IMG/VR virus record: IMGVR_UViG_2518285548_000002
Location: 1 to 64,000 of that record
From: a virus
Taxonomy: Duplodnaviria > Heunggongvirae > Uroviricota > Caudoviricetes
Reading direction: 5' to 3' (one strand)
Length of the DNA stretch: 64,000 nucleotides
The position numbers were made by a program, and so were the translations under genes. This document shows positions 1 through 64,000 of the stretch, piece after piece (position 1 is the stretch's first letter; the number at the start of each line of letters is the position of its first letter). The notes beneath the pieces were generated by a model. It searched no databases. It worked only from the letters and a program-made list of their open reading frames with translations, and had not been told where the DNA came from.

Positions 1-585
1 TTAAGCCAATTCTTCTTTAACTAGGATACGTACATTGAACTTCCCTTGCTCGTCTTTCAAGAAGCTACTGATCTTGTTGAAACGAGCCAACAGCTCATCT
101 CCACTGAATGTTCCATTGTAGTTGATCTTGATGCCCTCTGATGATTGCTCAGGGGCAATGCTCTCAAACACCGAGATGTTTACGGAGAATTCACCACCCT
201 CATCTTCCAAGAACCCAACGATTTTCTTGAACTTAGCTTCGAGGTCAGTTACATTAAACTCCCCTGCATAGCTTATTCCTAATCCCTCGTTGTTTAGTGT
301 TACCACGTTACTTTTGTTCTGACGTTGGACGCTATTGGCACCTATTGACTGTTGTTTACTTTTTGCATTACCTGGAACAGCCGTTTTCAGACCATGTTCT
401 TTAACTACCTTGTAGTACTGATGGGTTTTCATTCCCCAGGTGCGCTCAATCGTAGCGTTGTTGAACTTGTCTCTCCACCCTTGCAGTACTTGAGCACGTT
501 TTTCTTGTGGCTCAATCTTCATAAATTCCTCATATGGCATGATGTTCTCGTACATATTAGACACCTCAACTTTTCCTGGTTTCAC
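1..585 (-). CDS. hypothetical phage protein with two tandem ~45-aa internal repeats
   Basis: Complete ORF with stop at 1-3; repeated EF(N/S)V..L.A.F.KI..FL.DE.G.F segments. Confidence 0.5.
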   Translation of the reverse strand: MKPGKVEVSNMYENIMPYEEFMKIEPQEKRAQVLQGWRDKFNNATIERTWGMKTHQYYKVVKEHGLKTAVPGNAKSKQQSIGANSVQRQNKSNVVTLNNEGLGISYAGEFNVTDLEAKFKKIVGFLEDEGGEFSVNISVFESIAPEQSSEGIKINYNGTFSGDELLARFNKISSFLKDEQGKFNVRILVKEELA

Positions 586-804
586 GAATTTCCTATCTTG
601 AAGGGGAATCGTTTTGACTTAGCCTTATGAGAGATTAGGAATTACTTCCAATCGGTTTATTTTCGTTAACGTCATCCTCAACAATTTTACTGATCGGTTC
701 CCCGACTGACACTGATTTCGACCCTTCCAAGGAGTTTATACGAAATAGTATACACTTGCCCAAAAGAAAAAGGAAGTGGAGTACCCACTTCCTCTCGGAA
801 TAAT

Positions 805-2295
805 CTATACAATCTGGCTTTGGAGTCTCGCGCGAATCTCTCCTAAGCTCTCGTCACGAAGCAACTTACCGTCAAGGAACACTACTTCGAGCTGATCGAG
901 GTGCGCGATCTCGTTATAATCCTCACGGAACATTCCGTCAACATACTTGAAACCACCGTTACCGTCAGACATTACAGCGACCAAACCTCTTTGGGATTTC
1001 TTAATGCCACTGTCTGTCTTAGGGTCTTTGTAGATTAGCTGTTCCTGACCGTTAATAACTACTTGAGTGGCTTTCATAGCATACATGAATGTGTCACGGG
1101 TGTTGTATTGGTAGGTGAAAGAACCGATTCCAAACACTACGTTTGTAGAAGCAAACCCCTTTGCCATTAGAAGCTTACTGATTTCCTCAGCGCGGTCGAG
1201 AGTAATGGAGTCTCCGTAGATAGCTCCAATATGAGGGTCGAGCTGTTTGTACCCCCTAGGTGTTAACGAGCCATTGAAGGTATCCCATAGTACTTCGATC
1301 AATCCCTTGCGAACGATCTCATCCTCCGCATCAGGGTCACCACATAGGATAAGAACAGGGTCTCCTGAGTCAGGGCGAATAACCACTCTACCGTCACGAC
1401 CCATGATCTCTTTTTTAAGGGAAGGGATAACCTCTCCCACAACATGCCAGAAGTCCCACGTATCACAAACGATAGACGCGAATCCTTCGGGATATACCTC
1501 TGTAATCAATCGTTTAATTACAGTCTTTTCATCCTGCCCATTGGCACACATTACAGCGTGTTCGGTAGCAGGAATAGAGGTTCCCACTAATTCCTTCTCG
1601 ATGTCTGCGTTATAGTACTTCTCAAGATAGCCGATAGCGGGGCAGGTGTCCGTACCACTAAAGGATAGAAGATGACCTGCACCGCTTGAAGCCGCCGCTG
1701 AACGACCTGCCATACCACGCATAGAGAAATCATGACCTTGGAATTGTACAGCGTTCAGGTCGCCCCCTGTCAATTTTGCATACTTAGTCAGAATCTCAAG
1801 GTATTGGAAGGCAATCGTAGCACTCGTTGACGGCATCCAAACTTCGCAGGACATAACTGTTTCGATGAAGTTTGTAAGCCAGTAGAACTCTGGTAAAGTG
1901 TTCTCTACTGTAACTACTGGAACTCGTATCTCAGCGCGACTACCTTCTTTCAAGGCTTTGATCTTCAGCGGCAGGTATCCTAGGTCATGGAGAGCGGCTA
2001 TACGTGAACAGTCAGGATTTGTGTGACCTAATGTATGACGAATAAAGCGAACATACTCAGCGATCACAGCTTCCTTCGGGCGGGCGAAGAAGTTGTCATT
2101 GAAGTAGTTAATCAAGAAGTCCTTAATGAATCCCTGTACCCCGAACACCACAACTTTATTGATACCTGGATTGCGGCTACCACGAGGAGTCCATGTGGAG
2201 AACACATACTCTGTTCCTTCAGGGTACTGCTCGGGGTGAGACAGTTTATAGAAGTCACACATGAGTTCAGGCGGGAAGTTATTGGTCGTAGACAT
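805..2295 (-). CDS. nicotinamide phosphoribosyltransferase family protein (NadV / Namat-like)
   Basis: NAMPT-family motifs (DFYK, GTDT, ATEHAVM, IRPDSGDP, YGDSIT). Start taken at internal ATG MSTTNN (2295), which has an AAAGGGG RBS and sits 1 nt after the HAD gene stop. The ORF-track upstream extension to 2535 is unlikely. Confidence 0.85.
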   Translation of the reverse strand: MSTTNNFPPELMCDFYKLSHPEQYPEGTEYVFSTWTPRGSRNPGINKVVVFGVQGFIKDFLINYFNDNFFARPKEAVIAEYVRFIRHTLGHTNPDCSRIAALHDLGYLPLKIKALKEGSRAEIRVPVVTVENTLPEFYWLTNFIETVMSCEVWMPSTSATIAFQYLEILTKYAKLTGGDLNAVQFQGHDFSMRGMAGRSAAASSGAGHLLSFSGTDTCPAIGYLEKYYNADIEKELVGTSIPATEHAVMCANGQDEKTVIKRLITEVYPEGFASIVCDTWDFWHVVGEVIPSLKKEIMGRDGRVVIRPDSGDPVLILCGDPDAEDEIVRKGLIEVLWDTFNGSLTPRGYKQLDPHIGAIYGDSITLDRAEEISKLLMAKGFASTNVVFGIGSFTYQYNTRDTFMYAMKATQVVINGQEQLIYKDPKTDSGIKKSQRGLVAVMSDGNGGFKYVDGMFREDYNEIAHLDQLEVVFLDGKLLRDESLGEIRARLQSQIV

Positions 2296-2296
2296 A

Positions 2297-2740
2297 TTAG
2301 GTAAGCCCCTTTTCGATTTGGGATACTGCTTCAAGCAGTGCGTAATAAGACGAGTGCAAACCTGCTCTGTCGTCAAGCAGGATGTTGTAGTATACCTTGC
2401 GACCACCAAACGGGGTGAAGTCCATGTTCTCATTGATCTTGTCGTAAGGAATAAGATTCTCGTGAAGGTACTCACGGATGTCATCGTACTGACCTTCATG
2501 ACAGCAGGTAAACACGATGAAGTGGGCACCTGCACGTTTGCACCGTTGAAGGAGCGAGATCACGTCATTGTACTTATCCCCTCGCTTATGGAAGTCGAAT
2601 ACGGTGTCATCGAAGTCGTAGGCTATAATTATCTTGCCATGCTCACGCCATTCCTTCAGAAGACGCTGAACTACGTTGTACTGGTCTAGGAAGAAGTCAG
2701 CCACTAGATCATCTCCGTTACTTGGATACTGCTCTCCCAA
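2297..2740 (-). CDS. HAD-superfamily phosphatase
   Basis: DxDxT motif (IIAYDFDDTV) near N-terminus; translationally coupled between the Prs-like and NAMPT-like genes. Confidence 0.7.
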   Translation of the reverse strand: MGEQYPSNGDDLVADFFLDQYNVVQRLLKEWREHGKIIIAYDFDDTVFDFHKRGDKYNDVISLLQRCKRAGAHFIVFTCCHEGQYDDIREYLHENLIPYDKINENMDFTPFGGRKVYYNILLDDRAGLHSSYYALLEAVSQIEKGLT

Positions 2741-3534
2741 ACCTCAGGGATTTCGATTAGCAGTGTGTTGGTGGTGTACACCTTGTCGATCAGATCGGAT
2801 GTGAACACACTGCCCTTGAAAATGGAGTCCTCAGCGTGGGTAACTAGGAGGTATACCTTATCCGCGCCGACATCACGGAGAGCGTTAGAACTACGGATGA
2901 AGGTGTTACCGTAGGAGCAAAGGTCATCAACAATAATAGCCTTGAATCCTTTACCTTCGACAGAGCCAACCAATTGGAGTTTGTCAATCTGCCCTGTCTT
3001 GAAGTCACGCTCTTTAAACCCTACCAGTTGCTTAAACTTGGTGAAGTGCTTGCCATACCGCTTCTGAGCACCCTGATCGGGGAAGAATAGGTAATCCTTT
3101 TCAATGTCGAAGTTCAGGTCTGCCATGACTTCGTGTAGCAACCTGGTTGTAGGGTAGAGTGCTACACTACGATCAAGGAGAGCCATAGTCACGTCCGAGT
3201 GCGGCTCGATCACCGTGACATACTCAAAATTCATGCCGTTAATCATATTGGCTACATACTTTAAGGTAAACACAGAGTTCCCTTCTACCCTATCCATCCT
3301 GCTGTAAGGCATGTACGCGATAGTTAGGTTGGTTGTGAAATAATAGCTATCCAAGAATGATTTAACGAACAGGAGCTTCAGAAGATCGCTATCGTTCTCA
3401 TACTTGAGAGTTACTTCAACTTCTACCTCTCTTGATTTGAATTTAAGAAGTTCGATAATTTGTTCCCCGTCAACCAAAGTCTCCCCGTTAGGGAAGACTT
3501 TGAAGTTGAGGGGGGTACCGTTCAATTTAATCAT
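2704..3534 (-). CDS. ribose-phosphate pyrophosphokinase family protein (Prs / Adps-like)
   Basis: PRPP-synthetase-like fold motifs incl. IIVDDLCSYGNTF (cf. Prs DD..DTGGT PRPP-binding loop); 276 aa, shorter than canonical Prs. Confidence 0.8.
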   Translation of the reverse strand: MIKLNGTPLNFKVFPNGETLVDGEQIIELLKFKSREVEVEVTLKYENDSDLLKLLFVKSFLDSYYFTTNLTIAYMPYSRMDRVEGNSVFTLKYVANMINGMNFEYVTVIEPHSDVTMALLDRSVALYPTTRLLHEVMADLNFDIEKDYLFFPDQGAQKRYGKHFTKFKQLVGFKERDFKTGQIDKLQLVGSVEGKGFKAIIVDDLCSYGNTFIRSSNALRDVGADKVYLLVTHAEDSIFKGSVFTSDLIDKVYTTNTLLIEIPEVWESSIQVTEMI

Positions 3535-3557
3535 AAAATGGCTCCCCCTTTATTTGC

Positions 3558-3785
3558 TTACTTACCAAGACCTTTAGAAGTACCATACTGTAGCTTGTCA
3601 TCAAACGCCTTCAACTGCTCAGCGATTTCATCATGAACCAAACCCCACCCAAAGGAGAATACTTCCTCCGTGGTTTCGCCCTTCGCAGGTACCATACGAA
3701 CACCCGCTGTCGGCTTGTAGTTTTGATAATTAGGTAGAGATTTAGTGAATGTTGCTTCAACGTACACTTCGGTTACTTTAGGCAT
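3558..3785 (-). CDS. hypothetical protein
   Basis: ORF in same operon, overlaps next gene start by 13 nt (coupled). Confidence 0.5.
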   Translation of the reverse strand: MPKVTEVYVEATFTKSLPNYQNYKPTAGVRMVPAKGETTEEVFSFGWGLVHDEIAEQLKAFDDKLQYGTSKGLGK

Positions 3786-4069
3786 GGGTGAATCCTCCTC
3801 GGATAGTAGATGATGTATTTACAGAGCGATAACTTCTGCTTATGAGTGATGTAACCAACTAGTTGGTGGTGGTTACAGATACTTTGTACGAGTCTGTCAA
3901 ACCCGTCCATTTGTCCTGAAAGCTCTTTGGAAGCTCGGTAGAGTATGCGTATCCTCCTAATCAATTCATCTTCCTGTACAGCCATTAGTTCATCCATTGG
4001 GTCATCAGGTTGATCGAAATAAGCATCCATCATGGCTTGCTCGTAGTAGTAATCAGCGATCTCACCCAT
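3773..4069 (-). CDS. hypothetical protein
   Basis: ORF, packed in minus-strand operon. Confidence 0.5.
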   Translation of the reverse strand: MGEIADYYYEQAMMDAYFDQPDDPMDELMAVQEDELIRRIRILYRASKELSGQMDGFDRLVQSICNHHQLVGYITHKQKLSLCKYIIYYPRRIHPCLK

Positions 4070-4503
4070 CAGAACTTATCCCTAACACATTTGTCGAGGA
4101 AGGTTTCGCTCATAACGTTGTAGAACGGTGTACCGTTTCCTTTGATAACCTCAACGAAGTAGGTGAAGCTGTTATTCACCCCACACAACTGAGGTGATAT
4201 GCTGACAACCTTCATGGTACGGCTAGACATAGGGTGATCGAACTGGTCTCCTACATGGTACTTAGGACGAGGTACCTTAGCTAGATCATTTAGATCGACC
4301 AGTTGATGCAACTCACTTAACGGATGCATCGAAGGTCGATCATGGTCGCTAATTTTTAGCACAACGTAGTCCTGACCTTCAATCTTCATAAACGATACAA
4401 TCTCGTACTGGACAAACGTAGTAGAGCTACGGTAAACGTCTTCAGCTTGGTACTCAGTACCTTTGTAATAAACACTCATGGTTGTTTTAGCCATGGTTAG
4501 TTT
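4069..4503 (-). CDS. hypothetical protein (start trimmed to internal Met)
   Basis: ORF-track version overlaps upstream gene by 200 nt; internal MKLTMAK start removes overlap. Confidence 0.45.
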   Translation of the reverse strand, partial: KLTMAKTTMSVYYKGTEYQAEDVYRSSTTFVQYEIVSFMKIEGQDYVVLKISDHDRPSMHPLSELHQLVDLNDLAKVPRPKYHVGDQFDHPMSSRTMKVVSISPQLCGVNNSFTYFVEVIKGNGTPFYNVMSETFLDKCVRDKF

Positions 4504-4912
4504 CATCTCCTTGCTCAATAGGTAGTGGATATGTGCAGTCTTGACAAAGCGCTGTGAACTCGCCAGTTGTATTACAATGACACCGTTCGCAGAATGTGAC
4601 TGGTAGTAGGTTCCCAAAGTGGTGTAATTCTCCGTGAGTGTCCCAAATATTAGGATAGGGCTTGGTCTGTATCTCGATAACCTCACCCGTCAGCTTGTTA
4701 AGGCAGGGACGGTTAATTGAGAACCAGGAGTAGTAGTCCTTGGTTGAAAGGACACTATGGGAATCGAATCGGTACAGGATGTCGGTGCCCTTGAAGCGTA
4801 ACAACAAGGGCATTAGCTCATCCTCGGTGATCTCCATAACCTCTCCCCACCTTCCTGCAAATCTTAGGGAGTGGGCGGGGAGGACAAACACAAGGTCACC
4901 GACATTAATCAT
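4487..4912 (-). CDS. hypothetical protein, Cys-rich C-terminus
   Basis: CERCHC..C..C cluster suggests Zn binding. Confidence 0.5.
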   Translation of the reverse strand: MINVGDLVFVLPAHSLRFAGRWGEVMEITEDELMPLLLRFKGTDILYRFDSHSVLSTKDYYSWFSINRPCLNKLTGEVIEIQTKPYPNIWDTHGELHHFGNLLPVTFCERCHCNTTGEFTALCQDCTYPLPIEQGDETNHG

Positions 4913-5379
4913 CCTTTGACCGCCGATACAATCAGACGAGGAGCATCATACTTCTCAATCCAAGCATGAGCCTTCAGTGCTTCAAGGTCGATTTCACCAC
5001 GCTCGATATACTCAGAAAGCACCCCTTCATTGACAACCTTACGAACCTCTATAATGGATTCCACCACTTTGTATGGGAGGTTGGCTTCAAGAAACTCTTT
5101 GACCTTCTCCATATCGAAGTTGGATTTATCAGGCGTAGAGTAGGAAGCTCGGAATCCACCCCAGTCAGCCTTACGCTTTCCTAGCTCTTGCAGACCCTTT
5201 AGGATTAGACCCTTGTTTACCTTGAGCCACTTCTCGTCCTGCTTCTTGCGCTCGTTACGGAAATGATACTCTTGTAGGGTTTCTTCACCTACCGAAGATT
5301 GCTGAGCGAATACATCCTTTTCTGCTTCAACCTCAGAGGAGGTTTCTTTACCTAAAACATGATTTGCTAGTGAGTTCAT
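4909..5379 (-). CDS. hypothetical protein
   Basis: ORF with RBS AAGGGAGATGAG; first gene downstream of promoter-like motif P1. Confidence 0.55.
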   Translation of the reverse strand: MNSLANHVLGKETSSEVEAEKDVFAQQSSVGEETLQEYHFRNERKKQDEKWLKVNKGLILKGLQELGKRKADWGGFRASYSTPDKSNFDMEKVKEFLEANLPYKVVESIIEVRKVVNEGVLSEYIERGEIDLEALKAHAWIEKYDAPRLIVSAVKG

Positions 5380-5399
5380 TTGCTCTCATCTCCCTTCAC

Positions 5400-5432
5400 T
5401 TTCTCTATACGAAGTCGGATAAGAGCAGTTAA
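5400..5432 (-). promoter_or_regulatory. promoter-like motif P1 (TTAACT-N17-TATAGAG, minus strand)
   Basis: rc of 5403-5408 = TATAGA, rc of 5426-5431 = TTAACT, exact 17-nt spacer; ~20 nt upstream of gene start 5379. Confidence 0.5.
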
Positions 5433-5445
5433 GACCTGCATAAAA

Positions 5446-5480
5446 AAAGCCGCTCTTTAAAATCGTGAGCGGCTTTTTGG
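5446..5480. terminator. bidirectional rho-independent terminator
   Basis: GCCGCTC-loop-GAGCGGC hairpin flanked by A7 on one side and T5 on the other. Confidence 0.6.
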
Positions 5481-5533
5481 GCGGGCTATGTTGATGACCT
5501 TCTCCCAAAGATATTCTTACCAAACTTCTTGCT

Positions 5534-5562
5534 ATTGACTAATGACACAAATGTGGGTAATT
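5534..5562 (+). promoter_or_regulatory. sigma-A-like promoter (TTGACT-N17-TAATTT) with downstream palindrome TTTTGATCAAAA
   Basis: Hexamers at 5534-5539 and 5557-5562; palindrome at ~5583-5597 could be an operator. Confidence 0.4.
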
Positions 5563-5656
5563 TATCGTATTACTGTCAAAAATTTTGATCAAAAGTTCAA
5601 TAATGTTTAACTGTTATCTTAAATGTTAAGACTGTTATCAAAATGATTAATGGGAG

Positions 5657-5863
5657 TTGATATTTTTGATCGGCACTCTAACAAAGAATTTTCAGGGTAG
5701 ATATGCCTTACCTAACGGACAATACTTTACAACAGGTGATGAAATTGAGGTTAAGCTAGATATAACTTGGATAAAAACAAGCGTACATCATGACTTAAAA
5801 GATTATTACCTAGTTGATTATCCAAATGTTCCAATGAAAGGATTATTGGCAAGGAAGCCATAA
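5657..5863 (+). CDS. small hypothetical protein (TTG start)
   Basis: GGGAG RBS 5 nt upstream of TTG; lone plus-strand gene in minus block. Confidence 0.45.
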   Translation: MIFLIGTLTKNFQGRYALPNGQYFTTGDEIEVKLDITWIKTSVHHDLKDYYLVDYPNVPMKGLLARKP

Positions 5864-5878
5864 TTCGTGTTCTGATCA

Positions 5879-6145
5879 TTAGGTACCTTTTTTAGGTCGA
5901 GTAGAAATCTCCTTTTCTCCATCGGGAAGTCCCCCAATCACTTCGTTATCTTTTAGATATTCAAGGTCATAAATAAAGTCATGCCCACAGGTTGTGTATT
6001 TGAAGTTAGGCATTTCAGTAGAGTAGGGGATGTAGTCGTAGTAAGATATTTCATCACACTTCCTGCACCACATCCATCTTCTTTTATGCCCCTCAGGAAT
6101 AGGGGGGACATCAGGAAGTTTTACTTTACCAATAGGTTTAGACAT
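5879..6145 (-). CDS. hypothetical protein (CxxC..C.H)
   Basis: ORF. Confidence 0.5.
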   Translation of the reverse strand: MSKPIGKVKLPDVPPIPEGHKRRWMWCRKCDEISYYDYIPYSTEMPNFKYTTCGHDFIYDLEYLKDNEVIGGLPDGEKEISTRPKKGT

Positions 6146-6149
6146 TTCA

Positions 6150-6350
6150 CTACCTCCATAGTTGTATTTCTCTGTTTGTAGCCCTTTTTACAGATGGTTT
6201 ATTAACGGGGGTATCCTTTCCATCGAAGAGGTACCACCACCCACATTCACTTACTTCAGCTATCCTGCCGTAGCCGTGACGTTGACAAAAGCCCCACTCA
6301 CCAACTCGCGGTTTACGATATTCGTTTAAGTCAATAACCTTCATCAGCAT
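6150..6350 (-). CDS. hypothetical protein
   Basis: ORF. Confidence 0.45.
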   Translation of the reverse strand: MLMKVIDLNEYRKPRVGEWGFCQRHGYGRIAEVSECGWWYLFDGKDTPVNKPSVKRATNREIQLWR

Positions 6351-6375
6351 AACCTTCTTTCATAATGAAACCGCC

Positions 6376-6582
6376 CTATAAAGGACGGTTATTCAGCCAG
6401 TTATTGAAGTGCTTCACGTCTTTTATGTCAACACAGTCGTCTATGATTGTGATTTTATCAGGATGAACTTCATTATATTGAAGGTATACCGCGTAAGACT
6501 CCATGTATATTACAGCGGCTTGATCTGATTGTCTAAGGAAGTTTTCTGTATTTGTGACTTTGTTCAAAATTCTAACCCCCAA
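6376..6582 (-). CDS. hypothetical protein
   Basis: ORF. Confidence 0.45.
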   Translation of the reverse strand: MGVRILNKVTNTENFLRQSDQAAVIYMESYAVYLQYNEVHPDKITIIDDCVDIKDVKHFNNWLNNRPL

Positions 6583-6751
6583 TTACAATTGTATCTGAAG
6601 CTCTAATCCAACGGGCGACATAACCAACCACGGAATATCTCATGGTACCCAAAATGGACTCAGCTTCCCCTTTAACGAGTAAGCCTTGACCAATCTTATT
6701 TCGGTACCGTGCTCCTTTACTGGTCGCACCCGTTATGAGCACGGTTTTCAT
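6572..6751 (-). CDS. small ORF (59 aa) MKTVLITGATSKGARY..., ATGA-coupled to helicase stop
   Basis: Not in ORF track (<60 aa); ATG overlaps TGA of SNF2 gene; N-terminus resembles a Rossmann TGxxxG motif. Confidence 0.35.
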   Translation of the reverse strand: MKTVLITGATSKGARYRNKIGQGLLVKGEAESILGTMRYSVVGYVARWIRASDTIVIGG

Positions 6752-8607
6752 GTAATCATCCTTTCATCAATACCTGCAAGTGACGCTATGATCTGCTTCG
6801 CCACGCCAAGATCGAGGTTGTTGATTCCCTCATCAAGCATGGTTTGAGCCATGGCTTCTTTGCGCTGTAATGTCTCCTGAACATGCTCGTCAATCGTTCC
6901 CTCACACACAAGATAGTAGACCGTCACGGCGTTCTGCTGACCAATACGGTGGGCGCGGGAGAAGGCTTGCTCTACATAAGCAGGTGACCATTCACAGTCA
7001 AGGAAGATAACGTGAGTAGCCTTGGTAAGAGTTAGCCCCTCACGACAAGCAGGTGTACACCCGATGAAAATTTTGCAGTCATTGTCATTCTGGAATCGGT
7101 ATACTTCCTTCTGCCGATCAGATGTCATGGTCTCATCGAGTAGCTTCCTTTTCTGCTCCTCAGGCATGTCGTACCATTCCTGTCTGTACTTTTTCTTCAG
7201 GATACGTACAGCGGAGTTCTCTGTTTTACCGTTGGCATCCACGTCACCATGTATAACCGCAGGTTGGTATTTAGAATACCGTTTTTCAATAAGTTCAACC
7301 ATTGTGCGAAAACGGGAGAATATGATAACTTTTTCCTCGCCACTATCAACCAATTCCTCGATCATCTCATCAAGGGCAAGAAGCTTAGAGCTTGTGTTCT
7401 TACCTGGGGAAACCCCGATTAACTCAATAGAGTCTGTTACTTGCTGAAGTCGTAGTAGCTTGGTTAGTGCTGATGGAATCCTATCTAATGACGTATCCTT
7501 CAATTCCTCCGTGATCTCTTCCTTGACAGCCTGATACAACTTGGACTGAGTAGGGGTCATGCTAAGGTTGATCTTCTTAAATGCTACCTCAGGAAGCTCC
7601 TTGAGCTTGTCCTTCTTACGTCTTCGGAGCATGTTGATCTGAATAAGGTTCTTCAGCTCCATAATATTCTGATAACCCACAATTTCCTTACCATTGAAGC
7701 CACCCATGATAGCGTAGCGGGCTTGGAACTGCCACCAGTTGTAATCCGTTCGTTTACCGAATCTAAGGTAGTTGAAGGACTCAATAGGGCTGTTGGGGAG
7801 TGGTGTGGCGGTCAGAACATAGCGACTGCGAAAGTTAATTCTATGAATCAGGGAACCAATCTTACTATTAGGGTTCTTAATCTTGTGAGCTTCGTCCATG
7901 ACGCAGAATTGAAGTTCCCTATAGTTGTCTAATAGCTCAAGATTATGGATATCACATCTAAAAGTCTCGTAGGACATAATGATGACATCCCAATCTTCAT
8001 CATTGGTTAGTTGGTTGTACAGCTTGGCACGTTGATTAACCGTTCCCGCCATGACAACTGACTTGAGATTAGTGTGCATGTGTATCTCGTCACGCCAGTT
8101 AAATAGCAGACTAGCCTTCGCTAGGACAATTCCGCGCTTTAAATGACCAAGCTTCTTCTTAGCTTCGATGGCATTAGCTACCTGCCAAGACTTCCCGAGT
8201 CCCGCATCATCGGCTAAGATCAGGAAATCCTTGCTAACCATGAGGTTGAACCCTTTGACTTGAAATTCACCCCAAGGGCGTGTCTTGAACCCCCTATGGT
8301 CAATAATCTCTCCATGCTCGTTATAAGTGACTCCGTACCCAGGAACAGTAGGCTCAGAAGGGATGTCGTCTTCACTTATACCGCCGTTGCTTCTTTTTTC
8401 CTCGTCAGTCCAGTTGATTAGGAAGCCACCCATCTTACTTTCAAAATCCTCACGAAATGCGAGAGGGATAGCCCAAACCTTTTGAGCAGGACTGTAGATA
8501 GCCCCTTTAACTTGACTCATTGCATCAACTAGGGTTTTGACGGAGCGAAAAGAAGCCTTAATCCACCATTTACCATCATTGCCTTTAATCTTTTCAGCTC
8601 TTATCAT
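6748..8607 (-). CDS. SNF2-family helicase
   Basis: Walker A DDAGLGKS, DEAH box (VMDEAHKIKN), C-terminal helicase motifs; RBS AGGAGGTG. Confidence 0.85.
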   Translation of the reverse strand: MIRAEKIKGNDGKWWIKASFRSVKTLVDAMSQVKGAIYSPAQKVWAIPLAFREDFESKMGGFLINWTDEEKRSNGGISEDDIPSEPTVPGYGVTYNEHGEIIDHRGFKTRPWGEFQVKGFNLMVSKDFLILADDAGLGKSWQVANAIEAKKKLGHLKRGIVLAKASLLFNWRDEIHMHTNLKSVVMAGTVNQRAKLYNQLTNDEDWDVIIMSYETFRCDIHNLELLDNYRELQFCVMDEAHKIKNPNSKIGSLIHRINFRSRYVLTATPLPNSPIESFNYLRFGKRTDYNWWQFQARYAIMGGFNGKEIVGYQNIMELKNLIQINMLRRRKKDKLKELPEVAFKKINLSMTPTQSKLYQAVKEEITEELKDTSLDRIPSALTKLLRLQQVTDSIELIGVSPGKNTSSKLLALDEMIEELVDSGEEKVIIFSRFRTMVELIEKRYSKYQPAVIHGDVDANGKTENSAVRILKKKYRQEWYDMPEEQKRKLLDETMTSDRQKEVYRFQNDNDCKIFIGCTPACREGLTLTKATHVIFLDCEWSPAYVEQAFSRAHRIGQQNAVTVYYLVCEGTIDEHVQETLQRKEAMAQTMLDEGINNLDLGVAKQIIASLAGIDERMIT

Positions 8608-8626
8608 GTCAACACCTCCTAGTTGC

Positions 8627-8655
8627 TCTATACGAATTAAGTATGGGTATGTTAA
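8627..8655 (-). promoter_or_regulatory. promoter-like motif P2 (TTAACA-N17-TATAGAG)
   Basis: rc 8627-8632 TATAGA; rc 8650-8655 TTAACA; 17-nt spacer; precedes helicase start. Confidence 0.5.
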
Positions 8656-8659
8656 ATTC

Positions 8660-8701
8660 TCTTTTTAAAAAAGAAAACCTCAAGTCCCTAGAGACTTGAG
8701 G
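8660..8701 (-). terminator. rho-independent terminator (overlaps last codons of 8680..9174 gene)
   Basis: CCTCAAGTC-loop-GACTTGAGG then T-run on minus strand. Confidence 0.5.
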
Positions 8702-9174
8702 TAATGTTTAACGTCAACACCCTGCTTTTTAGCACGGTAGTAGACTTTGTTGTATATGGACTGAGGAAGGGGAGGGAAGGAGCCATCATCTGCCCTTAGC
8801 TTCCTCAGATCTTTTTCGATGTCAATTGTACGGGATTTGTATTGAACCTTAAAACCCATGCCCTCAACTACCTCCTTAGGTGAGCCTAGTTCAAGGAGGT
8901 AGTTATATACCGTCCTGTATACTTGCCTGACCTCAGACAAGTCAACGATCTCTCCATAGTGGTATCTTAAAAACATCCTGATCTTCTCATATGATCTTAA
9001 AGTTTTTGAATCATCCAGTACCTCCACACCTTGTTCGGCAAGTGAGGGGGCAAGGTGCCCAAGATTGGACTTCAAATATAGGTAGAGGGGGTAGTTTCGG
9101 GGCTTGAGCGCACTAAAAATAACAATCCCATTTCGTTTATATTTGGAAATAATGTCTAATGAATGCATTAGCAA
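8680..9174 (-). CDS. hypothetical protein
   Basis: ORF. Confidence 0.55.
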   Translation of the reverse strand: MLMHSLDIISKYKRNGIVIFSALKPRNYPLYLYLKSNLGHLAPSLAEQGVEVLDDSKTLRSYEKIRMFLRYHYGEIVDLSEVRQVYRTVYNYLLELGSPKEVVEGMGFKVQYKSRTIDIEKDLRKLRADDGSFPPLPQSIYNKVYYRAKKQGVDVKHYLKSLGT

Positions 9175-9417
9175 CTATACCTGATGCATTGCCAAAATAT
9201 CATCTTCAGTAAGGTCAAGGTCAAGCTCAGAAAAACCTCTACATACCTTCTGGAAAGCAGTAAGTGTTTTTGTATTGTACATAATCTCCGTAGGGTCGAA
9301 TCCAAGCATAGCTAAAGAGTCTACCAACTCAGATTGGTCAACCTCCATCCCTTGCAGTGCTTCAATCATTGTTCCAATAACTGCAAGATAGAGTACTGCT
9401 CTGTTTAAATTCTCCAT
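9175..9417 (-). CDS. hypothetical protein
   Basis: ORF. Confidence 0.5.
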   Translation of the reverse strand: MENLNRAVLYLAVIGTMIEALQGMEVDQSELVDSLAMLGFDPTEIMYNTKTLTAFQKVCRGFSELDLDLTEDDILAMHQV

Positions 9418-9617
9418 ATGTTCTGCTCCTTCCGTTTTCTCCGCTCCTCATACCATCCTATAAGGTATATTACTAGGATAACCAGGGTGAGGTGGAAAAT
9501 AACGCGAAGCACCTGTATAAATGAATAATTTGTGATTGTAGACATCCCATATATAAGGAAGCATAACATGCTTACAGGAAATAACTTGGAATAAAACTCT
9601 TTCACAACCAACCTCAT
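9405..9617 (-). CDS. hypothetical small membrane protein
   Basis: Two hydrophobic segments. Confidence 0.45.
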   Translation of the reverse strand: MRLVVKEFYSKLFPVSMLCFLIYGMSTITNYSFIQVLRVIFHLTLVILVIYLIGWYEERRKRKEQNIWRI

Positions 9618-9628
9618 TTATGTATGTT

Positions 9629-10054
9629 TTATTTTCTTTCTGCCTTAACTTCTTCTATTATTTCAGTAACCATCTTATCATCTATAAGCGTGCTTGCTTT
9701 CTCAAGTGCCACTAAGACCCCTTGAGGGTTATCAAAATAAACCTTAAAAAGTATTGGAGCTACATCACTTAATAAAATTCTCTCGGCTTCAACCATACTT
9801 ATTAAGGCAACAACTATCTCGTGCCCCTCAACTTCCTCTCTCATAAACCTGTCCCTAAGGTGGGTAGCTATCGCTTCGATTTGTGCATTTGAATACGTCA
9901 TCTTGATAACCTCCGAGATAAATGATCTTGTTATGCTCTCCCCTTGAGTGTAGTCTAATCCCGCGTTGTCTGAGGAGTCACCAACAATAATAAGACAAGT
10001 GAGGGAAATTAGCAATAGCACCTCGAACACTTCACTTTCTAATATTTCCCTCAA
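9629..10054 (-). CDS. hypothetical protein
   Basis: ORF. Confidence 0.5.
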   Translation of the reverse strand: MREILESEVFEVLLLISLTCLIIVGDSSDNAGLDYTQGESITRSFISEVIKMTYSNAQIEAIATHLRDRFMREEVEGHEIVVALISMVEAERILLSDVAPILFKVYFDNPQGVLVALEKASTLIDDKMVTEIIEEVKAERK

Positions 10055-10065
10055 AAGTCTAAACT

Positions 10066-10212
10066 ACTCATGAACAATGTTCTTACACTTTCGACACTTA
10101 ATTCGGACAGAGCCATTAACATAATCATTCGTCGCTTCGTAGAGCAGGTGGTTACAGTAAGGACACCTATGCTGTTTCCAAACAACCCTTGATAATTTTT
10201 TCGACCTCATTA
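10066..10212 (-). CDS. possible 49-aa zinc-ribbon protein (CPYC...CRKC), overlaps 3' end of next ORF out of frame
   Basis: ATG...CxxC-17aa-CxxC; weak RBS; not in ORF track. Confidence 0.3.
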
Positions 10213-10385
10213 GTCGCTTGAGTGCATTTAATATCTGCACCCACGATCACCTCCTTCCGTAGAGTCTCTTTAGCTTCTAGTATAAATTGATCTACTTCAA
10301 GTAACAACTCTGTATGTGATAACATGTTAGAGGGTTTTCTGTTTCGTAAACAATTCATAAAGGATGTTCTCCTCCTCGTTCGCAT
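10167..10385 (-). CDS. hypothetical Arg-rich small protein
   Basis: ORF. Confidence 0.4.
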   Translation of the reverse strand: MRTRRRTSFMNCLRNRKPSNMLSHTELLLEVDQFILEAKETLRKEVIVGADIKCTQATNEVEKIIKGCLETA

Positions 10386-10433
10386 AAAGAAAAGACCTCT
10401 CGTGTAATGGAGTAGGTCTCCTGTAGTAAACTA

Positions 10434-10973
10434 CTATTTTTCTGAGTACTTATTTGCGAGAAGTTCAGACAACTGTTCTGCCCTTACCTTCGATAAATCT
10501 ACATTCTCCCATTCCTTAGAGAGTGATGAGATCATCCTAGTCATTCGGAGAACACCGTACCTACCCATCATGTTCTGCAACATTTGACGAGTCTCAGACG
10601 AGACTTCAGTACCCGTGACCTCTTGGAAATAGTCAACGATTTCTACTTCCTCTTGAGAGGGTATATGACCAAAACCGAACTTTAGCCACCCGCGTAACAT
10701 CCCGATGACATACGGGAAGTTTCTCTTTTCTACATTTTTCTTAGAAACTACATGAAAGGCTTCGAGAATCCACTCATAAGCAGGAAGACCTCTGTTCTGA
10801 ATCAATCTGTAGTACTCGCTAACTCCCTCTCTTACTTCTGAAGTGATAAAGTTGTACTGCATCAAGTCTTTGAAGATATTGCACAGAACATCTAAAGTCT
10901 CTTTATCTCCATTAGGTTTTCCGTACTTTTCTTCATAGTACTCTCTCAATGAAGTGGCAACATTTTCAATCAT
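10434..10973 (-). CDS. putative DnaD-domain replication protein
   Basis: FPYVIGMLRGWLKFG resembles DnaD C-terminal Y-x3-I-x3-W motif. Confidence 0.45.
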   Translation of the reverse strand: MIENVATSLREYYEEKYGKPNGDKETLDVLCNIFKDLMQYNFITSEVREGVSEYYRLIQNRGLPAYEWILEAFHVVSKKNVEKRNFPYVIGMLRGWLKFGFGHIPSQEEVEIVDYFQEVTGTEVSSETRQMLQNMMGRYGVLRMTRMISSLSKEWENVDLSKVRAEQLSELLANKYSEK

Positions 10974-11079
10974 CTTAAATCTCCTCTCGTAGTATCAGGG
11001 CGAGGGTGTGGACTACCACTGATGCACTAGGGCACCCCTTTCTACCACCGTCCGTAGACAGTGGCAGGGTAGTGGTGTC

Positions 11080-11259
11080 CTAGTTAATTTCATGGAAAGC
11101 GTATTGGAACTCAGACTGATCTTCCATGGGAAGCTCAATGTATCGGTAACGCTGTTCACTGGTGTTCAGTTCAAAAGTCCCGTCAGCGTCTATGAATATA
11201 TCCCCGTACTCAACTCCAAAATGCTCCATGATTGCATCCACTACGCCTACTTTATTCAT
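11080..11259 (-). CDS. small hypothetical protein (59 aa) with strong RBS AAGGAGG
   Basis: Not in track; antisense partner 11092..11283 (+) judged spurious. Confidence 0.45.
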   Translation of the reverse strand: MNKVGVVDAIMEHFGVEYGDIFIDADGTFELNTSEQRYRYIELPMEDQSEFQYAFHEIN

Positions 11260-11354
11260 ACGAATCCTCCTTGTGTTAGTTAATACTTAGATGAAATTAG
11301 TCCTTTAAGACCAGTGTCCCAATACCACCTTTGGTGTTTGTCACACCTTCATAT

Positions 11355-12323
11355 TCAACAGACATCACTCTGTTCCTTTATGAACCGTTCTAAGTCTAGT
11401 GCTTGGAGGGCACGGTTATACATGTCCAAGCCCACCTCGCTGATGAAATAATCTCGGTTGTAATCCTCAAACCACCTAACATCATTCTCATCAACGTACC
11501 CGAACTCAATCGCCTTGTAGCAGACATAGGTAGGGGTCATGTCCGTGCCGCACTCTTTAGGGACCATGAACTCCTCATCCTCGTGCTCACCCTTATTGAA
11601 CCTTATGACAGCCATACCTAAGTCTTGAGCGAGATCGTGGTTAATCGTCCGTTTGTATCCGTAACGGTATATATAGTTCAGCATAATCTCATCGCAAACT
11701 AACTCACCCAATTCACTTAACTCATCCTCTACCCAGGCTACTCGGAGTTCATCAATCTCGTCCTCAGCAACCTGTTCCGATTCATGCTCGGACTCCAAAT
11801 CTTTCAGGTCACCGTTATCGGGGTCATACTTGAATATTACATAATGGTTTCGGAATGACCAATTAGCTTCCTCGTCACTATGCTCCTTGAGGTAAGCAAT
11901 AGCCTCCTCAGCATCTTCCACATCCGTGCAGGTGGAGCCTTCAACTGCTTCGCTACCATCCCATCCGAAGGTAATAGAAGGGTATCTTGGGTCGTAAACT
12001 ACAAATAGCGATTCGATCTTGTAAACAAGAGCAGATTTTTCTTCAAGGTGCTCACGGTATGCTTCTTCTGATCTCCATTCGCTACCATTAGGGGCGGTGT
12101 GGGTACCCGTCACAATCTCGTAATCGGTCATCCATTCATACTCACTGATGTCGGAGGACTTCATAGTGATACTGCTGACAGGAATCCACGCCTGAATATT
12201 ATTGTACTGCACCTGCTTAATCTCAGTCACAATGTAGCTCAGGCTCTCACGAAGTGGTTTTTCATCCTCAGGAATGAAACGGATGAGAGCATTATAAGCA
12301 TTGTCGATCTTGGAGTAAGACAT
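11355..12323 (-). CDS. hypothetical acidic protein
   Basis: ORF; start ATG overlaps stop of an 18-codon upstream uORF (TAATG). Confidence 0.6.
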   Translation of the reverse strand: MSYSKIDNAYNALIRFIPEDEKPLRESLSYIVTEIKQVQYNNIQAWIPVSSITMKSSDISEYEWMTDYEIVTGTHTAPNGSEWRSEEAYREHLEEKSALVYKIESLFVVYDPRYPSITFGWDGSEAVEGSTCTDVEDAEEAIAYLKEHSDEEANWSFRNHYVIFKYDPDNGDLKDLESEHESEQVAEDEIDELRVAWVEDELSELGELVCDEIMLNYIYRYGYKRTINHDLAQDLGMAVIRFNKGEHEDEEFMVPKECGTDMTPTYVCYKAIEFGYVDENDVRWFEDYNRDYFISEVGLDMYNRALQALDLERFIKEQSDVC

Positions 12324-12417
12324 TAGGTTACCTCTTTTCTGTGCTCGGCGGCACTAATAGTGAGGGGTAAGCCCTCCATGACACCCACCACCCGAAGGTG
12401 ATGGGTGGGAGCAGGGT

Positions 12418-12960
12418 TTAACGGAAACCTTCACCAAGTTCTACACCATATACATCGTTGACCCACTCACGAATAGTATCGCCGTATCCAATAAACCCGT
12501 TCCACGTAAGCAGTAGGTTGAATATTTCATCCTTGGGCATCTTCATAATCTTTTTGTCCATAGAGGTGTCGTCACTCTCAAGATCGAGGTTCTGGCGTAT
12601 AGCTTCCATAACCTCATCAGGGTACTCCACAGGCTTACCCACAGGCTTATCCACAGATTTATCCCTCATCTTTGCGTCAAGGGCAGGAAGGAGGATGTCG
12701 GTTACTATACTCTCAATGACCACAGCATCACCACTCATGATGTCATGCTCCTGAAGTTTATAGGCACAATTGGTAGGTTGTGTAGTCTCCATAGATACCC
12801 AATAGTTAGGAGCCGAGATAATGTATACCTCACGGGCAGGGTTATAAGCTATGGATACCTGATACCTGCCCCCCGACCAACCTGAGTCAACCTCTACAGC
12901 TACGGAGATGATCTCCTGTACATTCTTAATTTCCTTTAGTTCCAAGTCAGTTTTCTGCAT
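12418..12960 (-). CDS. hypothetical protein (start trimmed to MQKTDLE with AAGGAGG RBS)
   Basis: Upstream 126 nt of track ORF correspond to the conserved leader element. Confidence 0.55.
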   Translation of the reverse strand: MQKTDLELKEIKNVQEIISVAVEVDSGWSGGRYQVSIAYNPAREVYIISAPNYWVSMETTQPTNCAYKLQEHDIMSGDAVVIESIVTDILLPALDAKMRDKSVDKPVGKPVEYPDEVMEAIRQNLDLESDDTSMDKKIMKMPKDEIFNLLLTWNGFIGYGDTIREWVNDVYGVELGEGFR

Positions 12961-13113
12961 GATAAATCCTCCTTGATTTGAGTGCTCGTGGCACTTGTTA
13001 GAATTGGGTGGAGTGGGGAAGCGGCTTCCCATGGGAGGGGTGTCCCTTCTAAGGGATACCATAGACCACTCCATTGAACAACCCACCTTCAGGTGAGCTA
13101 TTCTAGTAGGGGT

Positions 13114-14160
13114 CTATTCCCAAATCTTTATGGTATCGTGAGGACGTTCAATAAGAAAGTACTGAACGCCCATGTTTCTCAAGTACTTGAGAAAGTCATT
13201 TTCATCGAATATTTCCTGAGCTTGTTTATGACAATTATCAGGGTCAACATAATCGTCCCCATCAGATTCACTCAATGAACTTTCCTTAGCTTTTTCGATT
13301 GCTTGTGATCGAAAGTCCGCAAGGTGCTTTTCCACGATGTCAGGAGTTATATCGGCATTGATGTAAGCGATATTACCATCATCGTCATTCCAAAGGTCAT
13401 ACCAATGACTCCCTGTTGGCTGTAGCAAAGGCTCCCAATGAACTTCCCTAACCCATGCGCTAAACTCGGCATAGAATAGATTTTGCGAATCGAGCGAGAA
13501 CACCACCTCGGTGAAATTCTTGCTTTGTAGGTCGGCTAGAATTTCATAAGGTTTGTCGTTCATACCTTGGTGCAGTCCCAACTGGTAGCTATGCTCGTTG
13601 TACTTCCTGAACCCTGCGGCGATCAGCTCATCTTTGGAGAGGAGGGCGGACTGCACTGCCTTATTGGGATTGTTGATGCATTGATTCAGGTAGTCGTCCT
13701 TGTAGTTTTTATCCTTGAAGCACGAGGTGCATACTTTTCCGTTCTCTATCTGATAGTAAATGTCAGGGGATGATGAGTTGAACTCAATTACCTCCTCACA
13801 CTCAGAACACTTTTCGTACTGATCTGAGAACCCATACTCACCGTATATGTCCTCGAACCATAGCCCATCAAACCCTGCCGTACTCAAGGCTACCTCAAGC
13901 TCTTTAGGAACCGAAAAACCTCCATACGCTAGGCTACCGTAAGTGAGCAACTGATCTAGTTGAACCAACCCTGCTTCACGGTACATTGGCATAACCTGTG
14001 GGGTGAGGGAGCTGACCAAGTGAAACAGTAATCTATTAATAGCTGACCAACCTTCCACAATAGCGAAATCCTCACCATTACGTAGGCAAGGGATAATTCC
14101 GTCATAAAGGTTGTTCTCAGTCATCCATTCACGGATAGTGTTTTTCGTAGGTATAATCAA
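13114..14160 (-). CDS. hypothetical protein with CxxC pairs (start uncertain, TTG at 14160 after AAAGGAGAG)
   Basis: Track start 14232 lies in terminator T-run without RBS. Confidence 0.5.
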   Translation of the reverse strand: MIIPTKNTIREWMTENNLYDGIIPCLRNGEDFAIVEGWSAINRLLFHLVSSLTPQVMPMYREAGLVQLDQLLTYGSLAYGGFSVPKELEVALSTAGFDGLWFEDIYGEYGFSDQYEKCSECEEVIEFNSSSPDIYYQIENGKVCTSCFKDKNYKDDYLNQCINNPNKAVQSALLSKDELIAAGFRKYNEHSYQLGLHQGMNDKPYEILADLQSKNFTEVVFSLDSQNLFYAEFSAWVREVHWEPLLQPTGSHWYDLWNDDDGNIAYINADITPDIVEKHLADFRSQAIEKAKESSLSESDGDDYVDPDNCHKQAQEIFDENDFLKYLRNMGVQYFLIERPHDTIKIWE

Positions 14161-14239
14161 GCTAATCTCTCCTTTACCTTCTCTATACGTGGTATAGGGA
14201 TGGTTGTTTAGTAGCACTCGATAGGTGCTCAAGAAAAAG

Positions 14240-14275
14240 ACCCATCCAATGGTATCGGATGGGTCTCTCTATCAG
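14240..14275 (-). terminator. rho-independent terminator
   Basis: GACCCATCC-loop-GGATGGGTC then TTTTTCTT on minus strand. Confidence 0.6.
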
Positions 14276-14330
14276 CATCTATTCTGTTAAGGGTTACCTA
14301 TGTAGCTACCTAGGGATATTTTTCCGTCTT

Positions 14331-14789
14331 TCATCCGAACACCCATTCTCCGAAGATACCTAATTGGAGTATCACGTCAGAATCACCTGCGTCAAGCTGA
14401 CCTGCGTCTAGCTTCCCATCGTAAACGAAATTCACCGTGTTACGCTCTGCTCGGTTGGCAACAAATAGCTCAAGACCTTTCTTTAGTCCTTCAAGAGTGA
14501 GAGTACCATTGTATTCGCCGCCCTCGTTGTCCTCGAAGTAGATAGTTCCACCATCTAGTAAGGCATGGAAAGCCCACTCTGAGGTGCACCAGTCATGGGC
14601 ATGTGCTTCCTTCTTGTCAGGGATGGTCGGGTGGTTGACCTCAACTTTACCTACCCAGTATGTACTACCACCTTCCCAAGCACCAATCAGGATGCACTCT
14701 AAGTCGTTCAATGTGTAGCTGATCGGCACTGGTACAGTACCCTCAGCCTTGTTATACCTCTCTTCTAACTCTTTACGGTTGATCGTCAT
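14331..14789 (-). CDS. hypothetical protein
   Basis: ORF. Confidence 0.55.
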   Translation of the reverse strand: MTINRKELEERYNKAEGTVPVPISYTLNDLECILIGAWEGGSTYWVGKVEVNHPTIPDKKEAHAHDWCTSEWAFHALLDGGTIYFEDNEGGEYNGTLTLEGLKKGLELFVANRAERNTVNFVYDGKLDAGQLDAGDSDVILQLGIFGEWVFG

Positions 14790-14791
14790 GG

Positions 14792-15508
14792 TTACTCACC
14801 TTTACCTTTCTGTATTTTGTAGGTCTTAGCTTCCTTAACAGCATCAGGGTCGAGGATGATCTCCTTTTCAGGGAACCATCTTACCTCACCGTTCCTTAAC
14901 CTACGGTGATGACCCTTCCGAGTCCATCTGTGGGTGTGACGTTCATAATCTCTCTTTTCCCGTTCCTCAGTAGGGGATGGGGGAGGGGTGACTACTCTGT
15001 AGGTGGTCTGCCTAATGTATACCGTGCGGTTCTTACTTTTCTTACCTTTAACCTTGCCTTTTTTGATCTTGGGTACCTTGCTCTCTTGCTTCTTAACCTT
15101 AACAGTGTTGTCAGTCATACGTTGCATGACTGCCTTGAATAGGTTGCTGAAGTAACGAGCTATATCGGTTAGCTTATCACGATCACCAGGGTTGCGAGGG
15201 GTGGTTAGGAGAGTGATCTCCGTACCTGAGGTCTTCCACTCAAGGATAAGGTCTTCTACAGGCTTATTCATCTTAAAGTGACCGTTACCTGATTGGTCAT
15301 CCTCAAGGTGAAAGATTATCTCCATATCATCCTTACCACCGTAATCTAGGTTCAAGATACCCCTCAGTAGGGGGTACCTGAAGTTGCTAAGGACTCCAAA
15401 TAGTGCGAATACACTGCTAGTAGCGTAGTTCATCATGTCGTACTTCTTACATAATGCGTCAGCAAACTGACCTTCAATCACGACTTTATCATAGGCTGCC
15501 TTGTCCAT
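14792..15508 (-). CDS. hypothetical protein with basic K/R-rich C-terminal half
   Basis: ORF. Confidence 0.55.
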   Translation of the reverse strand: MDKAAYDKVVIEGQFADALCKKYDMMNYATSSVFALFGVLSNFRYPLLRGILNLDYGGKDDMEIIFHLEDDQSGNGHFKMNKPVEDLILEWKTSGTEITLLTTPRNPGDRDKLTDIARYFSNLFKAVMQRMTDNTVKVKKQESKVPKIKKGKVKGKKSKNRTVYIRQTTYRVVTPPPSPTEEREKRDYERHTHRWTRKGHHRRLRNGEVRWFPEKEIILDPDAVKEAKTYKIQKGKGE

Positions 15509-15523
15509 TTAGGTCAATCCTCC

Positions 15524-16003
15524 CTACACCGCTTCATTGTGCCACCGTAGACCACGCTTCTTGTAAAGTGGAACCCAGTGGCTTTCGTAGAAGTTGTACC
15601 CTGCACCATTGATGCCGAAGAAGATACCTAAATCATCGTCATCGTACACCCAAAAGCCACACTCTCGCATGGCTTCGAGACCGCCATGATTTCGTACCCA
15701 GTCAGTATCGAGAGAGTCACCGAACGTCCACATAGTTCCCCACATAGGGAAGTCGCGGGCTTCATGGAACTCGTTACGCCCACATGACATGCAGATTAAG
15801 GTGTCGTCATCTTCATCATCGGAGCTTTCTGTGGTGTATTCAGTACAACCGCAATAGTCACATGTAAGATCAGTAGCAAGTACCTCAATGTGGCTGTCAT
15901 CCAGACCGTAAGGGAAAGTGCGGAGGATGAATGATTGCGGGATAGAGTTGAAGTCCCTTACCCAGTGTTTAGTTGCTTCCAATACATTTTCAAATTTTGA
16001 CAT
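15524..16003 (-). CDS. hypothetical Cys-rich protein (CDYCGC..CMSCG)
   Basis: ORF. Confidence 0.55.
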   Translation of the reverse strand: MSKFENVLEATKHWVRDFNSIPQSFILRTFPYGLDDSHIEVLATDLTCDYCGCTEYTTESSDDEDDDTLICMSCGRNEFHEARDFPMWGTMWTFGDSLDTDWVRNHGGLEAMRECGFWVYDDDDLGIFFGINGAGYNFYESHWVPLYKKRGLRWHNEAV

Positions 16004-16103
16004 CTAAAGTCACCTCATGCTATTTAGTGGTGGCGTTGCTCTAGGCAATCAGGCACCCTATCCTATACCCCACGGCAGGGTGGGGTATGGTAACGGTGTC
16101 CGA

Positions 16104-16976
16104 CTATTCGGTGTATTCTTTTGCCCACTGGCTGATCTTATTCTGAGTGAACCTATCCACCCTGTTGTAGTAGTCATCCCGTGCTTGGGTGCCGAACTTC
16201 TTCTCGAACTCTACCGCCCAATCGTGAATCTCACTCAGGAGGCGGCGGGAGTCGTAACCGTCAGGCATCTTGTCTTGGTTTAGGGCTATCCAAGCACCGA
16301 CCTGAATGGATATGTCCATGATTACCTCGTCCAGTCTTCGGTAGGACAAATCCTTATAGCTACCATACGGCTTCTCTTTGTTGGAAGCCCTTAGGTCAAG
16401 GCTGTATAGATTGTGTTTAATCCTATCCTCCTGAACCCTCGGTGTACCATTCGGAGTGAATCCAATCATTTGCTGACCGTTCTCACCGTGATACTGGATG
16501 TCAACAATCACATCCTTGCGGTCACGCATAATCATGCCGCATACCGTAATGTGGTCACCTGCGGGTAGCTTCATGACTAGGGTGTGACCGTCCTCAACCT
16601 CACCGAAGTCAAGAACAGTGTGGTTATACCAGTTGAAAATAGGGGTACCACTCGATTCAAGCTGATTCAGCATGGAAGGGGAGTATACCGAGGTGGGGAG
16701 GGGCTTGGCTTCAATCATAGGTACAAGCACCGAGTACTCACTATGTAACACTTGGATTAAACCTTCGTCCTTCTTAACTAAAACCTCCTGACGGTTATAG
16801 TCAGATACCTCATACACCTGACCTTTCTTGTAATGACCTATCGTTTTTGTGGTGATAATCTTCTCACCGCGTTTAGCGTTGCGGCTCTCTACGTGGTACG
16901 GAACACCTTCATGGGTGTAGAAGTCCTTGGTCAGGATGATTGCAGGTTCATAATTAGCCAGTTTCTTAGTGTTCAT
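16104..16976 (-). CDS. hypothetical protein
   Basis: ORF preceded by conserved leader element. Confidence 0.55.
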   Translation of the reverse strand: MNTKKLANYEPAIILTKDFYTHEGVPYHVESRNAKRGEKIITTKTIGHYKKGQVYEVSDYNRQEVLVKKDEGLIQVLHSEYSVLVPMIEAKPLPTSVYSPSMLNQLESSGTPIFNWYNHTVLDFGEVEDGHTLVMKLPAGDHITVCGMIMRDRKDVIVDIQYHGENGQQMIGFTPNGTPRVQEDRIKHNLYSLDLRASNKEKPYGSYKDLSYRRLDEVIMDISIQVGAWIALNQDKMPDGYDSRRLLSEIHDWAVEFEKKFGTQARDDYYNRVDRFTQNKISQWAKEYTE

Positions 16977-17078
16977 GAGAACAGCTCCTCATCGTGGTAG
17001 TAGTACTCGTGCTCTTGGCACTCATAGGTACTCCATTGGAACACCTCACCTTTGGGGGGGGGGGTGCCCTAGCAGTGT

Positions 17079-17453
17079 CTATGCGGCTTCAGCTTCCCGC
17101 TTATCCTTCAGGTACTCCTCGGTGTAGTACTCATCAGGTACCTCACCGTTAGCCTGAACAAAGTCACTGTTGGTGTCATGAGTAAGGAACCAAGGGACGA
17201 ACTCAAGGAAGTTCTTGCCGCTCCCTGCGACATCCTTGAACTCTATCGCATCCCCAGGGTAGTATACGATGGTAGGGTTCATGTCGCTGACCGATTGATA
17301 GTAACGGTCAGTAACATTGCCCTCATCGTCAAGCTCAGCTTCCCCGTGAAGTATGGCTTGCTCAAGCTCAAGGGTGAAGCTGTTCAGGCAGGTTACAGCA
17401 TCCCAGTTTAGGTCGTTTCCGTTCAATCCGTATTTATAGCTCATGTTTTGCAC
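17079..17453 (-). CDS. hypothetical protein
   Basis: ORF. Confidence 0.5.
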   Translation of the reverse strand: MQNMSYKYGLNGNDLNWDAVTCLNSFTLELEQAILHGEAELDDEGNVTDRYYQSVSDMNPTIVYYPGDAIEFKDVAGSGKNFLEFVPWFLTHDTNSDFVQANGEVPDEYYTEEYLKDKREAEAA

Positions 17454-17638
17454 ACCTCGTTTTTAAATTTTTTGATGGTTTCACCGCTTTCCAACTGGAT
17501 GAATACTTCCTTCTTCCAGTTGTACTTAGTACCGTCAGGGGAGGGGGCGACCCTACCGTACATCCCTGCATGGTCTCCAATCTCAATACGTACCCTCTCA
17601 TCCTTGTTGAATCTCACTCTCATTCCTAAACTTCTCAT
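17441..17638 (-). CDS. hypothetical small protein
   Basis: ORF. Confidence 0.45.
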   Translation of the reverse strand: MRSLGMRVRFNKDERVRIEIGDHAGMYGRVAPSPDGTKYNWKKEVFIQLESGETIKKFKNEVCKT

Positions 17639-17677
17639 TTTTCTATCTCCTCTTAGCTCAGCTCATCTAGGCTCGTC

Positions 17678-18376
17678 TTATTGCAGTGCATCAAACATAT
17701 GGTGGTACTCTTTGGGGATGTTCTCGGCTATCCCGTTCTCTACAGGGTTGCTACCGTAGAATCCCCAATAGCTATCCTTATCAGTGAGAAATCGGTTCAG
17801 CTCATCCTCACTCAAGTCATCTCGCTCGGCACCGATCAGCTCAAGGTACTTACCCAGTTTTTCGGTGTCTATCTTTGCGAAGGTGAACCCGTACACATCA
17901 CCTGTTAGGTACTGGTCGTATACCTTAACCTCGTTCCTTAGCATCTCCTTAGCCTTGCCACCTTTGAACAGTTCCTCCTCGGTGTAACCTGTCTCGTTTC
18001 GGAACGCCTCTTTTGTGGCATATATCCAACCAATCTGACCACTATCCCAAAGGCAAGAGAACCCAGTTGTGTTCATCGTTATTCCGCTGTGGTCGTACAA
18101 GAACAGGGGGAGGATGACTATATGAGGGTCGATAATCTCCATCAACTCGTAGTCCTTCAGCTCGTCCAAGTCTCTGTCACTTTCGTCATAATCAACAGCA
18201 AGCGACATCAGGAAGTCACGTGGTGAATCATGGGTATGTTTATCACCCAAGGAGTAGCGGCTGTGCCAACAGACCATCTTGCCAAGATTGTCCCAGTTGC
18301 GGGGGCTATCAGGTATTGTGTCCTGTTCAATCACCAACAGAGCCGTATCAGTCATAGCTTTCTTTTTCATAAACAT
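17678..18376 (-). CDS. hypothetical protein
   Basis: ORF preceded by conserved leader element. Confidence 0.55.
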   Translation of the reverse strand: MFMKKKAMTDTALLVIEQDTIPDSPRNWDNLGKMVCWHSRYSLGDKHTHDSPRDFLMSLAVDYDESDRDLDELKDYELMEIIDPHIVILPLFLYDHSGITMNTTGFSCLWDSGQIGWIYATKEAFRNETGYTEEELFKGGKAKEMLRNEVKVYDQYLTGDVYGFTFAKIDTEKLGKYLELIGAERDDLSEDELNRFLTDKDSYWGFYGSNPVENGIAENIPKEYHHMFDALQ

Positions 18377-18455
18377 TCACCTCATCGTATAAGTAGCACT
18401 CATAGGTGCTCCATCGGATACCCCAACCATGGTGGAGGTACCCTAGTAGCATCTA

Positions 18456-18989
18456 TTACACCAATGTCATTTGCTCGGGCTTATCCGACTTCGATAGGTC
18501 GATAGGTGCTTGGGCAGGTGTCTTAGGTACAGGCTTATATACGTTCAGGTTCATTTTGATGGTCTTAAACAGCGGCAGGTTACTACCTGTCTTGGCGATA
18601 AGAATGTTCTTGCCGCTACCCGACTCACCAAGGTCAGAGGTCAGGTCAACCGCAATAGTCAGCTTAGAACCTGCTACCTTGGCAGTACCACCTGCAAAGC
18701 CGATCTCAGCCTTGGCTCCTTTGAAGTCAATCGCAGGTTCTTCTGCACTCTTAGGCAGAGCCTTGTATACATTCAGGTTGATCTTCACACCGCCCGCACC
18801 GATTGGCATATTGGAACCTGTTTTTGCGATAAGGATGTTCTTGCCGCTACCAGATACGCCCAGGTCTTGCGATAGGTCTACCTCGATGATTGCCTTGTTG
18901 TTAGCTACCGATTTTACGATTACGTTTTCCATGTGTACATTCTCCTTTTTGCCCTCAGTGGGGCTAGTTATTTTGGTGCCTTTAGGCAC
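18456..18989 (-). CDS. hypothetical protein with two tandem ~65-aa repeats (IEVDLS..SGSGKNILIAKTGSN..NLNVYK)
   Basis: Internal repeat; paralogous to 20579..20977. Confidence 0.55.
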   Translation of the reverse strand: MPKGTKITSPTEGKKENVHMENVIVKSVANNKAIIEVDLSQDLGVSGSGKNILIAKTGSNMPIGAGGVKINLNVYKALPKSAEEPAIDFKGAKAEIGFAGGTAKVAGSKLTIAVDLTSDLGESGSGKNILIAKTGSNLPLFKTIKMNLNVYKPVPKTPAQAPIDLSKSDKPEQMTLV

Positions 18990-19032
18990 TCCTTTAGGTA
19001 CCCCACGGGTGGGTGAGGTACCTTAGTAGTGT

Positions 19033-19266
19033 CTAATCCATCAATCTTCTCAGCTCAACTTGTAGTGAGTTCAATCGTCTTCCTTGCTCTCTAAGTTCCC
19101 TCAGCTCTAACTCAACTGCATCTATCTCATCTATGCTAACCTTGCCGTTCATCAATCTATCGGAAAGGTTAGCGATCTTGAAACGATTGCTCTCTATCGC
19201 TTTCTCAAGCAACCCTTGGGTACTTGATAAGATGGAGGTGGATCTATCAAGAGTCATTACACCCAT
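19033..19266 (-). CDS. hypothetical coiled-coil protein
   Basis: ORF. Confidence 0.5.
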   Translation of the reverse strand: MGVMTLDRSTSILSSTQGLLEKAIESNRFKIANLSDRLMNGKVSIDEIDAVELELRELREQGRRLNSLQVELRRLMD

Positions 19267-19852
19267 TTCAGTTCCTCTCCCTCCTGTACCGCCTTGACTA
19301 GGTAGCGTTCGTCATTCTGAATCCAGTGACTCCGATCGTTTTCATCAGGGGTTTCCACATCGACTACATCATCAAACCAATCTTTAAATTTCACACCAAT
19401 CACCTCGGTGAATTAGTAGTGCTCGTAGGCACTCCATGGGGATACCTAACCAGAAGGTTAGATACCCTAGCAGTGTCTAAGATGAGTCACTTGGGCGATA
19501 GTTGACCATAGATATATAGATTCCTGAATGCTAGTCTTCGGGATAGCCTACTAATTGCCACGATCTGCTGAGTCCTTGTGAGCATATTAGGCACCCTTCC
19601 TTTCCTGTTCAGCTATAAGTTGTCTGAGATATTCGATGAGTCCGCCGACTTTGCCAAAGTAAGCCACTATCAATTTAGTCACGCTGATTCCTCCTTGAAT
19701 TTGACACATCTATGCCAACCAGAAACCCAGGATATAAGCACACTCCGTTTAGGTACTAGCAGTACTCATGGGTATGCTTTTTCCTGCACCACCGTACCCC
19801 AAATCGGGGTGGGGCGGGGGGTAGGGCTAGGCATGGTCAGGCACTCAACTCA

Positions 19853-19881
19853 GCTATACGATACAGATATATAAGAGTTAA
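19853..19881 (-). promoter_or_regulatory. promoter-like motif P5 (TTAACT-N17-TATAGC), candidate start of long minus-strand operon
   Basis: rc 19853-19858 TATAGC, rc 19876-19881 TTAACT, 17-nt spacer. Confidence 0.45.
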
Positions 19882-20512
19882 GAGCTTGAACATACCTAGC
19901 CGTGGGTATGGGTAGCCTTCTTGGGCACTCAGGTATACCAATAGGGTAGAGAGTGGGCACCTCAAGCTATCTCCACCACAGCTAGATGGGTAAAGTATGG
20001 TTGACCGTATCATGTGACTACTCACACTGCACTCGGGATTAAAGGGCATGTCTATATAAGCCTGAGCGGTATCCCGTGGGGATGGCTAGGCACACTCATA
20101 CCAAAAGTGGGGCGGGCGGGGGCAGAGTATCCTGTTGGATGCTTACACTCCTATATAAGAGACACCCATCATATAAGAGCATGACACTAGAGAAGGAAGC
20201 TATAAGAGAGACTGCCGAGGTATCGGTCACCATCATGGATAGACTTCACCCGTGACTCGTACTTGCCTATGCAGTCTCATACCCGCTACATATTAGCCTT
20301 CTAGGTACACTCCTAGACGTACCCTTGTGGGTACAGAAGTACTAGGCTTCGCTTTCTCTGCTCAAGCTCTCGGTTGGTGCGTGGTGTGTGAAGTGGTAAT
20401 AACTTAGACCCAAATTGCGGCTGTTGAACTGACTTCTTTATATAGGAATAGCGGCTCATTGGATTATTGGCTAATTCCACAACATCACATAATACGGATT
20501 ATGTGCAATAGG

Positions 20513-20575
20513 CTCCTAGGTCTGCCACTCATGGGCTAGTCAGGACTACCCAAGCATAGGCATGGGTAGGTCTTG
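20513..20575. repeat. left arm of ~40-bp inverted repeat flanking gene 20579..20977
   Basis: AGGTCTGCCACTCATGGGCTAGTCAGGACTACCCAAG; its rc matches 20993-21055. Confidence 0.6.
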
Positions 20576-20578
20576 ATA

Positions 20579-20977
20579 TTAGTTAGTGCCTTGCATCGCT
20601 TTGAACTGCTTGAATGCTTGGAACTCAGCCCAAAGTTTAGCATCTTCCTCGCTCATGGTAGGTACACTGGTAGCAGGTGTAGCAAGTTCTTGTACTGGTG
20701 AAACATACTCGTCAATAGGGATATAGGCGTTCAGGTTCAAGACTACATTCTGAAAGCCTTCCTTTTTCAAGCGAATACCGCCTAAAGTAGATGCTACGCG
20801 GGCAGACTTCTCGCTTTGTGTGAGAACTTCCTTATCAATCACGTTCAAATCAACCTCAATAATGAGCTTGTTTTTGTCGTTCACGCTTATTTTCATGTTC
20901 TCAGGTGCCTTCTTTGATTGCGCTCGTTTAGCCGCTTCCTTCTCGAATTTAGGCATAGTGATAGCTTTGTTTATCAT
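20579..20977 (-). CDS. hypothetical protein, single-repeat paralog of 18456..18989
   Basis: Shares IIEVDL...GFQNVVLNLNAY motif. Confidence 0.55.
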   Translation of the reverse strand: MINKAITMPKFEKEAAKRAQSKKAPENMKISVNDKNKLIIEVDLNVIDKEVLTQSEKSARVASTLGGIRLKKEGFQNVVLNLNAYIPIDEYVSPVQELATPATSVPTMSEEDAKLWAEFQAFKQFKAMQGTN

Positions 20978-20992
20978 GGATAATCAGTCTCC

Positions 20993-21055
20993 TTTGGTGT
21001 GGTTTGACTACCTTTGGTAGTCCTGATTAGCCCATGAATGAACAGACCTCTAGCA
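20993..21055. repeat. right arm of inverted repeat
   Basis: GGTAGTCCTGATTAGCCCATGAATGAACAGACCT. Confidence 0.6.
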
Positions 21056-21908
21056 TAGCAAGGCATCTGTAACCACCGAACCAGTCGGCTCTCGCACCTT
21101 GTACTATGCACGTCATAACGCAGACGTATTGCGTGATATCCTCGCCATGTTGGGCATGAACTGTAAAGCGTAGGCTGTTGCCATAGTTCAATCCGTCATG
21201 TCACACACATAAGTGTGGCAAGAGAAGTTGCGTATCCCATGCACATGTAGTGCATGTTTCGGGTATCGAGTTGTCAAAGGACGTGAGACACATTTCGTGC
21301 CTTGCCACATGTCTTGCATTCGAGTTGTTACTCGTTCGAGTCGTTCGTGGCGACCGATTCGACACCCATATCTAAGAACGCAATAGAGTCGGATTGCAAT
21401 ACCTCTTGAACAGGTTTTTTTATAAAAAATAAAATCAAACAGAAGTCAAAATCGTACTCCCCCCAGTGTCTTGGTTTTTTCAATGATTCCGAATCGGCGC
21501 ACGGAGTGTCATGATACATATGGGAAATTTTTAGTGAACCTTGATGCGCGATAGGTCTTTTCTAAAGGGGGTGTCTCGTGAGGTCTCGGATGGTGCGAAA
21601 GGGGAAAGGAAATTGTCTTGGAGAAATGTTTTGGGGCGAGGGTGGCGGGGTCTTTGGCAAGGGGGATTGGTAAGGTGTTGGGAGAGGGGAAGGGCAAATT
21701 GAAAGAGAGTCGTTCCTCTTATATAAGGAAAGCGACTCTCTTGGGGGAGCAGGGAATTTTTTGTGGAACCTTGGTGCGGTACGGTTCCGTGATTGTTACG
21801 ATGTTACCTTACTTTATATGTATTATACGTTTTTCCGCTACGCGGATTACTGTTATGTTCGGCAGGGCGCACTTCCCTAGCATAGGTACGAGCGTGATCA
21901 GACCGTTG

Positions 21909-22187
21909 CTATCTGTTTTGAGGTTCACCTTTGTCAAATACCTTGCTTACTACTCCTAGTGCGAACCCTAAGGCGGCGGCTACAAGCCAACCCTGCTTAC
22001 CGTTTTCTTCATCTATTAGATACTCCAAAGCTCCTAAGTAAGCAAGAGCCACACCGATCAGAATGCAAGATATGAAGCTAGTTGCAGGATACGAGTGGGT
22101 GAATGCCGCTATTAAAATGAATATAATGATTCCAATTGCGATTGTCATGTTACACCTACTTACTCGAATATTTAGATAGCTCGCCAT
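21909..22187 (-). CDS. small membrane protein (2-3 TM)
   Basis: Hydrophobic segments; overlaps end of SLH protein gene. Confidence 0.5.
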   Translation of the reverse strand: MASYLNIRVSRCNMTIAIGIIIFILIAAFTHSYPATSFISCILIGVALAYLGALEYLIDEENGKQGWLVAAALGFALGVVSKVFDKGEPQNR

Positions 22188-22953
22188 TATCCTTTAGGTG
22201 GTTGTACAGGCGATGTAATATGGTCACGGCTTCAGCCCTGGTGACCTGATCGGCGGCTTCAAATTCTCCATTATATGTTGTCATGATACCGTGCTGTTGA
22301 AGGGATGCCACTTTCGGGGCAACAACTTCCGTGTAATCGTCAAAGATTTTCATAGTACCATTGTCTAAGTAGTCAATTACGAAAGGGAATACAGTGTTGG
22401 TCATATCGACTCCATACATGTATCTGTTGTCATCGTAGTTATCGGAGACTACGATCTTGAAGTCTTGCATCTTGGAGACTCTCTTATACGCTTCGTCTAA
22501 AGAAATTGGACTGTAAACTTCAGGCAGAAGGTTCACGACCCCCATTCTTGTAAGTTCTTTATCAGGATCGAACACCTTACCTTCCTTTGTATAGTAAGAG
22601 AAGTTCCCAGTATCCATCATTGGTGCCATGTCGTAGATCGCAGTGTACGCCCAGTAATTCTTCGGGACATCAATGAATTTGTCCACAACTAGCTCCTGTG
22701 ATCTGTACTTGTCAAATAGCTTGTGAGTCATCGAGATAAACTCGGCTTTGGTGACTTTCTCATCAGGCTTGAATGTCCCGTCCGAGTATCCCGTGACTAC
22801 TCCTTTCTCGGTCATGAAGCTGATGGAACTGATCGCCCACGAGTGTTGGGTCTCACTCACATCTTTGAAATTGGAGGTCTGTGCGCTTGCGGCAGTGGAG
22901 CCGATAAGCAGTGATGAAGCTAGTGTTATCGCTAGTACAATCCTCTTCTTCAT
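22156..22953 (-). CDS. secreted SLH-domain protein
   Basis: Signal peptide MKKRIVLAITLASSLLIGSTAASA; SLH motifs (..GYSDGTFKPDEKVTKAEF.., ..ADQVTRAEAVTIL..). Confidence 0.7.
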   Translation of the reverse strand: MKKRIVLAITLASSLLIGSTAASAQTSNFKDVSETQHSWAISSISFMTEKGVVTGYSDGTFKPDEKVTKAEFISMTHKLFDKYRSQELVVDKFIDVPKNYWAYTAIYDMAPMMDTGNFSYYTKEGKVFDPDKELTRMGVVNLLPEVYSPISLDEAYKRVSKMQDFKIVVSDNYDDNRYMYGVDMTNTVFPFVIDYLDNGTMKIFDDYTEVVAPKVASLQQHGIMTTYNGEFEAADQVTRAEAVTILHRLYNHLKDNGELSKYSSK

Positions 22954-23237
22954 AGTTACTACCTGCCTTTCTTATGATGTTTCCCCATATTAGCATAGAA
23001 CGATTTGATTCGTATATACGAGACAATACACGATAATCCACCTATAGGAACCTATAGCATCGTCCACTGCTAGGAGCGTACTACAGACTTCCATCGTCCC
23101 CCTTAAAACACAAATTCCCTTCTCATCAGAATCTAAGATATTTATTACATAATTTAACTACTATTTACAAATATATACATTTAAGGTAATATGTTAAGAA
23201 ATATCACGTTTTATTAATTTTCTGGAAGGGGATTTGT

Positions 23238-24524
23238 ATGGACGAAATTTTAACTTCCACAACATTGGGGGAACTGATAAAGAAGAAAAGAGAGGATTTA
23301 GGTATTAGTTTGTCTGAGGTTTCCAGAAAAACTGGCATTAGCAAGGGAGGGATTTCCAAGATTGAAAATGGTGAAACAAAAGGACCAGAGCTGGCTACTT
23401 TAAAGCCAATTGCCGATGTTTTAGAAATCCCTTATGAGGAAATAATTGAATATTGCATCAGGGCAGAATATCGTTATGATGTCTACGATGATCTCTTGGA
23501 AGAAGCCATAGAAATTGCTAACCCTTCTTTGATTGATAAAGTGGCAATCAAATTCCTAGAAAATATTAAGCATGAAACAGATTCAGCGCTGGAGCATTTG
23601 GAACGATTTGCAGATTCCAGCACAAACAACGATACAAAGGTAACGCTCTATAACACAATTGTGAAGTACTCTAGACAGCATGGGCTACCACATTACATAG
23701 CTAAAGGGTTATATCAAAAATACTTAATTGAGAGACAAAATTTAAAACGTTTGGAAGAATCCTTTAGAGATGGTGAAGAAATCACTCACTATGTTGATTT
23801 TTTATCTGATAATGAAAAGATAACATATTACTTTAAAATGGCTTTACATGCTCATAATACTAAAAAATATAATGAGTGTATCGAGTATTGTGAAGCAGGT
23901 CTTAGACTAGATGTTTCAAGCAACGAGTTGAAGGCTAGAGCTTATTTATCTATGATAAATTCCTATGGTTTCCTGAAAAATTACGATATGGCAGAGTACC
24001 ATCTGGACTTTTTAGAAAAATACGGATTTGAGTTCGTTTCCGATTCATGTAAAATTACTAGAGCTATTATACAAGGGAAAAGGAAACATTTCAGTATAGC
24101 TATTCCAGCACTAAGAAAATGCTATGAAGTGGTACAAAGTGACTTGAAGATACATGTAATCAATGAATTATTAGATTTGTATCTTCAGGAGAGTGATTCT
24201 ACTTCGATTGAAGAAATTTTTAACCTTGAGCCAGAATTTCTACCTCAAAATCCAACAACTCCTTATAAAAAAATAGCTATCGGTAAATACTTCCAGTATA
24301 AAGGGAATTATTTGACCAAAAATTGCATATTTAATGAAGGAGCAAGATCATATTTACTAAGCTTAAAGACATTTGGAGCTGTTTATGCAATTCAAGAACT
24401 TGCAGAATGCATGACCGAATTTTTAGCTTTGTTTACAGCAAATTCTAAATCAATGGATTTGGAATATGTTGTAAGACTAAAAGAGGTGTATACTGATATT
24501 GCAAACAAAAAGGAGGGGTTATAA
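23238..24524 (+). CDS. RNPP-family regulator (N-terminal XRE HTH + TPR-like helical repeats; AimR/NprR/PlcR-like)
   Basis: HTH LGISLSEVSRKTGISKGGISKIENGET; long helical C-terminal region; coupled downstream peptide gene. Confidence 0.7.
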   Translation: MDEILTSTTLGELIKKKREDLGISLSEVSRKTGISKGGISKIENGETKGPELATLKPIADVLEIPYEEIIEYCIRAEYRYDVYDDLLEEAIEIANPSLIDKVAIKFLENIKHETDSALEHLERFADSSTNNDTKVTLYNTIVKYSRQHGLPHYIAKGLYQKYLIERQNLKRLEESFRDGEEITHYVDFLSDNEKITYYFKMALHAHNTKKYNECIEYCEAGLRLDVSSNELKARAYLSMINSYGFLKNYDMAEYHLDFLEKYGFEFVSDSCKITRAIIQGKRKHFSIAIPALRKCYEVVQSDLKIHVINELLDLYLQESDSTSIEEIFNLEPEFLPQNPTTPYKKIAIGKYFQYKGNYLTKNCIFNEGARSYLLSLKTFGAVYAIQELAECMTEFLALFTANSKSMDLEYVVRLKEVYTDIANKKEGL

Positions 24525-24525
24525 T

Positions 24526-24669
24526 TGAGAAAAGCATATGGAATGTTGATGTTGTCGTTAGCCTTAGTGATGACTCTAGGCATTACAGCAAATACTGAAA
24601 CTGCAAGTGCTAAAGAATTAAATTCTCCGCAAAAAGCTCAATCTTATTTTGTTGATCCTGGTCATTAAT
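24526..24669 (+). CDS. secreted signalling pro-peptide candidate (47 aa, TTG start)
   Basis: AAGGAGGGG RBS; signal-peptide-like MLMLSLALVMTLGITA; starts 2 nt after regulator stop. Confidence 0.5.
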
Positions 24670-24696
24670 TCAATTGTTTTATCCTCAAATAAAAAA

Positions 24697-24730
24697 GAGA
24701 GCGCTAAATAAATAGCGTTCTTTTTTTTTG
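24697..24730 (+). terminator. rho-independent terminator
   Basis: AGCGCTA-loop-TAGCGTT followed by T9. Confidence 0.55.
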
Positions 24731-24972
24731 TGAAAATTTTATTGCTCATCATAAATATAGTTAGAACGTTTCCTCGAAAAAAAAATAGGGGGATTCCCCT
24801 AAACGGATGGTAAAATAATCAATAACAGGAAAAAGGAGGGATTTAGTTAATTGGTATCAGTTAAACAACGGGGTGTCCCAACGGTCGCTAAACTAATTGG
24901 AACACCCCGCTTTGATCAACTAAAAACGTTGTTCAGAAAAATTATATCATCGAATTAAAGGAGGAAAAAGCA

Positions 24973-25158
24973 TTATTTCACTGTCTGAAAATGATTTATT
25001 AAAGTCTTTTGAAGACCTCCAGCAAAAATTAGTAGAACTATATCGTACAGAAGGTTCATTTTTAAGTCCAACAGTGTTGCAAATAAGTCAACAACTAGAC
25101 GAATATATTGTCGCAATTCAGAAGATGGCAAAAAATCTAAATGAATGTCGAGACTAGA
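24973..25158 (+). CDS. Spo0E-like small protein, apparent AUU start
   Basis: SQQLDEYI matches Spo0E family signature; no ATG/GTG/TTG in frame after upstream TGA; GGGAGG RBS 7 nt before ATT. Confidence 0.4.
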
Positions 25159-25249
25159 ATAGACTGTACGGAAGCCCTTGCGATATATGAATAGCCGTTT
25201 TTAGCTATTCGAAGTCCGACAGACCTTTAAATTAGGAGGAAATGCACGA

Positions 25250-25810
25250 ATGAGAAAAAAACTAAAGATTGCAATTGTTACTACTTTATCATGTGTATCT
25301 CTTTTTTCTGCTGTAGCATATGCTGATTACGGCAAGAAATATCTGTTTACGGGAGGGTTACGGGCTTCAGATGTTAAGAAAATCAAGTATGTAATAGCTG
25401 GCGGAAGTTCTTCCTATCAAAGAAATGTAATGAAAGCTGGAGTTGAGGCTTGGAACGGAATTTCATCAAAGGTTAAGCTAACTGAGGGTAACTCTGGTGC
25501 AAAAGTGAGTGTGATACTCACAAATGCTGATAATGATGATTTATATGGGATTATGATGCCATTTAGCAATGGAGCTAGAGATTATGATCTAGATGAAATT
25601 TGGGACAACATAGATGTTATTGGATATGACAATACTCTATCGAGAATTGGGCTTAGCGAACAAAGGGGCGTATTTACTCACGAGATGGGACATGCATTGA
25701 GTTTAGCACATAATAACTCAGACTCAGATTTGATTATGCACCCATATGCATTAAGTACAGATATTCAGACAGATGATGAGAAAAATCTGAAGTTGAAGTG
25801 GGGGAAATAG
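25250..25810 (+). CDS. secreted zinc metalloprotease (HExxHxxxxxH, matrixin/snapalysin-like)
   Basis: Signal peptide; THEMGHALSLAHNN. Confidence 0.7.
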   Translation: MRKKLKIAIVTTLSCVSLFSAVAYADYGKKYLFTGGLRASDVKKIKYVIAGGSSSYQRNVMKAGVEAWNGISSKVKLTEGNSGAKVSVILTNADNDDLYGIMMPFSNGARDYDLDEIWDNIDVIGYDNTLSRIGLSEQRGVFTHEMGHALSLAHNNSDSDLIMHPYALSTDIQTDDEKNLKLKWGK

Positions 25811-25813
25811 TTA

Positions 25814-26401
25814 ATGAGCATGAAAAAACTGGCAGGAACAATTGTTTGTTCGGTTGCATTGGTTGCTGGTGGCTTTTACTTTTTGACGCCATCTAAAATT
25901 ATGAAGGTCGAGGCTAAAGTAGTAGGTTACAAAAATGTCGAAGCGTTAGAAAGGGGAGCAGATTATATTGTAGTAGGACATCTTGAAAGGGACTTCTCAG
26001 AATATGAGCCAACCTTTAAATATACTTCAGAGGGAAGAGTTGGAGAATTCTATACAAAAACTGATATCATCATTGATAAAACCCTCAAAGGAGACGCTGA
26101 TACAAAGGTTATTCCTGTCCTTCAAGCCGCCGCCTATGTAGAAAGCTCTTTTAAATATCAAGCCGATTTAGAAACAATAGAGGGTTTTACACCTATGGAA
26201 AAAGGAAAAGAGTACCTTCTGTTCTTAAAAAAGGCTCATGACGGTGAAAACTATAGTTTGTTAGGTGTATACCAAGGCAAATTTGATATTGATGAGTCTG
26301 ATAAGGTACAAGGGTTAGCATCAGAGAATAGCCACTATCAAAATTTGAGAGATGAAGTAGTGGAAAAATATAAAGATATTTTCGAAAAGTCAGTTCCATA
26401 A
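25814..26401 (+). CDS. secreted/membrane-anchored hypothetical protein
   Basis: N-terminal hydrophobic anchor. Confidence 0.6.
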   Translation: MSMKKLAGTIVCSVALVAGGFYFLTPSKIMKVEAKVVGYKNVEALERGADYIVVGHLERDFSEYEPTFKYTSEGRVGEFYTKTDIIIDKTLKGDADTKVIPVLQAAAYVESSFKYQADLETIEGFTPMEKGKEYLLFLKKAHDGENYSLLGVYQGKFDIDESDKVQGLASENSHYQNLRDEVVEKYKDIFEKSVP

Positions 26402-26425
26402 AGTTGAGACTTAGGGGGAAGTAAT

Positions 26426-26626
26426 ATGCAAGCTTGGGCTGATTCCGACCCTATTGATTGTACACAGCTTCAAAGGGACAAGAAAAAGGTTCAGAGAGCA
26501 ATTGACTTTGAAAAGTCACTGGAAGGTAAGCGTCTTACAGGAGAAAGTCCCCAAAACAAAAATCAAACAGGAGTGCTTTTGTATGACAGCGCTAAAGAAA
26601 CTTGCAACCAGTCCAATACGGGCTGA
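26426..26626 (+). CDS. possible small ORF (66 aa) with strong RBS, overlaps start of next regulator
   Basis: GGGGGAAG RBS before ATG. Confidence 0.3.
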   Translation: MQAWADSDPIDCTQLQRDKKKVQRAIDFEKSLEGKRLTGESPQNKNQTGVLLYDSAKETCNQSNTG

Positions 26627-28016
26627 GATCGAACACCATCTCAAATCATATAACTACACGCTTAGTAAGCTCAGTGAATTGACCAATATCAATACTGGTC
26701 ATCTAAGTGGGTATTTGAAGGGACATAAGTATAGGAAACTAACACTTGACCAATTGAATGCAATTGGACAAGTGTTTGAAAAACCTGATGGGTGGTTATA
26801 CGATTTATACGTTGAGGAATACTTCTATAGAGTAAAAATTACTCTCAGACGAGCGAAATCATTTCTGGTGCAATGTGCAGAATTAGGGAGATATGATTGT
26901 ATTCAGTTGGTAATTCCTCTACTCTTGGAACACCCTGATAAAATTAAAATTTTTTTTGGTGTAGCAGAACAGTTGTTTTACAAAGGGAGACAGAAGGAGT
27001 CCATCTTTTTTTACCAATTAGTGGTCGATAACGAAAAAAATATGTTCAAAGAACCAATCATCATGAGTCACTACCGGCTATTTCAACTCTCAGAGAGCAC
27101 AAACACCGAGGCACTATGGAAGGCTGTTCTTATTTTTGAGCCTGTTCGGAGGGAACTGTCTATATATTGCCAATTGGATGCGCTTTTACGACTAGGAAAT
27201 CATTGTTGTACATTGCGTAGATGGAAAGAGGTAGAGAAATTTGCGGACGAACTTTTAGAACTTACTAATTTGGTTTACAAAGATGAGCTGTCTAAGAAAA
27301 AGAGGGGAAATGGTGACGGAATAGAACTGCTTAATCTTGAGAGTCATTTGGTCGCTTACTATGGTCAGGGCTATCTTTTAAAAGCAGTATCTTTAGAGAA
27401 ACAAGGGCTGTATGAAGAAGCCAAGGAATTTGTTTCTGGTTATGCTGATCTGAGCTGGTTTGAACTACTTGACGAGTCTGGACAGGCAGAGGTAGCTAAA
27501 TATAAGAAATTAGCGTTGCTTAACATGTGTAGGCTAGATCTCCTCATGGGAGATACAAGTATACTTCCTGACTTTGTGGAATTCCTTGAATATAACCCAA
27601 CAGAATTATTGTTTGGTTTTATAACAATCGTGGAATCAGCCAACAAGTATGGATTTTCAATAGACATCATACTAGACAAGTTCTCGAAGGAGATTAACTA
27701 TTTTGATAATTACCATGATTCAGCCAATGTAGATCGACATCTACAATTTAGGTATCAGTTAGCTGTTTACCATTTAAAAAATAAGCGCCCTAACAGTGGT
27801 ATCAAAGAAATATTAAGATGCATGACTTTATCTACTGTATTGAATGGCAGTAAAGATTTCATACGATGCGTAGCACTATTTGAAGCGCATAGATACCAAG
27901 CATCAGCTCATCAGGAAATAGAATACAAAAAAAAATTGGAGGAGGTGATGCGTGATGAAAGATTAATTGGACGCTCCCAACCCCTCAGTAAGGAACGTCC
28001 AACAGTAAAACATTGA
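26583..28016 (+). CDS. HTH-domain regulator with long helical (TPR-like) C-terminal region
   Basis: Start trimmed to MTALKK (AGGAGTG RBS); HTH LSKLSELTNINTGHLSGYLKG. Confidence 0.6.
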   Translation: MTALKKLATSPIRAEIEHHLKSYNYTLSKLSELTNINTGHLSGYLKGHKYRKLTLDQLNAIGQVFEKPDGWLYDLYVEEYFYRVKITLRRAKSFLVQCAELGRYDCIQLVIPLLLEHPDKIKIFFGVAEQLFYKGRQKESIFFYQLVVDNEKNMFKEPIIMSHYRLFQLSESTNTEALWKAVLIFEPVRRELSIYCQLDALLRLGNHCCTLRRWKEVEKFADELLELTNLVYKDELSKKKRGNGDGIELLNLESHLVAYYGQGYLLKAVSLEKQGLYEEAKEFVSGYADLSWFELLDESGQAEVAKYKKLALLNMCRLDLLMGDTSILPDFVEFLEYNPTELLFGFITIVESANKYGFSIDIILDKFSKEINYFDNYHDSANVDRHLQFRYQLAVYHLKNKRPNSGIKEILRCMTLSTVLNGSKDFIRCVALFEAHRYQASAHQEIEYKKKLEEVMRDERLIGRSQPLSKERPTVKH

Positions 28017-28276
28017 AGTATTGTAACTATCTTAGCACAAAATGATTGCGATTTACAAAAATTCACAAAACTTTTAAAAGAATTAGACACTAGTTGGTCG
28101 ATATGAATAGGCTGTACGGGAAACTTTACAAAGCCCAATAGGGGGAATAATTATAAAGCCGTGTTCCAGCTATTCTTTGAAGACGACTAAAATTCCCCAT
28201 TATAAACGCTGATCTTCACAAGATGATGAAGTAAATATTTGTAATTTTTTAATCAATTTGGTATATTATAGAAGGA

Positions 28277-28930
28277 GTGTTATGTATGAAAAAGGAAATA
28301 TTAACTGGAGTATTATCCGTAACCTTGTTATCAACGGGTATCATTCCAGCAGTAGCTTCAAATAACATTGACTCTAATCTGTCGATCGAACAAAAAAACC
28401 AATATGTTCAAGCGGAGATGGACAAAGAAGGACTCTCCTTGTTAGCAGGTTTAAAAGTTGACATGGGGCAATATGTCACCTTGGGTAAAGATAATTTACT
28501 ACATCTCGATCCTGAAGCTAAGGAACTGATTGGTGAGAAAGCGTATAGTATTTTCGAGCGTGGCGTTAAGACAATCAATGACGCTTTAAACAGCGGAGAA
28601 TATCAAATACAAAATAACAAATTAGTAAAAACAGACCTAGTACATCCTCAATTTGATCACGAAGAATTTTGGTGGGGAATATCACTGCAATACAATAATA
28701 GAGAAACAAAAGAACTTGCCGCTTTGTGTGAAGAATATTCTACTGATTGGTCATTAGCGTCAGCACTTACTGGCTTGGTTCCAGGTGGACAAAGTATAGG
28801 TATTGCTTCAGCAATTATGTCATGGGGAAACGCAAAATTTGCAAGAAAACTTACTAGCAAAAATAAGGGGAAAGGTGTAAACGTCGATATAGCTTGGGTA
28901 CCAGTAGTTATCTCGATCTATGGTAGGTAG
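28277..28930 (+). CDS. secreted hypothetical protein
   Basis: Signal peptide; strong promoter TTGTAA-N17-TATATT and RBS AGAAGGAG. Confidence 0.6.
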   Translation: MLCMKKEILTGVLSVTLLSTGIIPAVASNNIDSNLSIEQKNQYVQAEMDKEGLSLLAGLKVDMGQYVTLGKDNLLHLDPEAKELIGEKAYSIFERGVKTINDALNSGEYQIQNNKLVKTDLVHPQFDHEEFWWGISLQYNNRETKELAALCEEYSTDWSLASALTGLVPGGQSIGIASAIMSWGNAKFARKLTSKNKGKGVNVDIAWVPVVISIYGR

Positions 28931-28970
28931 TAATTACTTATAGAGATAGCTGGAAGGAGAGAGTTATACT

Positions 28971-29123
28971 ATGGTGTCTTTTTTGACAGCTGTCGTCCTG
29001 TTTAGTCTATTAGGTTACCTATATTTCAATTCTGAAGTAAACCCAATGATACTGATCTTATTAGGGATATCAGCTTCCGTAAATGTGTATCGTGGGTTCA
29101 AAGAATTAAAGAAAAAATCGTAG
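28971..29123 (+). CDS. small hydrophobic membrane protein (50 aa)
   Basis: GGAAGGAGAGAG RBS; not in track. Confidence 0.4.
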   Translation: MVSFLTAVVLFSLLGYLYFNSEVNPMILILLGISASVNVYRGFKELKKKS

Positions 29124-29318
29124 TATTTAAAATACGATTTACAGATCGTGTCCCGATAATAACTTTTAAATAGACAAACGTCAGAGTCTCTTGTATTCTG
29201 ACGTTTGTCTTATTATTTAGATTTAAGTTACACTTTTATTTACAAACTAAATTACTTGTTTTGAGTCTCCTGTCTACTTGCAATCTACATCCGTAGATAA
29301 TAGTGGCTGACCGCTCGA

Positions 29319-29936
29319 TTACTTACCAGTTGTTGCTGTCTGAACAGTCACTTTGGACTGACCTGCGGCTACAACAGCATTAGTAGCGATAGATTCAACA
29401 CGGCTGTTAGCAGATTTCAGTTCCTCACGCAATGTTTCGATCATATCTTCCTGAGAACTTACTGTTTCTTCAAGTGTAGCGATGCGGTTTTCAAGAACAC
29501 GCTTGTCGGCTTTGTTCTCGGCATCCTGCAAACGAATCTCGTTGTCGAAATCTTTCTTCGCATCTGTCTTACCTTTATTGAAGCCTTGTGTTTCCGCTTT
29601 AGCCAACAGGTCAGGAATAGCGTCTACCTTAGCTTTAAGTGTTTCCATACTTTGCTCTGCATGGTCGATTGCGTTTTCACGTTCAACTACTTTAGCTTCA
29701 CGATCAGCTACTTCTTTTACTCGATCTTGTAACTCTGTTTCGAGGCTATCTTCACGAGCACGTTTCTCTTTATTGAACTGGTACAGGTCTTCTTCTTTCT
29801 GGCGAGCCAGTTCTTTTTTCCATGTCGCCGCTTGCTCTGCTTTTTCAACTTCAAACTCCTGGCGAGCTTCTTCAATTACAAGTGCGTATGCGTCTAGTAA
29901 AGCCTTTTTAGTTTCTTGAGTAGTTTTCTTAGCCAT
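29319..29936 (-). CDS. coiled-coil protein
   Basis: ORF, heptad-rich E/K/A sequence. Confidence 0.6.
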   Translation of the reverse strand: MAKKTTQETKKALLDAYALVIEEARQEFEVEKAEQAATWKKELARQKEEDLYQFNKEKRAREDSLETELQDRVKEVADREAKVVERENAIDHAEQSMETLKAKVDAIPDLLAKAETQGFNKGKTDAKKDFDNEIRLQDAENKADKRVLENRIATLEETVSSQEDMIETLREELKSANSRVESIATNAVVAAGQSKVTVQTATTGK

Positions 29937-29974
29937 TTTCTCATTTCCCCCTGTTTTCTCTTGTTAGGTTGCTG

Positions 29975-30120
29975 AAGTGTGGGAGTCAAACCCACTTTGC
30001 AACGGGTATGAGCCGCGCTAGAAACCGTCCTAGCCACCAGCAACAGAGACCGTAGGTGGATTTGAACCACCGATACTTTCACCCATTCTATTCGTGAGCA
30101 GGAATCGAACCTGCGTGGAA
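29975..30120 (-). other. three tRNA 3'-half-like fragments (T-arm + acceptor strand)
   Basis: Minus-strand GTGGG-TTTGACT-CCCAC, GGTGG-TTCAAAT-CCACC, GCAGG-TTCGATT-CCTGC, each followed by 7 nt + discriminator; none folds into a full cloverleaf by eye. Confidence 0.4.
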
Positions 30121-30137
30121 GTGCCCCATAACGGTCA

Positions 30138-30211
30138 TGGCAACGGATACAGGAATCGAACCTGTGCGAACGGCTTCAAAGACCGTTGTTCTACCACTAA
30201 ACTAATCCCCT
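30138..30211 (-). tRNA. tRNA-like gene, anticodon UUG (Gln-like), one G.G mismatch in acceptor stem
   Basis: Manual fold: acceptor AGGGGAT/ATCCGTT, D-arm GTTT-AGTGGTA-GAAC, anticodon stem-loop ACGGT-CTTTGAA-GCCGT, T-arm ACAGG-TTCGATT-CCTGT, encoded CCA. Confidence 0.4.
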
Positions 30212-30306
30212 ACACCCCATATTGGCACACCCTTGTGCGCTGTGAGACTCGCTCACTCGCGTGGTGTGATCTGTTAAAACCTAGATTAGGGATGATTTCG
30301 TAGAAT

Positions 30307-30469
30307 CTAACGCTTTTTCAAAAATATTTTCCACTTACTGATCTCCCGAGCACCTTCGTTAGGAAGGGTGATTCCACAATAGGTTGGGTCTTTAATGCAA
30401 CCGTAGTGGGATTCTTCATTAACCGCTATCCTATGCCATTCTTGGATTAGCTCCGTAGTGCTAAGCATC
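30307..30469 (-). CDS. small hypothetical protein (start at internal Met overlapping upstream stop, ATGCTTAG)
   Basis: AGGAGGA RBS. Confidence 0.35.
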
Positions 30470-30622
30470 TTCGCTATCTTCCTCCTGTTCCTTCTTGGCT
30501 TCGATATCATTCTCAGACGCTCCGCAGTCAGGGCAGAATGAGTGCTGACAGCAAGGACAACTCACTAGGAAAGACATGCAATCAGGGCAATCGTACATAT
30601 TAGAATCATCTCCTTTCTTCAT
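30461..30622 (-). CDS. small Cys-rich protein (CPDC..CPCC..CPDC)
   Basis: Not in track; GGAG RBS. Confidence 0.35.
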   Translation of the reverse strand: MKKGDDSNMYDCPDCMSFLVSCPCCQHSFCPDCGASENDIEAKKEQEEDSEDA

Positions 30623-30664
30623 TAGAATAGGAAAAAGAGAGGATTTCTCCTCCCTCTCTCTTCT

Positions 30665-31525
30665 TTATTTGCCAGCCGTAGGTAATGCAGGGAGTTGTGT
30701 GATCGTATTACCACCCATTACCTGAGGGTACTTACCATCCCAACGCTTAGCCATTTCGTAGTCGATTAAATGTTGAGTGATAGACTGTTGGAGCTTAGCG
30801 TTCGCCTGAGCTGTACCTTGAGCTTCCGCAATCTTGGCTTCGGCGTTACCTTGAGCTTCCACCAACTGCTTTTCAGCAGTTACTTCAGCTTGAGCCTTTT
30901 CGATCTTCAACTGCTCAAGCTTGAGCTGTGAGTCAACTAAGGACTGAATAGCCTTGAGAGATTCACCGTCAGGCTCAATTTTACTGAAGTTAAAGGTTTC
31001 GATCACGATTCCAACAGAGTCAAGGTCTTTCTTAAATGCTTCCATAACCTTTACGTTAATCTCGCCACGTTTATCACCATATACTTCAAGCACACCGTAA
31101 TTTGAAGTTATTGTCTGGATGGTAGCAGAGAGGCGGTCTTTCATGTAGGTCGCTTCAATGTCATCATCAGAGCGACCACGGAACTTGGCAAATAAATGTG
31201 GTATACGTTTCTCATCCATATGGTAAGAATACATTAACTCGGCTGTTACGACTTTGCCATCCTTCGTTGCTATACGGAATGCACTTTCTCCCTTGTAATG
31301 TACGGTTTCAGTGCTAATTGGGTATTCTGTCACTTTTTGAGTAGGATAAACTGTGTGCCAACCAGGTTTCAAGGTTTCTTCCTCTAATCCACCTGAGCGG
31401 TCGTATACCACACCAACATACCCAGGGGATATTATGGTTAATGTCAACGCCAGATAGATCAGTACACCAATTATGAGAGTACCTACTAAACTACCACCAA
31501 GGACGAACCAGTTACGATTACTCAT
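30665..31525 (-). CDS. SPFH/band-7 (prohibitin/stomatin-like) membrane protein
   Basis: N-terminal TM helix then SPFH-like domain and coiled-coil. Confidence 0.75.
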   Translation of the reverse strand: MSNRNWFVLGGSLVGTLIIGVLIYLALTLTIISPGYVGVVYDRSGGLEEETLKPGWHTVYPTQKVTEYPISTETVHYKGESAFRIATKDGKVVTAELMYSYHMDEKRIPHLFAKFRGRSDDDIEATYMKDRLSATIQTITSNYGVLEVYGDKRGEINVKVMEAFKKDLDSVGIVIETFNFSKIEPDGESLKAIQSLVDSQLKLEQLKIEKAQAEVTAEKQLVEAQGNAEAKIAEAQGTAQANAKLQQSITQHLIDYEMAKRWDGKYPQVMGGNTITQLPALPTAGK

Positions 31526-31654
31526 ACAATCTACCCCTCTTCTTTATCTTTTAAATTGTCAATGAACGGTTTTGCTAATCTCCTTACGAACTTCGCTACT
31601 CGGACGAAGATCACAGCCGCAAAGAACCAGAAGGCTAGAGCGGCTAAAATCACG

Positions 31655-31909
31655 CTAAACAAAAGTGCAATCAATGTACCCAATGGCAATCACGTCCCTC
31701 TCTGCGATAAGGTTCCCCTCATCGACATGTTGATCTCGGAGGTAATCCGATGTGCAGTCTGTGTGAGTGATCTCACCTCCATGCAGAACGTCAATGTTGT
31801 CGCCTTCAACAATGTCTTCCTCGCAGTAGGGGCAGGTCTTACCGATAGGCAGTGGCTCGTCTTTGTGATCGGGAGCCTTAAATCTGTCCATCATTTTATT
31901 CCCCCTCAC
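31655..31909 (-). CDS. hypothetical zinc-ribbon protein
   Basis: CPYC...HTDC. Confidence 0.5.
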   Translation of the reverse strand: MRGNKMMDRFKAPDHKDEPLPIGKTCPYCEEDIVEGDNIDVLHGGEITHTDCTSDYLRDQHVDEGNLIAERDVIAIGYIDCTFV

Positions 31910-31913
31910 TTCC

Positions 31914-31942
31914 TCTATACGAGGTCATTCCTTGAGAGTTAA
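31914..31942 (-). promoter_or_regulatory. promoter-like motif P3 (TTAACT-N17-TATAGAG)
   Basis: Immediately upstream of 31909 start with GAGGGGG RBS. Confidence 0.5.
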
Positions 31943-32203
31943 GGCTTTAATTTAATGCAGGTTCTTTCTGTATAAAATGGAATGAACGATTTTTGGAGGC
32001 ACAGCAAAGGGCTGATAAAGTATTGTGCTCAAATCTATATCATTACTGCTGAAGAGTTCGAGATCAAGGAACGAGCAAAGGAAGTTGCCAAACCATAGAT
32101 AACTTACCAAATAGACCCGCCCCTCTCATGTAGAGGGGTTTTTCGTGATGCGTTTTGGTGCGTTCAGCCTAACCTAAGAGATAAAGCGAAAGAGGTGAGG
32201 TCA

Positions 32204-32803
32204 ATGGCAGAGGAGAGAAATAGTGAACTCTCACTTACCTCGAAGCAAAGCAAGATCGTTAAGTACAAACTTGAGGAAGATGTAGTGAACCTTCGCTTGA
32301 GCGGTATGTCCTATCAGCAGATCGCTGACGAGATGAACGCGAGTGGGAAAGTTCCTGATGGTGATCTTCTCGATAAGTACGTGGTCATGCGATTCTTCGA
32401 GAAACTTCCTGATATTAACAAACAGATCGTGAAGGAAGACAAACGAAGACTTGTTCAAGTCGTAAACAACCACTTGGATATTATCCATGAGGTAACTTCT
32501 CTATTCAATAAAACTAAGGTGCTTCTCGAAGCTATGGAAGAAGATGCTTACGAAAAGGGTAAGTTTGTTAACCCGTACCAGTACAAGGCATTAGTTTCCG
32601 AGATGCGAGAGTTCTTGAAGCAAATGACCGAAATTCAGAAAGAGATCAACGACTACAATAACATCCGAAAGTTCATGGAAATTGTCCTATCCACACTTCA
32701 AGATGAATGTCCTGAGAAGATTCCTGTGATCGCGGAGAAATTGAAAATGGCTAAGGGAACAACATGGTTTGCAGACATGATGAGGGGGAAGCCGAATGAG
32801 TAA
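32204..32803 (+). CDS. putative terminase small subunit / HTH DNA-binding protein
   Basis: HTH-like SYQQIADEM; position upstream of TerL; AAGAGGTGAGG RBS. Confidence 0.4.
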   Translation: MAEERNSELSLTSKQSKIVKYKLEEDVVNLRLSGMSYQQIADEMNASGKVPDGDLLDKYVVMRFFEKLPDINKQIVKEDKRRLVQVVNNHLDIIHEVTSLFNKTKVLLEAMEEDAYEKGKFVNPYQYKALVSEMREFLKQMTEIQKEINDYNNIRKFMEIVLSTLQDECPEKIPVIAEKLKMAKGTTWFADMMRGKPNE

Positions 32804-33341
32804 GCACGGAGAGCTGACGGTGTTTTGGGGAACTATGTTCGCGGGTAAATCAACAAATCTGATCACCAACTTAAAAGAAGCGGGTGCAGGTGCGATCTGT
32901 TTCAAGCCTTACTCAGATAATAGGGACGAGCCTAATGTTATTAGAACGCATGACGGTCTTATGTACCCAGTAACGAGGGTAAAAAAGGCAAGCGAAATAC
33001 TTCTACACGTTAATCCAGGTCTGACTACTGTGGGAATTGAGGAAGCATCTTTGTTCTACGAAGACCCGACTCTTATACCAACTATTCAAACACTAAGGGA
33101 GATCGGAGTTAACGTAGTAGTAACTGGATTGGATATGGACAGGCATGGAGTCCCATTCTCCCAAATGCCCTCTATCGCGGCAATTGCTGATAACTGTTTC
33201 AAATTGAGAACTCGGTGCTCGTGTGGGGAGTTTGCTTCACTTAACTACTACAGAGGTGACGGTAGCACATTTGTAGCTCGGGACGACATGTACGAGCCTA
33301 TGTGCAGAACATGTTTCTCAAAGCAGAAGCCATCCCTTTAA
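32796..33341 (+). CDS. tdk: thymidine kinase
   Basis: P-loop GTMFAGKST, VGIEEASLF, C-terminal Cx2C..Cx2C zinc ribbon. Confidence 0.85.
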   Translation: MSKHGELTVFWGTMFAGKSTNLITNLKEAGAGAICFKPYSDNRDEPNVIRTHDGLMYPVTRVKKASEILLHVNPGLTTVGIEEASLFYEDPTLIPTIQTLREIGVNVVVTGLDMDRHGVPFSQMPSIAAIADNCFKLRTRCSCGEFASLNYYRGDGSTFVARDDMYEPMCRTCFSKQKPSL

Positions 33342-33387
33342 CAGGATGGCTTCTCTATAGGAGGGGTATTAATCGTTCTCTACTTTC

Positions 33388-33416
33388 TCTATACGAAAGA
33401 ACCTACTGAGAGTTAA
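33388..33416 (-). promoter_or_regulatory. promoter-like motif P4 (TTAACT-N17-TATAGAG), no obvious minus-strand gene downstream
   Basis: Direct repeat of P3 (CTCTATACGA-N10-TGAGAGTTAAGG). Confidence 0.35.
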
Positions 33417-33431
33417 GGACGGTGAACATAA

Positions 33432-35135
33432 ATGGGTGATTTTTTAGGGAACTTGATGGACGACTTCATAAATCTTGCGGAAGGTAATATTCAGAAAACA
33501 GGTATTTGGCGGGAGGAGCCTGTTGATCTAATAACCTTTTTCTCATCTAAGGACTTCTGTAACGAGAAGCCATACCCTGGTAAGCAGACTGAGCTTTTAG
33601 AGAAGTGCAATTCTATCTTATGGTACAAGATGACAGGTGACGAAAAGCTGTGCGCTGAAGACCTCAGACAGATCACAGAGCTTGTTGTGATGTTTGGTAA
33701 GGGGTCGGGCAAGGACTTCCTGGCATCGGGTATCTTGGCTTACGTAGGCTACCTTCTGTGCTGTATGAACGACCCTCAGGATTACTTCGGCTTTGGTCAG
33801 GATGAGAATATCGACCTTGTAAACGTGGCAATTAATGCCTATCAAGCAAACAACGTATACTTCAAGAAGCTGAAGGCGCGTCTGAACAATTGTCCATGGT
33901 TCAAGAGGGTTTCTTCTGAACCTAAAGCTTATAATGAGTTCCAACTCACTAAGAACCAAATCCGATTCTACAAAAACATTACAGCTCACAGTGCCCACTC
34001 AGAAGCAGATTCATTTGAGGGATACAATCCTCTCGTTATTATCTTTGACGAGATCGCGGGTTTCGAGTACGACAAGGCTGAGGACGCTTATGCGACTTTC
34101 CGTTCCTCCGCTCTCTCTCGTTATGAGAGTAAGGCTTTTATGATTTTCATTTCGTTCCCGCGTTCCCAAGACGACTTTATGTTCAAAAAGTACGAAGAGT
34201 ATCTGCAAGGAGACCCTGAGGTTTATGGTATGATCGGGAAGACGTGGGAGGTAAACACATCCAAGAGTCAAGCTTCCTTCAAGAAGGACTATGACCGAGA
34301 CCCTGAAGGCTCTATGATGAAGTATGAGTGTATACCTCCGAAATACAAAGAAGGTCTATTCCAGTTTCCTGAACGAATTGACGAGGTTATCAAGGTTGGG
34401 AAGCAGTCGCAATGTCCTAACCTTGTTGTACAGACTAAAATTTCCACACGCACCCTCCAAAACGGTGTAGAGCGCCACTTCCTTGGTCTTGAGTTACATA
34501 ATCTTGCACTAGACCCTAGCTTCACCTACTACCTTGGTGGTGACGGGGGTGTAGAAACAGACTCCTACTGTATCTCTCTATTCCACGCGGAGCCTACGAT
34601 TATTCAGATAAATGAGGGTGGAGGGATAATTGAGAAGTGGGTTAATAAGCCTGTAGAAGACCTTATCCTTGAGTGGAAGCCTTCCAAGAAGGAGAGGCTA
34701 CCTGTTGATCTCCTGAACGTAGCAGAGGTACTTGAGATGATCTGTCAGCAAGTGCATGTTAAGAAGGCAATTTTCGATAAGTTTAACTCCGCAGATGTCG
34801 TTCAGCGGCTCATGCAGTACGGGGTTGAAGCCGAGGACAAGAACTGGTCTAATCCGTTCCAATTGCAAATCTACACCAACCTCAAGGGTTTGATCTATAC
34901 GGGGATGATTGAGCTTCTTGACCATGTAATCCCTGAGGATACTCACATGAACGCCAATGAGGAGCTACGTAACCTCAAGCTTATTAATGGGAATAAGATT
35001 GACCACGACAAGGACAAAACTAAAGACTTCTCCGATGCCCGTGCAGGAGCTACTTGGATTTGTTCCATGGATGAAGTCGAGTCAACTGAGCACTTTGCTA
35101 TGCCAGTAATCCAAGGAGCACGTAGAAAGTCGTAG
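33432..35135 (+). CDS. terminase large subunit
   Basis: Walker A GKGSGKD, ATPase + nuclease-like C-terminal region, size 567 aa. Confidence 0.8.
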   Translation: MGDFLGNLMDDFINLAEGNIQKTGIWREEPVDLITFFSSKDFCNEKPYPGKQTELLEKCNSILWYKMTGDEKLCAEDLRQITELVVMFGKGSGKDFLASGILAYVGYLLCCMNDPQDYFGFGQDENIDLVNVAINAYQANNVYFKKLKARLNNCPWFKRVSSEPKAYNEFQLTKNQIRFYKNITAHSAHSEADSFEGYNPLVIIFDEIAGFEYDKAEDAYATFRSSALSRYESKAFMIFISFPRSQDDFMFKKYEEYLQGDPEVYGMIGKTWEVNTSKSQASFKKDYDRDPEGSMMKYECIPPKYKEGLFQFPERIDEVIKVGKQSQCPNLVVQTKISTRTLQNGVERHFLGLELHNLALDPSFTYYLGGDGGVETDSYCISLFHAEPTIIQINEGGGIIEKWVNKPVEDLILEWKPSKKERLPVDLLNVAEVLEMICQQVHVKKAIFDKFNSADVVQRLMQYGVEAEDKNWSNPFQLQIYTNLKGLIYTGMIELLDHVIPEDTHMNANEELRNLKLINGNKIDHDKDKTKDFSDARAGATWICSMDEVESTEHFAMPVIQGARRKS

Positions 35136-35149
35136 ATGCTTTAGTGCGA

Positions 35150-35235
35150 TAAAATCCTGTTTTTTGGGATATTAAATCCTATTTTTTGGGACGTGAAATC
35201 CTGTTTTTTGGGACATGAAATCCCAAAATTTGAGC
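35150..35235 (+). repeat. three tandem ~22-bp direct repeats (AAATCCTGTTTTTTGGGAC) plus one inverted partial copy
   Basis: Directly visible downstream of terL stop. Confidence 0.7.
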
Positions 35236-35447
35236 ACAAAGAATATAAAGATGATAATAACCAATCTGAGCATAACCAATGCTAATATTCCCTCGCGTTG
35301 CGCGGGACTTTCTTCCAAGGAGTCTACCACTTTTGGTAGGCTCTTTTCTTATACCCTCCCCAACCCCTCCCGCGTCAGGACTTGCGTTGCCGCCTACTTG
35401 TTTCGGTCTAGTCTATATAAAGACTAAATAAGGGGAGGAGAAAGTGA

Positions 35448-36221
35448 ATGAAGCAGTTCTTATCGGGATACAGCGGCTCTCACCAGTCGATGTACGTTCT
35501 ACCGATTGGAGACATCCACTTCGGAAACAGGTACCACAATCCCAAATATCTTGACAAAGCATTGCAGTTTGCTGTTAAGAACCGAAATCGTACTCGCATT
35601 CTATTGATGGGAGACTTAATGGAGGTAGCTACTAAGACATCTGTAGGACGGTCTGTTTACGATGAAGCATACCCAACTCAAAGACAGTTTGAGATCGCAG
35701 TGGAGACATTTAGACCTGTAGCAGACCTTATAGACATTGTAATCGAAGGTAATCACGAGGAGCGAATCATACGAGACACCTCTTTTGAGATCATGCAAGA
35801 GTTTTGTCATCGAATTGGTCGTCCTGATGCTTATGGCAAGTTCTCTGGAATTGTGAACTTCAATCTTGGTAGTGGGCAGACATATTCCACATACGCATGG
35901 CACGGAGCCACTGGCGGTACAACGGAATCGTCTGTTATCAATGCCATGTTAAAGATGCGTGAGACTGCAATAGCGCATATGTACTTCATGGGTCACACTC
36001 ATAAACTCCTGAAGTTTGAACGTGAAGTATTCTTACCCGCGCCTGGGAAAGACGAGCCTGTAGTACTCAAGCAGATGTTCGTCAACACAGGTGCATCCCT
36101 CGAACACGGCGGATACGGTGAGCAGAAAGGGTTCCCTGCGAGTCTCCCAGGATACGGAGTAGTTCAACTGTTCGCGGAGGAGCATCGAAAAGTGTTCCAC
36201 AAGATTGATGACTTGATTTAA
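35448..36221 (+). CDS. calcineurin-like metallophosphoesterase
   Basis: GDIHFG, LMGDL, GNHE, GHTH motifs. Confidence 0.75.
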   Translation: MKQFLSGYSGSHQSMYVLPIGDIHFGNRYHNPKYLDKALQFAVKNRNRTRILLMGDLMEVATKTSVGRSVYDEAYPTQRQFEIAVETFRPVADLIDIVIEGNHEERIIRDTSFEIMQEFCHRIGRPDAYGKFSGIVNFNLGSGQTYSTYAWHGATGGTTESSVINAMLKMRETAIAHMYFMGHTHKLLKFEREVFLPAPGKDEPVVLKQMFVNTGASLEHGGYGEQKGFPASLPGYGVVQLFAEEHRKVFHKIDDLI

Positions 36222-36236
36222 GAGGAGGTGTGACGA

Positions 36237-37832
36237 GTGGGTTTACTTGATAGATTTACAAGCCTGTTCCGCAGGAAGAAGCCCGAGCAACAAAGCCGAC
36301 AGACCTATCAGCAGTATCAGCAGAAGGCTCCCGAAAAGAAGGGGTTCTTCGGTAATCTGTTCGGTGGCGGTAGTAAGCGCGGTCAACGACTTGCCGCAGG
36401 TGAGATTATAACCAGTAGTGACCCGTTGTGGACGGGTGAAAGCACTTCTGAGTTTGGCGGCACCCGTACCACGATTCCTAAGTTTGCATCGGGCGGCGGT
36501 GGCGCGGGTGGTGCATTACCTCGGAGAGTTCAGAGGGACATGCGTCTTGATGATCGGAGCTTGTCAGGCTCTTCCATTGAAGACCTTATCGACATCCTTA
36601 TGGATGCTCACCCTGATATGTCCTTTGCGCTTTGGAACTTCCTGCGACTTGGGCGAGGAAAGTTCACCACAAAGGTGTACAAGGTCGGCAGTGATAAGAA
36701 CGACAAGGCAGGGGAGAAGCTGATTCAACAGCTTTTCCAACGGCTTGAAGCTCCTAACATCATGCAATTTGAGCCATCTCACTCAATTCATAAGGTTCTG
36801 AACCAGTTGTTGCTTAGCGTGGTCACCCGTGGGGCGGGGGCACTTGAATTGGTTCTGACCCAGGATTTGCAGAACGTGGCTTTCCTGGCACCAGTTGACC
36901 CAGGGACGATCACATTCAAGTTTGAGCAAGACCGCTACGTGCCGTACCAAGACACTGACAAGGTAAACCTGGACATTCCTACGTTCCTGTACGAGACACT
37001 AGATGCCCGCGTAGACGACCCTTACGGACGATCTCCGCTACTGGGAGCAATTAACACGGTAATGTTCCAGATGCAGGTCTTGAACGACATCAAGGCGGTT
37101 GTCCATAACCAAGGTTATCCGAGGTTTGACATTACGATTCTTGAGGATGTTCTTCTACAAAGGATGCCTGTGAACATTCGAAATAACGAATTGGCAAAAC
37201 AGAAGTGGTTGAATGAGAAGCTGAAAGAAATTATCGACATGTACAACAACCTGGAAGTCGATGACACGTTTGTTCACTTCAACAGCATCGAGATCGGAAT
37301 GGTTGGTGGTAAGGGCGGCAGTGGTGGCGGTTCCTTGATCGACCCTGAGAAGCTGATGCGTGCTATAGATGGACTCATCACAGCAGGTCTCAAGACGCTC
37401 TCCACGATCTTGGGTAGACGCTCCACTGGTAACACTGAAAGCTTTGCCAAGATGGAGATTAAGCTCTACCTGAAGGGCGTAGAAGCCATGCAAGAGGTTG
37501 TCGAGCGTATTATGAGTCGCGCACTCACGCTGTACCTCAACATCATGGGTAAGCAAGGAATCGTGGAGTTTAAGTTCGAGCCAGTTGAAATCCGCACAGA
37601 GCTTGAGCAAGCACAATTCGAGCAAATAGCACTTCAAAACTGGGCGTACAAGCGTGACCAAGGATGGATTGACCAAGAAATGGCATCTATTGGTGCTGTG
37701 GGAACTCCTGCGGTGGCTGAGCCTGACTGGGAGCACTTGGGTAAGAGTACGGTTCAGAACAAGGATGGAAGTGACACGAAAGGAACCACAGACGAGAAGG
37801 ACGCGACAGACCCCTCAGACACGACCAAGTGA
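36237..37832 (+). CDS. putative portal protein
   Basis: Size/position after TerL; Gly-rich N-term, acidic C-term. Confidence 0.5.
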   Translation: MGLLDRFTSLFRRKKPEQQSRQTYQQYQQKAPEKKGFFGNLFGGGSKRGQRLAAGEIITSSDPLWTGESTSEFGGTRTTIPKFASGGGGAGGALPRRVQRDMRLDDRSLSGSSIEDLIDILMDAHPDMSFALWNFLRLGRGKFTTKVYKVGSDKNDKAGEKLIQQLFQRLEAPNIMQFEPSHSIHKVLNQLLLSVVTRGAGALELVLTQDLQNVAFLAPVDPGTITFKFEQDRYVPYQDTDKVNLDIPTFLYETLDARVDDPYGRSPLLGAINTVMFQMQVLNDIKAVVHNQGYPRFDITILEDVLLQRMPVNIRNNELAKQKWLNEKLKEIIDMYNNLEVDDTFVHFNSIEIGMVGGKGGSGGGSLIDPEKLMRAIDGLITAGLKTLSTILGRRSTGNTESFAKMEIKLYLKGVEAMQEVVERIMSRALTLYLNIMGKQGIVEFKFEPVEIRTELEQAQFEQIALQNWAYKRDQGWIDQEMASIGAVGTPAVAEPDWEHLGKSTVQNKDGSDTKGTTDEKDATDPSDTTK

Positions 37833-37890
37833 CGTTTGAGGAGAAGTGTCTACTCTAAGTTTAGAATAGATGAATCAAGGAGGTGTTCAC

Positions 37891-39354
37891 ATGCCAAGAC
37901 CAACACCCGAGCAACTTGAGCGAATCAATAAATTCACTGCACGAGAGTTGACTACTGAGGAAGTATATGTCTTCCCCAACATGATGATTGACGATCAGGT
38001 GACTGCTTATTCGTCCAAGTTGCACCCGAACCTCCTTCGAAAATTCGTCAAGGACGCGAACAAAGGGGTAGGACTTCTTATGAACCATAACAGCAGAAGT
38101 CTACCCGTAGGTCGCTCTTTTGGTGCGGATATTCGTGAGGAGTTTGACGAGGAGTATGGGTACACACAATCTGTCTACGGACAGTTCTATATCGACCTTG
38201 GTAGGCAGACCGAGAGCGGTATGAGCACTGATGACATTGTTAAAGGGATTGACGCAGGTACGATCTTCGATACGTCCATTGGATTCAATGCAACACAGTG
38301 GAACTGCACAATCTGTAATCACGACATTAGAGATTACATAAACTGCTCTCACTTTCCTGGTGAGAAGTACGAGGTTAAAGGTGAAGATGGAGTTTACCGT
38401 ACCGATACTTGTTACGTTATGGCGGGCGAGGACGGAGATGGTGAACTGTTAGAGAACTCCCTCGTGTATTCGGGTGCTTGTAATAGAGCCGCAATCAAGA
38501 ATAACTTTTCTCGTGGTGGTGGCGTTAGCGGAGAAACCAAAGGTTCTAAACTACACTTAGTAGAGAACTTCAAAAACATTCCGTTAAACGCGACCATTAC
38601 CCAGTATTACACGAAAGACGGTTCTGTACTATTTACGGATACTGATGATCGCACTGACGGTGCTGAATATCTGAAGCAAAGGAGTGAATCCGAAGTGGAA
38701 TATGCAAAAATCCAAGCTATGTTCTCACAAGTAGGTGTTGAGATCACTGAAAACCTGACTGCTGATGAACTTACTGCAAAGGTTAAAGAAGCGTTCTCAG
38801 CAAAAGACTCGCAAGTTCAAACTTTGACTGCTGAACTTGAATCTGTTCGCGGTGAACTAGCTACAGCAACTACGGATTTAGAAGCTGAGAAACAACTATC
38901 TGCAACTAAAGACCAGGCTATCGAGGAACTTACTCGCACGAACGAGGAGCTGACGGAGAAGGCTGAACTGGGAAACACATATCGGCAAGACTTGACTAAT
39001 CAAGCACTTGAGCTAGGTGTTCGCGCACAAGGCAATGCCTTTAACTCGAAGATGTACGAGAAGTTCTTGGGTACATTGTCTGTTGCTGAAATCAAGGAAG
39101 TCATTCAAGGATTTGATGCTGAAGTGAACACTCGCTTCTCAGGAGCGCGAGTTAGTGACGGAAGTACTGGTGGAGAGCAACGATTGAATAATGGTACTCC
39201 AAAGTCTCGTGAAGATTTCGAGAATGAGACAGAGTTTCGAAACTTCGTAGCCGATGAAGCTACCAAGTACTCAAAGGAACAAGGTGTTTCGATCACAGAA
39301 GCAACTAAGTTCATGTTTAAGAAATATTCTAAACAAGATGGGAGTGCTGAGTAA
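37891..39354 (+). CDS. head morphogenesis/scaffold-like protein (coiled-coil C-terminal half)
   Basis: Start trimmed to MPRPTPEQ after AAGGAGGTG. Confidence 0.45.
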   Translation: MPRPTPEQLERINKFTARELTTEEVYVFPNMMIDDQVTAYSSKLHPNLLRKFVKDANKGVGLLMNHNSRSLPVGRSFGADIREEFDEEYGYTQSVYGQFYIDLGRQTESGMSTDDIVKGIDAGTIFDTSIGFNATQWNCTICNHDIRDYINCSHFPGEKYEVKGEDGVYRTDTCYVMAGEDGDGELLENSLVYSGACNRAAIKNNFSRGGGVSGETKGSKLHLVENFKNIPLNATITQYYTKDGSVLFTDTDDRTDGAEYLKQRSESEVEYAKIQAMFSQVGVEITENLTADELTAKVKEAFSAKDSQVQTLTAELESVRGELATATTDLEAEKQLSATKDQAIEELTRTNEELTEKAELGNTYRQDLTNQALELGVRAQGNAFNSKMYEKFLGTLSVAEIKEVIQGFDAEVNTRFSGARVSDGSTGGEQRLNNGTPKSREDFENETEFRNFVADEATKYSKEQGVSITEATKFMFKKYSKQDGSAE

Positions 39355-39788
39355 TGGCAGGTCAATTCACGAGACATCAAAAGTCTTACCGCATTGATGC
39401 GAATAACGTCAACCCTGACACAGGGAAGAACGAGATTCCTCTGTACCGCATTGTCGAGCACAGCGGCGAAGACTTGACGAAGCTTGCAGGTGCCAACACT
39501 ATCCCGTTGGGTGTCGCTGACAATGACGAACGAGTGGATGACCCGTTGCGTGATGGTGGTTCTCAAGCAGGACGCCAAATTGCAATCAAACTGGAAGGTA
39601 TCGCAAGTATCAAATTGGCGGGTACCGTAGCGGTTACTGATCGCATCTACACGGTTGCAGGTGGTAAGGGTGATTCCGTGGACAACGCTCCTGCGGGCAC
39701 TTACAACGTCTTAGGCTTCGCTGAAAAGGGCGGGGTTGCAGGTGATGTAATCCCTGTACGGATGTCGTACCACTTGTTCACAAAGTAA
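39354..39788 (+). CDS. hypothetical head protein
   Basis: ORF between scaffold and capsid genes. Confidence 0.45.
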   Translation: MAGQFTRHQKSYRIDANNVNPDTGKNEIPLYRIVEHSGEDLTKLAGANTIPLGVADNDERVDDPLRDGGSQAGRQIAIKLEGIASIKLAGTVAVTDRIYTVAGGKGDSVDNAPAGTYNVLGFAEKGGVAGDVIPVRMSYHLFTK

Positions 39789-39846
39789 TAACTGGGCTTC
39801 GGAGACGGAGCCTTCTTATCCTAATATTAACTAAGGAGTGACATAG

Positions 39847-40821
39847 ATGCCAACAGTTCAGAAGGTGCATATCGACAAACCCTTGTCGAACATCTCCATC
39901 GGCTACAAGAACGAAGCGTATATCGCTGACCAAATCTTCAAACCGTTGGAAGTAAAGAAGCAGTCTGACCGTTACTACGTATACGGTATGGAGAAGTTCC
40001 GTACTCATAACGACCTTCGTGCCCCTGGTACAGAAGCGAATGAGATCAACTGGACGCTTTCCAATGATACGTACTTCACCGAAGGACATGCCCTCCGTCA
40101 CGCTATTGCTGACGAAGAAAAGGCAAACGCAGATGAGGAGTTCGACCTCGAAACCGAGGGTACAGAGCTTGTTACCGAAGGTATCCTCTTGAATAAAGAG
40201 GTTGACGCGGCTAACCAAGTAATGAACGCGAACAACTATCACAATGATCTGCGGCTGACTCTCGGTACGGCAGGTACGTACAAGTGGAGTGACTACGAGA
40301 ACTCCGACCCAATCCTGGACGTTCACAAGGCAAAGGAAGCACTTCACCAGAAATCGGGTATTCGTCCTAACACGATGATTATGTCCGAGCAAGTCATGAA
40401 CGTGCTGAAACTTCACCCTAAGATCAAGGAAGTCATCAAGTATGTTGAGCGTGGAATCATCTCCACTGAACTGCTAAAAGCAGTGTTTGGCGTTGATAAC
40501 TTCTTGGTCGGTTCAGCGCTAGTGTCTGACGCGACCAACGCAGGGTCTTACCAGCCTGGACAGCGTGAAGACCTGAACTACATTTGGGGAACCTCGGTAG
40601 TTCTTGCATACATTGCTCCACGTCCAGGCAGGAAGCAAGTGTCGCTTGGATACAGCTTCATGTGGAACAAAGACGGTAACGGTGCTGTCCAAGTGCGTAA
40701 GTGGTACGAGGTTGGTCGTAAGGCTACCATCGTAGAAGCTGAGCGTTGGTACAACCAAAAGATGATCTCGGATGTTGCGGGCTTCATCTTCGCAGATGCG
40801 GTAATTCCGTTCAGCGGCTAA
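39847..40821 (+). CDS. putative major capsid protein
   Basis: Size, position, followed by strong terminator. Confidence 0.55.
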   Translation: MPTVQKVHIDKPLSNISIGYKNEAYIADQIFKPLEVKKQSDRYYVYGMEKFRTHNDLRAPGTEANEINWTLSNDTYFTEGHALRHAIADEEKANADEEFDLETEGTELVTEGILLNKEVDAANQVMNANNYHNDLRLTLGTAGTYKWSDYENSDPILDVHKAKEALHQKSGIRPNTMIMSEQVMNVLKLHPKIKEVIKYVERGIISTELLKAVFGVDNFLVGSALVSDATNAGSYQPGQREDLNYIWGTSVVLAYIAPRPGRKQVSLGYSFMWNKDGNGAVQVRKWYEVGRKATIVEAERWYNQKMISDVAGFIFADAVIPFSG

Positions 40822-40834
40822 TCCGCGTCACAAT

Positions 40835-40884
40835 AGGTCGCTACTGTAAGGCTATCGCCTAGCGGTAGCGACCTTTCTTATTCT
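40835..40884 (+). terminator. rho-independent terminator
   Basis: AGGTCGCTAC-loop-GTAGCGACCT then T-rich. Confidence 0.6.
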
Positions 40885-40910
40885 AAACCAATTGAGGAGG
40901 GCTAACCCCT

Positions 40911-41396
40911 ATGAAGAAGGCTGACGTAATCAAGGCACTCAAAGACCTCGGTGTACCTGCTGAGCAGATCGAGGAAATGGAATACAACGAGCTGAAAGCA
41001 TTGCTCAAGGAGAAGGAGGAGGTTCAGGATGGACAAGCAGATGCAGGAACTCAAGGTGAAGAAGGGGGAACTGGCAAAGCAGTTGTCGAGAAAGAACAGC
41101 TTAAAGCCTCAAGCAATGATGGTACAGACAAAGCTAACAACGCTGAACCGCTAGTTGCTTTCGACTATCATCTACGACTGTACGAGAACAAGATCATCAG
41201 CGTACATCCGCAAGCTAAGCGGGTGGTCATCACAAACTTGGGTGAGGGAGACCTTTACTCGGATGTGGACGCGATTAGCTTCGACCCTGCTGACCGATTG
41301 GAGCCAGGAGCTTCTAAAGAGTTTAAGGGAGCCAACAAGGTGTTCGTTCGATCTGCAAGCCGACCAACGGTACGTATCGAGCAGTTTACTAACTAA
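40911..41396 (+). CDS. hypothetical structural protein
   Basis: ORF with RBS. Confidence 0.5.
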   Translation: MKKADVIKALKDLGVPAEQIEEMEYNELKALLKEKEEVQDGQADAGTQGEEGGTGKAVVEKEQLKASSNDGTDKANNAEPLVAFDYHLRLYENKIISVHPQAKRVVITNLGEGDLYSDVDAISFDPADRLEPGASKEFKGANKVFVRSASRPTVRIEQFTN

Positions 41397-41410
41397 GGAG
41401 GAGGGGCACC

Positions 41411-41845
41411 ATGCTAATTCTAAGCGAAGGTTATGAGACATCTGTCAGGTCTAAGTTGGGGGCTAAGGAGTCTGAGCTTCCTAACCAGGAGATCAACCAA
41501 CCTCTAATAACTGACCTCGCTGAAGCTGTGATTACCAAACGGGTGCCCAAGTACTCCGAAATCACTGATGCTGTCGATCTCCTACTTATTAAAAATGCTG
41601 TGGTCTGTTATATCTGCTACTTGGTTTGCCCGAGCATGTCACGGCGGGTGAACCAAGAGGTATCGACCATTGATGTGAAGTGGAAGAAGGACAAAGTGGA
41701 CTGGGATGAAAGGGCACAGCAGTTCTTGGCTGATTGTGAGAACTCCTTAGGTCAGATCAGTACGGTAGAGGTGGACAACGGAAACGGTGATGCCGCATTG
41801 CTGACGGTCATCAAGTCCAACCGTAACTGGGATTCGGGAGCGTGA
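41411..41845 (+). CDS. hypothetical head-tail joining protein
   Basis: ORF, position. Confidence 0.45.
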   Translation: MLILSEGYETSVRSKLGAKESELPNQEINQPLITDLAEAVITKRVPKYSEITDAVDLLLIKNAVVCYICYLVCPSMSRRVNQEVSTIDVKWKKDKVDWDERAQQFLADCENSLGQISTVEVDNGNGDAALLTVIKSNRNWDSGA

Positions 41846-41849
41846 TTAA

Positions 41850-42461
41850 GTGAAGGACATCAAACGACAAATCATTCTTGATGAGGGCACTCCCGTAGAG
41901 GTTATCGACTCCACGGGATCTGTTGTTGAATCTACAACTGCGCTCGTAGGTAAGGCAAACAAGGTTTCCTACGCTGAAATCTCCCTGGAAGCCCACAGGC
42001 AAGGGCAGTTCATTCCCGAGGTAGCTGTGGGGAACGGGAACCTAATCCGAAGCGTTATAACGGACACTCACTACCTCGTACTTGCTTCAATGGATGAGAT
42101 CGTCCAGGCAGAGAAGATCGCCACCATCTGTCGGATGCTTGAGTGCAATAGCGGTATGACCCTTGAGCGAATTGAGGAGACCGCTGATGATAACGGGAAC
42201 ATCAAGAAGACTCCCGTTAAGGTGGCAGACAACCTAAAAGTCTATGTCGAGTCGGGGCGGGCGACTATCGAGCAGAAGAAGCCAGGACTACAGCCTGAAG
42301 TGGAGTTCCGCGTATACGCTCCGCTGATTGATGTAAGGCTCCTCGACAAGATCACATTGGACATCAACGGTAAGCAGGTACCTTTCAAGGTAGATGCCGT
42401 GGACTATGTTAGTTTTGCAGGTGTTGTCATTGCTGATGTTTGCACTGAGACAAGGAAGTGA
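41850..42461 (+). CDS. hypothetical structural protein
   Basis: ORF. Confidence 0.5.
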   Translation: MKDIKRQIILDEGTPVEVIDSTGSVVESTTALVGKANKVSYAEISLEAHRQGQFIPEVAVGNGNLIRSVITDTHYLVLASMDEIVQAEKIATICRMLECNSGMTLERIEETADDNGNIKKTPVKVADNLKVYVESGRATIEQKKPGLQPEVEFRVYAPLIDVRLLDKITLDINGKQVPFKVDAVDYVSFAGVVIADVCTETRK

Positions 42462-43207
42462 TGCGAATGGCGCGAGGAGGACGAGGAAGACCGTCACAAA
42501 AGAATAATATTATCTACTTCCAAGAGCAAGAGTTTTTGATTGCACTAAAGAGTGCTCTGAAGGAATCGACCATGACTATCAGGCAGAACATCCTTGCTAC
42601 TGCTCTTGCAAATGCAAGGAAACTCGACATGAGGGAAAAGAAGACAGTTCGTATAGAAGGACAGCCTATCACGAGTGACCGTGACCGAAGAAACGATTTG
42701 ATAAAGTCCATTGTGGCTCTACAGACTGAGTGGTTGTCAAGCTCTGTCGGTGGTAAAGCCAATACACTCTTGAGGATGGGTGTAGGGGCAATGGAGCAGG
42801 ACGCATCGTTTAAGAAGTCGTATGTGGGTCTCTACTACGAGTACGGTATTGGGGGAAAGCAAGACCCTTCAGGTTACTGGATTGAAGTTATGGCTGACCC
42901 TAACCCTTGGCGTAGTCCAGGGCAGTATTCTGTAACAAGGTCTAAATTCAAACCTGAAGGGAGGAAAGGACGTTGGCGAGACCTCGGTGGGAACATACGT
43001 ATCACTAAATCACCAAGGGGTGGTGAGAGGAATCCAGTATTAAAGAGGATTGGGCAAGACTTTAGCGCACAGTTTTGGTTTCGGAGTGCCTTTAAACAGT
43101 TCTCGACCAAGAAGTTTGTCCTAGACCAGTACAAGGCGGCAATCAATAAGGTAGACCCGAGAAAGTATATCGTTTCCAAAAAGACATTTACTCTCGGAAA
43201 AGACTAG
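42461..43207 (+). CDS. hypothetical structural protein (TGATG-coupled start)
   Basis: ORF. Confidence 0.5.
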   Translation: MRMARGGRGRPSQKNNIIYFQEQEFLIALKSALKESTMTIRQNILATALANARKLDMREKKTVRIEGQPITSDRDRRNDLIKSIVALQTEWLSSSVGGKANTLLRMGVGAMEQDASFKKSYVGLYYEYGIGGKQDPSGYWIEVMADPNPWRSPGQYSVTRSKFKPEGRKGRWRDLGGNIRITKSPRGGERNPVLKRIGQDFSAQFWFRSAFKQFSTKKFVLDQYKAAINKVDPRKYIVSKKTFTLGKD

Positions 43208-43221
43208 AGGTGGAAAACTAA

Positions 43222-43662
43222 ATGGCAGTAGTTGATTTGTATAACGGTATCTACAAGGTGTTAGCGAATGACACTGACGTTCTAAACTACTTAGGAGTAG
43301 GGGGTAGTACTAATAATCTCACGAAGGCAAGACGCATTCAGAAGCGTTCTAAGCCTACTAACTTGGTTGAGGATAACGTCCCACTCGTGGCTTTCTATAC
43401 ACCTAACGGAGGTCGCAATCCTGATAATCACTATGTGTACGTTTGCCCATTTGTCTTCGACATCTACACCAATGATGATGTGGATGCCGCACAGCGATTA
43501 GCAAATCGAATCATTAAGTTGTTTGATGGTGAGCTACACCCAATGCAAGGAATCGAGAGTTTCGAGTCTTATTTCGTTCAAGGATTCGAAACCGATGTGG
43601 ATGTCACAAATATGTATTGCTTCACGGTAGTCATCGAGTTCTCGGTGACTCTTGAGGAGTAA
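43222..43662 (+). CDS. hypothetical structural protein
   Basis: ORF. Confidence 0.5.
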   Translation: MAVVDLYNGIYKVLANDTDVLNYLGVGGSTNNLTKARRIQKRSKPTNLVEDNVPLVAFYTPNGGRNPDNHYVYVCPFVFDIYTNDDVDAAQRLANRIIKLFDGELHPMQGIESFESYFVQGFETDVDVTNMYCFTVVIEFSVTLEE

Positions 43663-43690
43663 CTTTTACTAACTAAAAGGAGTGAACGAG

Positions 43691-44518
43691 ATGGCAAAGA
43701 AAATGATTATCAAGGGCGTAGGTACATTCATGGCTAAACGCCTCCCTACTGACCCGTTGGGTGCTGTAGAGGTAATTACTCTTGGTACACTTCAAGACTT
43801 GAAAATCGACCTTAACGTAGAGCTTGAGGACATCTTCGGCGGTGACGGTCTGTTCGCAATTGACGTATTGGTTAAATCCAAGTCCATTGAAGTATCCGCA
43901 ACGGACGCGAAGTTCGATCTGGATGCGATTCAGTTGATGATGGGTTCCACTGTTCAGGATCAAGTTAACTCCTTCGTGTGGGTGCTAAATGAACAGGATT
44001 CGGCTTCTGCTAGTACCGTCAACAAAGGGTATGCAGAGGTAACTCCTAACTTCGCGGATACTATCTACGGAGCTGACGGTGAGATGGCTGTTCGCTTGAA
44101 GGATGTTAACAAGTTGCTGAAGAAGAAAGCGTCCCTGGGTACTACACCTGACCTTGCGACTGATGAGTTCTACTTCGATGATACTAATGGAGTTGTTGTC
44201 TTGAACGCGGCTCACGTAGGTAAAGATGTCGTGATGAACTACAAGCGCGAAGAAGTCGTTGACATGGTAGACCTGCTTGTTGACGAAGTACCGTTCCCAA
44301 TCACGGTTATCCACCACGGTACATTCCAACAAAAAGATGGTACGTTCGCGGGTGTAGAAACCGAGCTGTATATGTGCCGTGCAAAGGGTACGTTCAGTAT
44401 CAACGCTCAACGTGCTTCCGCTTCTGCGTCTGCTATCTCACTGCAAATCCTAGACCCTGAACGGGCTGACGGTAAACTGGGTAGCATCAAACGCTTTAGC
44501 GCGACTTCTAGGGTCTAA
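43691..44518 (+). CDS. putative major tail protein
   Basis: Position, followed by compound terminator. Confidence 0.45.
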   Translation: MAKKMIIKGVGTFMAKRLPTDPLGAVEVITLGTLQDLKIDLNVELEDIFGGDGLFAIDVLVKSKSIEVSATDAKFDLDAIQLMMGSTVQDQVNSFVWVLNEQDSASASTVNKGYAEVTPNFADTIYGADGEMAVRLKDVNKLLKKKASLGTTPDLATDEFYFDDTNGVVVLNAAHVGKDVVMNYKREEVVDMVDLLVDEVPFPITVIHHGTFQQKDGTFAGVETELYMCRAKGTFSINAQRASASASAISLQILDPERADGKLGSIKRFSATSRV

Positions 44519-44534
44519 TCTATAGCTGAATAAT

Positions 44535-44604
44535 CCTGGCAAGGTATCGAACGGAATCTGTGTCTTCCCCTGCACAGACCCTTGCCTTGCCAGGTTTTTT
44601 ATTT
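44535..44604 (+). terminator. compound rho-independent terminator
   Basis: CCTGGCAAGG...CCTTGCCAGG + T-run with inner CTGTG/CACAG hairpin. Confidence 0.6.
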
Positions 44605-44637
44605 TCAGGGGATATAAACTCAGGGGAGGATTACATA

Positions 44638-45117
44638 ATGGAAACAGAAAAGGAACGTGCAGAGCGTGAGTTGGCTGAGAAGATGAATGCTGAAGCCGCT
44701 GAACGATTTAAGAATGACCCAAACAACAAGAAGGTAACTCAGGAGGAAGCAGATGCCGCTGAGAGGGCTTTCTTCGAGGATGATGAGGTTATTACTCTCC
44801 GAGATAAACGAAAATACCGTATCCCTCCGTGTAACCTGAAGGATGCCCGCCGATTGATGAAGCTCCTGAAGACGGTGAACGTAGATGCTATCATCCTAAA
44901 CTTCATCCCAACGGACGATGCAGAGAACGATGAGAAGCGGCAAAACGACTTGTTCGACATCCTAGCCATGGCGTTCAAGAACTACCATCATATTGTTACT
45001 AAGGGAGAGAACGGGGAGTATATTGTGAACCGAGACTACCTGGACGAGTACCTTGATCTTAATACCGCACGTTCGGTGATCGACATCCTTATCGGTTTGA
45101 ACGGTCTAAAAAAGTAG
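44638..45117 (+). CDS. putative tail assembly chaperone
   Basis: Start moved from track GTG (inside terminator) to ATG after GGGGAGGA; position before TMP. Confidence 0.4.
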   Translation: METEKERAERELAEKMNAEAAERFKNDPNNKKVTQEEADAAERAFFEDDEVITLRDKRKYRIPPCNLKDARRLMKLLKTVNVDAIILNFIPTDDAENDEKRQNDLFDILAMAFKNYHHIVTKGENGEYIVNRDYLDEYLDLNTARSVIDILIGLNGLKK

Positions 45118-45137
45118 AACGCGCCGAGGGGGAGCCA

Positions 45138-45479
45138 ATGGAGGGCACCGAAATCCGTGACGTGGAGACACAGGAGCCACTGCACTGGGGAGAGATTTTC
45201 TTCACCCTCCATAAGCATTGTGGACTGAACAAGTGGGAGATATGGGAGTACACACTCCCTCAGGTTGCGGAGCTGTGTAAGTCAGCCGATAAGTACATTC
45301 AGTTCGAGGTTGAGCTTATGACAGCACCTCTCCGTATGTTCGGTGGCGGTGGGGGAGAAGAAGCAGAAGCAGTAGGTGCTGACGGAACTATCAGACGTAA
45401 GAGAACCTTCGATGATGAAGACTATATTGAGATTAGCGAAGATGACATCGGTCTCTTAGCACAAGCTCTTGGAGGGTAA
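45138..45479 (+). CDS. hypothetical protein (tail chaperone region)
   Basis: ORF with RBS. Confidence 0.45.
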   Translation: MEGTEIRDVETQEPLHWGEIFFTLHKHCGLNKWEIWEYTLPQVAELCKSADKYIQFEVELMTAPLRMFGGGGGEEAEAVGADGTIRRKRTFDDEDYIEISEDDIGLLAQALGG

Positions 45480-45488
45480 GTGAGTTCT

Positions 45489-45528
45489 ATCCCGTTCTGC
45501 CTAAACTAAGGTAGGACGGGATTTTTTT
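45489..45528 (+). terminator. hairpin + T7 immediately before TMP start
   Basis: ATCCCGT...ACGGGAT TTTTTTT. Confidence 0.5.
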
Positions 45529-48500
45529 ATGAGGACGGTGATTATTTTGGGTGAGACTCAAGGACAAAAACACTCTTTAACAACCGAGATTCTTATGGAC
45601 TTCGGTCAGTCCGTATCTGAGACTGGAAAGTTCGCGGGTGAGGTTACTAAACTGGGGGCTTCATTCAATGTCCTCTCGGACGCTGTTCATAAAGTAGCTA
45701 ACGATTCTGAGCGTATGAACCTTGCTATTGGCGACAAGATTGCTAGAGCTGTTGCTGAAATCAAAGATGGTTCTAACATAAAGCTCAATGCAAATTCGAT
45801 TAAGAGTGCGGTAGAGTCTGCTATTGCATCTAAGCTTATACACGGTAAGGTCAATATCGAAGGAGACCTGTCACCGCTTAGCGTAAACCTTACGCAAAAG
45901 AAGTGGAGTAGTATGACTTCTGAGGTAAGAGCTAAAATGAAAGAAGCCATTGAAGCGTCTTCGATTAAGGTAGGAAATGTTAAACCTTTCGTCTTCTCGG
46001 AGTACGGATTCCGTGAGCTTCAAGAGAGATTCAATAAGGAGCTTCAGAGCGCAATCTCTACACGTATGTCCTTCGCTTGGGGTAGTGTAACTAAGGAGAT
46101 GAAGGACGGTACGATGGCTAGGGTTCCTAAGCCTATGAAGTTTGAGGTGAAGGAAGAAGACCTGAAGCATCTTATGAACACTGTATCCAATGAGTTCATG
46201 AAGCATATTAGTGACCCTAAGAACATTGTAGTCGGAAACATTCAGCCAGTACAGTTCGACTCTGCTCGTTTGAACATGGCTGTAGGACGTATCAAGGAAG
46301 CTATTGGTGACATTGACAAGCATTTGCTGAATGTTAACCTGGACGAACTGAAGAAGCTCCCTAACCTTGACAAGAGCATGATGAACTTCCGTACTGCGAT
46401 GGAGACCACTGTAGCACAGATCACTCAACTTGACGCTGAGTTGAAAGGTCTTCGCCTTAACGGTCAGGAGAAGGAATTGGCATCCGTGCTTAGCAAAATT
46501 CAAGGTCTTAGAACGACAATCGTGGATAAAGTTGGTTTACTTATCACAAGTGTGGGCGAGGAGATCAAGAAAGTCCCACTAGGTACTAAAGAGTACGCGA
46601 ACTACAAGGCTACTCTTGACAATGTTGGTCATATAGTAGACAGGCACATCCAAGCTGAGATCAATGGTATGGTTACGGGTTTGGCGGCTCGACTTGGAAT
46701 TGACCCTGCAACAGGAGCATCCACAAAGGGCGCAGGTGAGAACAATAAGTGGATTGCCAGTATCAAGGGGGTGCAAGAGCTTCTTATTACTTCTGCTGAA
46801 AGTGCGGTTAAGAACCTTGCACATGCTGACTTAGGAATCGACTTCAACCTGATTATCAACCACTTCCGTGAATGGTCTTCTCAGATGAGAGCTAAGATGC
46901 TTCTTGACTCCCAACATTCCTTAGAGAAACTGACAGCACAGCTAACTGCAAGCAACAAGGAGGTTCTTGACTCTTTTTCTCAAGCCATTACTAGGGTTGC
47001 TAAGTTCCAATTTGAACCGACTGCTGTAGGTAACGTGATGGTAAACCTTCCAGTAGATCAGCTACGTCCTCGTGTTCTTGCTGAGATAGAGAAAGTAGTA
47101 AAAGAGATGGTTCAGGGATTCAAGGCAGTCCCTCACGGGGCGGCAGGAACAGTAGATACTGTTACCTTGCCTGAGAGTACTACTTCCTCTATCAATACTG
47201 CGTTAAAAGGTATTCTGATGGCTCAATCCGAGCAGTTGTTGGCTCAGCTTCGTGCGGGAGAAGGTGTAAAACCATCTGCTTCTGATCTTGCTCAACTTGA
47301 TGCAGTAATGGCACAGGAGTCCAAAGAGCTGATTAAGTTGATCGTTGACCAAGCATCCAAGAATGCTCGAACCCTTGCTGAAGGAATCAGTGCAAACGGG
47401 TTCCAATCCTTTACGAAGGACGACCAAGCACGAATTAAAAAAGAGATGGAGATGACACTTCAGAAGACCGTTACTGAGTTTACGAAGGCAGTAGATTCTG
47501 CTTTTGGGGCTTTCACTATGACTGTCGCTACAGCTCAGTCCATGCACAGTAAGTTGAGTGAGGAACTGAACCGTAAGATTGCTACGAGCAATATCACGTT
47601 CCTCGATGCTAAGGAGCCTTTGGTTCTTACGGGAGCTGTCACAACCATTCAGAAGAAACTACATGAAGCTGTATTGTCCAATATCGCGGCATGGAAGCCT
47701 GACTCTATTCCCTTACATATCGCTACTGATGCTCCTGCTACAGCTATGCGTAATGCCATTCAATCCATGCTGAACATGGCTTCGAGCAAGGTTGTTGAAG
47801 GTGTGGGAGGTATTGCTGATGGTGCTAATGCGATCTTTCTGAACCCTAAGAAACTCCATAAAGATGTTAGACGTGCACTGGCTACAGCGGAAGGGTTTGA
47901 TAAAGTAGCTGACTGGGAGAAGGCTTTCAAGGCGGGTGTGTCTCTTGAGAAGGCTACTGGTCAGATCATGGAAGAAGGGGTACGTACTGTACTTAACAAG
48001 TTCCATAACGCAATTGCGAAGAATACTTCCTCAGCAATTTCTGCATACAGCGAAGCTTTGGGGAAAGTAGACGTTCAACCTGATCTTACTAGCGTTCATG
48101 TCCTTGTAAGACGTGTTGGGGAGATGATGGACAATGTTCAGTTCCGTATGGTCGAGGTACTTACCAAGAACTTGGAATCCTTCTACAAAGGTGCTATAGA
48201 CGGAATTAAGAATTTGCCACACATCACATCGAGTATTGGGTACCGTCCACCTGCGGGAGGTTCTTTGGAATTGACCTCTCAGCCATTCCCATTTGGAGAG
48301 CCGAGAGCGAACCTTCCTGTAGACACACGTTACCCTACAGCAGACAAGCCACCTAAAGGGTACTCAGAGTTCGACATGATGAATCGTTGGGAAAGGGAAG
48401 CACGAATTAGGGTTCTTAACACCAAGAACAGATTCGAGAAAAGCAACCTTTCCGAAGATCAAAGAAGTCGTTTGCATGACTTTCTTGACAACGACTACAT

Positions 48501-51500
48501 GGTGCGGGTGCAGGAAGCTGTAAGTAGATTCCAGCAAGGTCATAGAGTAGGGGATATGTCTCCTTATCAAACCTTGCGTGAATCCATCCTTGATGCGTCT
48601 TTGTCACTGAGATACATGGTTGAGCAGTTCAGGAAGATTAACTTGGGTGCAACGACTCAATCCAATGTAGCGGAGATGAAGAACAAGCTGACTGAGTACC
48701 GAGGCAGTTCTGCTATCAAGATGGAGTCTCTAAGAACCAAATTTATCGGAAAGCTCAATTCTGAGCAAATGGGGGACTTGGAAGATCATCTTAGTAGCTT
48801 AAAACGTAGGGTAGACTCTCTTGCCAATGCTGACATTATTAACGAGGAAGACATCACAAAAGCTCAGAAGGCTATGAGACAGCTCAACCGCGAGATTGAC
48901 TTGGTTGCAAAGGGATATGACCGAATCCTGAAGGTAAGTGGTATTGAGCGTGAAATCGACAAGCTTAGCGAGAAGATGAACCGTTTGATGGCGGGAAGTC
49001 TGTTGCCAGTTAATAAGATGGCTCGACTTGGTGACCTCATTAACGATTCATACGCTGATCATTCGAAGTTCAAAGACGCGAAAGAGTACTACGCTGACCT
49101 TGTTCGGGAAAGCAGACAGCTTAATGCTAATCAACGCCATGAGAAGTCCCTTCAAGTATCGAAGAACGCTCTTAACAGAGACCTCGAAACGCTTAGAATG
49201 GACAGCCTCGTTGACGAAGGGCAGTTGAGCCGCTTAGCTGAACTCATTGATCGGGCTATTGACCCTCAGGACATTGCTGAAGCCCGTGCTTTCAAATCTG
49301 AGCTTATGGCGATCAACCGTGAGCTAAAGAAGCAAGAGGAGATCAGACGTAAGCGCGGCGAGAAGATTGCAGAGTCTCCGATGTTGAAGGGTGATAAGGT
49401 AGTATTTACTGAGCAGTTGAACTCTGTTCTGAAGACTGTAGATGCCCTCAAAGGGTATGAAATTACTCAGATGAATGTTAATAATGCTACCAATACCTGG
49501 ACGGTTAAACTAAGGGATGCTGAGGGTAATCTCAGAACTCTTACTGGTTCAATCGACAAAGCTACTGGTGAGCTGTTCAAGCACAGTGAAGCATTGCAGA
49601 TGGTTACTCAGAACGCCATGAGAGCTTCCAGTTCCATCGGTTCAACAATCGGTAGGACGGGTGATATCCTCGGAAACTACGTGAGCAATCCTGTCCAGGA
49701 TAAACGTCAGAATGGCGGCGGGATTAGGGGTGGATTTGGTACATCAGTAGTCAATACCATGCGGTACATCACAGCGGGTGCGCTTATGGGGTACCCTACA
49801 ATGCTTCTGCACGAATCCTTCCAGTCTGCTAAGGAGTTTGACTATCAGCTTGCGAAGGCTAGGCAGAATTTCGAGGTTAAGTACCTGGAACCAGTTGGAG
49901 GTAACTACGAAATTACTGATTCCAACGGGGAGAAGGTTACAGCTCCACGAGTTCTTCCTAACATGTCCCGTCTTGGTGAGGTGTTAGTCGATGGGGCTAT
50001 GAAAGAGTTGGAAGATCGCAACGGTGGTAAGCTGACAAAACAGAAGAGAGATGATGAAGTTGCTCTCGCTACAACCGAAGTAAAGGAGTACATGAAAACA
50101 GGGGTTGTAAAAGACCTTCAGATGATTGCCCTCCTAAACGGTCTTGATCAACAGGAGGTGGGTCTTGCTTACCACATCGCTTCCCGTAGGTACGATAACC
50201 CTTACGAAGCTACTGCTTTTGCAAGGGAAGTCGCTAAGGTACGTTCGATTGAGGAAGTTGACGTTGAGAAAACGGCTACGGGCTTTGAAGCCATCTCCTC
50301 GCAGTGGGGTATTAACGGTTATACTCTCCAAAAAGTCTCTAACATGATGATTATGGCGGCTAACATATCTCAAGCGAAGATCGAAGACCTTATTGCTACT
50401 CAACAAAAGGCAGGTTCCCTGTTCCGTAATGCCATGGGTAATAGGAGCAAAGAAGACGCATTGGCACACTCCATTGCCTTCTCGTCCATGTTCGTTCAAG
50501 CGACTGCCCGCTCTGGTACGGAGGGTGGTACGTTCTGGAAAGCTATCATTGAAAAGCCTTATACCAAACAGGGTCGAGATGAGCTTGTGAAAATGGCATC
50601 TATGAATCCTGAGCTGTTCGGAGACCTTAATCCATACAATAAGGACGGCTCCGCTAGGGACTTTGTAGACATCTTCGGAAGTATCCTTGAAACGAGCATG
50701 AAGATGACAGATAAAGACCGTATCGAGATGTGGAAGCCGCTGTTCCCTCAATGGCACACGGGTAGTGCGGCGGCTGTATCTGCATTCACTCAAGACCTTC
50801 AACATACCATGGAGAAGGTAATGCACGTCACAAAAGACGACAAGTTTGATGCCAACAAGGATGGGGAACTAAGCATTAAGGAATCCATAAATGCTTACGT
50901 TGAGAGCATCAAGAATGCAGATGAAGATACCTCCACGTACATCCGTGCAGGAATGATGGATACATGGAAGTTCCGTCAAAGCCAAGTCAAAACAGCATGG
51001 CAAATCTCCACATATGACGCTTGGGAGGAACTAAAAGGGGAGTTCTCTAACCTTGCAACTTACCTTACTTCTTTCTTGCGTATGATCGGTGAAAATGCGG
51101 GAGGTATTGTAGACACCATGGGTCTAATCGCTCGTATTATGGCGGGCGTAGGGGTTAAGATCGCATGGGGCAAGTTCAGTGATGCGGTGGACAATGCAGA
51201 TAAGAAGAAACACGCGAAGAAAATTGAGAGCTACGGTAATGCCATTAATGAGAACGCTCGAATGGAAAATCTTAGACGCATTGGTATCCAAGAAGAGATC
51301 GCTCACCATCAGAACCGTGCGAACGCTAGAAACTCTTACAGAGCTGAGGTTAACACAAAGATCGTGGGTAAGGAGGGAGAAATTCACGGACTGAAAGCCA
51401 AACGCGACGAACACCAATCTCTCTATGAGAAGGCTATTAAGAAAGGTGATACAACAGCCGCTTCTTTCCACTCTGTAGAGCGAGACCATGCGGAAAGTAC

Positions 51501-53742
51501 AGCCAAAGCTAAGGGTAAAGAGATTGAACAGCTTCGTAAGGAGCTTCAACAATTGGACCAGCAGGACGGAAAGACGAGACGTAGTCTTGAAGCCCTGGAC
51601 GCTGAACTTGGTGACAATGGTAGGGCGATGGCTCAACTTCAAAATCGTGCTAGGGCACTGACATTGGCAATGGACGACATGGGAATCGACTCGACACAGC
51701 TGAAGAGTAACCTGAACTTCTTGAACCGTGAGTTCCAAACTGGCACCATAGATGCTTCTCGATATGATGCCGAGATCAAGAAGATCGGTAAGGAAGCAGG
51801 AATGTCGGACGGCGACATCTCGAAGTTGAAGCGAGAAGTTGATAAGCTCAACAAATCCTTCAAGGAAGGTGCCATGGATGCCACAAAATATGTCAGCAAG
51901 ATGAAGGAGCTTGAACGTGCCCACCTTACAGGTTCCCTGGGTGTCCCTGGTGGCGGTGTTGCGAATGTGGGAAGTGCAGGTCACAGCGGTGTCGGTCTCA
52001 TGGATATGGCTATGATGGGTCTCCTAGCCAAGGATTTGATTGGCGGCGGTAAGCGTGGTGTGTTCGGTAAGGTTAAGGACGTGTTCCAAACCAAGAGCCT
52101 GGGTTCACTGTTCAGCAAGAACACGCCTATGCGTGGAGTTAACGGCGAAATACTCCGCGACCTGGATGGCAAGGTCATCAAAGAGCGGGCTGTTAACGCT
52201 GAACGTGCCGCAAGAGCAGGGGCGGCAGGTGCAGGGGAAGCAGGGGCGGCGGCAAGAGCAGGTAAAGGTCTTCTCGGTGGAATCACCAAGGCAGGTAAGA
52301 CTGTAGGGAAGTTTGGCAAGTTGCTACGACCACTGAAGGCGATTCCGTACCTCGGAACAGCACTTGCGGGGGCAGATGCACTAATGGCTCTTATTGACCC
52401 TCTTACTGCAATGGGAATGACCGACCATGAGAAGAAGGCAATCAGGTCAGAGAACAAGAAGGAGCTTGCTAAGGACTTCAAGGATTGGGAGGAGTCCTCT
52501 GGCTTAGGTGCTTGGTGGAAAGGTGCCAACCTTGCATGGGACGGTGTATTTAGTGGAATCGGAGCCGCGCTCGGTGGTAATAACTCTTCGTGGAGTGACT
52601 ACTGGAAAGGGTTCAAGGCAGTAGGTGATGGTGACGGAAAGTACGTAGAGGAAACTCTCAAGAAAGAGTACAACTACGAACAGGAAGCCCTCGATGCTAA
52701 GGTAGAAGCCCAAATGGAGATTAACAAGAAGTTGGAGGAACAAAACAAGTACCATCCACTTGATACCAACAAGGATGGATTACTTGACCCTGCAACTGAC
52801 GGTGCAAACCAAACGATAACATACGAAAGCCTCGATGCGCTTCTTCAGAAAATCAACGGAGAGCTTGCCAAGAGTGTAGGTAACAACGAGACTGACTACC
52901 AAGTAACACGTTCCCGACTTCTTATCAGCGGGGTTCGTGAGGACTCTAAGCAGATGCGTGACCTGATGGAAAACTACCTCAGGGAAAACATCAAGTTCTT
53001 CGACAAAGCCATCAATAAACTCCAAGAGACTTACGATATGATGGCAGATGGTGTAGAAAAGGACAAGGTTGGTGCGGAGCTGAACGATAAGAAGCAACAG
53101 AAAGCCCAATCCGAGCTTCAGTTGACAGGGGTCAAGAATAGTAAGATTGACGAACTTCAACGTAGGATGACTGACCAACTTGACCTTACTCAAATGGGGT
53201 ACGACAAGAGGATGTACGAACTTCTGGCTAGTAACGGCGGGAAGGAAGACGCTCCTGAGGTTGTAAAGCTGAACAAGGAACGTATATCAGCAGTTAATGA
53301 GAAACTTGCGGGTTTCCAAGGTGAGTGGGACGTTCTTCTCAAGACTGGTGGGTTTAAACCTAACTCTGATGAGTACATGACCATTTGGAAGAATCTTCAG
53401 TCCATTGGCGTGGAACAGGCTAAGAACCTAGCTGAGATGAATAAGAAGATGAGCAAGCCACAGTCTACCTTCAACGTTCCGAGTGGTCTCAAGGTAATGG
53501 ACTACTACGATTACATGACTAAGAATAATACTCACAAGAGTACTATAGTCGGTGCAGGTAACGTCACTGTGAATGTGAACATCGACAACATGACAGGCGA
53601 CACCAAGGATGTTGAGAAGATGACTTCTGCGCTTGAGAATACCCTCAAGAAAAACAACAGCAACCAGTACCTTGTGAACCAGTTCGCGGGCAACGTAAAG
53701 GCGAACATGGGTAGTAACTACAAAGGAATCAAAGGAGGCTAA
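45529..53742 (+). CDS. tape measure protein (2737 aa)
   Basis: Very long coiled-coil-rich ORF in tail module. Confidence 0.75.
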   Translation: MRTVIILGETQGQKHSLTTEILMDFGQSVSETGKFAGEVTKLGASFNVLSDAVHKVANDSERMNLAIGDKIARAVAEIKDGSNIKLNANSIKSAVESAIASKLIHGKVNIEGDLSPLSVNLTQKKWSSMTSEVRAKMKEAIEASSIKVGNVKPFVFSEYGFRELQERFNKELQSAISTRMSFAWGSVTKEMKDGTMARVPKPMKFEVKEEDLKHLMNTVSNEFMKHISDPKNIVVGNIQPVQFDSARLNMAVGRIKEAIGDIDKHLLNVNLDELKKLPNLDKSMMNFRTAMETTVAQITQLDAELKGLRLNGQEKELASVLSKIQGLRTTIVDKVGLLITSVGEEIKKVPLGTKEYANYKATLDNVGHIVDRHIQAEINGMVTGLAARLGIDPATGASTKGAGENNKWIASIKGVQELLITSAESAVKNLAHADLGIDFNLIINHFREWSSQMRAKMLLDSQHSLEKLTAQLTASNKEVLDSFSQAITRVAKFQFEPTAVGNVMVNLPVDQLRPRVLAEIEKVVKEMVQGFKAVPHGAAGTVDTVTLPESTTSSINTALKGILMAQSEQLLAQLRAGEGVKPSASDLAQLDAVMAQESKELIKLIVDQASKNARTLAEGISANGFQSFTKDDQARIKKEMEMTLQKTVTEFTKAVDSAFGAFTMTVATAQSMHSKLSEELNRKIATSNITFLDAKEPLVLTGAVTTIQKKLHEAVLSNIAAWKPDSIPLHIATDAPATAMRNAIQSMLNMASSKVVEGVGGIADGANAIFLNPKKLHKDVRRALATAEGFDKVADWEKAFKAGVSLEKATGQIMEEGVRTVLNKFHNAIAKNTSSAISAYSEALGKVDVQPDLTSVHVLVRRVGEMMDNVQFRMVEVLTKNLESFYKGAIDGIKNLPHITSSIGYRPPAGGSLELTSQPFPFGEPRANLPVDTRYPTADKPPKGYSEFDMMNRWEREARIRVLNTKNRFEKSNLSEDQRSRLHDFLDNDYMVRVQEAVSRFQQGHRVGDMSPYQTLRESILDASLSLRYMVEQFRKINLGATTQSNVAEMKNKLTEYRGSSAIKMESLRTKFIGKLNSEQMGDLEDHLSSLKRRVDSLANADIINEEDITKAQKAMRQLNREIDLVAKGYDRILKVSGIEREIDKLSEKMNRLMAGSLLPVNKMARLGDLINDSYADHSKFKDAKEYYADLVRESRQLNANQRHEKSLQVSKNALNRDLETLRMDSLVDEGQLSRLAELIDRAIDPQDIAEARAFKSELMAINRELKKQEEIRRKRGEKIAESPMLKGDKVVFTEQLNSVLKTVDALKGYEITQMNVNNATNTWTVKLRDAEGNLRTLTGSIDKATGELFKHSEALQMVTQNAMRASSSIGSTIGRTGDILGNYVSNPVQDKRQNGGGIRGGFGTSVVNTMRYITAGALMGYPTMLLHESFQSAKEFDYQLAKARQNFEVKYLEPVGGNYEITDSNGEKVTAPRVLPNMSRLGEVLVDGAMKELEDRNGGKLTKQKRDDEVALATTEVKEYMKTGVVKDLQMIALLNGLDQQEVGLAYHIASRRYDNPYEATAFAREVAKVRSIEEVDVEKTATGFEAISSQWGINGYTLQKVSNMMIMAANISQAKIEDLIATQQKAGSLFRNAMGNRSKEDALAHSIAFSSMFVQATARSGTEGGTFWKAIIEKPYTKQGRDELVKMASMNPELFGDLNPYNKDGSARDFVDIFGSILETSMKMTDKDRIEMWKPLFPQWHTGSAAAVSAFTQDLQHTMEKVMHVTKDDKFDANKDGELSIKESINAYVESIKNADEDTSTYIRAGMMDTWKFRQSQVKTAWQISTYDAWEELKGEFSNLATYLTSFLRMIGENAGGIVDTMGLIARIMAGVGVKIAWGKFSDAVDNADKKKHAKKIESYGNAINENARMENLRRIGIQEEIAHHQNRANARNSYRAEVNTKIVGKEGEIHGLKAKRDEHQSLYEKAIKKGDTTAASFHSVERDHAESTAKAKGKEIEQLRKELQQLDQQDGKTRRSLEALDAELGDNGRAMAQLQNRARALTLAMDDMGIDSTQLKSNLNFLNREFQTGTIDASRYDAEIKKIGKEAGMSDGDISKLKREVDKLNKSFKEGAMDATKYVSKMKELERAHLTGSLGVPGGGVANVGSAGHSGVGLMDMAMMGLLAKDLIGGGKRGVFGKVKDVFQTKSLGSLFSKNTPMRGVNGEILRDLDGKVIKERAVNAERAARAGAAGAGEAGAAARAGKGLLGGITKAGKTVGKFGKLLRPLKAIPYLGTALAGADALMALIDPLTAMGMTDHEKKAIRSENKKELAKDFKDWEESSGLGAWWKGANLAWDGVFSGIGAALGGNNSSWSDYWKGFKAVGDGDGKYVEETLKKEYNYEQEALDAKVEAQMEINKKLEEQNKYHPLDTNKDGLLDPATDGANQTITYESLDALLQKINGELAKSVGNNETDYQVTRSRLLISGVREDSKQMRDLMENYLRENIKFFDKAINKLQETYDMMADGVEKDKVGAELNDKKQQKAQSELQLTGVKNSKIDELQRRMTDQLDLTQMGYDKRMYELLASNGGKEDAPEVVKLNKERISAVNEKLAGFQGEWDVLLKTGGFKPNSDEYMTIWKNLQSIGVEQAKNLAEMNKKMSKPQSTFNVPSGLKVMDYYDYMTKNNTHKSTIVGAGNVTVNVNIDNMTGDTKDVEKMTSALENTLKKNNSNQYLVNQFAGNVKANMGSNYKGIKGG

Positions 53743-53747
53743 AGAAT

Positions 53748-54398
53748 ATGTCCCAACGTGACCCGTTTGGTTCACCCAATGATAAGTACAAGCGTAAACT
53801 GTTCGTTGACACTGGGGCGGGATTCGTGGAGGTAAAGGCTCGTATCATCGAGCCTTACTCCTCCCCATCCCCACAACCGCAGGTTAAGGAAATTAAGATA
53901 ATAAATGCTCCATCACACTTCCATCAGATGGGGGTCTCATCTTATAAAGCCATCCTGAACATGTTATTTAAGGACAAGGAAGCATACCATGACTACGCTA
54001 TGTTCGTAGGTTGGACTCATAAGTACTACGATGAGAAGGGGAACATATATCACGGGGTGGTTGAATCAATTAAGATTGACCCTGTGTTCTATCATCAAAG
54101 AGACCCTAACATAGATCAAAAGGGTTACAAGGTAGAACTTACAATGACCCTGATTAAGAAGGATGGGTATGATGCCAAGAGCGTCATGCAGTACCAGGAT
54201 TTACAGACAACAGAAGGTAAACCTCACTGGGCGAAGGGGGCTGTGGATGAGATGGCAAACCTTGGACTTATCGTAGTCACTGAGCTTGATGGTACACCTA
54301 TTCTATACTTCAGACCAGAGGATTATATCACGAGAGCTGAGTTCGTAACGTTCCTTATGAGAACAAAGAGATTACTAGAGCGAATCATCAGGGAGTAG
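53748..54398 (+). CDS. tail protein with C-terminal SLH-like motif
   Basis: HWAKGAVDEMANLG...DGTPILYFRPEDYITRAEFVTFLMR. Confidence 0.55.
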   Translation: MSQRDPFGSPNDKYKRKLFVDTGAGFVEVKARIIEPYSSPSPQPQVKEIKIINAPSHFHQMGVSSYKAILNMLFKDKEAYHDYAMFVGWTHKYYDEKGNIYHGVVESIKIDPVFYHQRDPNIDQKGYKVELTMTLIKKDGYDAKSVMQYQDLQTTEGKPHWAKGAVDEMANLGLIVVTELDGTPILYFRPEDYITRAEFVTFLMRTKRLLERIIRE

Positions 54399-54447
54399 GG
54401 CGACCTACTCCTTTTTCTGTCTATCCTAAAGTGAGGAGGTGTTTTCA

Positions 54448-55845
54448 TTGCGAAAGTGGGTAGATGTTAACGAAGGTGACTGGTTCTACAACGACATTAT
54501 GGAAGCCACTAACCTATATCTCGAAGACGGGGAACCGCTTGTAGCAGGTATTAATTACAATCAGTTCGCCGAGGGTAAGCCATTCCTTTTTGAGGAGATC
54601 AAAGCTGTCAAAGATCAGAAAGTCTTTAAACTTTCTGTCAAGATCGAGCCTACAGACGGTAATCCTTTGTATGTCTTTATTGACGGTGTTCAGACCATAT
54701 ACAAGATCGCAAAGACTAACACATCAGGTAAAACAGATGTTGAGTTGTTTGTGGGATGCAAGGATGGGCAGATCGTGGCTTTCTGTAGCTACGGAGCACC
54801 ACTACTAGACCCTGATTGGAAACGACCGCCCAAGAGTTGGTTAGGCGATCTTCCAAGAACAGTAATTCCTAAAAACGACCTGTATTTCTACGACCCTTAC
54901 AGCCGAAGCCACCAAGAGTATCTTTATGCTGGAGGGCAACCTCTAAAGAGACTAAGTATTCCAAAAGAGGTTTGGGCAAACACAATGGGTGATGTATCAA
55001 AGGTAACTGAAATTGCAACTAAAGCAATCGGGTACCGAACGGATGTTTACTGTGTAAGCCCAGGAGGTTCATTATTTCTACCATTTAACCTGAACGGGGT
55101 TACTTGCAAGTTCAATTACTGGATTGTAGAGAATGGTGCTTACAAGTTGATGAGTCAGAATGTAAAGGCGGTATCAACCAACCCTTCATATAATAACCGA
55201 TTCTTTCCTAATGCGGTCATTACAAGAGGAGAAGCCTTCCATCTCATCAACAAACTAAGGAAGATTTTCTATTCTCGCTTCACTGATATAGACGCACCTA
55301 CCAATGGAGTTAAGCAGACGGTAATAGCGTACCAAGGTCAGCGTGTAATCCGTATCAACGGAAACTACCCTGCGGGGGCGAAGAACCTGATAGTTAAGCT
55401 AAATGGGTCGAAGCGTGAGGTTGACAAGCACTACAAGGAGATTGATAACCACACTATCGTATTTAACTCCCCATTATTAGATGGGGATAAGGTGTATGTG
55501 GAATACGTTAAGGGTGAGAGCGAACGGTTTGAGGACATCGGAAGACCTTCAGCGTTCTACTATCAAAATAAGAATGAGAGGGTAGATCAAGCCGCTAATG
55601 TTTGGTGGAAGGTGTCCGTATCGGAGATGGAGGATGAGACCTTCTCAAATGGAGACCACCTCATCGAGGGTATACCTATTAAGAAGACCCTAAGTGGAGC
55701 GGCAGTGGTTACCAACATGGGAAGACCTGTTGGTGGAATTCAAACACCCGAAACGTGGTTCTTAGGAGACTCCGCAATGACCCGTGCGGAAGCTGTTACG
55801 TTCCTTAACAGATTTATAAAGTGGACTATCGAGAGATTTAAATAA
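54448..55845 (+). CDS. tail protein with C-terminal SLH-like motif
   Basis: TWFLGDSAMTRAEAVTFLNRF; TTG start 9 nt after GGAGG. Confidence 0.5.
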   Translation: MRKWVDVNEGDWFYNDIMEATNLYLEDGEPLVAGINYNQFAEGKPFLFEEIKAVKDQKVFKLSVKIEPTDGNPLYVFIDGVQTIYKIAKTNTSGKTDVELFVGCKDGQIVAFCSYGAPLLDPDWKRPPKSWLGDLPRTVIPKNDLYFYDPYSRSHQEYLYAGGQPLKRLSIPKEVWANTMGDVSKVTEIATKAIGYRTDVYCVSPGGSLFLPFNLNGVTCKFNYWIVENGAYKLMSQNVKAVSTNPSYNNRFFPNAVITRGEAFHLINKLRKIFYSRFTDIDAPTNGVKQTVIAYQGQRVIRINGNYPAGAKNLIVKLNGSKREVDKHYKEIDNHTIVFNSPLLDGDKVYVEYVKGESERFEDIGRPSAFYYQNKNERVDQAANVWWKVSVSEMEDETFSNGDHLIEGIPIKKTLSGAAVVTNMGRPVGGIQTPETWFLGDSAMTRAEAVTFLNRFIKWTIERFK

Positions 55846-55858
55846 GGGGGAGAGCAGT

Positions 55859-58800
55859 ATGATTCCAATTTCAGAGGAGGTTTTAAAAGTCCTATCTCAA
55901 CGCTTGAAACTAGGGGAGAGGTCTCTCCCTAATGTAAGGGTGGAGGTGGACAGGCTTGCCTTCATCCCAGGTCGTACTGAGGAGTTCAGGAACATTATTA
56001 ACGACCCTAAACAGGTTACGCAGGTTAAGAAGGTTTGGATTACTGAGTCCACTGACGGGGTTTACGATGGGTCTACTTCTGCGAACGGGCAAGACATCTG
56101 CTTCCCAGTACAAGGTAAAACAATAGACACCATCACGATTACAGATGAGTTCGGAGCGAGCCGTGATGGCGGCAAGAGTCACAGAGGTATTGACCTATGG
56201 GACGATATGGGGAAACCAATCTTAGCGGCGTGGGAAGGTAAGGTAGTAAATATTACTCGTAATAGAACAGAAGGTGCAGGGTACTCTGTAACCATTAAAC
56301 ATGCGGGCGGTGTTATGACAAAATACATGCACCTTAGTGAGATCAATTGCTCCTTGGATGAAATTGTTACCCAAGGTCAGATGATTGGTAAGTTAGGGAA
56401 TACGGGAAATGTTTATACTAACGGGCACAAAGTATCTGAAGCTGAACGTGCTGAGGGTAAAGGTCGTCACCTTCACTTTGAAATCTGGGATGGCGTAAAC
56501 CAGGACTCCAAAACAGGTGAGGGAGGGAAGGCGGTTAATCCGAAAGCATACCTTACGGGACAGAGAAAGATGTACGGTGATACTGTGTCAACTGGAAACG
56601 TAGTGGACGAGGGTTTTGTAACAGGGTTTCCAGGAGAGGTAAAGCTAAGCGAGAACTTCGATAAGAGAAACTGGTACGAGAATGGAGTGTATAGGCTAGG
56701 ATTTAACTTCCATCAAGTTGGTTCGATTCAAACAGGTTGGACTCTATTTGATTCAGGTGGAAAACTGGTATACACCTTTGGACAAAGTTCCACTACTGTT
56801 GAGTTCGAGATTGATGTCTCAAAGATGAGTATGCCTACTGAAGGACTTCTTAGTATTGGGCTAGGTACGAACTTCACGAGTTCAACGGACGGGGATTCGT
56901 TTACAGTCCTTATTGATGGCAAGGCTTTCGCAAATGTCACCGAATTCACTGGTGCCTACGACCTCTCAAAGCTAACAGAGCTGAAGAACATTGTAGTACC
57001 TGCTAATTCCAAGATCATAAAGATTAAAGTCGTTTATGGGGGGAAAATGCAGGAGTTCTATAAAGGGTTCCCTGAGCCTAAGAAGTTAGCGATTGACTAC
57101 ATCCGTATTCAAGAGTTGCTTCCCGCACCTCCGACAAACGATAAATCGGAAGAAGGTCTCGACCCTTCAAAAGGGTACTGGCATGAATTGGAATATAATA
57201 CTTTCATTAATAACGAAATAACTCAAGTGGACTACTTACAAGTTGGTTCGTTCGTATACATGGATACCCAAGTTCTTCCGAATATCATTAATGTTGAAGT
57301 TGACAATCAGTACGAAGCAGAAGCAATGGAAGCGAGAATTTCAATCTCAAATCCAAGAGGTTATTTCTCCCCTGATTACAACCCTGCTTACTTTCCAGAG
57401 ATGGTCGGAATCACCTCACCGTGGTCGTACTTCGTCAACGGTTTCCATATCGGGGTGCTTAGCGAGAACACACCAATCAGAATTTACATGGGTTACGGAC
57501 TGCACCTAATGAGGGTATTCACTGGACTCATTGATAAGGTGGATATGACAGGTGAGGGTTCAATATTGGACATCTCTGCTAGAGACATGTACAAGAAAAT
57601 AATCGAGAAAGTAATTAGCGAGAAGAAGGCTTACCCTGACGTAGGGCATGTAGACAATGTTCCCGACCCTGTTCCTCCATCAGGAGGTGGAGGTCGTCTG
57701 AACGAGATCATCTTAGCGGCTCAGACTCAAGCGGCGGCTTACGGAGTTCCCGATCACAAGTTTCTACTTGCTATCTGTAAGCATGAGACAGCCCTTGGTA
57801 CGGCGGGCATGGGTACAGAAGCTAATGGTAGCTTCGTCTTGGGATACGGGTGTGTTAGAGATGGATACTGCCATCCTCAATATAAAGGTGTACAAGAGCA
57901 GATGAAGCGCGGAGCCGAGCGTATGTCGAAAGCATTAGCATCCCGTGGTAAGAAGGTAGCAACTAAGGCAGATGTGTTGTACTTCCATGGTGGCGGCGAC
58001 ATTGCTCCGATGGTTTGGTCAGGAGACCGAGATAACTGGGTTAATAGAGTTTGGACTTATTATCAGGAGATGCTAGCTAACCCAAGCAACTGGGAGAGAA
58101 CTGCTTCGACTCCTTCTGCACCACCTGCCGCTAAACAACCTATGGACTTAGAGAAACCTGCATGGGTAAAGTCTACGGTCATCCTTGATCTTGTAAAACA
58201 TGCAGGTATGGTCGGGTGGCGGGCAACAAGCGAAGACTTAGCCTACCCTGACTATGTAATTGACGAGACATACCTTATCGAAGTAAATCAGAAGACTGGT
58301 AGGGTTATTGTCCCTGTCCCTGGTCAAGAAGGAGAGTTTGAAGTCAAGGTTGCAAGCACTATCCTTACACCTAACGGATGGAAGAATCCTTTTGTAGAGG
58401 AATATGGAAGGACGTTTGAAAAGTATTCTACAAAGGTAGCTGAAGCCCTCTCTGAAGTCATAGGTGATCTCGCTTATAGGAGCTATTGCGACAGGTACGG
58501 AACCTACAGGTTTGAGCGAATTAACTACAATAAGCCAGTTGTTGCAGAGTTCACAGAGCATGAGAACCTAATCTCTATCAATAAATCCCTTGACTGGTCT
58601 CGGGGAAGAAGTCACGTAGCAGTCATCGACTCGGACGGAAACCACGGAAACTTCATTGATAAGGAGATTCTGCTTGAGTTGAAGGGGGAGATCAGAACGA
58701 TGGTCGCTCCTGTGGCATGGGCTAAGACTATTGAAGCAAAGAAGGCTGTTGCAGAAAAGGCATTCTTCGATATGAAGCGATTGTGCCGAACTCTTCAAGT

Positions 58801-58975
58801 TTCCATCCCTGCTAACCCTGCTCTGGAATTGTTGGACAACGTGCTCATCTCGGATAAAACCACCACAACACGTTCCGTCTACACTATTAAGGGAATCAGA
58901 ACTAGCTTCTCTATTGATAGTGGAATGATTCAAGTTATTGACCTCATGTGGTCTCAGAAAGGAGCAATAGTCTAA
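55859..58975 (+). CDS. tail-associated lysin with M23 peptidase domain
   Basis: HRGIDLW...HLHFE M23 motifs; possible glycosidase-like region AICKHETALG. Confidence 0.7.
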   Translation: MIPISEEVLKVLSQRLKLGERSLPNVRVEVDRLAFIPGRTEEFRNIINDPKQVTQVKKVWITESTDGVYDGSTSANGQDICFPVQGKTIDTITITDEFGASRDGGKSHRGIDLWDDMGKPILAAWEGKVVNITRNRTEGAGYSVTIKHAGGVMTKYMHLSEINCSLDEIVTQGQMIGKLGNTGNVYTNGHKVSEAERAEGKGRHLHFEIWDGVNQDSKTGEGGKAVNPKAYLTGQRKMYGDTVSTGNVVDEGFVTGFPGEVKLSENFDKRNWYENGVYRLGFNFHQVGSIQTGWTLFDSGGKLVYTFGQSSTTVEFEIDVSKMSMPTEGLLSIGLGTNFTSSTDGDSFTVLIDGKAFANVTEFTGAYDLSKLTELKNIVVPANSKIIKIKVVYGGKMQEFYKGFPEPKKLAIDYIRIQELLPAPPTNDKSEEGLDPSKGYWHELEYNTFINNEITQVDYLQVGSFVYMDTQVLPNIINVEVDNQYEAEAMEARISISNPRGYFSPDYNPAYFPEMVGITSPWSYFVNGFHIGVLSENTPIRIYMGYGLHLMRVFTGLIDKVDMTGEGSILDISARDMYKKIIEKVISEKKAYPDVGHVDNVPDPVPPSGGGGRLNEIILAAQTQAAAYGVPDHKFLLAICKHETALGTAGMGTEANGSFVLGYGCVRDGYCHPQYKGVQEQMKRGAERMSKALASRGKKVATKADVLYFHGGGDIAPMVWSGDRDNWVNRVWTYYQEMLANPSNWERTASTPSAPPAAKQPMDLEKPAWVKSTVILDLVKHAGMVGWRATSEDLAYPDYVIDETYLIEVNQKTGRVIVPVPGQEGEFEVKVASTILTPNGWKNPFVEEYGRTFEKYSTKVAEALSEVIGDLAYRSYCDRYGTYRFERINYNKPVVAEFTEHENLISINKSLDWSRGRSHVAVIDSDGNHGNFIDKEILLELKGEIRTMVAPVAWAKTIEAKKAVAEKAFFDMKRLCRTLQVSIPANPALELLDNVLISDKTTTTRSVYTIKGIRTSFSIDSGMIQVIDLMWSQKGAIV

Positions 58976-59391
58976 TGGCGGGTATAGTTAATGATAACAT
59001 AGTCTTTCCTGTCCTTGACCTCATCCATAGGGAAATTCGTAAGTATACCAACATCAACAATATGGAAGGCGACCCTCTTGAAGGGGTGCCTTCCGTTACT
59101 TTATTTAGGGAACACCCGATGGATGTTGACCGAGTAACGGGAGCTGACATGCTCTACGAATCTGCGTGGAAGATTTCAGTTTGGATGAAGTTTGGCTCGG
59201 AGGATGGTTTAGGATTTCCAGCGGGCGTTGGATACTCCCACCCTGATTATTCTTATTATAAGCACTTCCGCTTGACGCAAGTCACACAGCGGGCTTTTAA
59301 TCCAAATGGCGAGTCGGTAGTCACTTACCACATCAGTCTAAACTATGATGATGAAGGACGCTTAACTGGGACAAGTGTGAATCGTATATAG
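58975..59391 (+). CDS. hypothetical tail/baseplate protein
   Basis: Start trimmed to ATG after AAAGGAG. Confidence 0.5.
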   Translation: MAGIVNDNIVFPVLDLIHREIRKYTNINNMEGDPLEGVPSVTLFREHPMDVDRVTGADMLYESAWKISVWMKFGSEDGLGFPAGVGYSHPDYSYYKHFRLTQVTQRAFNPNGESVVTYHISLNYDDEGRLTGTSVNRI

Positions 59392-59409
59392 AAATTAGGG
59401 GGTGGTTAG

Positions 59410-59820
59410 GTGGCATTTAATATTGTATATGTCGCGGGCGGAGTTATCGACAAAGTGCGCGAGTTGCCATATCCACACTTCAGCAAGAAAACTATCCCTT
59501 TCATTAGGGGTCAGATGTTGGACATACCTGCCGCTAAGACCACTAAATCTGACACATTTAGCCTTCCATACGATACAGAGTTCTTGTCTATCGCTTTCGC
59601 GGCAAGTCAGTACTGTGTAGGGGATTACTGGGAATTAACTATTGGAAAAGAAAAGGTGTGTCAGACTATTTTTACTAAAGAGCTTCCTGAGTCAGTCTCG
59701 ATGGGTAACAGCTTTGGTATCGTTTACCCTATTGAGGCGGGAACTCCAATCAAATTTGACTTCGTAAACACGAGTGGTCAGGCAAAGTCGGTATGGTACA
59801 ACATTAAATTCTTGAGATAA
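59410..59820 (+). CDS. hypothetical tail/baseplate protein
   Basis: GTG start after AGGGGGTGG. Confidence 0.5.
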   Translation: MAFNIVYVAGGVIDKVRELPYPHFSKKTIPFIRGQMLDIPAAKTTKSDTFSLPYDTEFLSIAFAASQYCVGDYWELTIGKEKVCQTIFTKELPESVSMGNSFGIVYPIEAGTPIKFDFVNTSGQAKSVWYNIKFLR

Positions 59821-59833
59821 GGAGGGTGACAGG

Positions 59834-61786
59834 GTGGTATTACAGAAACCTCTAAACAATGTAGGTGCCTTTATTGATGGGGAAACTGAAGCACAGAACC
59901 TCATCTTTAGCTTGGCTGACGAGATTGTAGGGGCTAAAGTCCCTAGAATCGAGGGAGGCACTGATGCTAATAGGTGGGAGGGAGTTTACCAGTCTGAAGG
60001 GTCAAAGTGGGTTACTTATAAGAAGGATTACCACAAGGACATACAAGGTATGTATAAACATACTGATGGTAACCTCTATGAGGTGTACAAGATCCCAGAC
60101 TGGACTGAAGCAAAGAACAGTAAGGGAGATTTTGCTGTTGATAAGGAAGGTAACCTTTGGGAAGTAAGGCAGTCTTACTGGGATGAAGCAGTCGAAGATA
60201 GGTCTGAGCCTAATTCATCGGATATTGGAAGACATTGTGGGAACTATCAGACAGGAAGGAAGATTCAGGTAGTGCAGTTCTCCTACATAGACAGTCTGAC
60301 AAACGAGACCAAGTATGTAGACGTGCCAGGGTGCTTAGTTACTGTTGTTCCAGACGTTTCCGTTCCTGAGGGATACCGAGCCTATTTAGTTCGTCAGGTT
60401 ATCAAGAAGTTGGACGGGACAACAGTGCCTACGTCTGAGTGGAATCAATTTGAGATTGTCACGGAGATGCCGACTGACTGGGCATACGCTATTAAGTTAG
60501 CGCCTAGAGGTAAGTTCCAGTACAACTTCAGTAGACCAGTTCAAAAATATGATAATTCTCCTGGTTGGAATTGGGGAGCTTTTGTTGACAGCTTCTACGA
60601 ACCTACCAAGCAGTTATACAAGTTTAATGAGCGATTCTATGTAGCAGACCCGTTGCATCATGTACCCGCGCGAGCAGTTATTAAAGGTACTCCAACCGTT
60701 CCGACTGGAATCCCTGTTCGAGATTATTTCGTAATGTTTGAGCAACCCGATGACTGGAACTACATCAACGTATACTACGGAGAAGGTTTTGAGGGAAAGT
60801 TGGCTCAAGGCGAAGGGGCAAAGACCTATGATGGCATTTGTGACCCTGACACCATCAAGATTGGGGTGGCACCAAAAGTTATCGACCAGTTAAAGGCTCA
60901 CCATATGTACCTGACATGGAATGACCCAGAAGCTGTTCAACCGTTCACTCCGCCATCTATTAAATGGAGACTTGACTATGACGGTAAAACGGAGATCGTA
61001 AGCCCTGCGGCTCACTTCTTCCATGGTAGGGATTCAACAACATCATGGTTGCCTAACAAGAAGAGAAGACCTGACTACTTGGTGGCGTATACAATGTCCG
61101 TGAATAATGATCGAGTGGTCTTAGTTCTTGAAGGAGACCCTTCGCCAAACATTCACGGGTACTACCGTAGCTTCGGGTACATTGGTAAGATCGTTTCATT
61201 CAACGAGTACGACCATGCAGGTAACTTCGGTGTTACAGTGGGTATGGGCGACTTGTTAACAGACATGACAGGTTTCACAAAGGAAGACGTACTTACTGAC
61301 CTCAATCCTGAGCTGTACGCGAAGTATGGAGAGTATACTTCAAATGGGATGGATTCGATGTCGATGTTGAGGACGCGAAGTAACGTATTATTCCAACGAT
61401 ACTATCCTGCATTCATTACGCATCTCCCTAATTATCCATCGGTAGGTACACTTCCACCAGGTCTGTCTAAACTAATTGTTGACAAGGACGGTTTTCAAAA
61501 GTCGGTGTGGACGGACAAGTACCATGCAAGTCCGATCTACTTAGTCCATCAAGCTGAGGGTTATCGTGGCTACATGGACGGAGTTGTTGCAATCCACGAC
61601 CATAACTTAATTAACCGTGACGAGCTTATCGTTGACACTGAGATTCATAAAGACAATGAAAATCCTGCGTTAGGTACCTGGACTGAAGTGTACAAGTTCT
61701 TCAGTATCAAGAGTCCATTGAACCTGTTCAAGCACTCACCATCACCTGACGTAATTACAATTGCGTTCTTGAAAGAGATAAAATAA
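59834..61786 (+). CDS. tail fibre / receptor-binding protein
   Basis: Paralogous C-terminal ~150 aa with next gene. Confidence 0.55.
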   Translation: MVLQKPLNNVGAFIDGETEAQNLIFSLADEIVGAKVPRIEGGTDANRWEGVYQSEGSKWVTYKKDYHKDIQGMYKHTDGNLYEVYKIPDWTEAKNSKGDFAVDKEGNLWEVRQSYWDEAVEDRSEPNSSDIGRHCGNYQTGRKIQVVQFSYIDSLTNETKYVDVPGCLVTVVPDVSVPEGYRAYLVRQVIKKLDGTTVPTSEWNQFEIVTEMPTDWAYAIKLAPRGKFQYNFSRPVQKYDNSPGWNWGAFVDSFYEPTKQLYKFNERFYVADPLHHVPARAVIKGTPTVPTGIPVRDYFVMFEQPDDWNYINVYYGEGFEGKLAQGEGAKTYDGICDPDTIKIGVAPKVIDQLKAHHMYLTWNDPEAVQPFTPPSIKWRLDYDGKTEIVSPAAHFFHGRDSTTSWLPNKKRRPDYLVAYTMSVNNDRVVLVLEGDPSPNIHGYYRSFGYIGKIVSFNEYDHAGNFGVTVGMGDLLTDMTGFTKEDVLTDLNPELYAKYGEYTSNGMDSMSMLRTRSNVLFQRYYPAFITHLPNYPSVGTLPPGLSKLIVDKDGFQKSVWTDKYHASPIYLVHQAEGYRGYMDGVVAIHDHNLINRDELIVDTEIHKDNENPALGTWTEVYKFFSIKSPLNLFKHSPSPDVITIAFLKEIK

Positions 61787-61802
61787 GGGGGACTTCAACT
61801 CG

Positions 61803-62948
61803 ATGGCAAACTTCAAATACGTTGAGACAATTACCACTTCCCAGGACGTACTGACACATATTAGAAACGAGGTTACTGGGTTTGATAGTTATCCGTTCGA
61901 GACTACAGCAAAGGAAGCTCAAGTGCAAAACCTGTGGGAAGTGTTCTATGAGGAGAAAGACGAAAATGACCGTGTAAAAGAACTTATTCTTCAAGGGGTA
62001 ATTACGATTGGTACACAAGCCGCTCCGATTACCAAGAAGTTCTATGTAAGCTTCATCAACCATGCACTTGTTCCGCGTGTAACGTCACCTTCATCTAAAC
62101 CTGCTTACGATGAACATAGTACCTTGACAGTTCAGTTGCTTGAAGGGCTGGAAGGTAAGGAGCCTGTAGAGCTTCCATTGACCACACGACCTACATTTAA
62201 GCTAACAGGTCACCCAGTACTATACCAATGGTCGGTTGAGGATTACACTCCTACTGACCGCAACAAAGAGAAGCCAGTGTATATGTACATCAACGTTATG
62301 AACAACCGACTGGCTATGGTGCTTGTTGCCGACCCTGCGGTTAACTTTTTGGACTACAAGAAATCATTCCTGTATGTTGGTGCCTTGAAGCCGTTCAAAT
62401 ACAACCTGAATGATGTGGATGGTAACGTAATGTTGACTGCGGGAGCTGTAATCGCGGAGCCTGACATCACCAAGATTGCTACCGATAAAACGTACTATTT
62501 TGGTCAGTACACATCAGCAGGTAACAACACCTTGCAAATGCTTAAAACGAAGTCGGGTATTGAGTTCCAACGTCACTACCCATCCTTCATAACGCAGGCT
62601 CCACCTAAAGGTAAAGCGTACCTTGACCCTGTTTTGAAAGACACTGGTCTGGAACTAGAACCACAAGGTTTCCAAGCATCCAAATGGACTTCTAAATACC
62701 ACTTGTCACCAATCTACGTTGTCCATCCTTACGAGGGTTACCGTGGTCAGTTTGATAACTGTATTGCGGTTGCTAAGCACAACATTCTACATCTGGATGA
62801 GCTTATCATTGACGTAGAGGGAAAGGCTTGGAGCCAAGAAGTGTACCGATACTTCGATACGGATACAGAGCAAACCTTCATGAACCTTTCTGCTAACCAA
62901 CGAATGGGTGTAGCAATTCTGAAGGAAGTCCGTTACCCAGTTGCTTAG
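61803..62948 (+). CDS. tail fibre / receptor-binding protein paralog
   Basis: Shares YRG(Y/Q)(M/F)D...H..I....EL and FQR(Y/H)YP(A/S)FIT motifs with previous gene. Confidence 0.55.
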   Translation: MANFKYVETITTSQDVLTHIRNEVTGFDSYPFETTAKEAQVQNLWEVFYEEKDENDRVKELILQGVITIGTQAAPITKKFYVSFINHALVPRVTSPSSKPAYDEHSTLTVQLLEGLEGKEPVELPLTTRPTFKLTGHPVLYQWSVEDYTPTDRNKEKPVYMYINVMNNRLAMVLVADPAVNFLDYKKSFLYVGALKPFKYNLNDVDGNVMLTAGAVIAEPDITKIATDKTYYFGQYTSAGNNTLQMLKTKSGIEFQRHYPSFITQAPPKGKAYLDPVLKDTGLELEPQGFQASKWTSKYHLSPIYVVHPYEGYRGQFDNCIAVAKHNILHLDELIIDVEGKAWSQEVYRYFDTDTEQTFMNLSANQRMGVAILKEVRYPVA

Positions 62949-62986
62949 TTAAACTGTATGATAGCTGAATCGTATAGATTCAGTGA

Positions 62987-63025
62987 GGGAACTTTCTGAG
63001 ACTCCTCTCAGGAGTTCCCTTTTTT
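62987..63025 (+). terminator. rho-independent terminator
   Basis: GGGAACT...AGTTCCC TTTTTT. Confidence 0.6.
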
Positions 63026-63044
63026 AATACAAGGGGGCGGTGAC

Positions 63045-64000
63045 GTGAACCGAGTAGTAAACCAGTATGATTTTACTGTAATAGATTACACGACCACTCA
63101 GCACGGTTACCTATTCACCGTTGGGACTACAGGTAGCAGGAGCGAAGAATATCGGTTTATTTACATTCCTTACAGTCGCTATCCTAGTGTCCTTATGCTT
63201 GATTTCCATATTGCTCGATCTATCTCCCAGGGTATGAACCACGATCTTGTCGAAGCCATTCGTAAGGACACGGAATCCGAGGAAGGGTTCATCCTGCTAG
63301 GTGATGGGAAGCAGTCAAAAACGGGGGTAATGCACGAGAAATCAGAAGGTTCTACTTTCAATAATATAGGTAAGATAATGGAGTTTTCGTTTGAAGCCGA
63401 GAGAACGGCACTGATTGAAGCTCTTGAATTAAATGAGCAACCTAAAGCCCATAGACCCAACTTCCTGAAGGACGCATCACTTGATGCTGACATGGGAGAA
63501 AGTTGGCGGGTGGACAACGACAAGGAACTGAAGATCGTTCGTAATCTAGGACTTACCCGCAGGTTAGTTCAGAATCTCGGAAAAATTGACCCTAGTAAGA
63601 TCAGCTTCAGAGAAAATGAGTTCGGAATGGTCGCTGACTACGCAGATAGTGCTGAGATAGATGATAGTGAATACGAATTGGTGATTAGTCAACTCGTGGA
63701 CTCGGTAAGGGACAATCAACCCGACTTGGACTTGGCAGGGGTTTACGCCGAGGTTGAGCGCCTTGTTGGTCATTCCTCTGAAAACGCCCCACTATTAGAA
63801 GCTGTTGTGAACTACCTGAGGGACACCGAAAGAAGCGAGACCATCAAGGCTGAACGTGTCACACGGCATGATGTTGAGCTACTGTACCAAGACCTTCTAG
63901 GTATCCGTGTCAGCGATAAACACGCGACAGTCCAAAAAGCAACTATTACAGGGATCATAGTCACTGACAACCATGGCATTGTCGAACATTCATTTTCTAT
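63045..64000 (+). CDS. hypothetical protein, 3' truncated by window end (GTG start)
   Basis: Open frame with no stop to 64000; AAGGGGG RBS; absent from track, apparently because no in-window stop. Confidence 0.5.
   Translation, partial: MNRVVNQYDFTVIDYTTTQHGYLFTVGTTGSRSEEYRFIYIPYSRYPSVLMLDFHIARSISQGMNHDLVEAIRKDTESEEGFILLGDGKQSKTGVMHEKSEGSTFNNIGKIMEFSFEAERTALIEALELNEQPKAHRPNFLKDASLDADMGESWRVDNDKELKIVRNLGLTRRLVQNLGKIDPSKISFRENEFGMVADYADSAEIDDSEYELVISQLVDSVRDNQPDLDLAGVYAEVERLVGHSSENAPLLEAVVNYLRDTERSETIKAERVTRHDVELLYQDLLGIRVSDKHATVQKATITGIIVTDNHGIVEHSFS

Follow-up and report, generated by a model that had tools for sequence, protein, structure and literature searches.

A conserved non-coding region rich in hairpins, and a proposed boundary of transcription units, in the leftward operon of a Brevibacillus prophage

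Small genes and the adjoining non-coding stretch

The interval described here is part of a 64-kb Brevibacillus prophage sequence (the window, meaning the whole stretch of 64,000 nt that was analysed) and is composite. Three small genes, together with an intergenic hairpin module, occupy its left part, 19257-19682. The remaining 0.9 kb, 19684-20578, is conserved, non-coding and full of hairpins, and probably separates two transcription units of the leftward (minus-strand) operon. An earlier note on this DNA had seen no convincing ORF anywhere in the interval. That is correct for 19684-20578 only; 19257-19682 encodes a 48-aa ORF and two conserved micro-ORFs. The features of the left part are as follows.

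19257-19403, minus strand: 48-aa ORF with its own ribosome-binding site, GAGGTG
19415-19480, minus strand: hairpin module unit w19, consisting of box1 TTAGACACTGCT, a 12-bp variable hairpin, box2 GGAGTGCCTAC and box3 GAGCACTAC
19487-19594, minus strand: micro-ORF2, 33-35 aa, starting with ATG at 19585 or GTG at 19594; conserved
19587-19682, minus strand: micro-ORF1, 31 aa, with a GTG start and the Shine-Dalgarno sequence AAGGAGG at 19690-19696; conserved

The 48-aa ORF matches part of a 118-aa gene in the relative L007. Taken together with a 77-aa ORF at 19033-19266 it corresponds to that single gene, so it may be frameshifted. Both micro-ORFs in 19487-19682 have a conserved frame and the third-position bias of protein-coding sequence. 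Substitutions relative to L001 at codon positions 1/2/3 number 6/5/16 in micro-ORF1 and 12/7/22 in micro-ORF2, and micro-ORF1 relative to L012 gives 6/6/20.

The non-coding region was compared among four lineages that have it (the window, L007, L001/L011 and L012), comprising Brevibacillus and Paenibacillus phages, with L013 covering part of it. Megablast and blastn against phages and plasmids found no further relatives, nor did pattern scans of metagenomes or a scan of genome contigs with block E (listed below) find a match. The parts of the region are the 3' arm of a 37-bp stem, a 28-nt palindrome, hairpins resembling the module, a hairpin holding the promoter-like motif P5, and a C-rich leader.

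19684-19720, minus strand: block E, identical in four lineages, with a small hairpin TTGGCATAGATGTGTCAA (19701-19718) and the Shine-Dalgarno sequence
19752-19767, minus strand: box2-like hairpin GAGTACTGCTAGTACC with conserved pairing
19783-19826, minus strand: C-run 1 with the conserved hairpin D3 (ACCCC-GATTT-GGGGT plus outer pairs)
19825-19901, minus strand: hairpin D2, imperfect, ~27 bp, with P5 in its apex and compensatory change at four pairs
19853-19881, minus strand: P5, promoter-like motif (TTAAC-N16-CGTATAG), one of five identically spaced copies
19902-19979, minus strand: hairpin D1, irregular, ~23 bp, with three-way identity of 80-90%
20005-20017, minus strand: S2 TCACATGATACGG, an inverted copy of one S1 arm plus centre, 13/13 in L001
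20107-20124, minus strand: C-run 2, a sequence feature that the earlier note listed as its second G-block
20148-20180, minus strand: block C, a pair of CTCTTATAT boxes with a spacing of 18 nt, of which the second is kept in L001 and L012
20262-20396, minus strand: block B, conserved in sequence in five lineages and holding a palindrome at 20319-20334; fold weakly supported
20482-20509, no strand assigned: S1, dif-like 11-6-11 palindrome ATTGCACATAA-TCCGTA-TTATGTGATGT, 28 nt identical in five lineages
20519-20554, minus strand: 3' arm of a long-range inverted repeat around a 132-aa gene
21011-21048, minus strand: 5' arm of that inverted repeat, beyond the interval first described

Mismatch in the non-coding part is 25-29%, with blocks at 10-19%, while neighbouring coding sequence differs at 23% of positions overall and at 53/106 (~50%) of third positions. 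No 3-periodicity is present in 19684-20578, where mismatches by phase are 82/77/86 and 74/74/71. Two ORFs were rejected as genes. The 70-aa ORF at 19837-20049 has, on reading of the alignment, 13 amino acids changed by ~17 nt differences, with its frame lost at the N-terminal end, and the frame of a 22-aa ORF after P5 is unconserved, with mostly non-synonymous changes. The proposal of a structured leader or ncRNA of the operon stands in substance for the non-coding part, which has no coding periodicity, is better kept than synonymous sites and retains its hairpin pairs through compensatory changes. The accompanying proposal of an origin or iteron region is not supported, and the left third of the interval is coding.

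Oriented repeats and G-runs

The repeats, palindrome and G-runs that had been reported are where they were placed and are far above chance. On the plus strand of 19684-20578, with expectations from the rest of the window, there are 8 copies of CACTC (0.7 expected), 6 of TATAAG (0.2), 8 of GGGTA (1.3) and 3 of TATATAAG (~0). All four copies of TATAAGAG in the window fall within 19870-20208. Their reverse complements show no enrichment (GAGTG 1, CTTATA 0), which makes the motifs strictly oriented, and all of those enriched share the orientation of the genes (minus strand). The repeat copies are degenerate, with a single exact CACTCATGGG, at 20526. The palindrome GTACCC-TTGT-GGGTAC in block B is lost in L001, and only 2-3 of the 6 TATAAG boxes are kept across lineages. 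The middle third of the region is poorly conserved, taking an ORF insertion of 190-250 nt and other indels in the relatives; for block B and the middle of the region there is sequence conservation with weak structural support.

One way to read these repeats is as a replication origin, in which TATATAAGAG and the CACTC repeats would bind an initiator and the D2 palindrome or the G-runs would aid unwinding or priming. Such a reading would draw on the length of the non-coding stretch and its oriented repeats, on the AT-rich centre of a long palindrome and on a minimum of the cumulative GC skew near 19-20 kb. However, the local skew minimum and turn are produced by the region's own C-runs, and the other features of an origin are absent. 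No TTATCCACA-like DnaA box with at most one mismatch occurs in 19270-20578, and counts across the window are those of chance. TRF detects no tandem arrays or iterons in the region, and the spacings of the TATAAG boxes are irregular (137/185/99/18/30 nt). The GC content of 100-nt windows stays at 0.38-0.52 across the region, leaving no AT-rich unwinding stretch, and no replication gene is adjacent; such genes are more than 10 kb off, e.g., an SNF2 helicase at 6748-8607. The conservation of no more than 2-3 TATAAG boxes across lineages also counts against an origin, and compensatory changes that keep imperfect, bulged 25-bp hairpins would be unexpected of iterons. We consider an origin here quite improbable.

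The G-run blocks are exactly at 19806-19826 and 20107-20123. On the transcribed-sense strand they read as C-runs, which excludes an RNA G-quadruplex. DNA G-quadruplexes could still be imagined on the template (plus) strand, just downstream and ~270 nt upstream of P5, where they would modulate transcription or replication. The G4Hunter score of 19806-19830 is 2.60, the highest in the 64 kb (20106-20130 scores 1.80), and 19806-19826 has a canonical four-run motif (runs of at least 3 G, loops of 1-7 nt), as do L007 and L001. On the other hand, each of the two sites has just three runs in L012, the second block is canonical in L007 alone, and the C-run makes up the 5' arm of a conserved hairpin with a G/U-rich partner. 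Since similar C-run/GU-run hairpins occur in other intergenic modules, the composition of the G-runs is explained without quadruplexes, and we give a DNA quadruplex function very little credence.

The hairpin module, domain D and the promoter-like motif P5

The enriched motifs make up parts of the stems in a hairpin module, which lies between cistrons at other places in the operon too. The module occurs at no fewer than five sites in the operon, is 60-90 nt long and has stems of ~19-25 bp. Its box1, UAGACACU, overlaps or adjoins the upstream stop codon, and its box2 is AGUGCCUA. Over 14 units, box1:box2 is 97.6% paired with 4 covarying pairs, and box2:box3 is 94.3% paired with 2. Box3 repeats box1 and so offers box2 an alternative partner, the two helices being mutually exclusive. 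The copy at 14189-14290 has a terminator hairpin, then the boxes, then a promoter, and is the only one to combine a U-tract hairpin with a promoter; P5 lies inside a hairpin, not after one. The modules coincide with gene gain and loss. The junctions of a cassette indel between two 97%-identical phages are in box1: the 127-aa gene of L007 is flanked by two module units at a place where the window has one.

The hairpins near P5 are related to this plan, with the inner part of D1 repeating it as CACUC, a small hairpin and GAGUGCC. In domain D, which has 60 pairs, 97.9% of cells are paired, versus 27-41% in slid controls. In six pairs both partners have changed, where shuffles give 2.3+-1.0 (0/500), a control that overstates significance because the sequences are related; power to detect covariation is low given only 3-4 independent lineages. 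The stem of the box2-like hairpin at 19752-19767 goes from GUAC/GUAC to GUGC/GCAC in L001 and to GUGC/GUAC, with a G.U pair, in L012. The mirror fold on the plus strand matches it in stability (-66.3 vs -66.0) and in the number of G.U pairs, and assigning the strand from wobble counts was abandoned because G.U and A.C are symmetric and uninformative. Support is limited to local hairpins, and a global fold of the whole region is unsupported.

The promoter copy P5 that the earlier note had marked is a real member of a family. TAAC-N16-CGTATAG has five copies in the window against 0.13 expected, all on the minus strand, one of them at 19854-19880. P5 comprises a -35-like TTAACT (19876-19881), a 17-nt spacer and a -10-like TATAGC (19853-19858) within CGTATAG. 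It is conserved in the relatives, and in L012 the spacer is changed while the hexamers are kept. Nothing in 19270-20578 has the TTGACA-17-TATAAT-like form expected for sigma-70/sigma-A, and the -10 of P5 is without the invariant final T. A consensus scan of the region identified neither an intrinsic terminator nor a sigma-70-like promoter, and no sigma-factor homologue was found in the 64-kb window. A sigma-54 reading of TTGGCATAGATGTGTC was dropped upon inspection of the sequence, its -12 GC being out of register. P5 is the only promoter copy located in a hairpin, with z of -6.6 to -7.5 (-6.6 in the window) versus +0.1 to -1.9 for the other copies of the window.

The last ~165 nt of the region are predicted to form the C-rich structured leader of the P5 transcript. 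Modelling suggests that in RNA started at P5, block E can pair with the 3' arm of D2. The idea that the C-runs act as an anti-Shine-Dalgarno was rejected. In partition functions of the P5 leader from four lineages, the Shine-Dalgarno of micro-ORF1 has a probability of being unpaired of 0.45-0.91, versus 0.25-0.35 in shuffled leaders.

At the other end of the region, the long-range inverted repeat brackets the 132-aa gene. Its duplex is 36-38 bp with a dG of -55 to -61 kcal/mol in four lineages and carries compensatory and U.G-to-C-G changes. The 132-aa protein had no match among phages by tblastn, and sequence searches of Pfam, PHROGs, NCBIfam and PDB came back empty. Its AlphaFold model has a pLDDT of 53.6, too poor for a fold search.

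These hairpins could also belong to a stand-alone large structured ncRNA, comprising all of the 0.9 kb or just the 0.7 kb upstream of P5, processed from the operon and acting in trans, e.g., as a decoy or sponge for an RNA-binding protein of host or phage through ~8 GAGUG boxes or the C-rich tracts. It would be a new class, of the size of GOLLD or ROOL. Its size, its conservation above neutral without a coding signal, the many hairpins with some covariation, the short repeated motifs all in one orientation, the prophage setting and the long flanking stems that could release an RNA are in keeping with such a molecule. However, Rfam 15 (including GOLLD, ROOL, OLE, riboswitches and introns) gave only one tRNA in the window at gathering score and no credible match across 18900-22200 even at E<=5. 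The putative ncRNA would have no dedicated promoter or terminator and would contain an active-looking promoter. The insertion and indels accepted by its poorly conserved middle third and the confinement of supported folds to local hairpins further detract from it, and on balance we think it unlikely.

An invariant dif-like palindrome

S1 has the layout of a Xer/dif core site, with two 11-bp dyad arms, a centre of 6 bp and the conserved inner-arm bases. Its invariance over 34 nt fits recognition by a sequence-specific protein better than it fits a mere stem. The Xer recombination core sites dif, cer and psi, and the elements that exploit Xer, have been described (PMC5357621, PMC2731167). S1 resembles these sites in its 11-6-11 arrangement, partial dyad symmetry and inner-arm CATAA/TTATG. 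It matches the dif of E. coli at 19/28 positions and that of Idiomarina at 20/28, including CATAAT and ATTATGT (dif sequences from PMC2731167). It differs from these proteobacterial dif sites in the central 6 bp (TCCGTA vs TGTATA) and in the outer bases of the arms, and from dif, cer and psi in having no second site and no nearby recombinase.

S1 might thus be the core site of a Xer-type tyrosine recombinase acting on DNA, with S2 as a partial inverted partner. It would then serve to resolve dimers of a plasmid-like prophage, to integrate it, to invert the 470 bp between S1 and S2, or to exchange cassettes. The 34 nt are unchanged in five lineages while the flanks diverge, and S2 repeats 13 nt of S1 in inverted orientation, exactly so in L001. 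A small-ORF cassette in L001 and L013, absent elsewhere, begins directly after S1. An identical 21-mer occurs twice in the MAG L014, inverted, ~240 bp apart and beside a Xer-like recombinase. Jenst-like phages have genes for ParM and for a small integrase, and there are plasmid prophages among related elements (PMC4909266, PMC8725734). Yet no recombinase gene was found in the 64-kb window, there is a single full site, S2 being without the second arm, and the relatives are all colinear with no inverted isoform seen. The cassette junction is outside both arms rather than in the central region. By our own estimate, a lone 21-mer match in 1.2e12 positions is near chance (~0.3 expected). S1 equally forms an 8-bp RNA hairpin, and Xer recombination would account for only ~30 of the 900 nt. 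A Xer function for S1 is accordingly a doubtful proposition.

A proposed processing array and its parallels

The reading that we favor, at a probability of roughly one half, is that two transcription units meet in the region and that its hairpins form an array for the processing or stability of RNA. Minus-strand transcription, nuclease cleavage and the activity of P5 are predictions, and we infer both the identity of the nuclease and the exact role of the region. As proposed, transcription of the upstream 132-aa gene would continue into the region, and the read-through RNA would fold as a chain of long, irregular hairpins that appear to be copies or relatives of the 60-90-nt module found between cistrons further down the operon. 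Within a module, box1 would pair with box2 around the variable hairpin, and box3 would compete for box2. A double-strand-specific nuclease, e.g., host RNase III, probably cuts the module stems and the 37-bp stem, or else these stems act as stabilising ends; either way the cistrons would become uncoupled, as they are in the T7 and SP82 early regions. The next transcription unit would begin at P5 in the apex of D2. Its RNA would therefore be without the 5' arm of D2, and its structured, C-rich leader of ~165 nt would leave the ribosome-binding site of the first micro-gene open. The modules may double as recombination points for the gain and loss of gene cassettes.

Irregular intercistronic stems of at least ~20 bp, as expected of RNase III sites, are present (D1 ~23, D2 ~27, modules ~19-25 and the long-range stem 37 bp), and their pairing has been kept in evolution among 3-4 lineages. 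In phage T7, RNase III processing hairpins (R0.3-R1.3) lie between early cistrons. The same has been described for Bacillus phage SP82 (Panganiban & Whiteley 1983, as cited in PMC4838370). The hairpins here are like the T7 and SP82 sites in being irregular, 20-30 bp long, with internal loops, and placed between early cistrons of a polycistronic phage operon, and in repeating a plan of sequence plus structure. B. subtilis RNase III also cuts stems that flank a whole RNA, e.g., the 16S and 23S precursors, and the 37-bp stem resembles those (PMC4838370). Unlike the T7 and SP82 sites, the module has a three-way covarying box1/box2/box3 switch overlapping the upstream stop codon; several modules are stacked without intervening genes; and one hairpin carries a promoter in its apex. 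An array of 700 nt far exceeds the length that known processing sites need, and this tells against a processing array. Further points against it are the equal stability of the mirror fold, the small number of independent lineages, the weak structural support for block B and the middle of the region, the loss of the GTACCC palindrome in L001, the invariance of S1 and the departure of P5 from the sigma-A consensus.

A second parallel is with the PeSLs of T4-type phages, which are composite promoter-terminator cassettes (PMC2839356, PMC4122927). Both have a short, conserved intergenic stem-loop that recurs through a variable early region, although a U-tract hairpin together with a promoter is seen here at 14189-14290 only. 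PeSLs are points of homologous exchange of gene cassettes, and here the indel of the 127-aa gene is bounded by two module copies. They differ in sequence, host phylum and promoter type, and most copies of the module are without a promoter or U-tract. We know of no PeSLs that form gene-free arrays of ~0.9 kb. In the related Jenst group (TerL 50% identical), Jenst and SecTim467 similarly have a bipartite promoter-like motif repeated in gaps upstream of early/replication genes, with a phage sigma factor proposed as its reader (PMC4909266). Identity of the P5 motif with the published one was rejected: TTAAC-N16-CGTATAG is absent from Jenst 40-90 kb, so the sequence of the P5 motif is not that of Jenst.

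A more elaborate possibility, which we hold only tentatively and think improbable, is that the module is a new kind of RNA switch coupled to translation. A ribosome ending at the box1 stop codon would melt box1:box2 and allow box2 to pair with box3, and wherever two cistrons meet this would set cleavage, stability or the expression of what follows. The array without genes that lies upstream of P5 would then form, with the invariant dif-like palindrome, a dedicated large regulatory RNA/DNA element. Its task would be to choose whether the replication operon of a plasmid-like prophage is expressed by read-through or from P5.

To our knowledge, gene expression in large temperate or plasmid-like phages of Brevibacillus and Paenibacillus is almost unstudied. 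The region provides a concrete, testable map for it, made up of a lineage-specific promoter motif, a reusable hairpin module, a 37-bp stem around one gene and a promoter set within a hairpin. The invariant dif-like site offers a starting point for learning how such elements are kept or rearranged. Should the modules prove to be signals for processing or stability, the T7/SP82 paradigm would extend to a new phage group, and operon engineering in Firmicutes would gain compact parts. Their link to cassette gain and loss would be a second example of PeSL-like genome plasticity, outside the T4-type phages.

The leftward operon and its genes

The window is part of the 160-kb contig KB894295.1 (assembly GCA_000374385.1). 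No nucleotide-level match to it was found in phage or plasmid collections. Its large terminase shares 50% identity with the terminases of Brevibacillus phages Jenst and SecTim467, and the 132-aa protein flanking the region under study (19270-20578) has an identical copy named from Brevibacillus laterosporus and further copies on contigs of more than 1 Mb. The minus strand carries all genes from 1 to 22953, and an HTH+TPR regulator starting at 23238 is divergent from them; therefore, a leftward operon encloses the region, and the minus strand is the better one to read it on. This 428-aa regulator (23238-24524, plus strand) has an N-terminal HTH_3 domain and a TPR hit below the Pfam gathering score, and is a possible RRNPP/AimR-like peptide-sensing regulator. 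Its gene opens a low-GC block (GC 0.32-0.40, 23000-29000), and in P. thiaminolyticus its homologue directly adjoins the upstream non-coding block.

A domain of ~55 aa (KL.IEVDL...GSGKN.LIAKTG...LNLN.Y.P) is common to the 132-aa protein (20579-20977, minus) and both halves of a 158-aa protein (18456-18932, minus). Pfam, PHROGs, NCBIfam and PDB sequences contain no match to this domain, and the AlphaFold model of the 132-aa protein is poor (pLDDT 53.6). Minus-strand genes at 805-3534, encoding a nicotinamide/nicotinate phosphoribosyltransferase-like protein and a ribose-phosphate pyrophosphokinase, look like a phage NAD+ salvage module; such modules are linked to countering NAD-depleting defence. 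Immediately 3' of the large terminase gene, a 22-nt unit (AAATCCTGTTTTTTGGGAyrTg) is repeated in tandem ~3.5 times (35152-35232), perhaps with a role in packaging or regulation. A 52-nt repeat (15217-15268 and 34644-34695, 87% matched) is shared in inverted orientation by a 238-aa gene on the minus strand and the terminase gene on the plus strand, so the same sense sequence lies inside two unrelated genes.

The earlier note saw no convincing ORF in the region. This was wrong for the left third and right for the remainder, 19684-20578. The left third contains:
19587-19682, micro-ORF with a good ribosome-binding site, conserved in relatives
19487-19585/19594, micro-ORF with a good ribosome-binding site, conserved in relatives
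19257-19403, minus strand, 48-aa ORF

In both micro-ORFs, substitutions relative to the relatives pile up at third codon positions. The 48-aa ORF and a 77-aa ORF (19033-19403, minus, for the pair) overlap by 10 nt and, taken together, match one 118-aa gene of L007 at 95% DNA identity, which suggests a frameshift, pseudogene or sequencing error in the window.

Conservation and folding of the non-coding stretch

Four further lineages carrying the region were located through homologues of the 132-aa protein: L007 (97% nucleotide identity), L001/L011 (a Paenibacillus-associated viral contig of 112 kb), L012 and, with a partial region, L013. A remnant in P. thiaminolyticus (L010) was recovered too. 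The stretch 19684-20578 mismatches L001 at 29% and L012 at 25% of positions, distributed by phase as 82/77/86 and 74/74/71, respectively. The 132-aa CDS, for comparison, has 23% mismatch overall and a mismatch at 53 of 106 third positions. Given this lack of codon periodicity and the conserved blocks, the stretch is non-coding and under constraint. The spacers between blocks are variable; in L001 and L013, one of them includes an additional small ORF.

Features of the non-coding stretch, 5' to 3' on the minus strand
20519-20554, 3' arm of an inverted repeat (5' arm, 21011-21048); the arms bracket the entire 132-aa gene
20481-20560, conserved block A
20482-20509, S1, dif-like palindrome, with 34 nt invariant across five lineages
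20261-20400, conserved block B
20121-20170, conserved block C
20005-20017, S2, 13-nt inverted partial copy of S1
19781-19990, conserved block D
19876-19881 (-35-like) and 19853-19858 (-10-like), P5, promoter-like motif at the apex of hairpin D2
19684-19720, conserved block E

The bracketing duplex comprises 36-38 bp (dG -55 to -61 kcal/mol in four lineages), with compensatory and U.G-to-C-G changes. Block B, whose fold is weakly supported, contains a GTACCC palindrome that L001 has lost, and block C contains two CTCTTATAT boxes. Domain D forms three hairpins: D1 repeats internally the plan of the intergenic module described below, D2 has a stem of ~27 bp with 4 compensatory pairs, and D3 is the hairpin of the C-run. 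Over its 60 pairs, 97.9% of cells are paired (27-41% in slid controls), and 6 pairs changed on both sides, compared with 2.3+-1.0 in shuffles. P5 belongs to a real motif family (TAAC-N16-CGTATAG), with 5 exact copies in the window, all on the minus strand, against 0.13 expected. It is the only copy embedded in a hairpin; in L012 its spacer differs and both hexamers are kept. Within its predicted leader of ~165 nt are the invariant block E and a box2-like hairpin that shows compensatory changes. The constraint, the compensated hairpins and this leader support, in the main, the suggestion of a structured leader or RNA.

The other suggestion, an origin or iteron region, is not supported: DnaA-box-like sites, tandem repeats and an AT-rich stretch are all absent from the region. 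The repeats behind it are real and strongly enriched on the plus strand (CACTC 8 vs 0.7 expected, TATAAG 6 vs 0.2, GGGTA 8 vs 1.3), with no enrichment of their reverse complements; the TATAAG boxes are conserved across lineages in part only. The CACTC..TGGG, GGTAYCC and G-run repeats are parts of the stems in module-like hairpins, seen from the opposite strand. Both G-blocks and the GTACCC palindrome were located as described, and 19806-19830 has the top G4Hunter score of the whole 64 kb. A DNA G4 on the template strand at 19806-19826 is possible from its sequence; the motif is not conserved in L012, and RNA from the region, a C-rich transcript, cannot form one. Wobble counts do not decide the strand of the structure; gene orientation, one-way motifs and promoter direction favour the minus strand. 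The region matched no known RNA family, belongs to no curated family among those tested, and holds no sigma-70-like promoter or intrinsic terminator. The SD is more accessible than with shuffled leaders, so an anti-SD function of the C-runs was rejected.

S1 is the piece that least fits an RNA-level picture. Its 11-6-11 layout and its match to E. coli dif at 19 of 28 positions (dif sequences from PMC2731167) make a Xer-type function on DNA a serious rival for this sub-element. An unrelated MAG carries the S1 21-mer twice, in inverted orientation, next to a gene for a Xer-like recombinase. In that GC-rich Bacillota MAG, identical 22-bp palindromes GCACATAATCCGTATTATGTGC (4309-4332 and 4571-4594, inverted, ~240 bp apart) have this tyrosine recombinase gene on one side and an HD-GYP-type gene on the other, an arrangement like that of an invertible switch.

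The intergenic module and nearby control-like stretches

Intergenic gaps of the leftward operon hold copies of one hairpin module (minus-strand starts 14290, 17082, 18455, 19036 and 19480), with more copies in relatives. Box1 (UAGACACU) and box2 (AGUGCCUA) form a helix enclosing a variable hairpin, with 97.6% of cells paired and 4 covarying pairs; box3, a repeat of box1, is an alternative partner of box2 (94.3%, 2 covarying pairs; 14 units in each case). The two helices are mutually exclusive. In the sequence, the upstream gene's stop codon falls within or beside box1. At the 14290 copy, a true U-tract terminator hairpin precedes a variant of the promoter motif. L007 has an extra 127-aa gene flanked by two module copies where the window has a single copy, with the junction in box1. 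The module thus has a role in cassette exchange like that of the PeSL (promoter/stem-loop) cassettes of T4-type phages (PMC2839356, PMC4122927).

A second long gene-free stretch (20978-21908, minus) lies upstream of the 132-aa gene and is block-wise conserved in five lineages. It has a hairpin CATGCAC...GTGCATG, whose loop is enlarged by an insertion in both L013 and L010. A candidate promoter for the operon is the AT-rich TTGACT...TATAAA sequence around 21400-21450. The tract 21560-21750 is rut-like: on the minus strand it is extremely rich in C and poor in G (plus-strand GC skew +0.78 at 21600-21699). It includes a perfect hairpin GAGAGTCG...CGACTCTC around a full palindrome CTCTTATATAAGAG, of which the TATATAAGAG boxes of the region look like half-sites. 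Another of the promoter-like motif copies (33389-33415, minus) points leftward out of the 90 nt that separate two rightward genes, a short way upstream of the large terminase gene, and could give an antisense transcript.

A proposed boundary between two transcription units

The region is most probably the boundary between a unit with the 132-aa gene and a unit started by P5, and an RNA-level mechanism is best supported. Were the region transcribed by read-through, the resulting RNA would form long, irregular hairpins. The analogy of early T7 and SP82 mRNAs and of the stems flanking B. subtilis rRNA (PMC4838370) makes these likely targets for cleavage by a double-strand nuclease or stabilising ends. 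If P5 is active, its transcript would lack the 5' arm of D2 and therefore have to fold differently; the folding prediction has block E as partner of the D2 3' arm. The data establish that the region is conserved and non-coding, that base pairs covary, that the promoter-like motif forms a family and that cassettes exchange at modules; transcription, cleavage, activity of P5 and any switch are inferred. Compared with intercistronic processing hairpins of the T7/SP82 type and composite promoter/stem-loop cassettes, the region is a new variant, in an unstudied phage group. What is unusual here is the three-way covarying box system, the promoter in a hairpin apex and the gene-free module array.

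Follow-up and report, generated by a model that had tools for sequence, protein, structure and literature searches.

The question raised by this locus is whether a phage carries a complete peptide-signalling pair and, if so, what the pair controls. The window, a stretch of 64,000 nt from the IMG/VR virus record IMGVR_UViG_2518285548_000002, was previously given a sequence-only reading, in which an RNPP-type regulator with HTH and TPR domains and a coupled secreted pro-peptide, resembling AimR/AimP, NprR/NprX and PlcR/PapR, was proposed to lie inside a phage and to serve lysis-lysogeny or host manipulation. After follow-up, the pair is probably an RRNPP-type peptide quorum-sensing cassette in a Jenst-like phage, with a Spo0E-like gene and, through it, host sporulation as its likely targets. 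Features of the region are listed in Table 1.

Table 1. Coordinates of the features described in the text (positions in the window).
Feature	Position	Strand	Remarks
Low-GC accessory island	22954..29300		approximate boundaries; holds receptor to AloR-like gene
Promoter-like site upstream of reg1	23164..23192	+	TTTACA-17-TAATAT; consensus scan, 9/12 matches
Receptor reg1	23238..24524	+	428 aa, ATG start; XRE-type HTH and TPR-like helical domain
Pro-peptide RBS	24510..24518	+	AAGGAGGGG, inside reg1 3' end; direct sequence reading
Pro-peptide gene	24525..24668	+	47 aa, TTG start
Hairpin between A- and T-runs	24691..24728		bidirectional intrinsic-terminator-like; inverted repeat 16 nt, 88% complementary
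Putative spo0E-like promoter region	24766..24816	+	invariant ACGTTTC (24766-24772), extended -10 TGGTAAAAT (24808-24816)
Leader hairpins H1, H2 of spo0E-like gene	24869..24936	+	H1 24869-24909; H2 ~24912-24936
Spo0E-like aspartyl-phosphate phosphatase gene	24972..25157	+	61 aa; apparent ATT start 7 nt after GGAGG
Secreted matrixin-like Zn-metalloprotease gene	25250..25810	+	Pfam Peptidase_M10, E=2.6e-5
Membrane-anchored protein gene	25814..26401	+	195 aa; directly after matrixin-like gene
Conserved upstream ORF	26426..26626	+	66 aa; overlaps start of second receptor
Second receptor, AloR family	26583..28016	+	477 aa

The placement inside a phage was borne out by genes for terminase, portal, major head protein and helicase, next to one for NAMPT, and by a portal 47% identical to the portals of the Brevibacillus phages Jenst and SecTim467. 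The host element is a Jenst-like Brevibacillus phage and the quorum-sensing cassette is accessory cargo, held in an island with a GC content of 0.357 compared to 0.45–0.46 in the flanking phage DNA. The island is a mosaic: positions 23223-25173 share 93% DNA identity with a B. laterosporus chromosome, and the nearest copies of the matrixin-like and 195-aa proteins are found on plasmids. It has recently been exchanged with the host chromosome. The equivalent island of SecTim467 and Sundance was termed a 'putative transposable region', and it is dispensable, since it is deleted from Jenst, the near-twin of SecTim467 (Berg et al. 2016, PMC4909266). Berg et al. described inverted repeats flanking the SecTim467 island; a search around the island in the window turned up none.

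The description of reg1 as an XRE HTH followed by a helical region held. Residues 14-69 matched Pfam HTH_3 (E=1.9e-12), giving the N-terminal HTH of the RRNPP class, and residues 198-225 gave a TPR_1 match below the Pfam threshold. Structure prediction, which had been proposed as a check and was run on the receptor alone, returned a TPR-like fold with a predicted domain of approximately nine helix pairs, of the TPR or TPR-like kind that defines the class. Sequence and profile searches of PDB chains matched only designed TPRs and, through the HTH, SinR, phage immunity repressors and the 434 and P22 repressors; reg1 is without a solved relative in these searches. In fold searches, generic TPR proteins scored almost equal to RNPP receptors, and AimR structures were among the matches with scores below those of NprR or Rap. 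No NCBIfam models were found for reg1, the pro-peptide or the AloR-like protein. The promoter-like site upstream of reg1 is weak evidence, because the count of such sites in the region was not above the shuffled expectation.

The small ORF was confirmed at 47 aa with a TTG start and a strong RBS (GGAGG to TTG spacing of 8 nt), with two corrections: the TTG abuts the TAA stop of reg1, so that the reported 2-nt gap is 0 nt, and the ORF ends at 24668 instead of 24669. The receptor gene and the small ORF make up an operon of two genes. The signal-peptide-like N-terminus and hydrophilic C-terminus were likewise recovered, as a basic start (MRKAYG), 14 hydrophobic residues, a signal-peptidase-like site between ASA and K, and a hydrophilic tail ending ...QSYFVDPGH; the mature signal is predicted to lie within the C-terminal ...SYFVDPGH. 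By calculation, 47 codons stay open by chance at a given position with a probability of ~3% at 35% GC. Compared to its homologue in the chromosomal locus L017, the ORF differs by 7 synonymous and 4 non-synonymous codons, the latter confined to codons 24-35, the spacer between signal sequence and C-terminus, and in chromosomal homologues the last 11 aa (...KAQSYFVDPGH) are identical. In the codon comparison, the ORF shows purifying selection.

For comparative analysis, related loci were collected from a single-sequence scan of genome contigs (9 loci), an alignment-based viral scan, look-ups of encoding contigs, and plasmid and phage BLAST collections. An equivalent small ORF was present in 20/20 related loci, its position relative to the receptor stop ranging from -74 to +24 nt, and down to 26% receptor identity. 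In the receptor, the N241/S242 region is nearly invariant. All 20 had at least two K/R followed by a 12-residue stretch with mean hydropathy of at least 2.1, and thereby the adjacent pro-peptide gene of the RRNPP class; receptor stop and peptide start abut or overlap in most loci, as in translational coupling. C-termini in related loci include YVVDPGH, YTDNPGY, YTDDPGY, YHDDPGH and DYDPGY, and the closer loci have the common motif D-x-P-G-[HY]. Identity in the receptor helical domain correlated with peptide C-terminal similarity (rho 0.745; reached by 0/2000 permutations), a covariation that is also expected from mere linkage and shared ancestry. Cassettes of the family recur in no fewer than three sequenced phages of Brevibacillus and in approximately 10 IMG/VR viral contigs. 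The copy in the window nevertheless has its nearest relatives on chromosomes and not in phages, at 95% and 82% protein identity, and the order receptor, peptide, spo0E-like gene is also found in ordinary chromosomal settings. Fold, conserved pair, C-terminal motif and the remote AloR homology described below agree on an RNPP-type receptor with a coupled pro-peptide, as had been proposed.

Among known systems, the organisation is close to AloR/AloP of Paenibacillus polymyxa, in which AloR13/AloP13 experimentally lowers, through the mature peptide, expression of the neighbouring spo0E-like gene (Voichek et al. 2020, PMC7425212). Both are restricted to Paenibacillaceae and have a receptor of HTH and divergent TPR domains, a pro-peptide of 32-50 aa directly downstream that is secreted or, in the window, predicted to be, and, often, a spo0E-like gene thereafter; AloP peptides, however, end in, e.g., SHGRGG or ...HGVGG. 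By the operational 30%/80% criterion of Bernard et al., reg1 falls outside the AloR family, with 21% identity to AloR13 over 112 aa only, whereas profile-profile comparison with AloR gave 97.3% probability (16% identity, 371 columns including the helical domain), a remote yet real, significant homology. The AloR-family member of the window is instead the second receptor (39% identity to AloR13 over 451 aa), downstream of which (26583-28016) no cognate signal-peptide ORF was found. By elimination, reg1 is assigned to the Paenibacillaceae family called 'cluster 8'. Plasmid pBRLA33 of B. laterosporus LMG 15441 carries one AloR-AloP and one cluster-8 system (Bernard et al. 2023, PMC10075063), and exactly two HTH-TPR receptors were found on it: one is AloR-like (44% to AloR13), and the other is 42% identical to reg1 over 418 aa, with a downstream peptide ending DYDPGY. 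The assignment, made by way of this non-AloR receptor, is indirect.

Cluster 8, a group of candidate RRNPP systems, includes Sundance gp120/gp121 and SecTim467 gp71. Their receptors belong to the family of reg1, with 44-45% identity along the entire protein, and receptor, signal-peptide ORF and spo0E-like gene follow one another as in the window, within the same low-GC mobile island. Their peptides (YTDNPGY, YTDDPGY) share the motif of YFVDPGH in the window and represent another pherotype; in the window, unlike in both, the matrixin-like and 195-aa genes separate the spo0E-like gene from the AloR-like receptor. The Sundance homologue is, in the prediction of Bernard et al., a density-dependent sporulation-hijacking module; in the searched supplement text of both Bernard papers, Sundance, its accessions and the peptide motifs gave no match.

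The likeness to the three systems named at the outset stands at the level of RNPP type, whereas homology to AimR/AimP does not: that resemblance is analogy only, and AimR is a weaker structural match than NprR. NprR/NprX of the Bacillus cereus group has no detectable sequence homology to reg1 (8% identity), and mature NprX is an internal pro-peptide segment and not the C-terminal end. PlcR/PapR, also of the B. cereus group, shares the HTH-TPR receptor and the downstream pro-peptide with C-terminal signal, and the matrixin-like gene parallels NprB, the adjacent, co-regulated metalloprotease by which PapR is matured. Berg et al. 2016 (PMC4909266) obtained PlcR/PapR7 (3U3W) as an HHpred match of the SecTim467 homologue, with a probability of 100%. 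AimR/AimP/AimX of SPbeta-like phages is likewise phage-borne, with an HTH and TPR fold and the succession of receptor, secreted pro-peptide, terminator and separately expressed target. AimR nevertheless has no sequence similarity to reg1 and is not its homologue by that measure, the arbitrium target aimX, a lysogeny regulator, is replaced by a gene of the Spo0E-like family (PF09388), which is not of the aimX type, and the cassette, unlike AimR/AimP, is common to host chromosomes and plasmids.

The sequence-only reading passed over the Spo0E-like gene, which lacks a canonical start codon and was missed for that reason. Its product matched Pfam SpoOE-like (PF09388) across the whole 42-position profile (E=7.7e-10, 39 bits vs a cut-off of 23). 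There is no in-frame ATG, GTG or TTG downstream of the TAA at 24921-24923. The in-frame TTG further upstream, from which the gene is called in loci L016 and L014, lies beyond a stop codon in the window. The ATT with the same RBS spacing is conserved in L016 and L014 (three loci with the window), and translation from it is plausible from these alignments, although the window copy may be poorly translated or decaying. The upstream extension called in L016 and L014 was rejected as the Spo0E-like N-terminus: it crosses the leader hairpins, shows no conservation at the protein level in L017, L018 or L023, and is interrupted by a stop codon in the window. A Spo0E-like gene follows the pair in 13/21 loci, among them those of the phages Sundance and SecTim467 as well as plasmid and chromosomal ones, and is absent downstream in 8/21.

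Between the pair and this gene, the terminator-like hairpin, called on the minus strand by the terminator scan and conserved as GAACGC...GCGTTC with a T-run at the same position in other loci, closes the receptor-peptide operon. In 12-locus alignments, ACGTTTC and the extended -10 are invariant or nearly so. There is no good -35 element; an extended -10 without a -35 is as expected for an activator-dependent promoter, and 24766..24816 would have a promoter or operator role. No operator was identified in a search of the spo0E-like promoter. The palindrome TAGGGGGATTCCCCTA (24786-24801) was rejected, being perfect here, degenerate in L016 and absent in L017. The leader hairpins (13-nt arms, 92% complementary) are present in 11/12 aligned leaders, with compensatory changes at 4/16 pairs plus UA to UG changes; H1 could be either an operator or an RNA structure, and the leader matched no Rfam family. 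In L016, a second spo0E-like gene has the same conserved promoter and leader without an adjacent receptor, so these elements belong to the spo0E gene and are no proof of control by reg1. The matrixin-like and 195-aa genes behind the spo0E-like gene of the window are possibly co-transcribed with it: no terminator-like sites were found by the terminator scan from 25157 to 26600, and the order spo0E, matrixin, hypothetical also occurs on a B. halotolerans plasmid (PGAP product 'matrixin family metalloprotease').

Spo0E-family proteins remove phosphate from Spo0A~P. In the favoured mechanism, the 47-aa pro-peptide would be exported by Sec, cleaved after ASA to a secreted form of 19 aa and trimmed extracellularly to a short C-terminal peptide within ...SYFVDPGH, which the host oligopeptide permease would bring back in. 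Binding to the TPR-like domain of reg1 would then alter engagement of DNA by the HTH, most likely at the separately promoted spo0E-like gene, possibly also at the two genes behind it, for the matrixin-like enzyme and the 195-aa protein. The favoured direction, modelled by analogy on AloR13/AloP13 and AimR/AimP, is that peptide-free reg1 activates the spo0E-like promoter and that the peptide shuts it off at high density, so that the cassette would couple carrier-cell density to sporulation entry and other Spo0A-controlled behaviour. Of the two roles first suggested, host manipulation fits better than lysis-lysogeny, because the next gene is a Spo0E-like phosphatase and the trio is also found in ordinary chromosomal contexts; the cassette more likely times host sporulation than the phage lysis-lysogeny choice.

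A further, more tentative suggestion, on balance doubtful, is that the phage copy is tied into a host channel and not a private one, and would both sense and add to the host peptide signal. It is raised because the mature signal ...KAQSYFVDPGH is common to the phage copy and B. laterosporus chromosomal systems; receptor differences between phage and chromosomal copies are concentrated outside the peptide-binding half. The density of host cells producing the same peptide would then decide the timing of a Spo0E-like brake on sporulation, with the structured leader and ATT start holding the phosphatase low and tunable. The island would be nearly self-contained, with the pro-peptide encoded in it, two sister-family receptors flanking the target and the matrixin-like enzyme being a possible maturation protease, as NprB is for PapR.

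Three other explanations were weighed against a sporulation-timing cassette. The cassette might be a passenger, a normal host module for quorum sensing and sporulation timing that was lately acquired from the chromosome of B. laterosporus, without phage-specific role and maybe decaying. We regard this as unlikely; it concerns adaptive value, not mechanism, and overlaps the preferred reading. It would account for the 93% DNA identity of 23223-25173 with a chromosomal copy and the identical mature peptide end, the GC of 36% against 45-46% in the phage backbone, and an island dispensable enough to be deleted in Jenst and present in SecTim467 (Berg et al. 2016). The missing canonical start of the spo0E-like gene, with the L016/L014-type upstream TTG blocked by a stop, and the frame-shifted AloR-like copy in L016 would fit decay. 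Yet the receptor and peptide ORFs are intact, the latter under purifying selection, family cassettes recur in the Brevibacillus phages and viral contigs counted above, and an ATT that three loci keep, ideally spaced from a strong RBS, speaks for a genuine non-canonical start and against decay.

An arbitrium-like switch, in which recent infections would be signalled by the peptide and the phage's own lysis-lysogeny decision would fall to the receptor, as with AimR/AimP/AimX in SPbeta-like phages, is quite improbable. The element is a phage, the layout of receptor, peptide, terminator and separately controlled gene is the same, and AimR structures are among the structural matches. In some Bacillus phages, e.g. 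phi29, lytic development is repressed by Spo0A~P, so a phage Spo0E could indirectly sway lysis vs dormancy. Least credible by far is that there is no signalling pair at all, reg1 being an HTH-TPR phage repressor that senses a non-peptide ligand and the small ORF a chance frame or an unrelated membrane or secreted protein. TPR domains bind ligands of many kinds, generic TPR proteins nearly equal RNPP receptors in fold searches, and only the HTH matches solved proteins by sequence (SinR, 434 and P22 repressors). A chance frame is, however, at odds with a like-featured ORF in every related locus down to 26% receptor identity, with the coupled stop and start in most of them, and with a conserved C-terminus behind a variable middle, the RRNPP pro-peptide pattern.

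Experimentally demonstrated phage-encoded peptide signalling comprises few systems only, arbitrium and phage-carried Rap-Phr, and phage quorum sensing controlling sporulation via Spo0E is an idea based on genomic signatures alone. The system type was already predicted in related phages, so the window adds a further member and leaves the picture of Voichek et al. 2020, Bernard et al. 2021/2023 and Berg et al. 2016 unchanged. It is a clean, well-delimited example and a practical test case, because each element from receptor and peptide to target promoter and leader is defined, a peptide as short as the predicted mature one can be synthesised, and near-identical chromosomal copies can serve as controls. 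If the cross-talk reading holds, the phage would here be listening in on a peptide channel of its host.

Elsewhere in the window, a 2737-aa ORF without PHROG match in the tail-gene region is guessed from size and position to be the tape-measure protein, and a tRNA was the sole match in an Rfam search of the whole window. The 66-aa ORF upstream of the second receptor is kept in four loci, with 4 synonymous changes and 1 non-synonymous change in its first 12 codons.

Both open reading frames named by the sequence-only reading, a receptor with a helix-turn-helix (HTH) and a signal-peptide-like small ORF behind it, were present. The receptor TAA directly abuts the TTG of the pro-peptide gene, with a gap of 0 nt instead of the 2 nt claimed. 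Receptor residues 14-69 matched Pfam HTH_3 (E=1.9e-12), and the match to Pfam TPR_1 was sub-threshold. The pro-peptide runs from MRKAYG through MLMLSLALVMTLGI to TANTETASA and then KELNSPQKAQSYFVDPGH, which is read as a basic N-terminus, a hydrophobic core, an A-x-A site and a hydrophilic tail.

Coordinates of the receptor-peptide cassette and neighbouring features
Feature	Position	Strand	Detail
Receptor ORF	23238-24524	+	428 aa
Pro-peptide RBS	24510-24518	+	AAGGAGGGG; GGAGG 8 nt 5' of TTG
Pro-peptide ORF	24525-24668	+	47 aa, TTG start
Terminator-like hairpin	24691-24728		3' of pro-peptide gene
Invariant ACGTTTC	24766-24772		between pro-peptide and spo0E-like genes
Extended -10, invariant	24808-24816		TGGTAAAAT; no convincing -35
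spo0E-like leader hairpins	24869-24909 and about 24912-24936		3' of purine-rich stretch
Spo0E-like gene, apparent start	24960-24964 (RBS); 24972 (ATT)	+	GGAGG, ATT 7 nt on; end 25157
Matrixin-like protease and 195-aa membrane-anchored protein	25250-26401		between spo0E-like and AloR-like genes
Second receptor	26583-28016		AloR family; 39% identical to AloR13 over 451 residues

The receptor was modelled with AlphaFold2 from a 65-sequence alignment (mean pLDDT 89.3, pTM 0.81), and the model was all-helical, with about nine helix pairs behind a five-helix HTH. Its ranked structural matches were headed by NprR bound to NprX (4gpk, score 19.6) and included Rap of phage phi105 with peptide (rank 5, 17.2), AimR (rank 11, 15.1), PlcR (rank 12, 14.8) and RapH (rank 24, 13.7), interspersed with generic TPR proteins and at sequence identities of 7-13%. 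Generic TPR superhelices predominated in Foldseek, where PlcR and AimR were found at E ~1e-3, and the solved chains matched by sequence or profile were HTHs and designed consensus TPRs only. The ranked matches and Foldseek therefore indicate a TPR fold, on which the RNPP-type interpretation depended. The best viral structural match, BFVD S5MC02 (a 425-aa unnamed viral protein, TM-score 0.67, 15% identity), may likewise be a receptor of this class carried by a phage.

More than 150 receptor homologues were found in a collection of 5.8 billion proteins, nearly all from Brevibacillus (mainly B. laterosporus) and Paenibacillus elgii, tyrfis and ehimensis, each genome carrying many paralogues. Among 1.84 billion cluster representatives, 93 relatives were found by profile search at E<=1e-30, roughly 60-70 of them full length; judging by these searches, the family is small and clade-restricted. 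Relatives of the window pro-peptide formed only three clusters in the large protein collection.

For comparison, 20 related loci (designated by L-numbers) from phages, IMG/VR viral contigs, plasmids and chromosomes were used, with receptor helical domains 26-95% identical to that of the window. All 20 had an ORF of 35-54 aa starting -74 to +24 nt from the receptor stop, and each of these encoded at least two K/R residues, then a strongly hydrophobic 12-mer, then a hydrophilic tail. The peptides of the closer clade ended in YFVDPGH, YVVDPGH, YTDNPGY, YTDDPGY, YHDDPGH, DYDPGY, YRDDPGH, YLDDPGY or RDDPQG, and those of distant members in DEPKW, AEPDW, VDTEW, VINPW, VVEW or HDTGW. Receptor identity tracked peptide C-terminal similarity (Spearman 0.745, reached by none of 2000 permutations), a correlation that linkage alone would also yield.

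The two receptors nearest to that of the window, at 95% (L016) and 82% (L017) identity, come from B. laterosporus chromosomes. In each case a 47-aa gene comes next, which likewise starts with TTG and matches the window pro-peptide exactly in its last 11 residues, and a spo0E-like gene lies behind it. DNA identity to L016 was 93% over 23223-25173. Relative to L017, 54 of the 75 amino-acid changes in the receptor fell in residues 1-200, the C-terminal 228 residues being better conserved, and the pro-peptide ORF differed by 7 synonymous and 4 non-synonymous codons, the latter all within codons 24-35, which separate the signal sequence from the conserved C-terminus. This is the pattern expected for a translated pro-peptide with two important ends. 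The rest of the island is a mosaic: the matrixin-like protease shared 89% identity with its counterpart on a B. halotolerans plasmid, the 195-aa protein 83% with that on pAZOBL1 and the AloR-like gene 63-69% with its relatives.

With AloR13, the receptor of the Paenibacillus polymyxa pair AloR13/AloP13, the window receptor shared 21% identity over only 112 residues, which places it outside the published operational definition of AloR. By hhalign it matched AloR with 97.3% probability (E=2.6e-11, 371 columns including the helical domain), as expected of a remote homologue. A B. laterosporus LMG 15441 plasmid has been described with one AloR-AloP system and one system of cluster 8, a group of candidate RRNPP systems of Paenibacillaceae (Bernard et al. 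2023, PMC10075063). This plasmid is pBRLA33, which encodes two such receptors and no others, one AloR-like and the other 42% identical to the window receptor, with a peptide ending DYDPGY. Since its only non-AloR receptor is the one akin to ours, the window receptor can be assigned to cluster 8 by elimination. On pBRLA33 (L035, 9893-13065) the cluster-8-type pair lies head to tail with an AloR-type pair (YEHGVGG), and the two sister families tend to co-travel.

A Spo0E-like domain missed by the sequence-only reading is encoded in the stop-to-stop frame 24924-25157 (+; Pfam PF09388, E=7.7e-10, 39 bits, cut-off 23). No ATG, GTG or TTG was found in this frame, and a TAA at 24921-24923 blocks extension to the upstream in-frame TTG that gene callers use in L016 and on the B. 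halotolerans plasmid (L014). The RBS-ATT arrangement is also kept in these two loci, and we therefore read an apparent non-canonical ATT start, although it is conceivable that the window gene is instead decaying. A spo0E-like gene lies 3' of the pair in 13 of 21 loci, including phages Sundance and SecTim467, the B. halotolerans plasmid and the two closest chromosomal homologues.

A leader of ~150 nt precedes this spo0E subfamily in the window (24806-24970), L016 (15350-15545), L017, L014, L001, L018-L020, L023 and L024, and contains the extended -10, a purine-rich AGGAGGAAGAAAGGAGG-like stretch and two hairpins. It was absent from SecTim467, where the leader is shorter, and from the AloR-associated spo0E gene of L015. 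The hairpins were kept in 11 of 12 aligned leaders, with compensatory changes in 4 of 16 base pairs and some UA to UG changes; the leader had no match in Rfam. This arrangement points to a gene with its own, activator-dependent promoter and a structured 5' leader. The same promoter and leader stand before a second spo0E-like gene of L016, one with no receptor beside it; these elements therefore belong to the spo0E subfamily, and their conservation alone is no proof of receptor control. No operator for the receptor was identified in this interval. At most loci (L001, L002, L014, the second copy of L016, L018-L020 and L023; matching window position about 24745-24760) TTTGTCGAAAT stands ~9 nt 5' of the invariant ACGTTTC and about 45-55 nt 5' of the -10; it includes TGTCGAA, which we take to be a perfect Spo0A-box consensus. 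The SYFVDPGH clade (window, first copy of L016, L017) has TCATCATAAAT in its place, a hint that Spo0A feeds back on the spo0E-like genes at most loci but not in this clade.

The island that holds the pair (roughly 22954-29300, about 6.3 kb) has a GC content of 0.357 against 0.45-0.46 on both sides, and no inverted repeats were found flanking it. The protease is a secreted small metzincin with the zinc motif HEMGHALSLAH, its plasmid homologue being called 'matrixin family metalloprotease' by PGAP, and could mature the pro-peptide or act as a virulence factor. The spo0E-matrixin-hypothetical run also occurs on the B. halotolerans plasmid, and no terminator-like sites were found between 25157 and 26600. 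No signal-peptide ORF was found 3' of the second receptor; SecTim467, pAZOBL1 and L016 (frame-shifted) also have such an orphan AloR-like receptor 3' of a spo0E-like gene. A 66-75-aa ORF with its own RBS, overlapping the receptor start, is conserved 5' of it (window 26426-26626, L002 5781-5981, L015 6651-6869, L016 10066-10293). It begins M[QL]AW[AG][DG]S[DE]PI[DN]C, has no signal peptide, is annotated as hypothetical by PGAP in pAZOBL1 and differs between window and SecTim467 by 4 synonymous and 1 non-synonymous changes in its first 12 codons. It may serve translational coupling, or it may supply the orphan receptor with an unconventional peptide partner.

The evidence best supports a receptor-peptide quorum-sensing operon with the spo0E-like gene, possibly also the protease and the 195-aa protein, as output, which would tie carrier-cell density to Spo0A~P levels and, through them, to sporulation. 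We favour a peptide-free receptor that would activate the spo0E-like gene and a peptide that would shut it off, a direction taken from AloR13 and AimR; synthetic mature AloP13 reduces expression of the adjacent spo0E-like gene (Voichek et al. 2020, PMC7425212). An arbitrium-type role in lysis-lysogeny is less likely, because the target differs from that of arbitrium, the receptor has no sequence relation to AimR and the cassette also occurs in non-prophage chromosomal contexts. That the small ORF and receptor do not signal at all is hard to reconcile with the small-ORF conservation pattern. The recent transfer of the cassette and the loss of the island in Brevibacillus phage Jenst are compatible with a neutral passenger, a reading that concerns adaptive value and not mechanism. 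The earlier interpretation of the pair is essentially right, with support from the fold, the conserved small ORF and the family placement.

Cassettes homologous to this one have been reported in phages before, as predicted quorum-sensing systems that hijack sporulation. Sundance was named as bearing a quorum-sensing system beside spo0E (Bernard et al. 2021), and SecTim467 gp67-71 and the Sundance cassette were described as a low-GC 'putative transposable region' shared with the host chromosome, with gp71 matching PlcR/PapR by HHpred (Berg et al. 2016, PMC4909266). The window cassette is a further case of this predicted kind, the function of the receptor family being so far predicted. Of local interest are the predicted mature signal, identical to that of a host chromosomal system, the orphan receptor with its upstream ORF, the protease, and the apparent ATT start and structured leader.

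The phage setting claimed earlier was borne out by PHROG matches to terminase large subunit, portal, major head protein, virion structural proteins, helicase, NAMPT and PRPP synthetase. From size and position only, we took a 2737-aa ORF among the tail genes, without any PHROG match, to be the tape-measure protein. The portal was 47% identical to those of Jenst and SecTim467, and no phage record matched the region at nucleotide level. Two stretches, 19026-20579 (about 1.5 kb) and 20977-21909 (0.9 kb), have backbone GC (0.44-0.48), no ORF of at least 90 aa and no Rfam match. Only one RNA gene was detected across the window, a tRNA-Gln (anticodon TTG) at 30138-30211 (-). NAD+ salvage genes lie at 805-3534 (-; nicotinamide phosphoribosyltransferase, PHROG E=1.9e-193, and ribose-phosphate pyrophosphokinase), and a thymidine kinase at 32796-33341.

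What the first reader, a model, noticed from the sequence alone, without database searches (positions are those of the whole stretch)
24973..25158. Spo0E-like ORF lacking any canonical start codon; GGGAGG RBS positioned for an AUU start
The frame encodes ..QISQQLDEYIVAIQKMAKNL.., matching the Spo0E-family aspartyl-phosphate phosphatase signature. Between the upstream in-frame TGA and this motif there is no ATG, GTG or TTG. A GGGAGG RBS sits 7 nt before ATT ATT. If real, it is a phage moron that could dephosphorylate Spo0A~P and modulate host sporulation. Its placement next to the RNPP pair is suggestive.
Basis: partly seen in the sequence, partly recalled or inferred. Interest (0 to 1): 0.55.

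Follow-up and report, generated by a model that had tools for sequence, protein, structure and literature searches.

The report
Prophage Spo0E-like gene with AUU start
A small anti-sporulation (Spo0E-type) phosphatase gene in a Brevibacillus laterosporus prophage has no normal start codon and most likely starts at AUU behind a strong ribosome-binding site. The gene, its quorum-sensing neighbours and this kind of weak start are all already known, so this is a tidy example rather than a discovery.

Summary
It matches the whole Pfam SpoOE-like model (E 7.7e-10). The in-frame upstream stop is TAA 24921, not TGA. No ATG/GTG/TTG occurs until GTG 25074, which would remove helix 1. The RBS is AAAGGAGG (24957-64), 7 nt before ATT ATT.

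The gene is real. The DNA is identical in independent B. laterosporus assemblies, and dN/dS is 0.07-0.23 among 8 homologues. The predicted fold is a two-helix hairpin whose best PDB match is 2C0S.

In five diverged lineages (79-87% aa identity) the SD-7 nt-ATT arrangement is kept. A sixth has ATA. The sequence upstream has frame-breaking indels and stops. An AUU start at 24972 is therefore the best reading (about 0.65), but it is unproven. CTG 24981 is equally conserved but lies 16 nt from the SD.

More distant homologues use ATG/GTG/TTG with weak or no SD, which suggests selection for low translation.

Context: this is a prophage, and an HTH-TPR receptor plus a secreted propeptide lie upstream in every locus examined. 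This architecture is published (Paenibacillus Alo13; Brevibacillus phage Sundance). RefSeq already annotates the gene, with three different non-canonical starts. Verdict: a new member of a known kind, of moderate interest.

The parts
23238..24524 (+). RRNPP/Alo-like receptor, 428 aa (N-terminal HTH, TPR-like remainder)
   Evidence: Pfam HTH_3 E 1.9e-12. TPR_1 E 2e-4 is below its cut-off. Homologues at 43-79% identity lie upstream of the Spo0E-like gene in every locus examined.
24525..24668 (+). 47-aa propeptide (TTG start) with a hydrophobic N-terminus and a C-terminus ...SYFVDPGH
   Evidence: ORF. Counterparts in other loci end in the related motif [YF]x[VD][DN]PG[YH]. SD dG -12.7.
24700..24729 (+). 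Terminator-like hairpin (AGCGCTA..TAGCGTT) followed by a T-run, after the propeptide gene
   Evidence: Read from the sequence. The same stem was flagged by the scan. It is conserved in alignment A1.
24786..24801 (.). Imperfect palindrome TAGGGGGATTCCCCTA at the -35 position; candidate receptor operator (inferred)
   Evidence: It is shared only with L010, whose receptor is 79% identical, and differs in loci with receptors at 43-54% identity.
24808..24816 (+). Extended -10 promoter element TGGTAAAAT
   Evidence: ATGGTAAAAT is invariant in alignment A1 and was found upstream of the gene in 12 loci. The TSS, inferred at about 24823, is not mapped.
24832..24839 (+). 5'-proximal SD-like AAAGGAGG (SD1), not followed by a conserved ORF; possible mRNA stabiliser (inferred)
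   Evidence: Conserved in A1 and A5. The ORFs behind it are inconsistent.
24870..24908 (+). Leader hairpin HP1 (GGGGTGTCCCAA / TTGGAACACCCC)
   Evidence: Helix 1 has 12 pairs, 5 of them with changes on both sides, and 81% of cells are paired.
24914..24934 (+). Leader hairpin HP2 (GATCAAC / GTTGTTC), AU-rich with an A-rich loop
   Evidence: Helix 2 has 7 pairs, 2 of them with changes on both sides, and 93.5% of cells are paired.
24957..24964 (+). Shine-Dalgarno AAAGGAGG (SD2) serving the Spo0E-like ORF
   Evidence: Duplex dG -12.0 kcal/mol with the anti-SD. Conserved in 5 of 6 close lineages.
24972..24974 (+). Proposed AUU initiation codon (a second ATT lies at 24975 and a CTG at 24981)
   Evidence: 7 nt from GGAGG. 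The codon is ATT in 5 lineages and ATA in 1. RefSeq protein P0002 starts here.
24972..25157 (+). Spo0E-like ORF, 61 codons plus TAG; SQQLD at residues 39-43
25250..25810 (+). 186-aa secreted-type zinc metalloprotease (HEMGHALSLAH), probably co-transcribed
   Evidence: Pfam Peptidase_M10 E 2.6e-5 and Astacin E 8.2e-5. It is 93-95% identical in the other cassettes. No terminator was found between it and the Spo0E-like ORF.
25814..26401 (+). 195-aa protein of unknown function that travels with the protease
   Evidence: 80-86% identity in the other cassettes.
26583..28016 (+). Second HTH-TPR protein (called as 477 aa in L001; the frame is open from 26454)
   Evidence: It follows the Spo0E-like gene directly in L008, L010 and SecTim467.

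Best explanation
The ORF at 24972-25157 is a functional Spo0E-family gene carried by a Brevibacillus laterosporus prophage. It is the output gene of a receptor-propeptide (RRNPP/Alo-type) quorum-sensing module.

Transcription. The gene has its own promoter, with an extended -10 (TGGTAAAAT). This promoter probably depends on the upstream HTH-TPR receptor. The transcript carries a roughly 150-nt structured leader.

Translation. Initiation most likely occurs at AUU 24972. The start is placed by an extended Shine-Dalgarno sequence (AAAGGAGG) 7 nt upstream and is decoded by initiator tRNA as Met, giving a 61-aa protein. AUU is a poor start codon that IF3 discriminates against, so it holds output to roughly a tenth of what an AUG would give.

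Function. The protein is a two-helix hairpin with the SQQLD signature and most likely dephosphorylates Spo0A~P. This would let the prophage delay host sporulation in a density-dependent way.

Shown here: the gene is real, conserved and under purifying selection. It has no canonical start. The SD-ATT geometry is conserved. It sits in a prophage within a quorum-sensing module.

Inferred: actual use of AUU, the reduced yield, control by the receptor, and phosphatase activity.
For: - Family: the full-length Pfam SpoOE-like match; a profile of homologues hits PDB 2C0S (E 3.6e-4) and 2BZB (E 1.1e-3); the AF2 model has pLDDT 87 with helices 6-27 and 33-60; the top Foldseek PDB hit is 2C0S, TM 0.74; S39, Q40 and D43 are invariant in 24 homologues.
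- Translated: dN/dS is 0.07-0.23 with dS 0.3-2.4. Upstream of GTG 25074, the window against L003 gives dN 0 and dS 0.28. Third-position variation dominates from codon 8 on.
- No canonical start.
- SD-ATT: dG is -12.0 with a 7-nt spacer, like bona fide genes of the window. ATT is kept in window/L001, L002/3, L004, L005-7 and L010, and is ATA in L008/9.
- The region upstream of the SD is non-coding: a 1-nt indel in L004, an in-frame TAA at codon -8 in L003, and variation at all codon positions.
- Not an error: the DNA is identical in independent assemblies.
- Precedent: in S. aureus, Ribo-RET mapping showed an AUU start (cvfC1, 61 aa) and AUA starts (ccpN, infC, citZ), with extended SDs at the first three. 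Reporter fusions gave about 10% of the AUG level (PMC13009471).
- Module: the receptor is upstream in all loci. AloR13 directly activates the adjacent spo0E-like promoter, and the peptide switches it off (PMC7425212). Phage RRNPP-spo0E pairs, including Sundance, are described.
- Selection for weak initiation: homologues with ATG/GTG/TTG starts have SD dG between +0.1 and -7.9.
Against: - There is no direct evidence of translation or of the N-terminus.
- CTG 24981 (codon 4) is as conserved as the ATT. The second ATT (24975, 10-nt spacer) cannot be excluded.
- L008/L009 have ATA and only a weak SD (-6.3).
- More distant homologues start elsewhere: SecTim467 at an ATG five codons downstream of the ATT-equivalent, and Sundance at a GTG upstream. 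The N-terminal tail is therefore not constrained.
- RefSeq's own annotations of the identical DNA disagree (ATT 24954, ATT 24972, CTG 24981).
- In the window a TTG uORF (24851-24958) ends 13 nt before the ATT, so coupling could contribute here.
- Phosphatase activity on Spo0A~P and receptor control are taken by analogy only.
- The anti-SD sequence used for the dG values is the Bacillales consensus recalled from general knowledge, not read from this genome.
Confidence: 0.65

Rival explanations
1. Translation starts at CTG 24981 (a 58-aa product, as annotated in GCA_000374385.1) or at the second ATT 24975, rather than at ATT 24972.
For: CTG is invariant at codon 4 in all six close lineages, including L008, which lacks ATT. 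RefSeq protein P0003 uses it. SecTim467's ATG start gives a similarly short N-terminus. ATT 24975 lies 10 nt from the SD, still within the usable range.
Against: CTG lies 16 nt from GGAGG, outside the usual 5-13 nt window (the spacing rule is from general knowledge of Bacillus initiation). The second codon is ATT only in the window and is AAT or AGT elsewhere. An invariant CTG can simply encode a conserved Leu.
Confidence: 0.15
2. The ORF is expressed through the upstream leader ORF. This could work by termination-reinitiation coupling at the TTG uORF 24851-24958, whose TAA overlaps SD2, by frameshifting, or as an N-terminally extended fusion such as the 100-aa call in L010.
For: In the window, SD1 is followed at 11 nt by a TTG that opens a 35-codon ORF ending 13 nt before the ATT. 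In L010 and L022 the leader frame is fused in frame with the Spo0E domain. The frame across hairpin HP1 is open in all leaders.
Against: Start codons, stops and frame relative to Spo0E are inconsistent among leaders. There is no canonical start in L014 and L017, and none near SD1 in L003, L004 or L016. The stop lies 28-73 nt before the Spo0E start in most. The hairpin loop sequences fall into unrelated groups while the stems co-vary, which fits an RNA structure rather than a peptide.
Confidence: 0.05
3. The ORF is not translated as a full-length protein. It is either a decaying pseudogene or an RNA-only output (AimX-like), or only the 27-aa GTG 25074 remnant is made.
For: There is no canonical start. 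The ORF listing reports only the 27-aa GTG ORF. Degenerate second Spo0E-like copies exist in related cassettes. L014 has AAG at the start position.
Against: Purifying selection is strong across the whole domain, including the part upstream of the GTG. The ORF is intact in all lineages. GTG 25074 has no SD and is GTA in 2 of 6 lineages. A 27-aa product would lack helix 1.
Confidence: 0.04
4. Translation starts at ATT 24954, giving the 67-aa product MKGGKS... as annotated in GCA_036213725.1.
For: RefSeq protein P0001 is called this way.
Against: This codon lies upstream of the SD, which it would read as Lys-Gly-Gly. It has no SD of its own (dG -2.5). The position is ATC, TCT or TCA in other lineages, and the frame is broken in L004.
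Confidence: 0.03

Closest known systems
Spo0E family aspartyl-phosphate phosphatases (Pfam PF09388; B. subtilis Spo0E/YisI/YnzD; B. anthracis proteins solved as PDB 2BZB and 2C0S)
   Same: Small size, a two-helix antiparallel hairpin, and the SQxLD signature with its invariant Asp at the start of helix 2. The Pfam match covers the whole model, and 2C0S is the best structural match.
   Different: The signature reads SQQLD rather than SQELD. The gene is carried by a prophage inside a quorum-sensing cassette. It has no canonical start codon. Activity was not tested.
Alo13 system of Paenibacillus polymyxa (AloR13-AloP13-spo0E-like; Voichek et al. 2020, PMC7425212)
   Same: The gene order is the same: an HTH-TPR receptor, a short secreted propeptide, then a spo0E-like gene with its own promoter directly downstream. 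In Alo13 the receptor activates that promoter and the mature peptide turns it off. That paper reports Alo receptors in Brevibacillus.
   Different: This copy is on a prophage. The propeptide ends in ...YFVDPGH rather than SHGRGG. A protease, a 195-aa gene and a second HTH-TPR gene follow. Homology of the receptor to AloR was not tested here.
Phage and prophage RRNPP systems next to spo0E (Bernard et al., bioRxiv 10.1101/2021.07.15.452460 and MBE 2023 PMC10075063), including Brevibacillus phage Sundance; SecTim467 gp70 (PMC4909266)
   Same: These are direct homologues. The Sundance receptor is 45% identical and its Spo0E-like protein 61%. The SecTim467 receptor is 44% identical and its Spo0E-like protein 67%. 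Sundance has the same promoter -10, SD1 and HP1 leader.
   Different: The phage copies start with GTG (Sundance) or ATG (SecTim467) and have essentially no SD (dG -1.4), whereas the window lineage has a strong SD plus ATT. In what I read of those papers, nothing on start codons or the leader turned up.
Non-canonical AUU/AUA starts with extended SD in Firmicutes (S. aureus cvfC1, ccpN, infC, citZ; PMC13009471) and E. coli infC and pcnB
   Same: A near-cognate AUU follows an extended SD at a short spacing and is conserved among relatives. cvfC1 is also a small regulator of 61 aa. The expected effect is about 10-fold lower, IF3-sensitive initiation.
   Different: There is no initiation-site mapping for this gene. 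Conservation of ATT is limited to one sub-lineage, and relatives reach a weak initiation region in a different way (canonical codon without an SD).
STAB-SD of B. thuringiensis cry3A (a 5'-UTR Shine-Dalgarno that stabilises mRNA; recalled from Agaisse & Lereclus 1996, not checked here)
   Same: A perfect SD-like AAAGGAGG lies near the predicted 5' end, about 130 nt upstream of the real start, and no conserved ORF follows it.
   Different: The function is purely inferred. The TSS and mRNA half-life are unknown. In some loci a 3-5-codon mini-ORF follows it.

Membership tests
Spo0E family (PF09388) | Significant match to the family profile over the whole domain | tested here: met
   E 7.7e-10, 39 bits against a cut-off of 23, model positions 1-42 of 42. 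A family profile hits 2C0S and 2BZB.
Spo0E family (PF09388) | Signature motif SQ(E)LD with the conserved Asp (motif definition from general knowledge of the family) | tested here: met
   S39-Q40-Q41-L42-D43. S39, Q40 and D43 are invariant in 24 homologues. The third residue is Q rather than E.
Spo0E family (PF09388) | Small antiparallel two-helix hairpin fold | tested here: met
   The AF2 model has pLDDT 87 and helices 6-27 and 33-60. The top Foldseek PDB hit is 2C0S (TM 0.74, rmsd 1.9). Its E-value of 0.26 is not significant, as expected for so small a fold.
Spo0E family (PF09388) | Dephosphorylates Spo0A~P and delays sporulation | not testable with these tools
   Requires biochemistry or genetics.
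Genes initiated at a non-canonical AUU with an extended SD | No ATG/GTG/TTG between the in-frame stop and the start of the conserved domain | tested here: met
   The first canonical codon is GTG 25074, which lies inside the domain.
Genes initiated at a non-canonical AUU with an extended SD | Strong or extended SD at the proper spacing from the near-cognate codon | tested here: met
   AAAGGAGG, dG -12.0, 7-nt spacer.
Genes initiated at a non-canonical AUU with an extended SD | The non-canonical codon is conserved among homologues | tested here: inconclusive
   ATT in 5 close lineages and ATA in 1. Homologues at 43-67% identity use ATG/GTG/TTG at other positions, and one has AAG.
Genes initiated at a non-canonical AUU with an extended SD | Initiation mapped experimentally (Ribo-RET, N-terminal peptide, reporter mutants) | not testable with these tools
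   My paper searches surfaced no such data for B. laterosporus.
RRNPP/Alo-type quorum-sensing module | Cytoplasmic receptor with an HTH DNA-binding domain and a TPR-type peptide-binding domain | tested here: inconclusive
   The HTH_3 match is clear (E 1.9e-12). TPR_1 and TPR_2 are only sub-threshold (E 2e-4 and 0.08). No structure was predicted.
RRNPP/Alo-type quorum-sensing module | Short secreted propeptide gene adjacent to the receptor | tested here: met
   A 47-aa ORF lies directly downstream and has a strong SD. Counterparts in 7 loci have a hydrophobic N-terminus and a related C-terminal ...PG[YH] motif. The signal peptide was judged by eye only.
RRNPP/Alo-type quorum-sensing module | The receptor controls the adjacent target promoter in response to the peptide | not testable with these tools
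   By analogy with AloR13. A candidate operator palindrome lies at 24786-24801.
Prophage accessory ('moron') gene | Located within a phage genome, with its own promoter and bounded by a terminator | tested here: met
   Phage genes lie on both sides. A terminator-like hairpin lies upstream and a conserved extended -10 is present. However, the gene belongs to a conserved multi-gene module and is probably co-transcribed with downstream genes.

The most novel reading that the evidence does not exclude
In this family of Brevibacillus (pro)phage Spo0E-like genes, weak translation initiation is itself the selected trait. Different lineages reach it in interchangeable ways, either a strong SD with AUU or AUA, or a canonical codon with little or no SD. 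All of them sit behind a conserved, roughly 150-nt structured leader (a 5' SD-like element plus two co-varying hairpins) that matches no Rfam family. The AUU start would make phosphatase output sensitive to IF3 and ribosome status. The phage would then combine cell density (through the receptor, at transcription) with host physiological state (at translation) when deciding whether to hold back host sporulation.
Probability: 0.2. Interest if true: 0.6.

Novelty: new member of a known kind. Interest (0 to 1): 0.38.

Why it matters
If the AUU start is real, this adds a phage-borne sporulation regulator to the short list of Firmicute genes that are throttled by a non-canonical start codon.

It also explains the inconsistent annotation. 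Identical DNA is called as 58, 61 and 67 aa. Homologues whose own DNA differs upstream are called as 77 and 100 aa by extension to upstream canonical start codons. The comparison points to one consistent start that annotators could adopt.

The comparative pattern (a strong SD with a weak codon, or a weak SD with a strong codon) gives a testable argument that prophages keep their Spo0E-like output low.

The biological idea, that phages use quorum sensing to manipulate host sporulation through Spo0E, is already published. This window is a well-resolved example of it, not a new concept.

Tried and rejected
- Megablast of 23000-27000 against the phage collection found no match. A protein-mode search later found SecTim467 and Sundance.
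- Two genome-contig scans (protein, then a DNA pattern) returned nothing. The same DNA pattern in viral contigs also found nothing. Homologous DNA came instead from the look-up of encoding contigs and from profile scans of the viral and metagenome collections.
- An Rfam scan of 24500-25300 at a permissive E-value gave only chance-level hits, none near a gathering score.
- Single-sequence phmmer against PDB missed the Spo0E structures. The profile found them.
- My first fold_alignment used wrong coordinates that cut off the 5' arm and was uninformative. It was redone with correct coordinates.
- The second Spo0E-like copies in L002-L005 are degenerate, have TTG starts, and say nothing about the ATT.
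- A look-up of P0002 found no record.
- Rejected: GTG 25074 as the start, ATT 24954 as the start, pseudogene, sequencing error, and a conserved leader peptide or fusion. Reasons are given under the rival explanations.
- The long-range SD1-CCUCC (25018-22) pairing in the MFE fold was not pursued. The fold's z-score is only -2.35, and that pairing was not tested for covariation.

Full report
**What is in the sequence**

On the + strand the frame beginning at 24972 reads IISLSENDLLKSFEDLQQKLVELYRTEGSFLSPTVLQISQQLDEYIVAIQKMAKNLNECRD and stops at TAG 25155-25157.

- The translation matches Pfam SpoOE-like (PF09388) over the complete model (positions 1-42 on residues 9-51), with E 7.7e-10 and 39 bits against a cut-off of 23.
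- The nearest in-frame upstream stop is TAA 24921-24923, not TGA.
- From there to 25073 (50 codons) there is no ATG, GTG or TTG.
- The first canonical codon is GTG 25074. The ORF listing reports it as a 27-aa ORF. A start there would remove the whole first helix.
- The RBS is AAAGGAGG at 24957-24964, not GGGAGG. GGAGG ends 7 nt before ATT 24972. A second ATT follows at 24975 and a CTG at 24981.

**Is it real and translated?**

The organism is Brevibacillus laterosporus. The leader and ORF are base-for-base identical in two independent assemblies, GCA_000374385.1 and GCA_036213725.1. The second differs only by a 4-nt indel in the upstream terminator loop. The 67-aa version of the product is on four contigs. 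This rules out a sequencing or assembly error.

Selection on the reading frame is clear:

- Eight homologues (six prophage lineages plus phages SecTim467 and Sundance) give pairwise dN/dS of 0.07-0.23 for most pairs, with dS from 0.3 to above 2.
- The part of the ORF upstream of GTG 25074 is also under purifying selection. The mean ratio is 0.29, and the window against L003 gives dN 0 and dS 0.28.
- A codon-by-codon table shows third-position-dominated variation from codon 8 onward.

The structure agrees with the family assignment:

- An AlphaFold model (pLDDT 87) is a hairpin of two helices, residues 6-27 and 33-60.
- Its best PDB match is 2C0S, a B. anthracis aspartyl-phosphate phosphatase, with TM 0.74. 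The E-value is not significant, as expected for so small a fold.
- A profile of 24 homologues hits 2C0S (E 3.6e-4) and 2BZB (E 1.1e-3) by sequence.
- S39, Q40 and D43 of the SQQLD signature are invariant.

Pseudogene and RNA-only readings are therefore rejected.

**Where does translation start?**

Six diverged lineages (79-87% aa identity to the window, dS 0.3-1.1) can be compared codon by codon.

- Codon 1 is ATT in five lineages and ATA in one (L008/L009).
- Codon 4 is CTG in all six.
- No other start-like codon is shared. TTG occurs at codon 3 in only two lineages. TTG occurs at codon 10 in five, but the window has TTA there. Codon 35 is GTG in four and GTA in two.
- Upstream of codon 0 the sequences vary at all codon positions. 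L004 has a 1-nt insertion that breaks the frame, and L003 has an in-frame TAA at codon -8. That region is therefore non-coding.

The SD before the ATT pairs with the anti-SD at -12.0 to -12.6 kcal/mol in four lineages and at -8.6 in L004, with a 7-nt GGAGG-to-ATT spacer. This is the same range as ordinary genes in the window, which mostly fall between -8 and -16. CTG is 16 nt from the SD. ATT 24954 lies upstream of the SD and has none of its own (-2.5).

ATT 24972 is thus the best-placed conserved candidate. ATT 24975 and CTG 24981 cannot be excluded without experiments.

RefSeq annotation of the identical DNA uses all three non-canonical options: ATT 24954 gives 67 aa, ATT 24972 gives 61 aa and CTG 24981 gives 58 aa. 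For homologues, callers extended to far-upstream ATG or TTG codons, giving 77 and 100 aa. The absence of a canonical start is therefore already implicit in public annotation, but unresolved.

**Precedent for the mechanism**

Ribo-RET mapping in Staphylococcus aureus showed initiation at AUU (cvfC1, also 61 aa) and at AUA (ccpN, infC, citZ). An extended SD directs the first three sites. Reporter fusions gave about 10% of the AUG level. The authors discuss IF3 discrimination, and E. coli infC and pcnB as classical AUU cases (PMC13009471). The geometry here matches that pattern.

**A family-wide pattern**

More distant homologues came from phages and from viral and metagenome contigs. They use canonical codons at other positions but have weak or absent SDs:

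| Homologue | Start codon | SD dG (kcal/mol) |
|---|---|---|
| SecTim467 | ATG | -1.4 |
| Sundance | GTG | -1.4 |
| L016-L018 | ATG | -7.9 |
| L019 | ATG | -5.6 |
| L020 | ATG | +0.1 |
| L021 | GTG | -4.8 |
| L022 | TTG | -2.1 |

L014 has AAG where its relatives have ATG or GTG, and it has no canonical start at all. So each lineage pairs either a strong SD with a weak codon or a canonical codon with a weak SD. This suggests selection for low output. The sample is small (about 14 lineages), the start positions of the distant homologues are themselves unverified, and the anti-SD used is the Bacillales consensus from general knowledge.

**Context**

The window is a prophage. Terminase, portal, major head protein and a 2737-aa ORF in the structural-gene block (by size a possible tape-measure protein, not scanned) lie downstream on the + strand. 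Helicase and a nicotinamide phosphoribosyltransferase lie upstream on the - strand.

Immediately upstream of the Spo0E-like gene are a 428-aa HTH protein (HTH_3 E 1.9e-12, with sub-threshold TPR) and a 47-aa propeptide. Homologues of the receptor (43-79% identity) precede the Spo0E-like gene in every locus examined, including both phages and the IMG/VR contigs.

This architecture is known:

- In Paenibacillus polymyxa, AloR13 directly activates the adjacent spo0E-like promoter and the mature peptide shuts it off. Alo receptors were reported in Brevibacillus (PMC7425212).
- Phage and prophage RRNPP systems next to spo0E, including Brevibacillus phage Sundance, were described as candidate sporulation-hijacking modules.
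- SecTim467 gp70 was noted as a Spo0E homologue.

By analogy, the free receptor would activate the promoter, and accumulated peptide would switch it off. This step is inferred.

**The leader**

Between the propeptide terminator and the ORF lie these elements:

- an invariant extended -10 (TGGTAAAAT, 24808-16);
- a 5'-proximal SD-like AAAGGAGG (24832-39) with no conserved ORF behind it;
- a GC-rich hairpin (24870-24908);
- an AU-rich hairpin (24914-24934).

On an 11-sequence alignment, 85.6% of cells are paired against 34-48% for slid controls. Seven of 19 pairs show changes on both sides, and 0 of 500 shuffles reach the covariation score. No Rfam family matches.

The frame across the first hairpin is open in all leaders. 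However, its starts, stops and phase relative to Spo0E are inconsistent. A conserved leader peptide or fusion protein is therefore unlikely.

**Verdict**

Its components are all precedented: the Spo0E family, the phage quorum-sensing-spo0E module, and AUU starts with an extended SD. The gene is already annotated, though inconsistently.

What this analysis adds is the conserved SD-ATT unit, the apparent trade-off between SD strength and start codon, and the structured leader. I rate it a new member of a known kind, with interest about 0.38.

Noticed in passing
window 24808-24971 (also L003, L004, L006, L008, L010, L012, L014, L016-L020, L022): A conserved leader of about 150 nt precedes the Spo0E-like ORF. 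It has an extended -10, a 5'-proximal SD-like AAAGGAGG with no conserved ORF behind it, and two hairpins with compensatory changes. On the alignment 85.6% of cells are paired against 34-48% in slid controls. No Rfam family matches. It may be an unrecognised cis-regulatory or stabilising RNA element.
   Followed up: partly
window 24525-24668; L002 2557-2697; L006 2628-2765; L008 2635-2760; L010 2650-2790; L012 3045-3191; L011 about 3170-3310: The propeptides downstream of the receptors all end in a related C-terminal motif: YFVDPGH, YFVDPGY, YVVDPGY, YVDNPQG, VYDPGH, YTDNPGY and YTDDPGY. These look like pherotype variants of one peptide family. In phage SecTim467 the propeptide ORF is unannotated and overlaps the annotated end of the receptor gene.
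   Followed up: partly
window 24786-24801: The imperfect palindrome TAGGGGGATTCCCCTA sits where a -35 element would be. It is shared only with L010, whose receptor is 79% identical, and is replaced by other sequences where receptors are 43-54% identical. It is a candidate receptor-specific operator. The scan reads it as a minus-strand terminator-like site.
   Followed up: no
window 25250-26401: A secreted-type zinc metalloprotease (HEMGHALSLAH) and a 195-aa protein follow the Spo0E-like gene with no terminator between them. They are 93-95% and 80-86% identical between cassettes whose receptors are only about 50% identical, so the cassette is mosaic. The protease could process the propeptide, but this was not tested.
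   Followed up: no
window 26454-28016; L008 3327-4757; L010 3577-5010; L011 3802-5226: A second large HTH-TPR protein (477-520 aa) lies downstream. In L008, L010 and SecTim467 it follows the Spo0E-like gene directly. In L002-L007 only a C-terminal remnant survives, and in most of these loci a degenerate second Spo0E-like copy follows it. This suggests tandem modules that are decaying.
   Followed up: partly
L014 2474-2476 (IMG/VR UViG_2911860687_000005): This homologue has AAG at the position where L013 and L020 have ATG and Sundance has GTG. Its open frame contains no canonical start and no SD. It is either a dead copy or a still more extreme initiation site.
   Followed up: no
window 24993-25073 versus 25074-25124: Synonymous divergence is much lower in the 5' half of the ORF (dS 0.13-0.48) than in the 3' half (0.46 to saturated). 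For example, GAAGACCTCCAGCAAAAATTAGT is almost invariant. This points to nucleotide-level constraint near the initiation region or to recent recombination. The CCUCC at 25018-22 could pair with an SD.
   Followed up: no
window 21909-22953 (- strand): A 265-aa protein with an SLH domain and an overlapping 92-aa membrane-like ORF sit where related loci carry an Amidase_2 (plus SLH) endolysin with a small ORF. The quorum-sensing cassette therefore seems to abut a lysis-type module.
   Followed up: no
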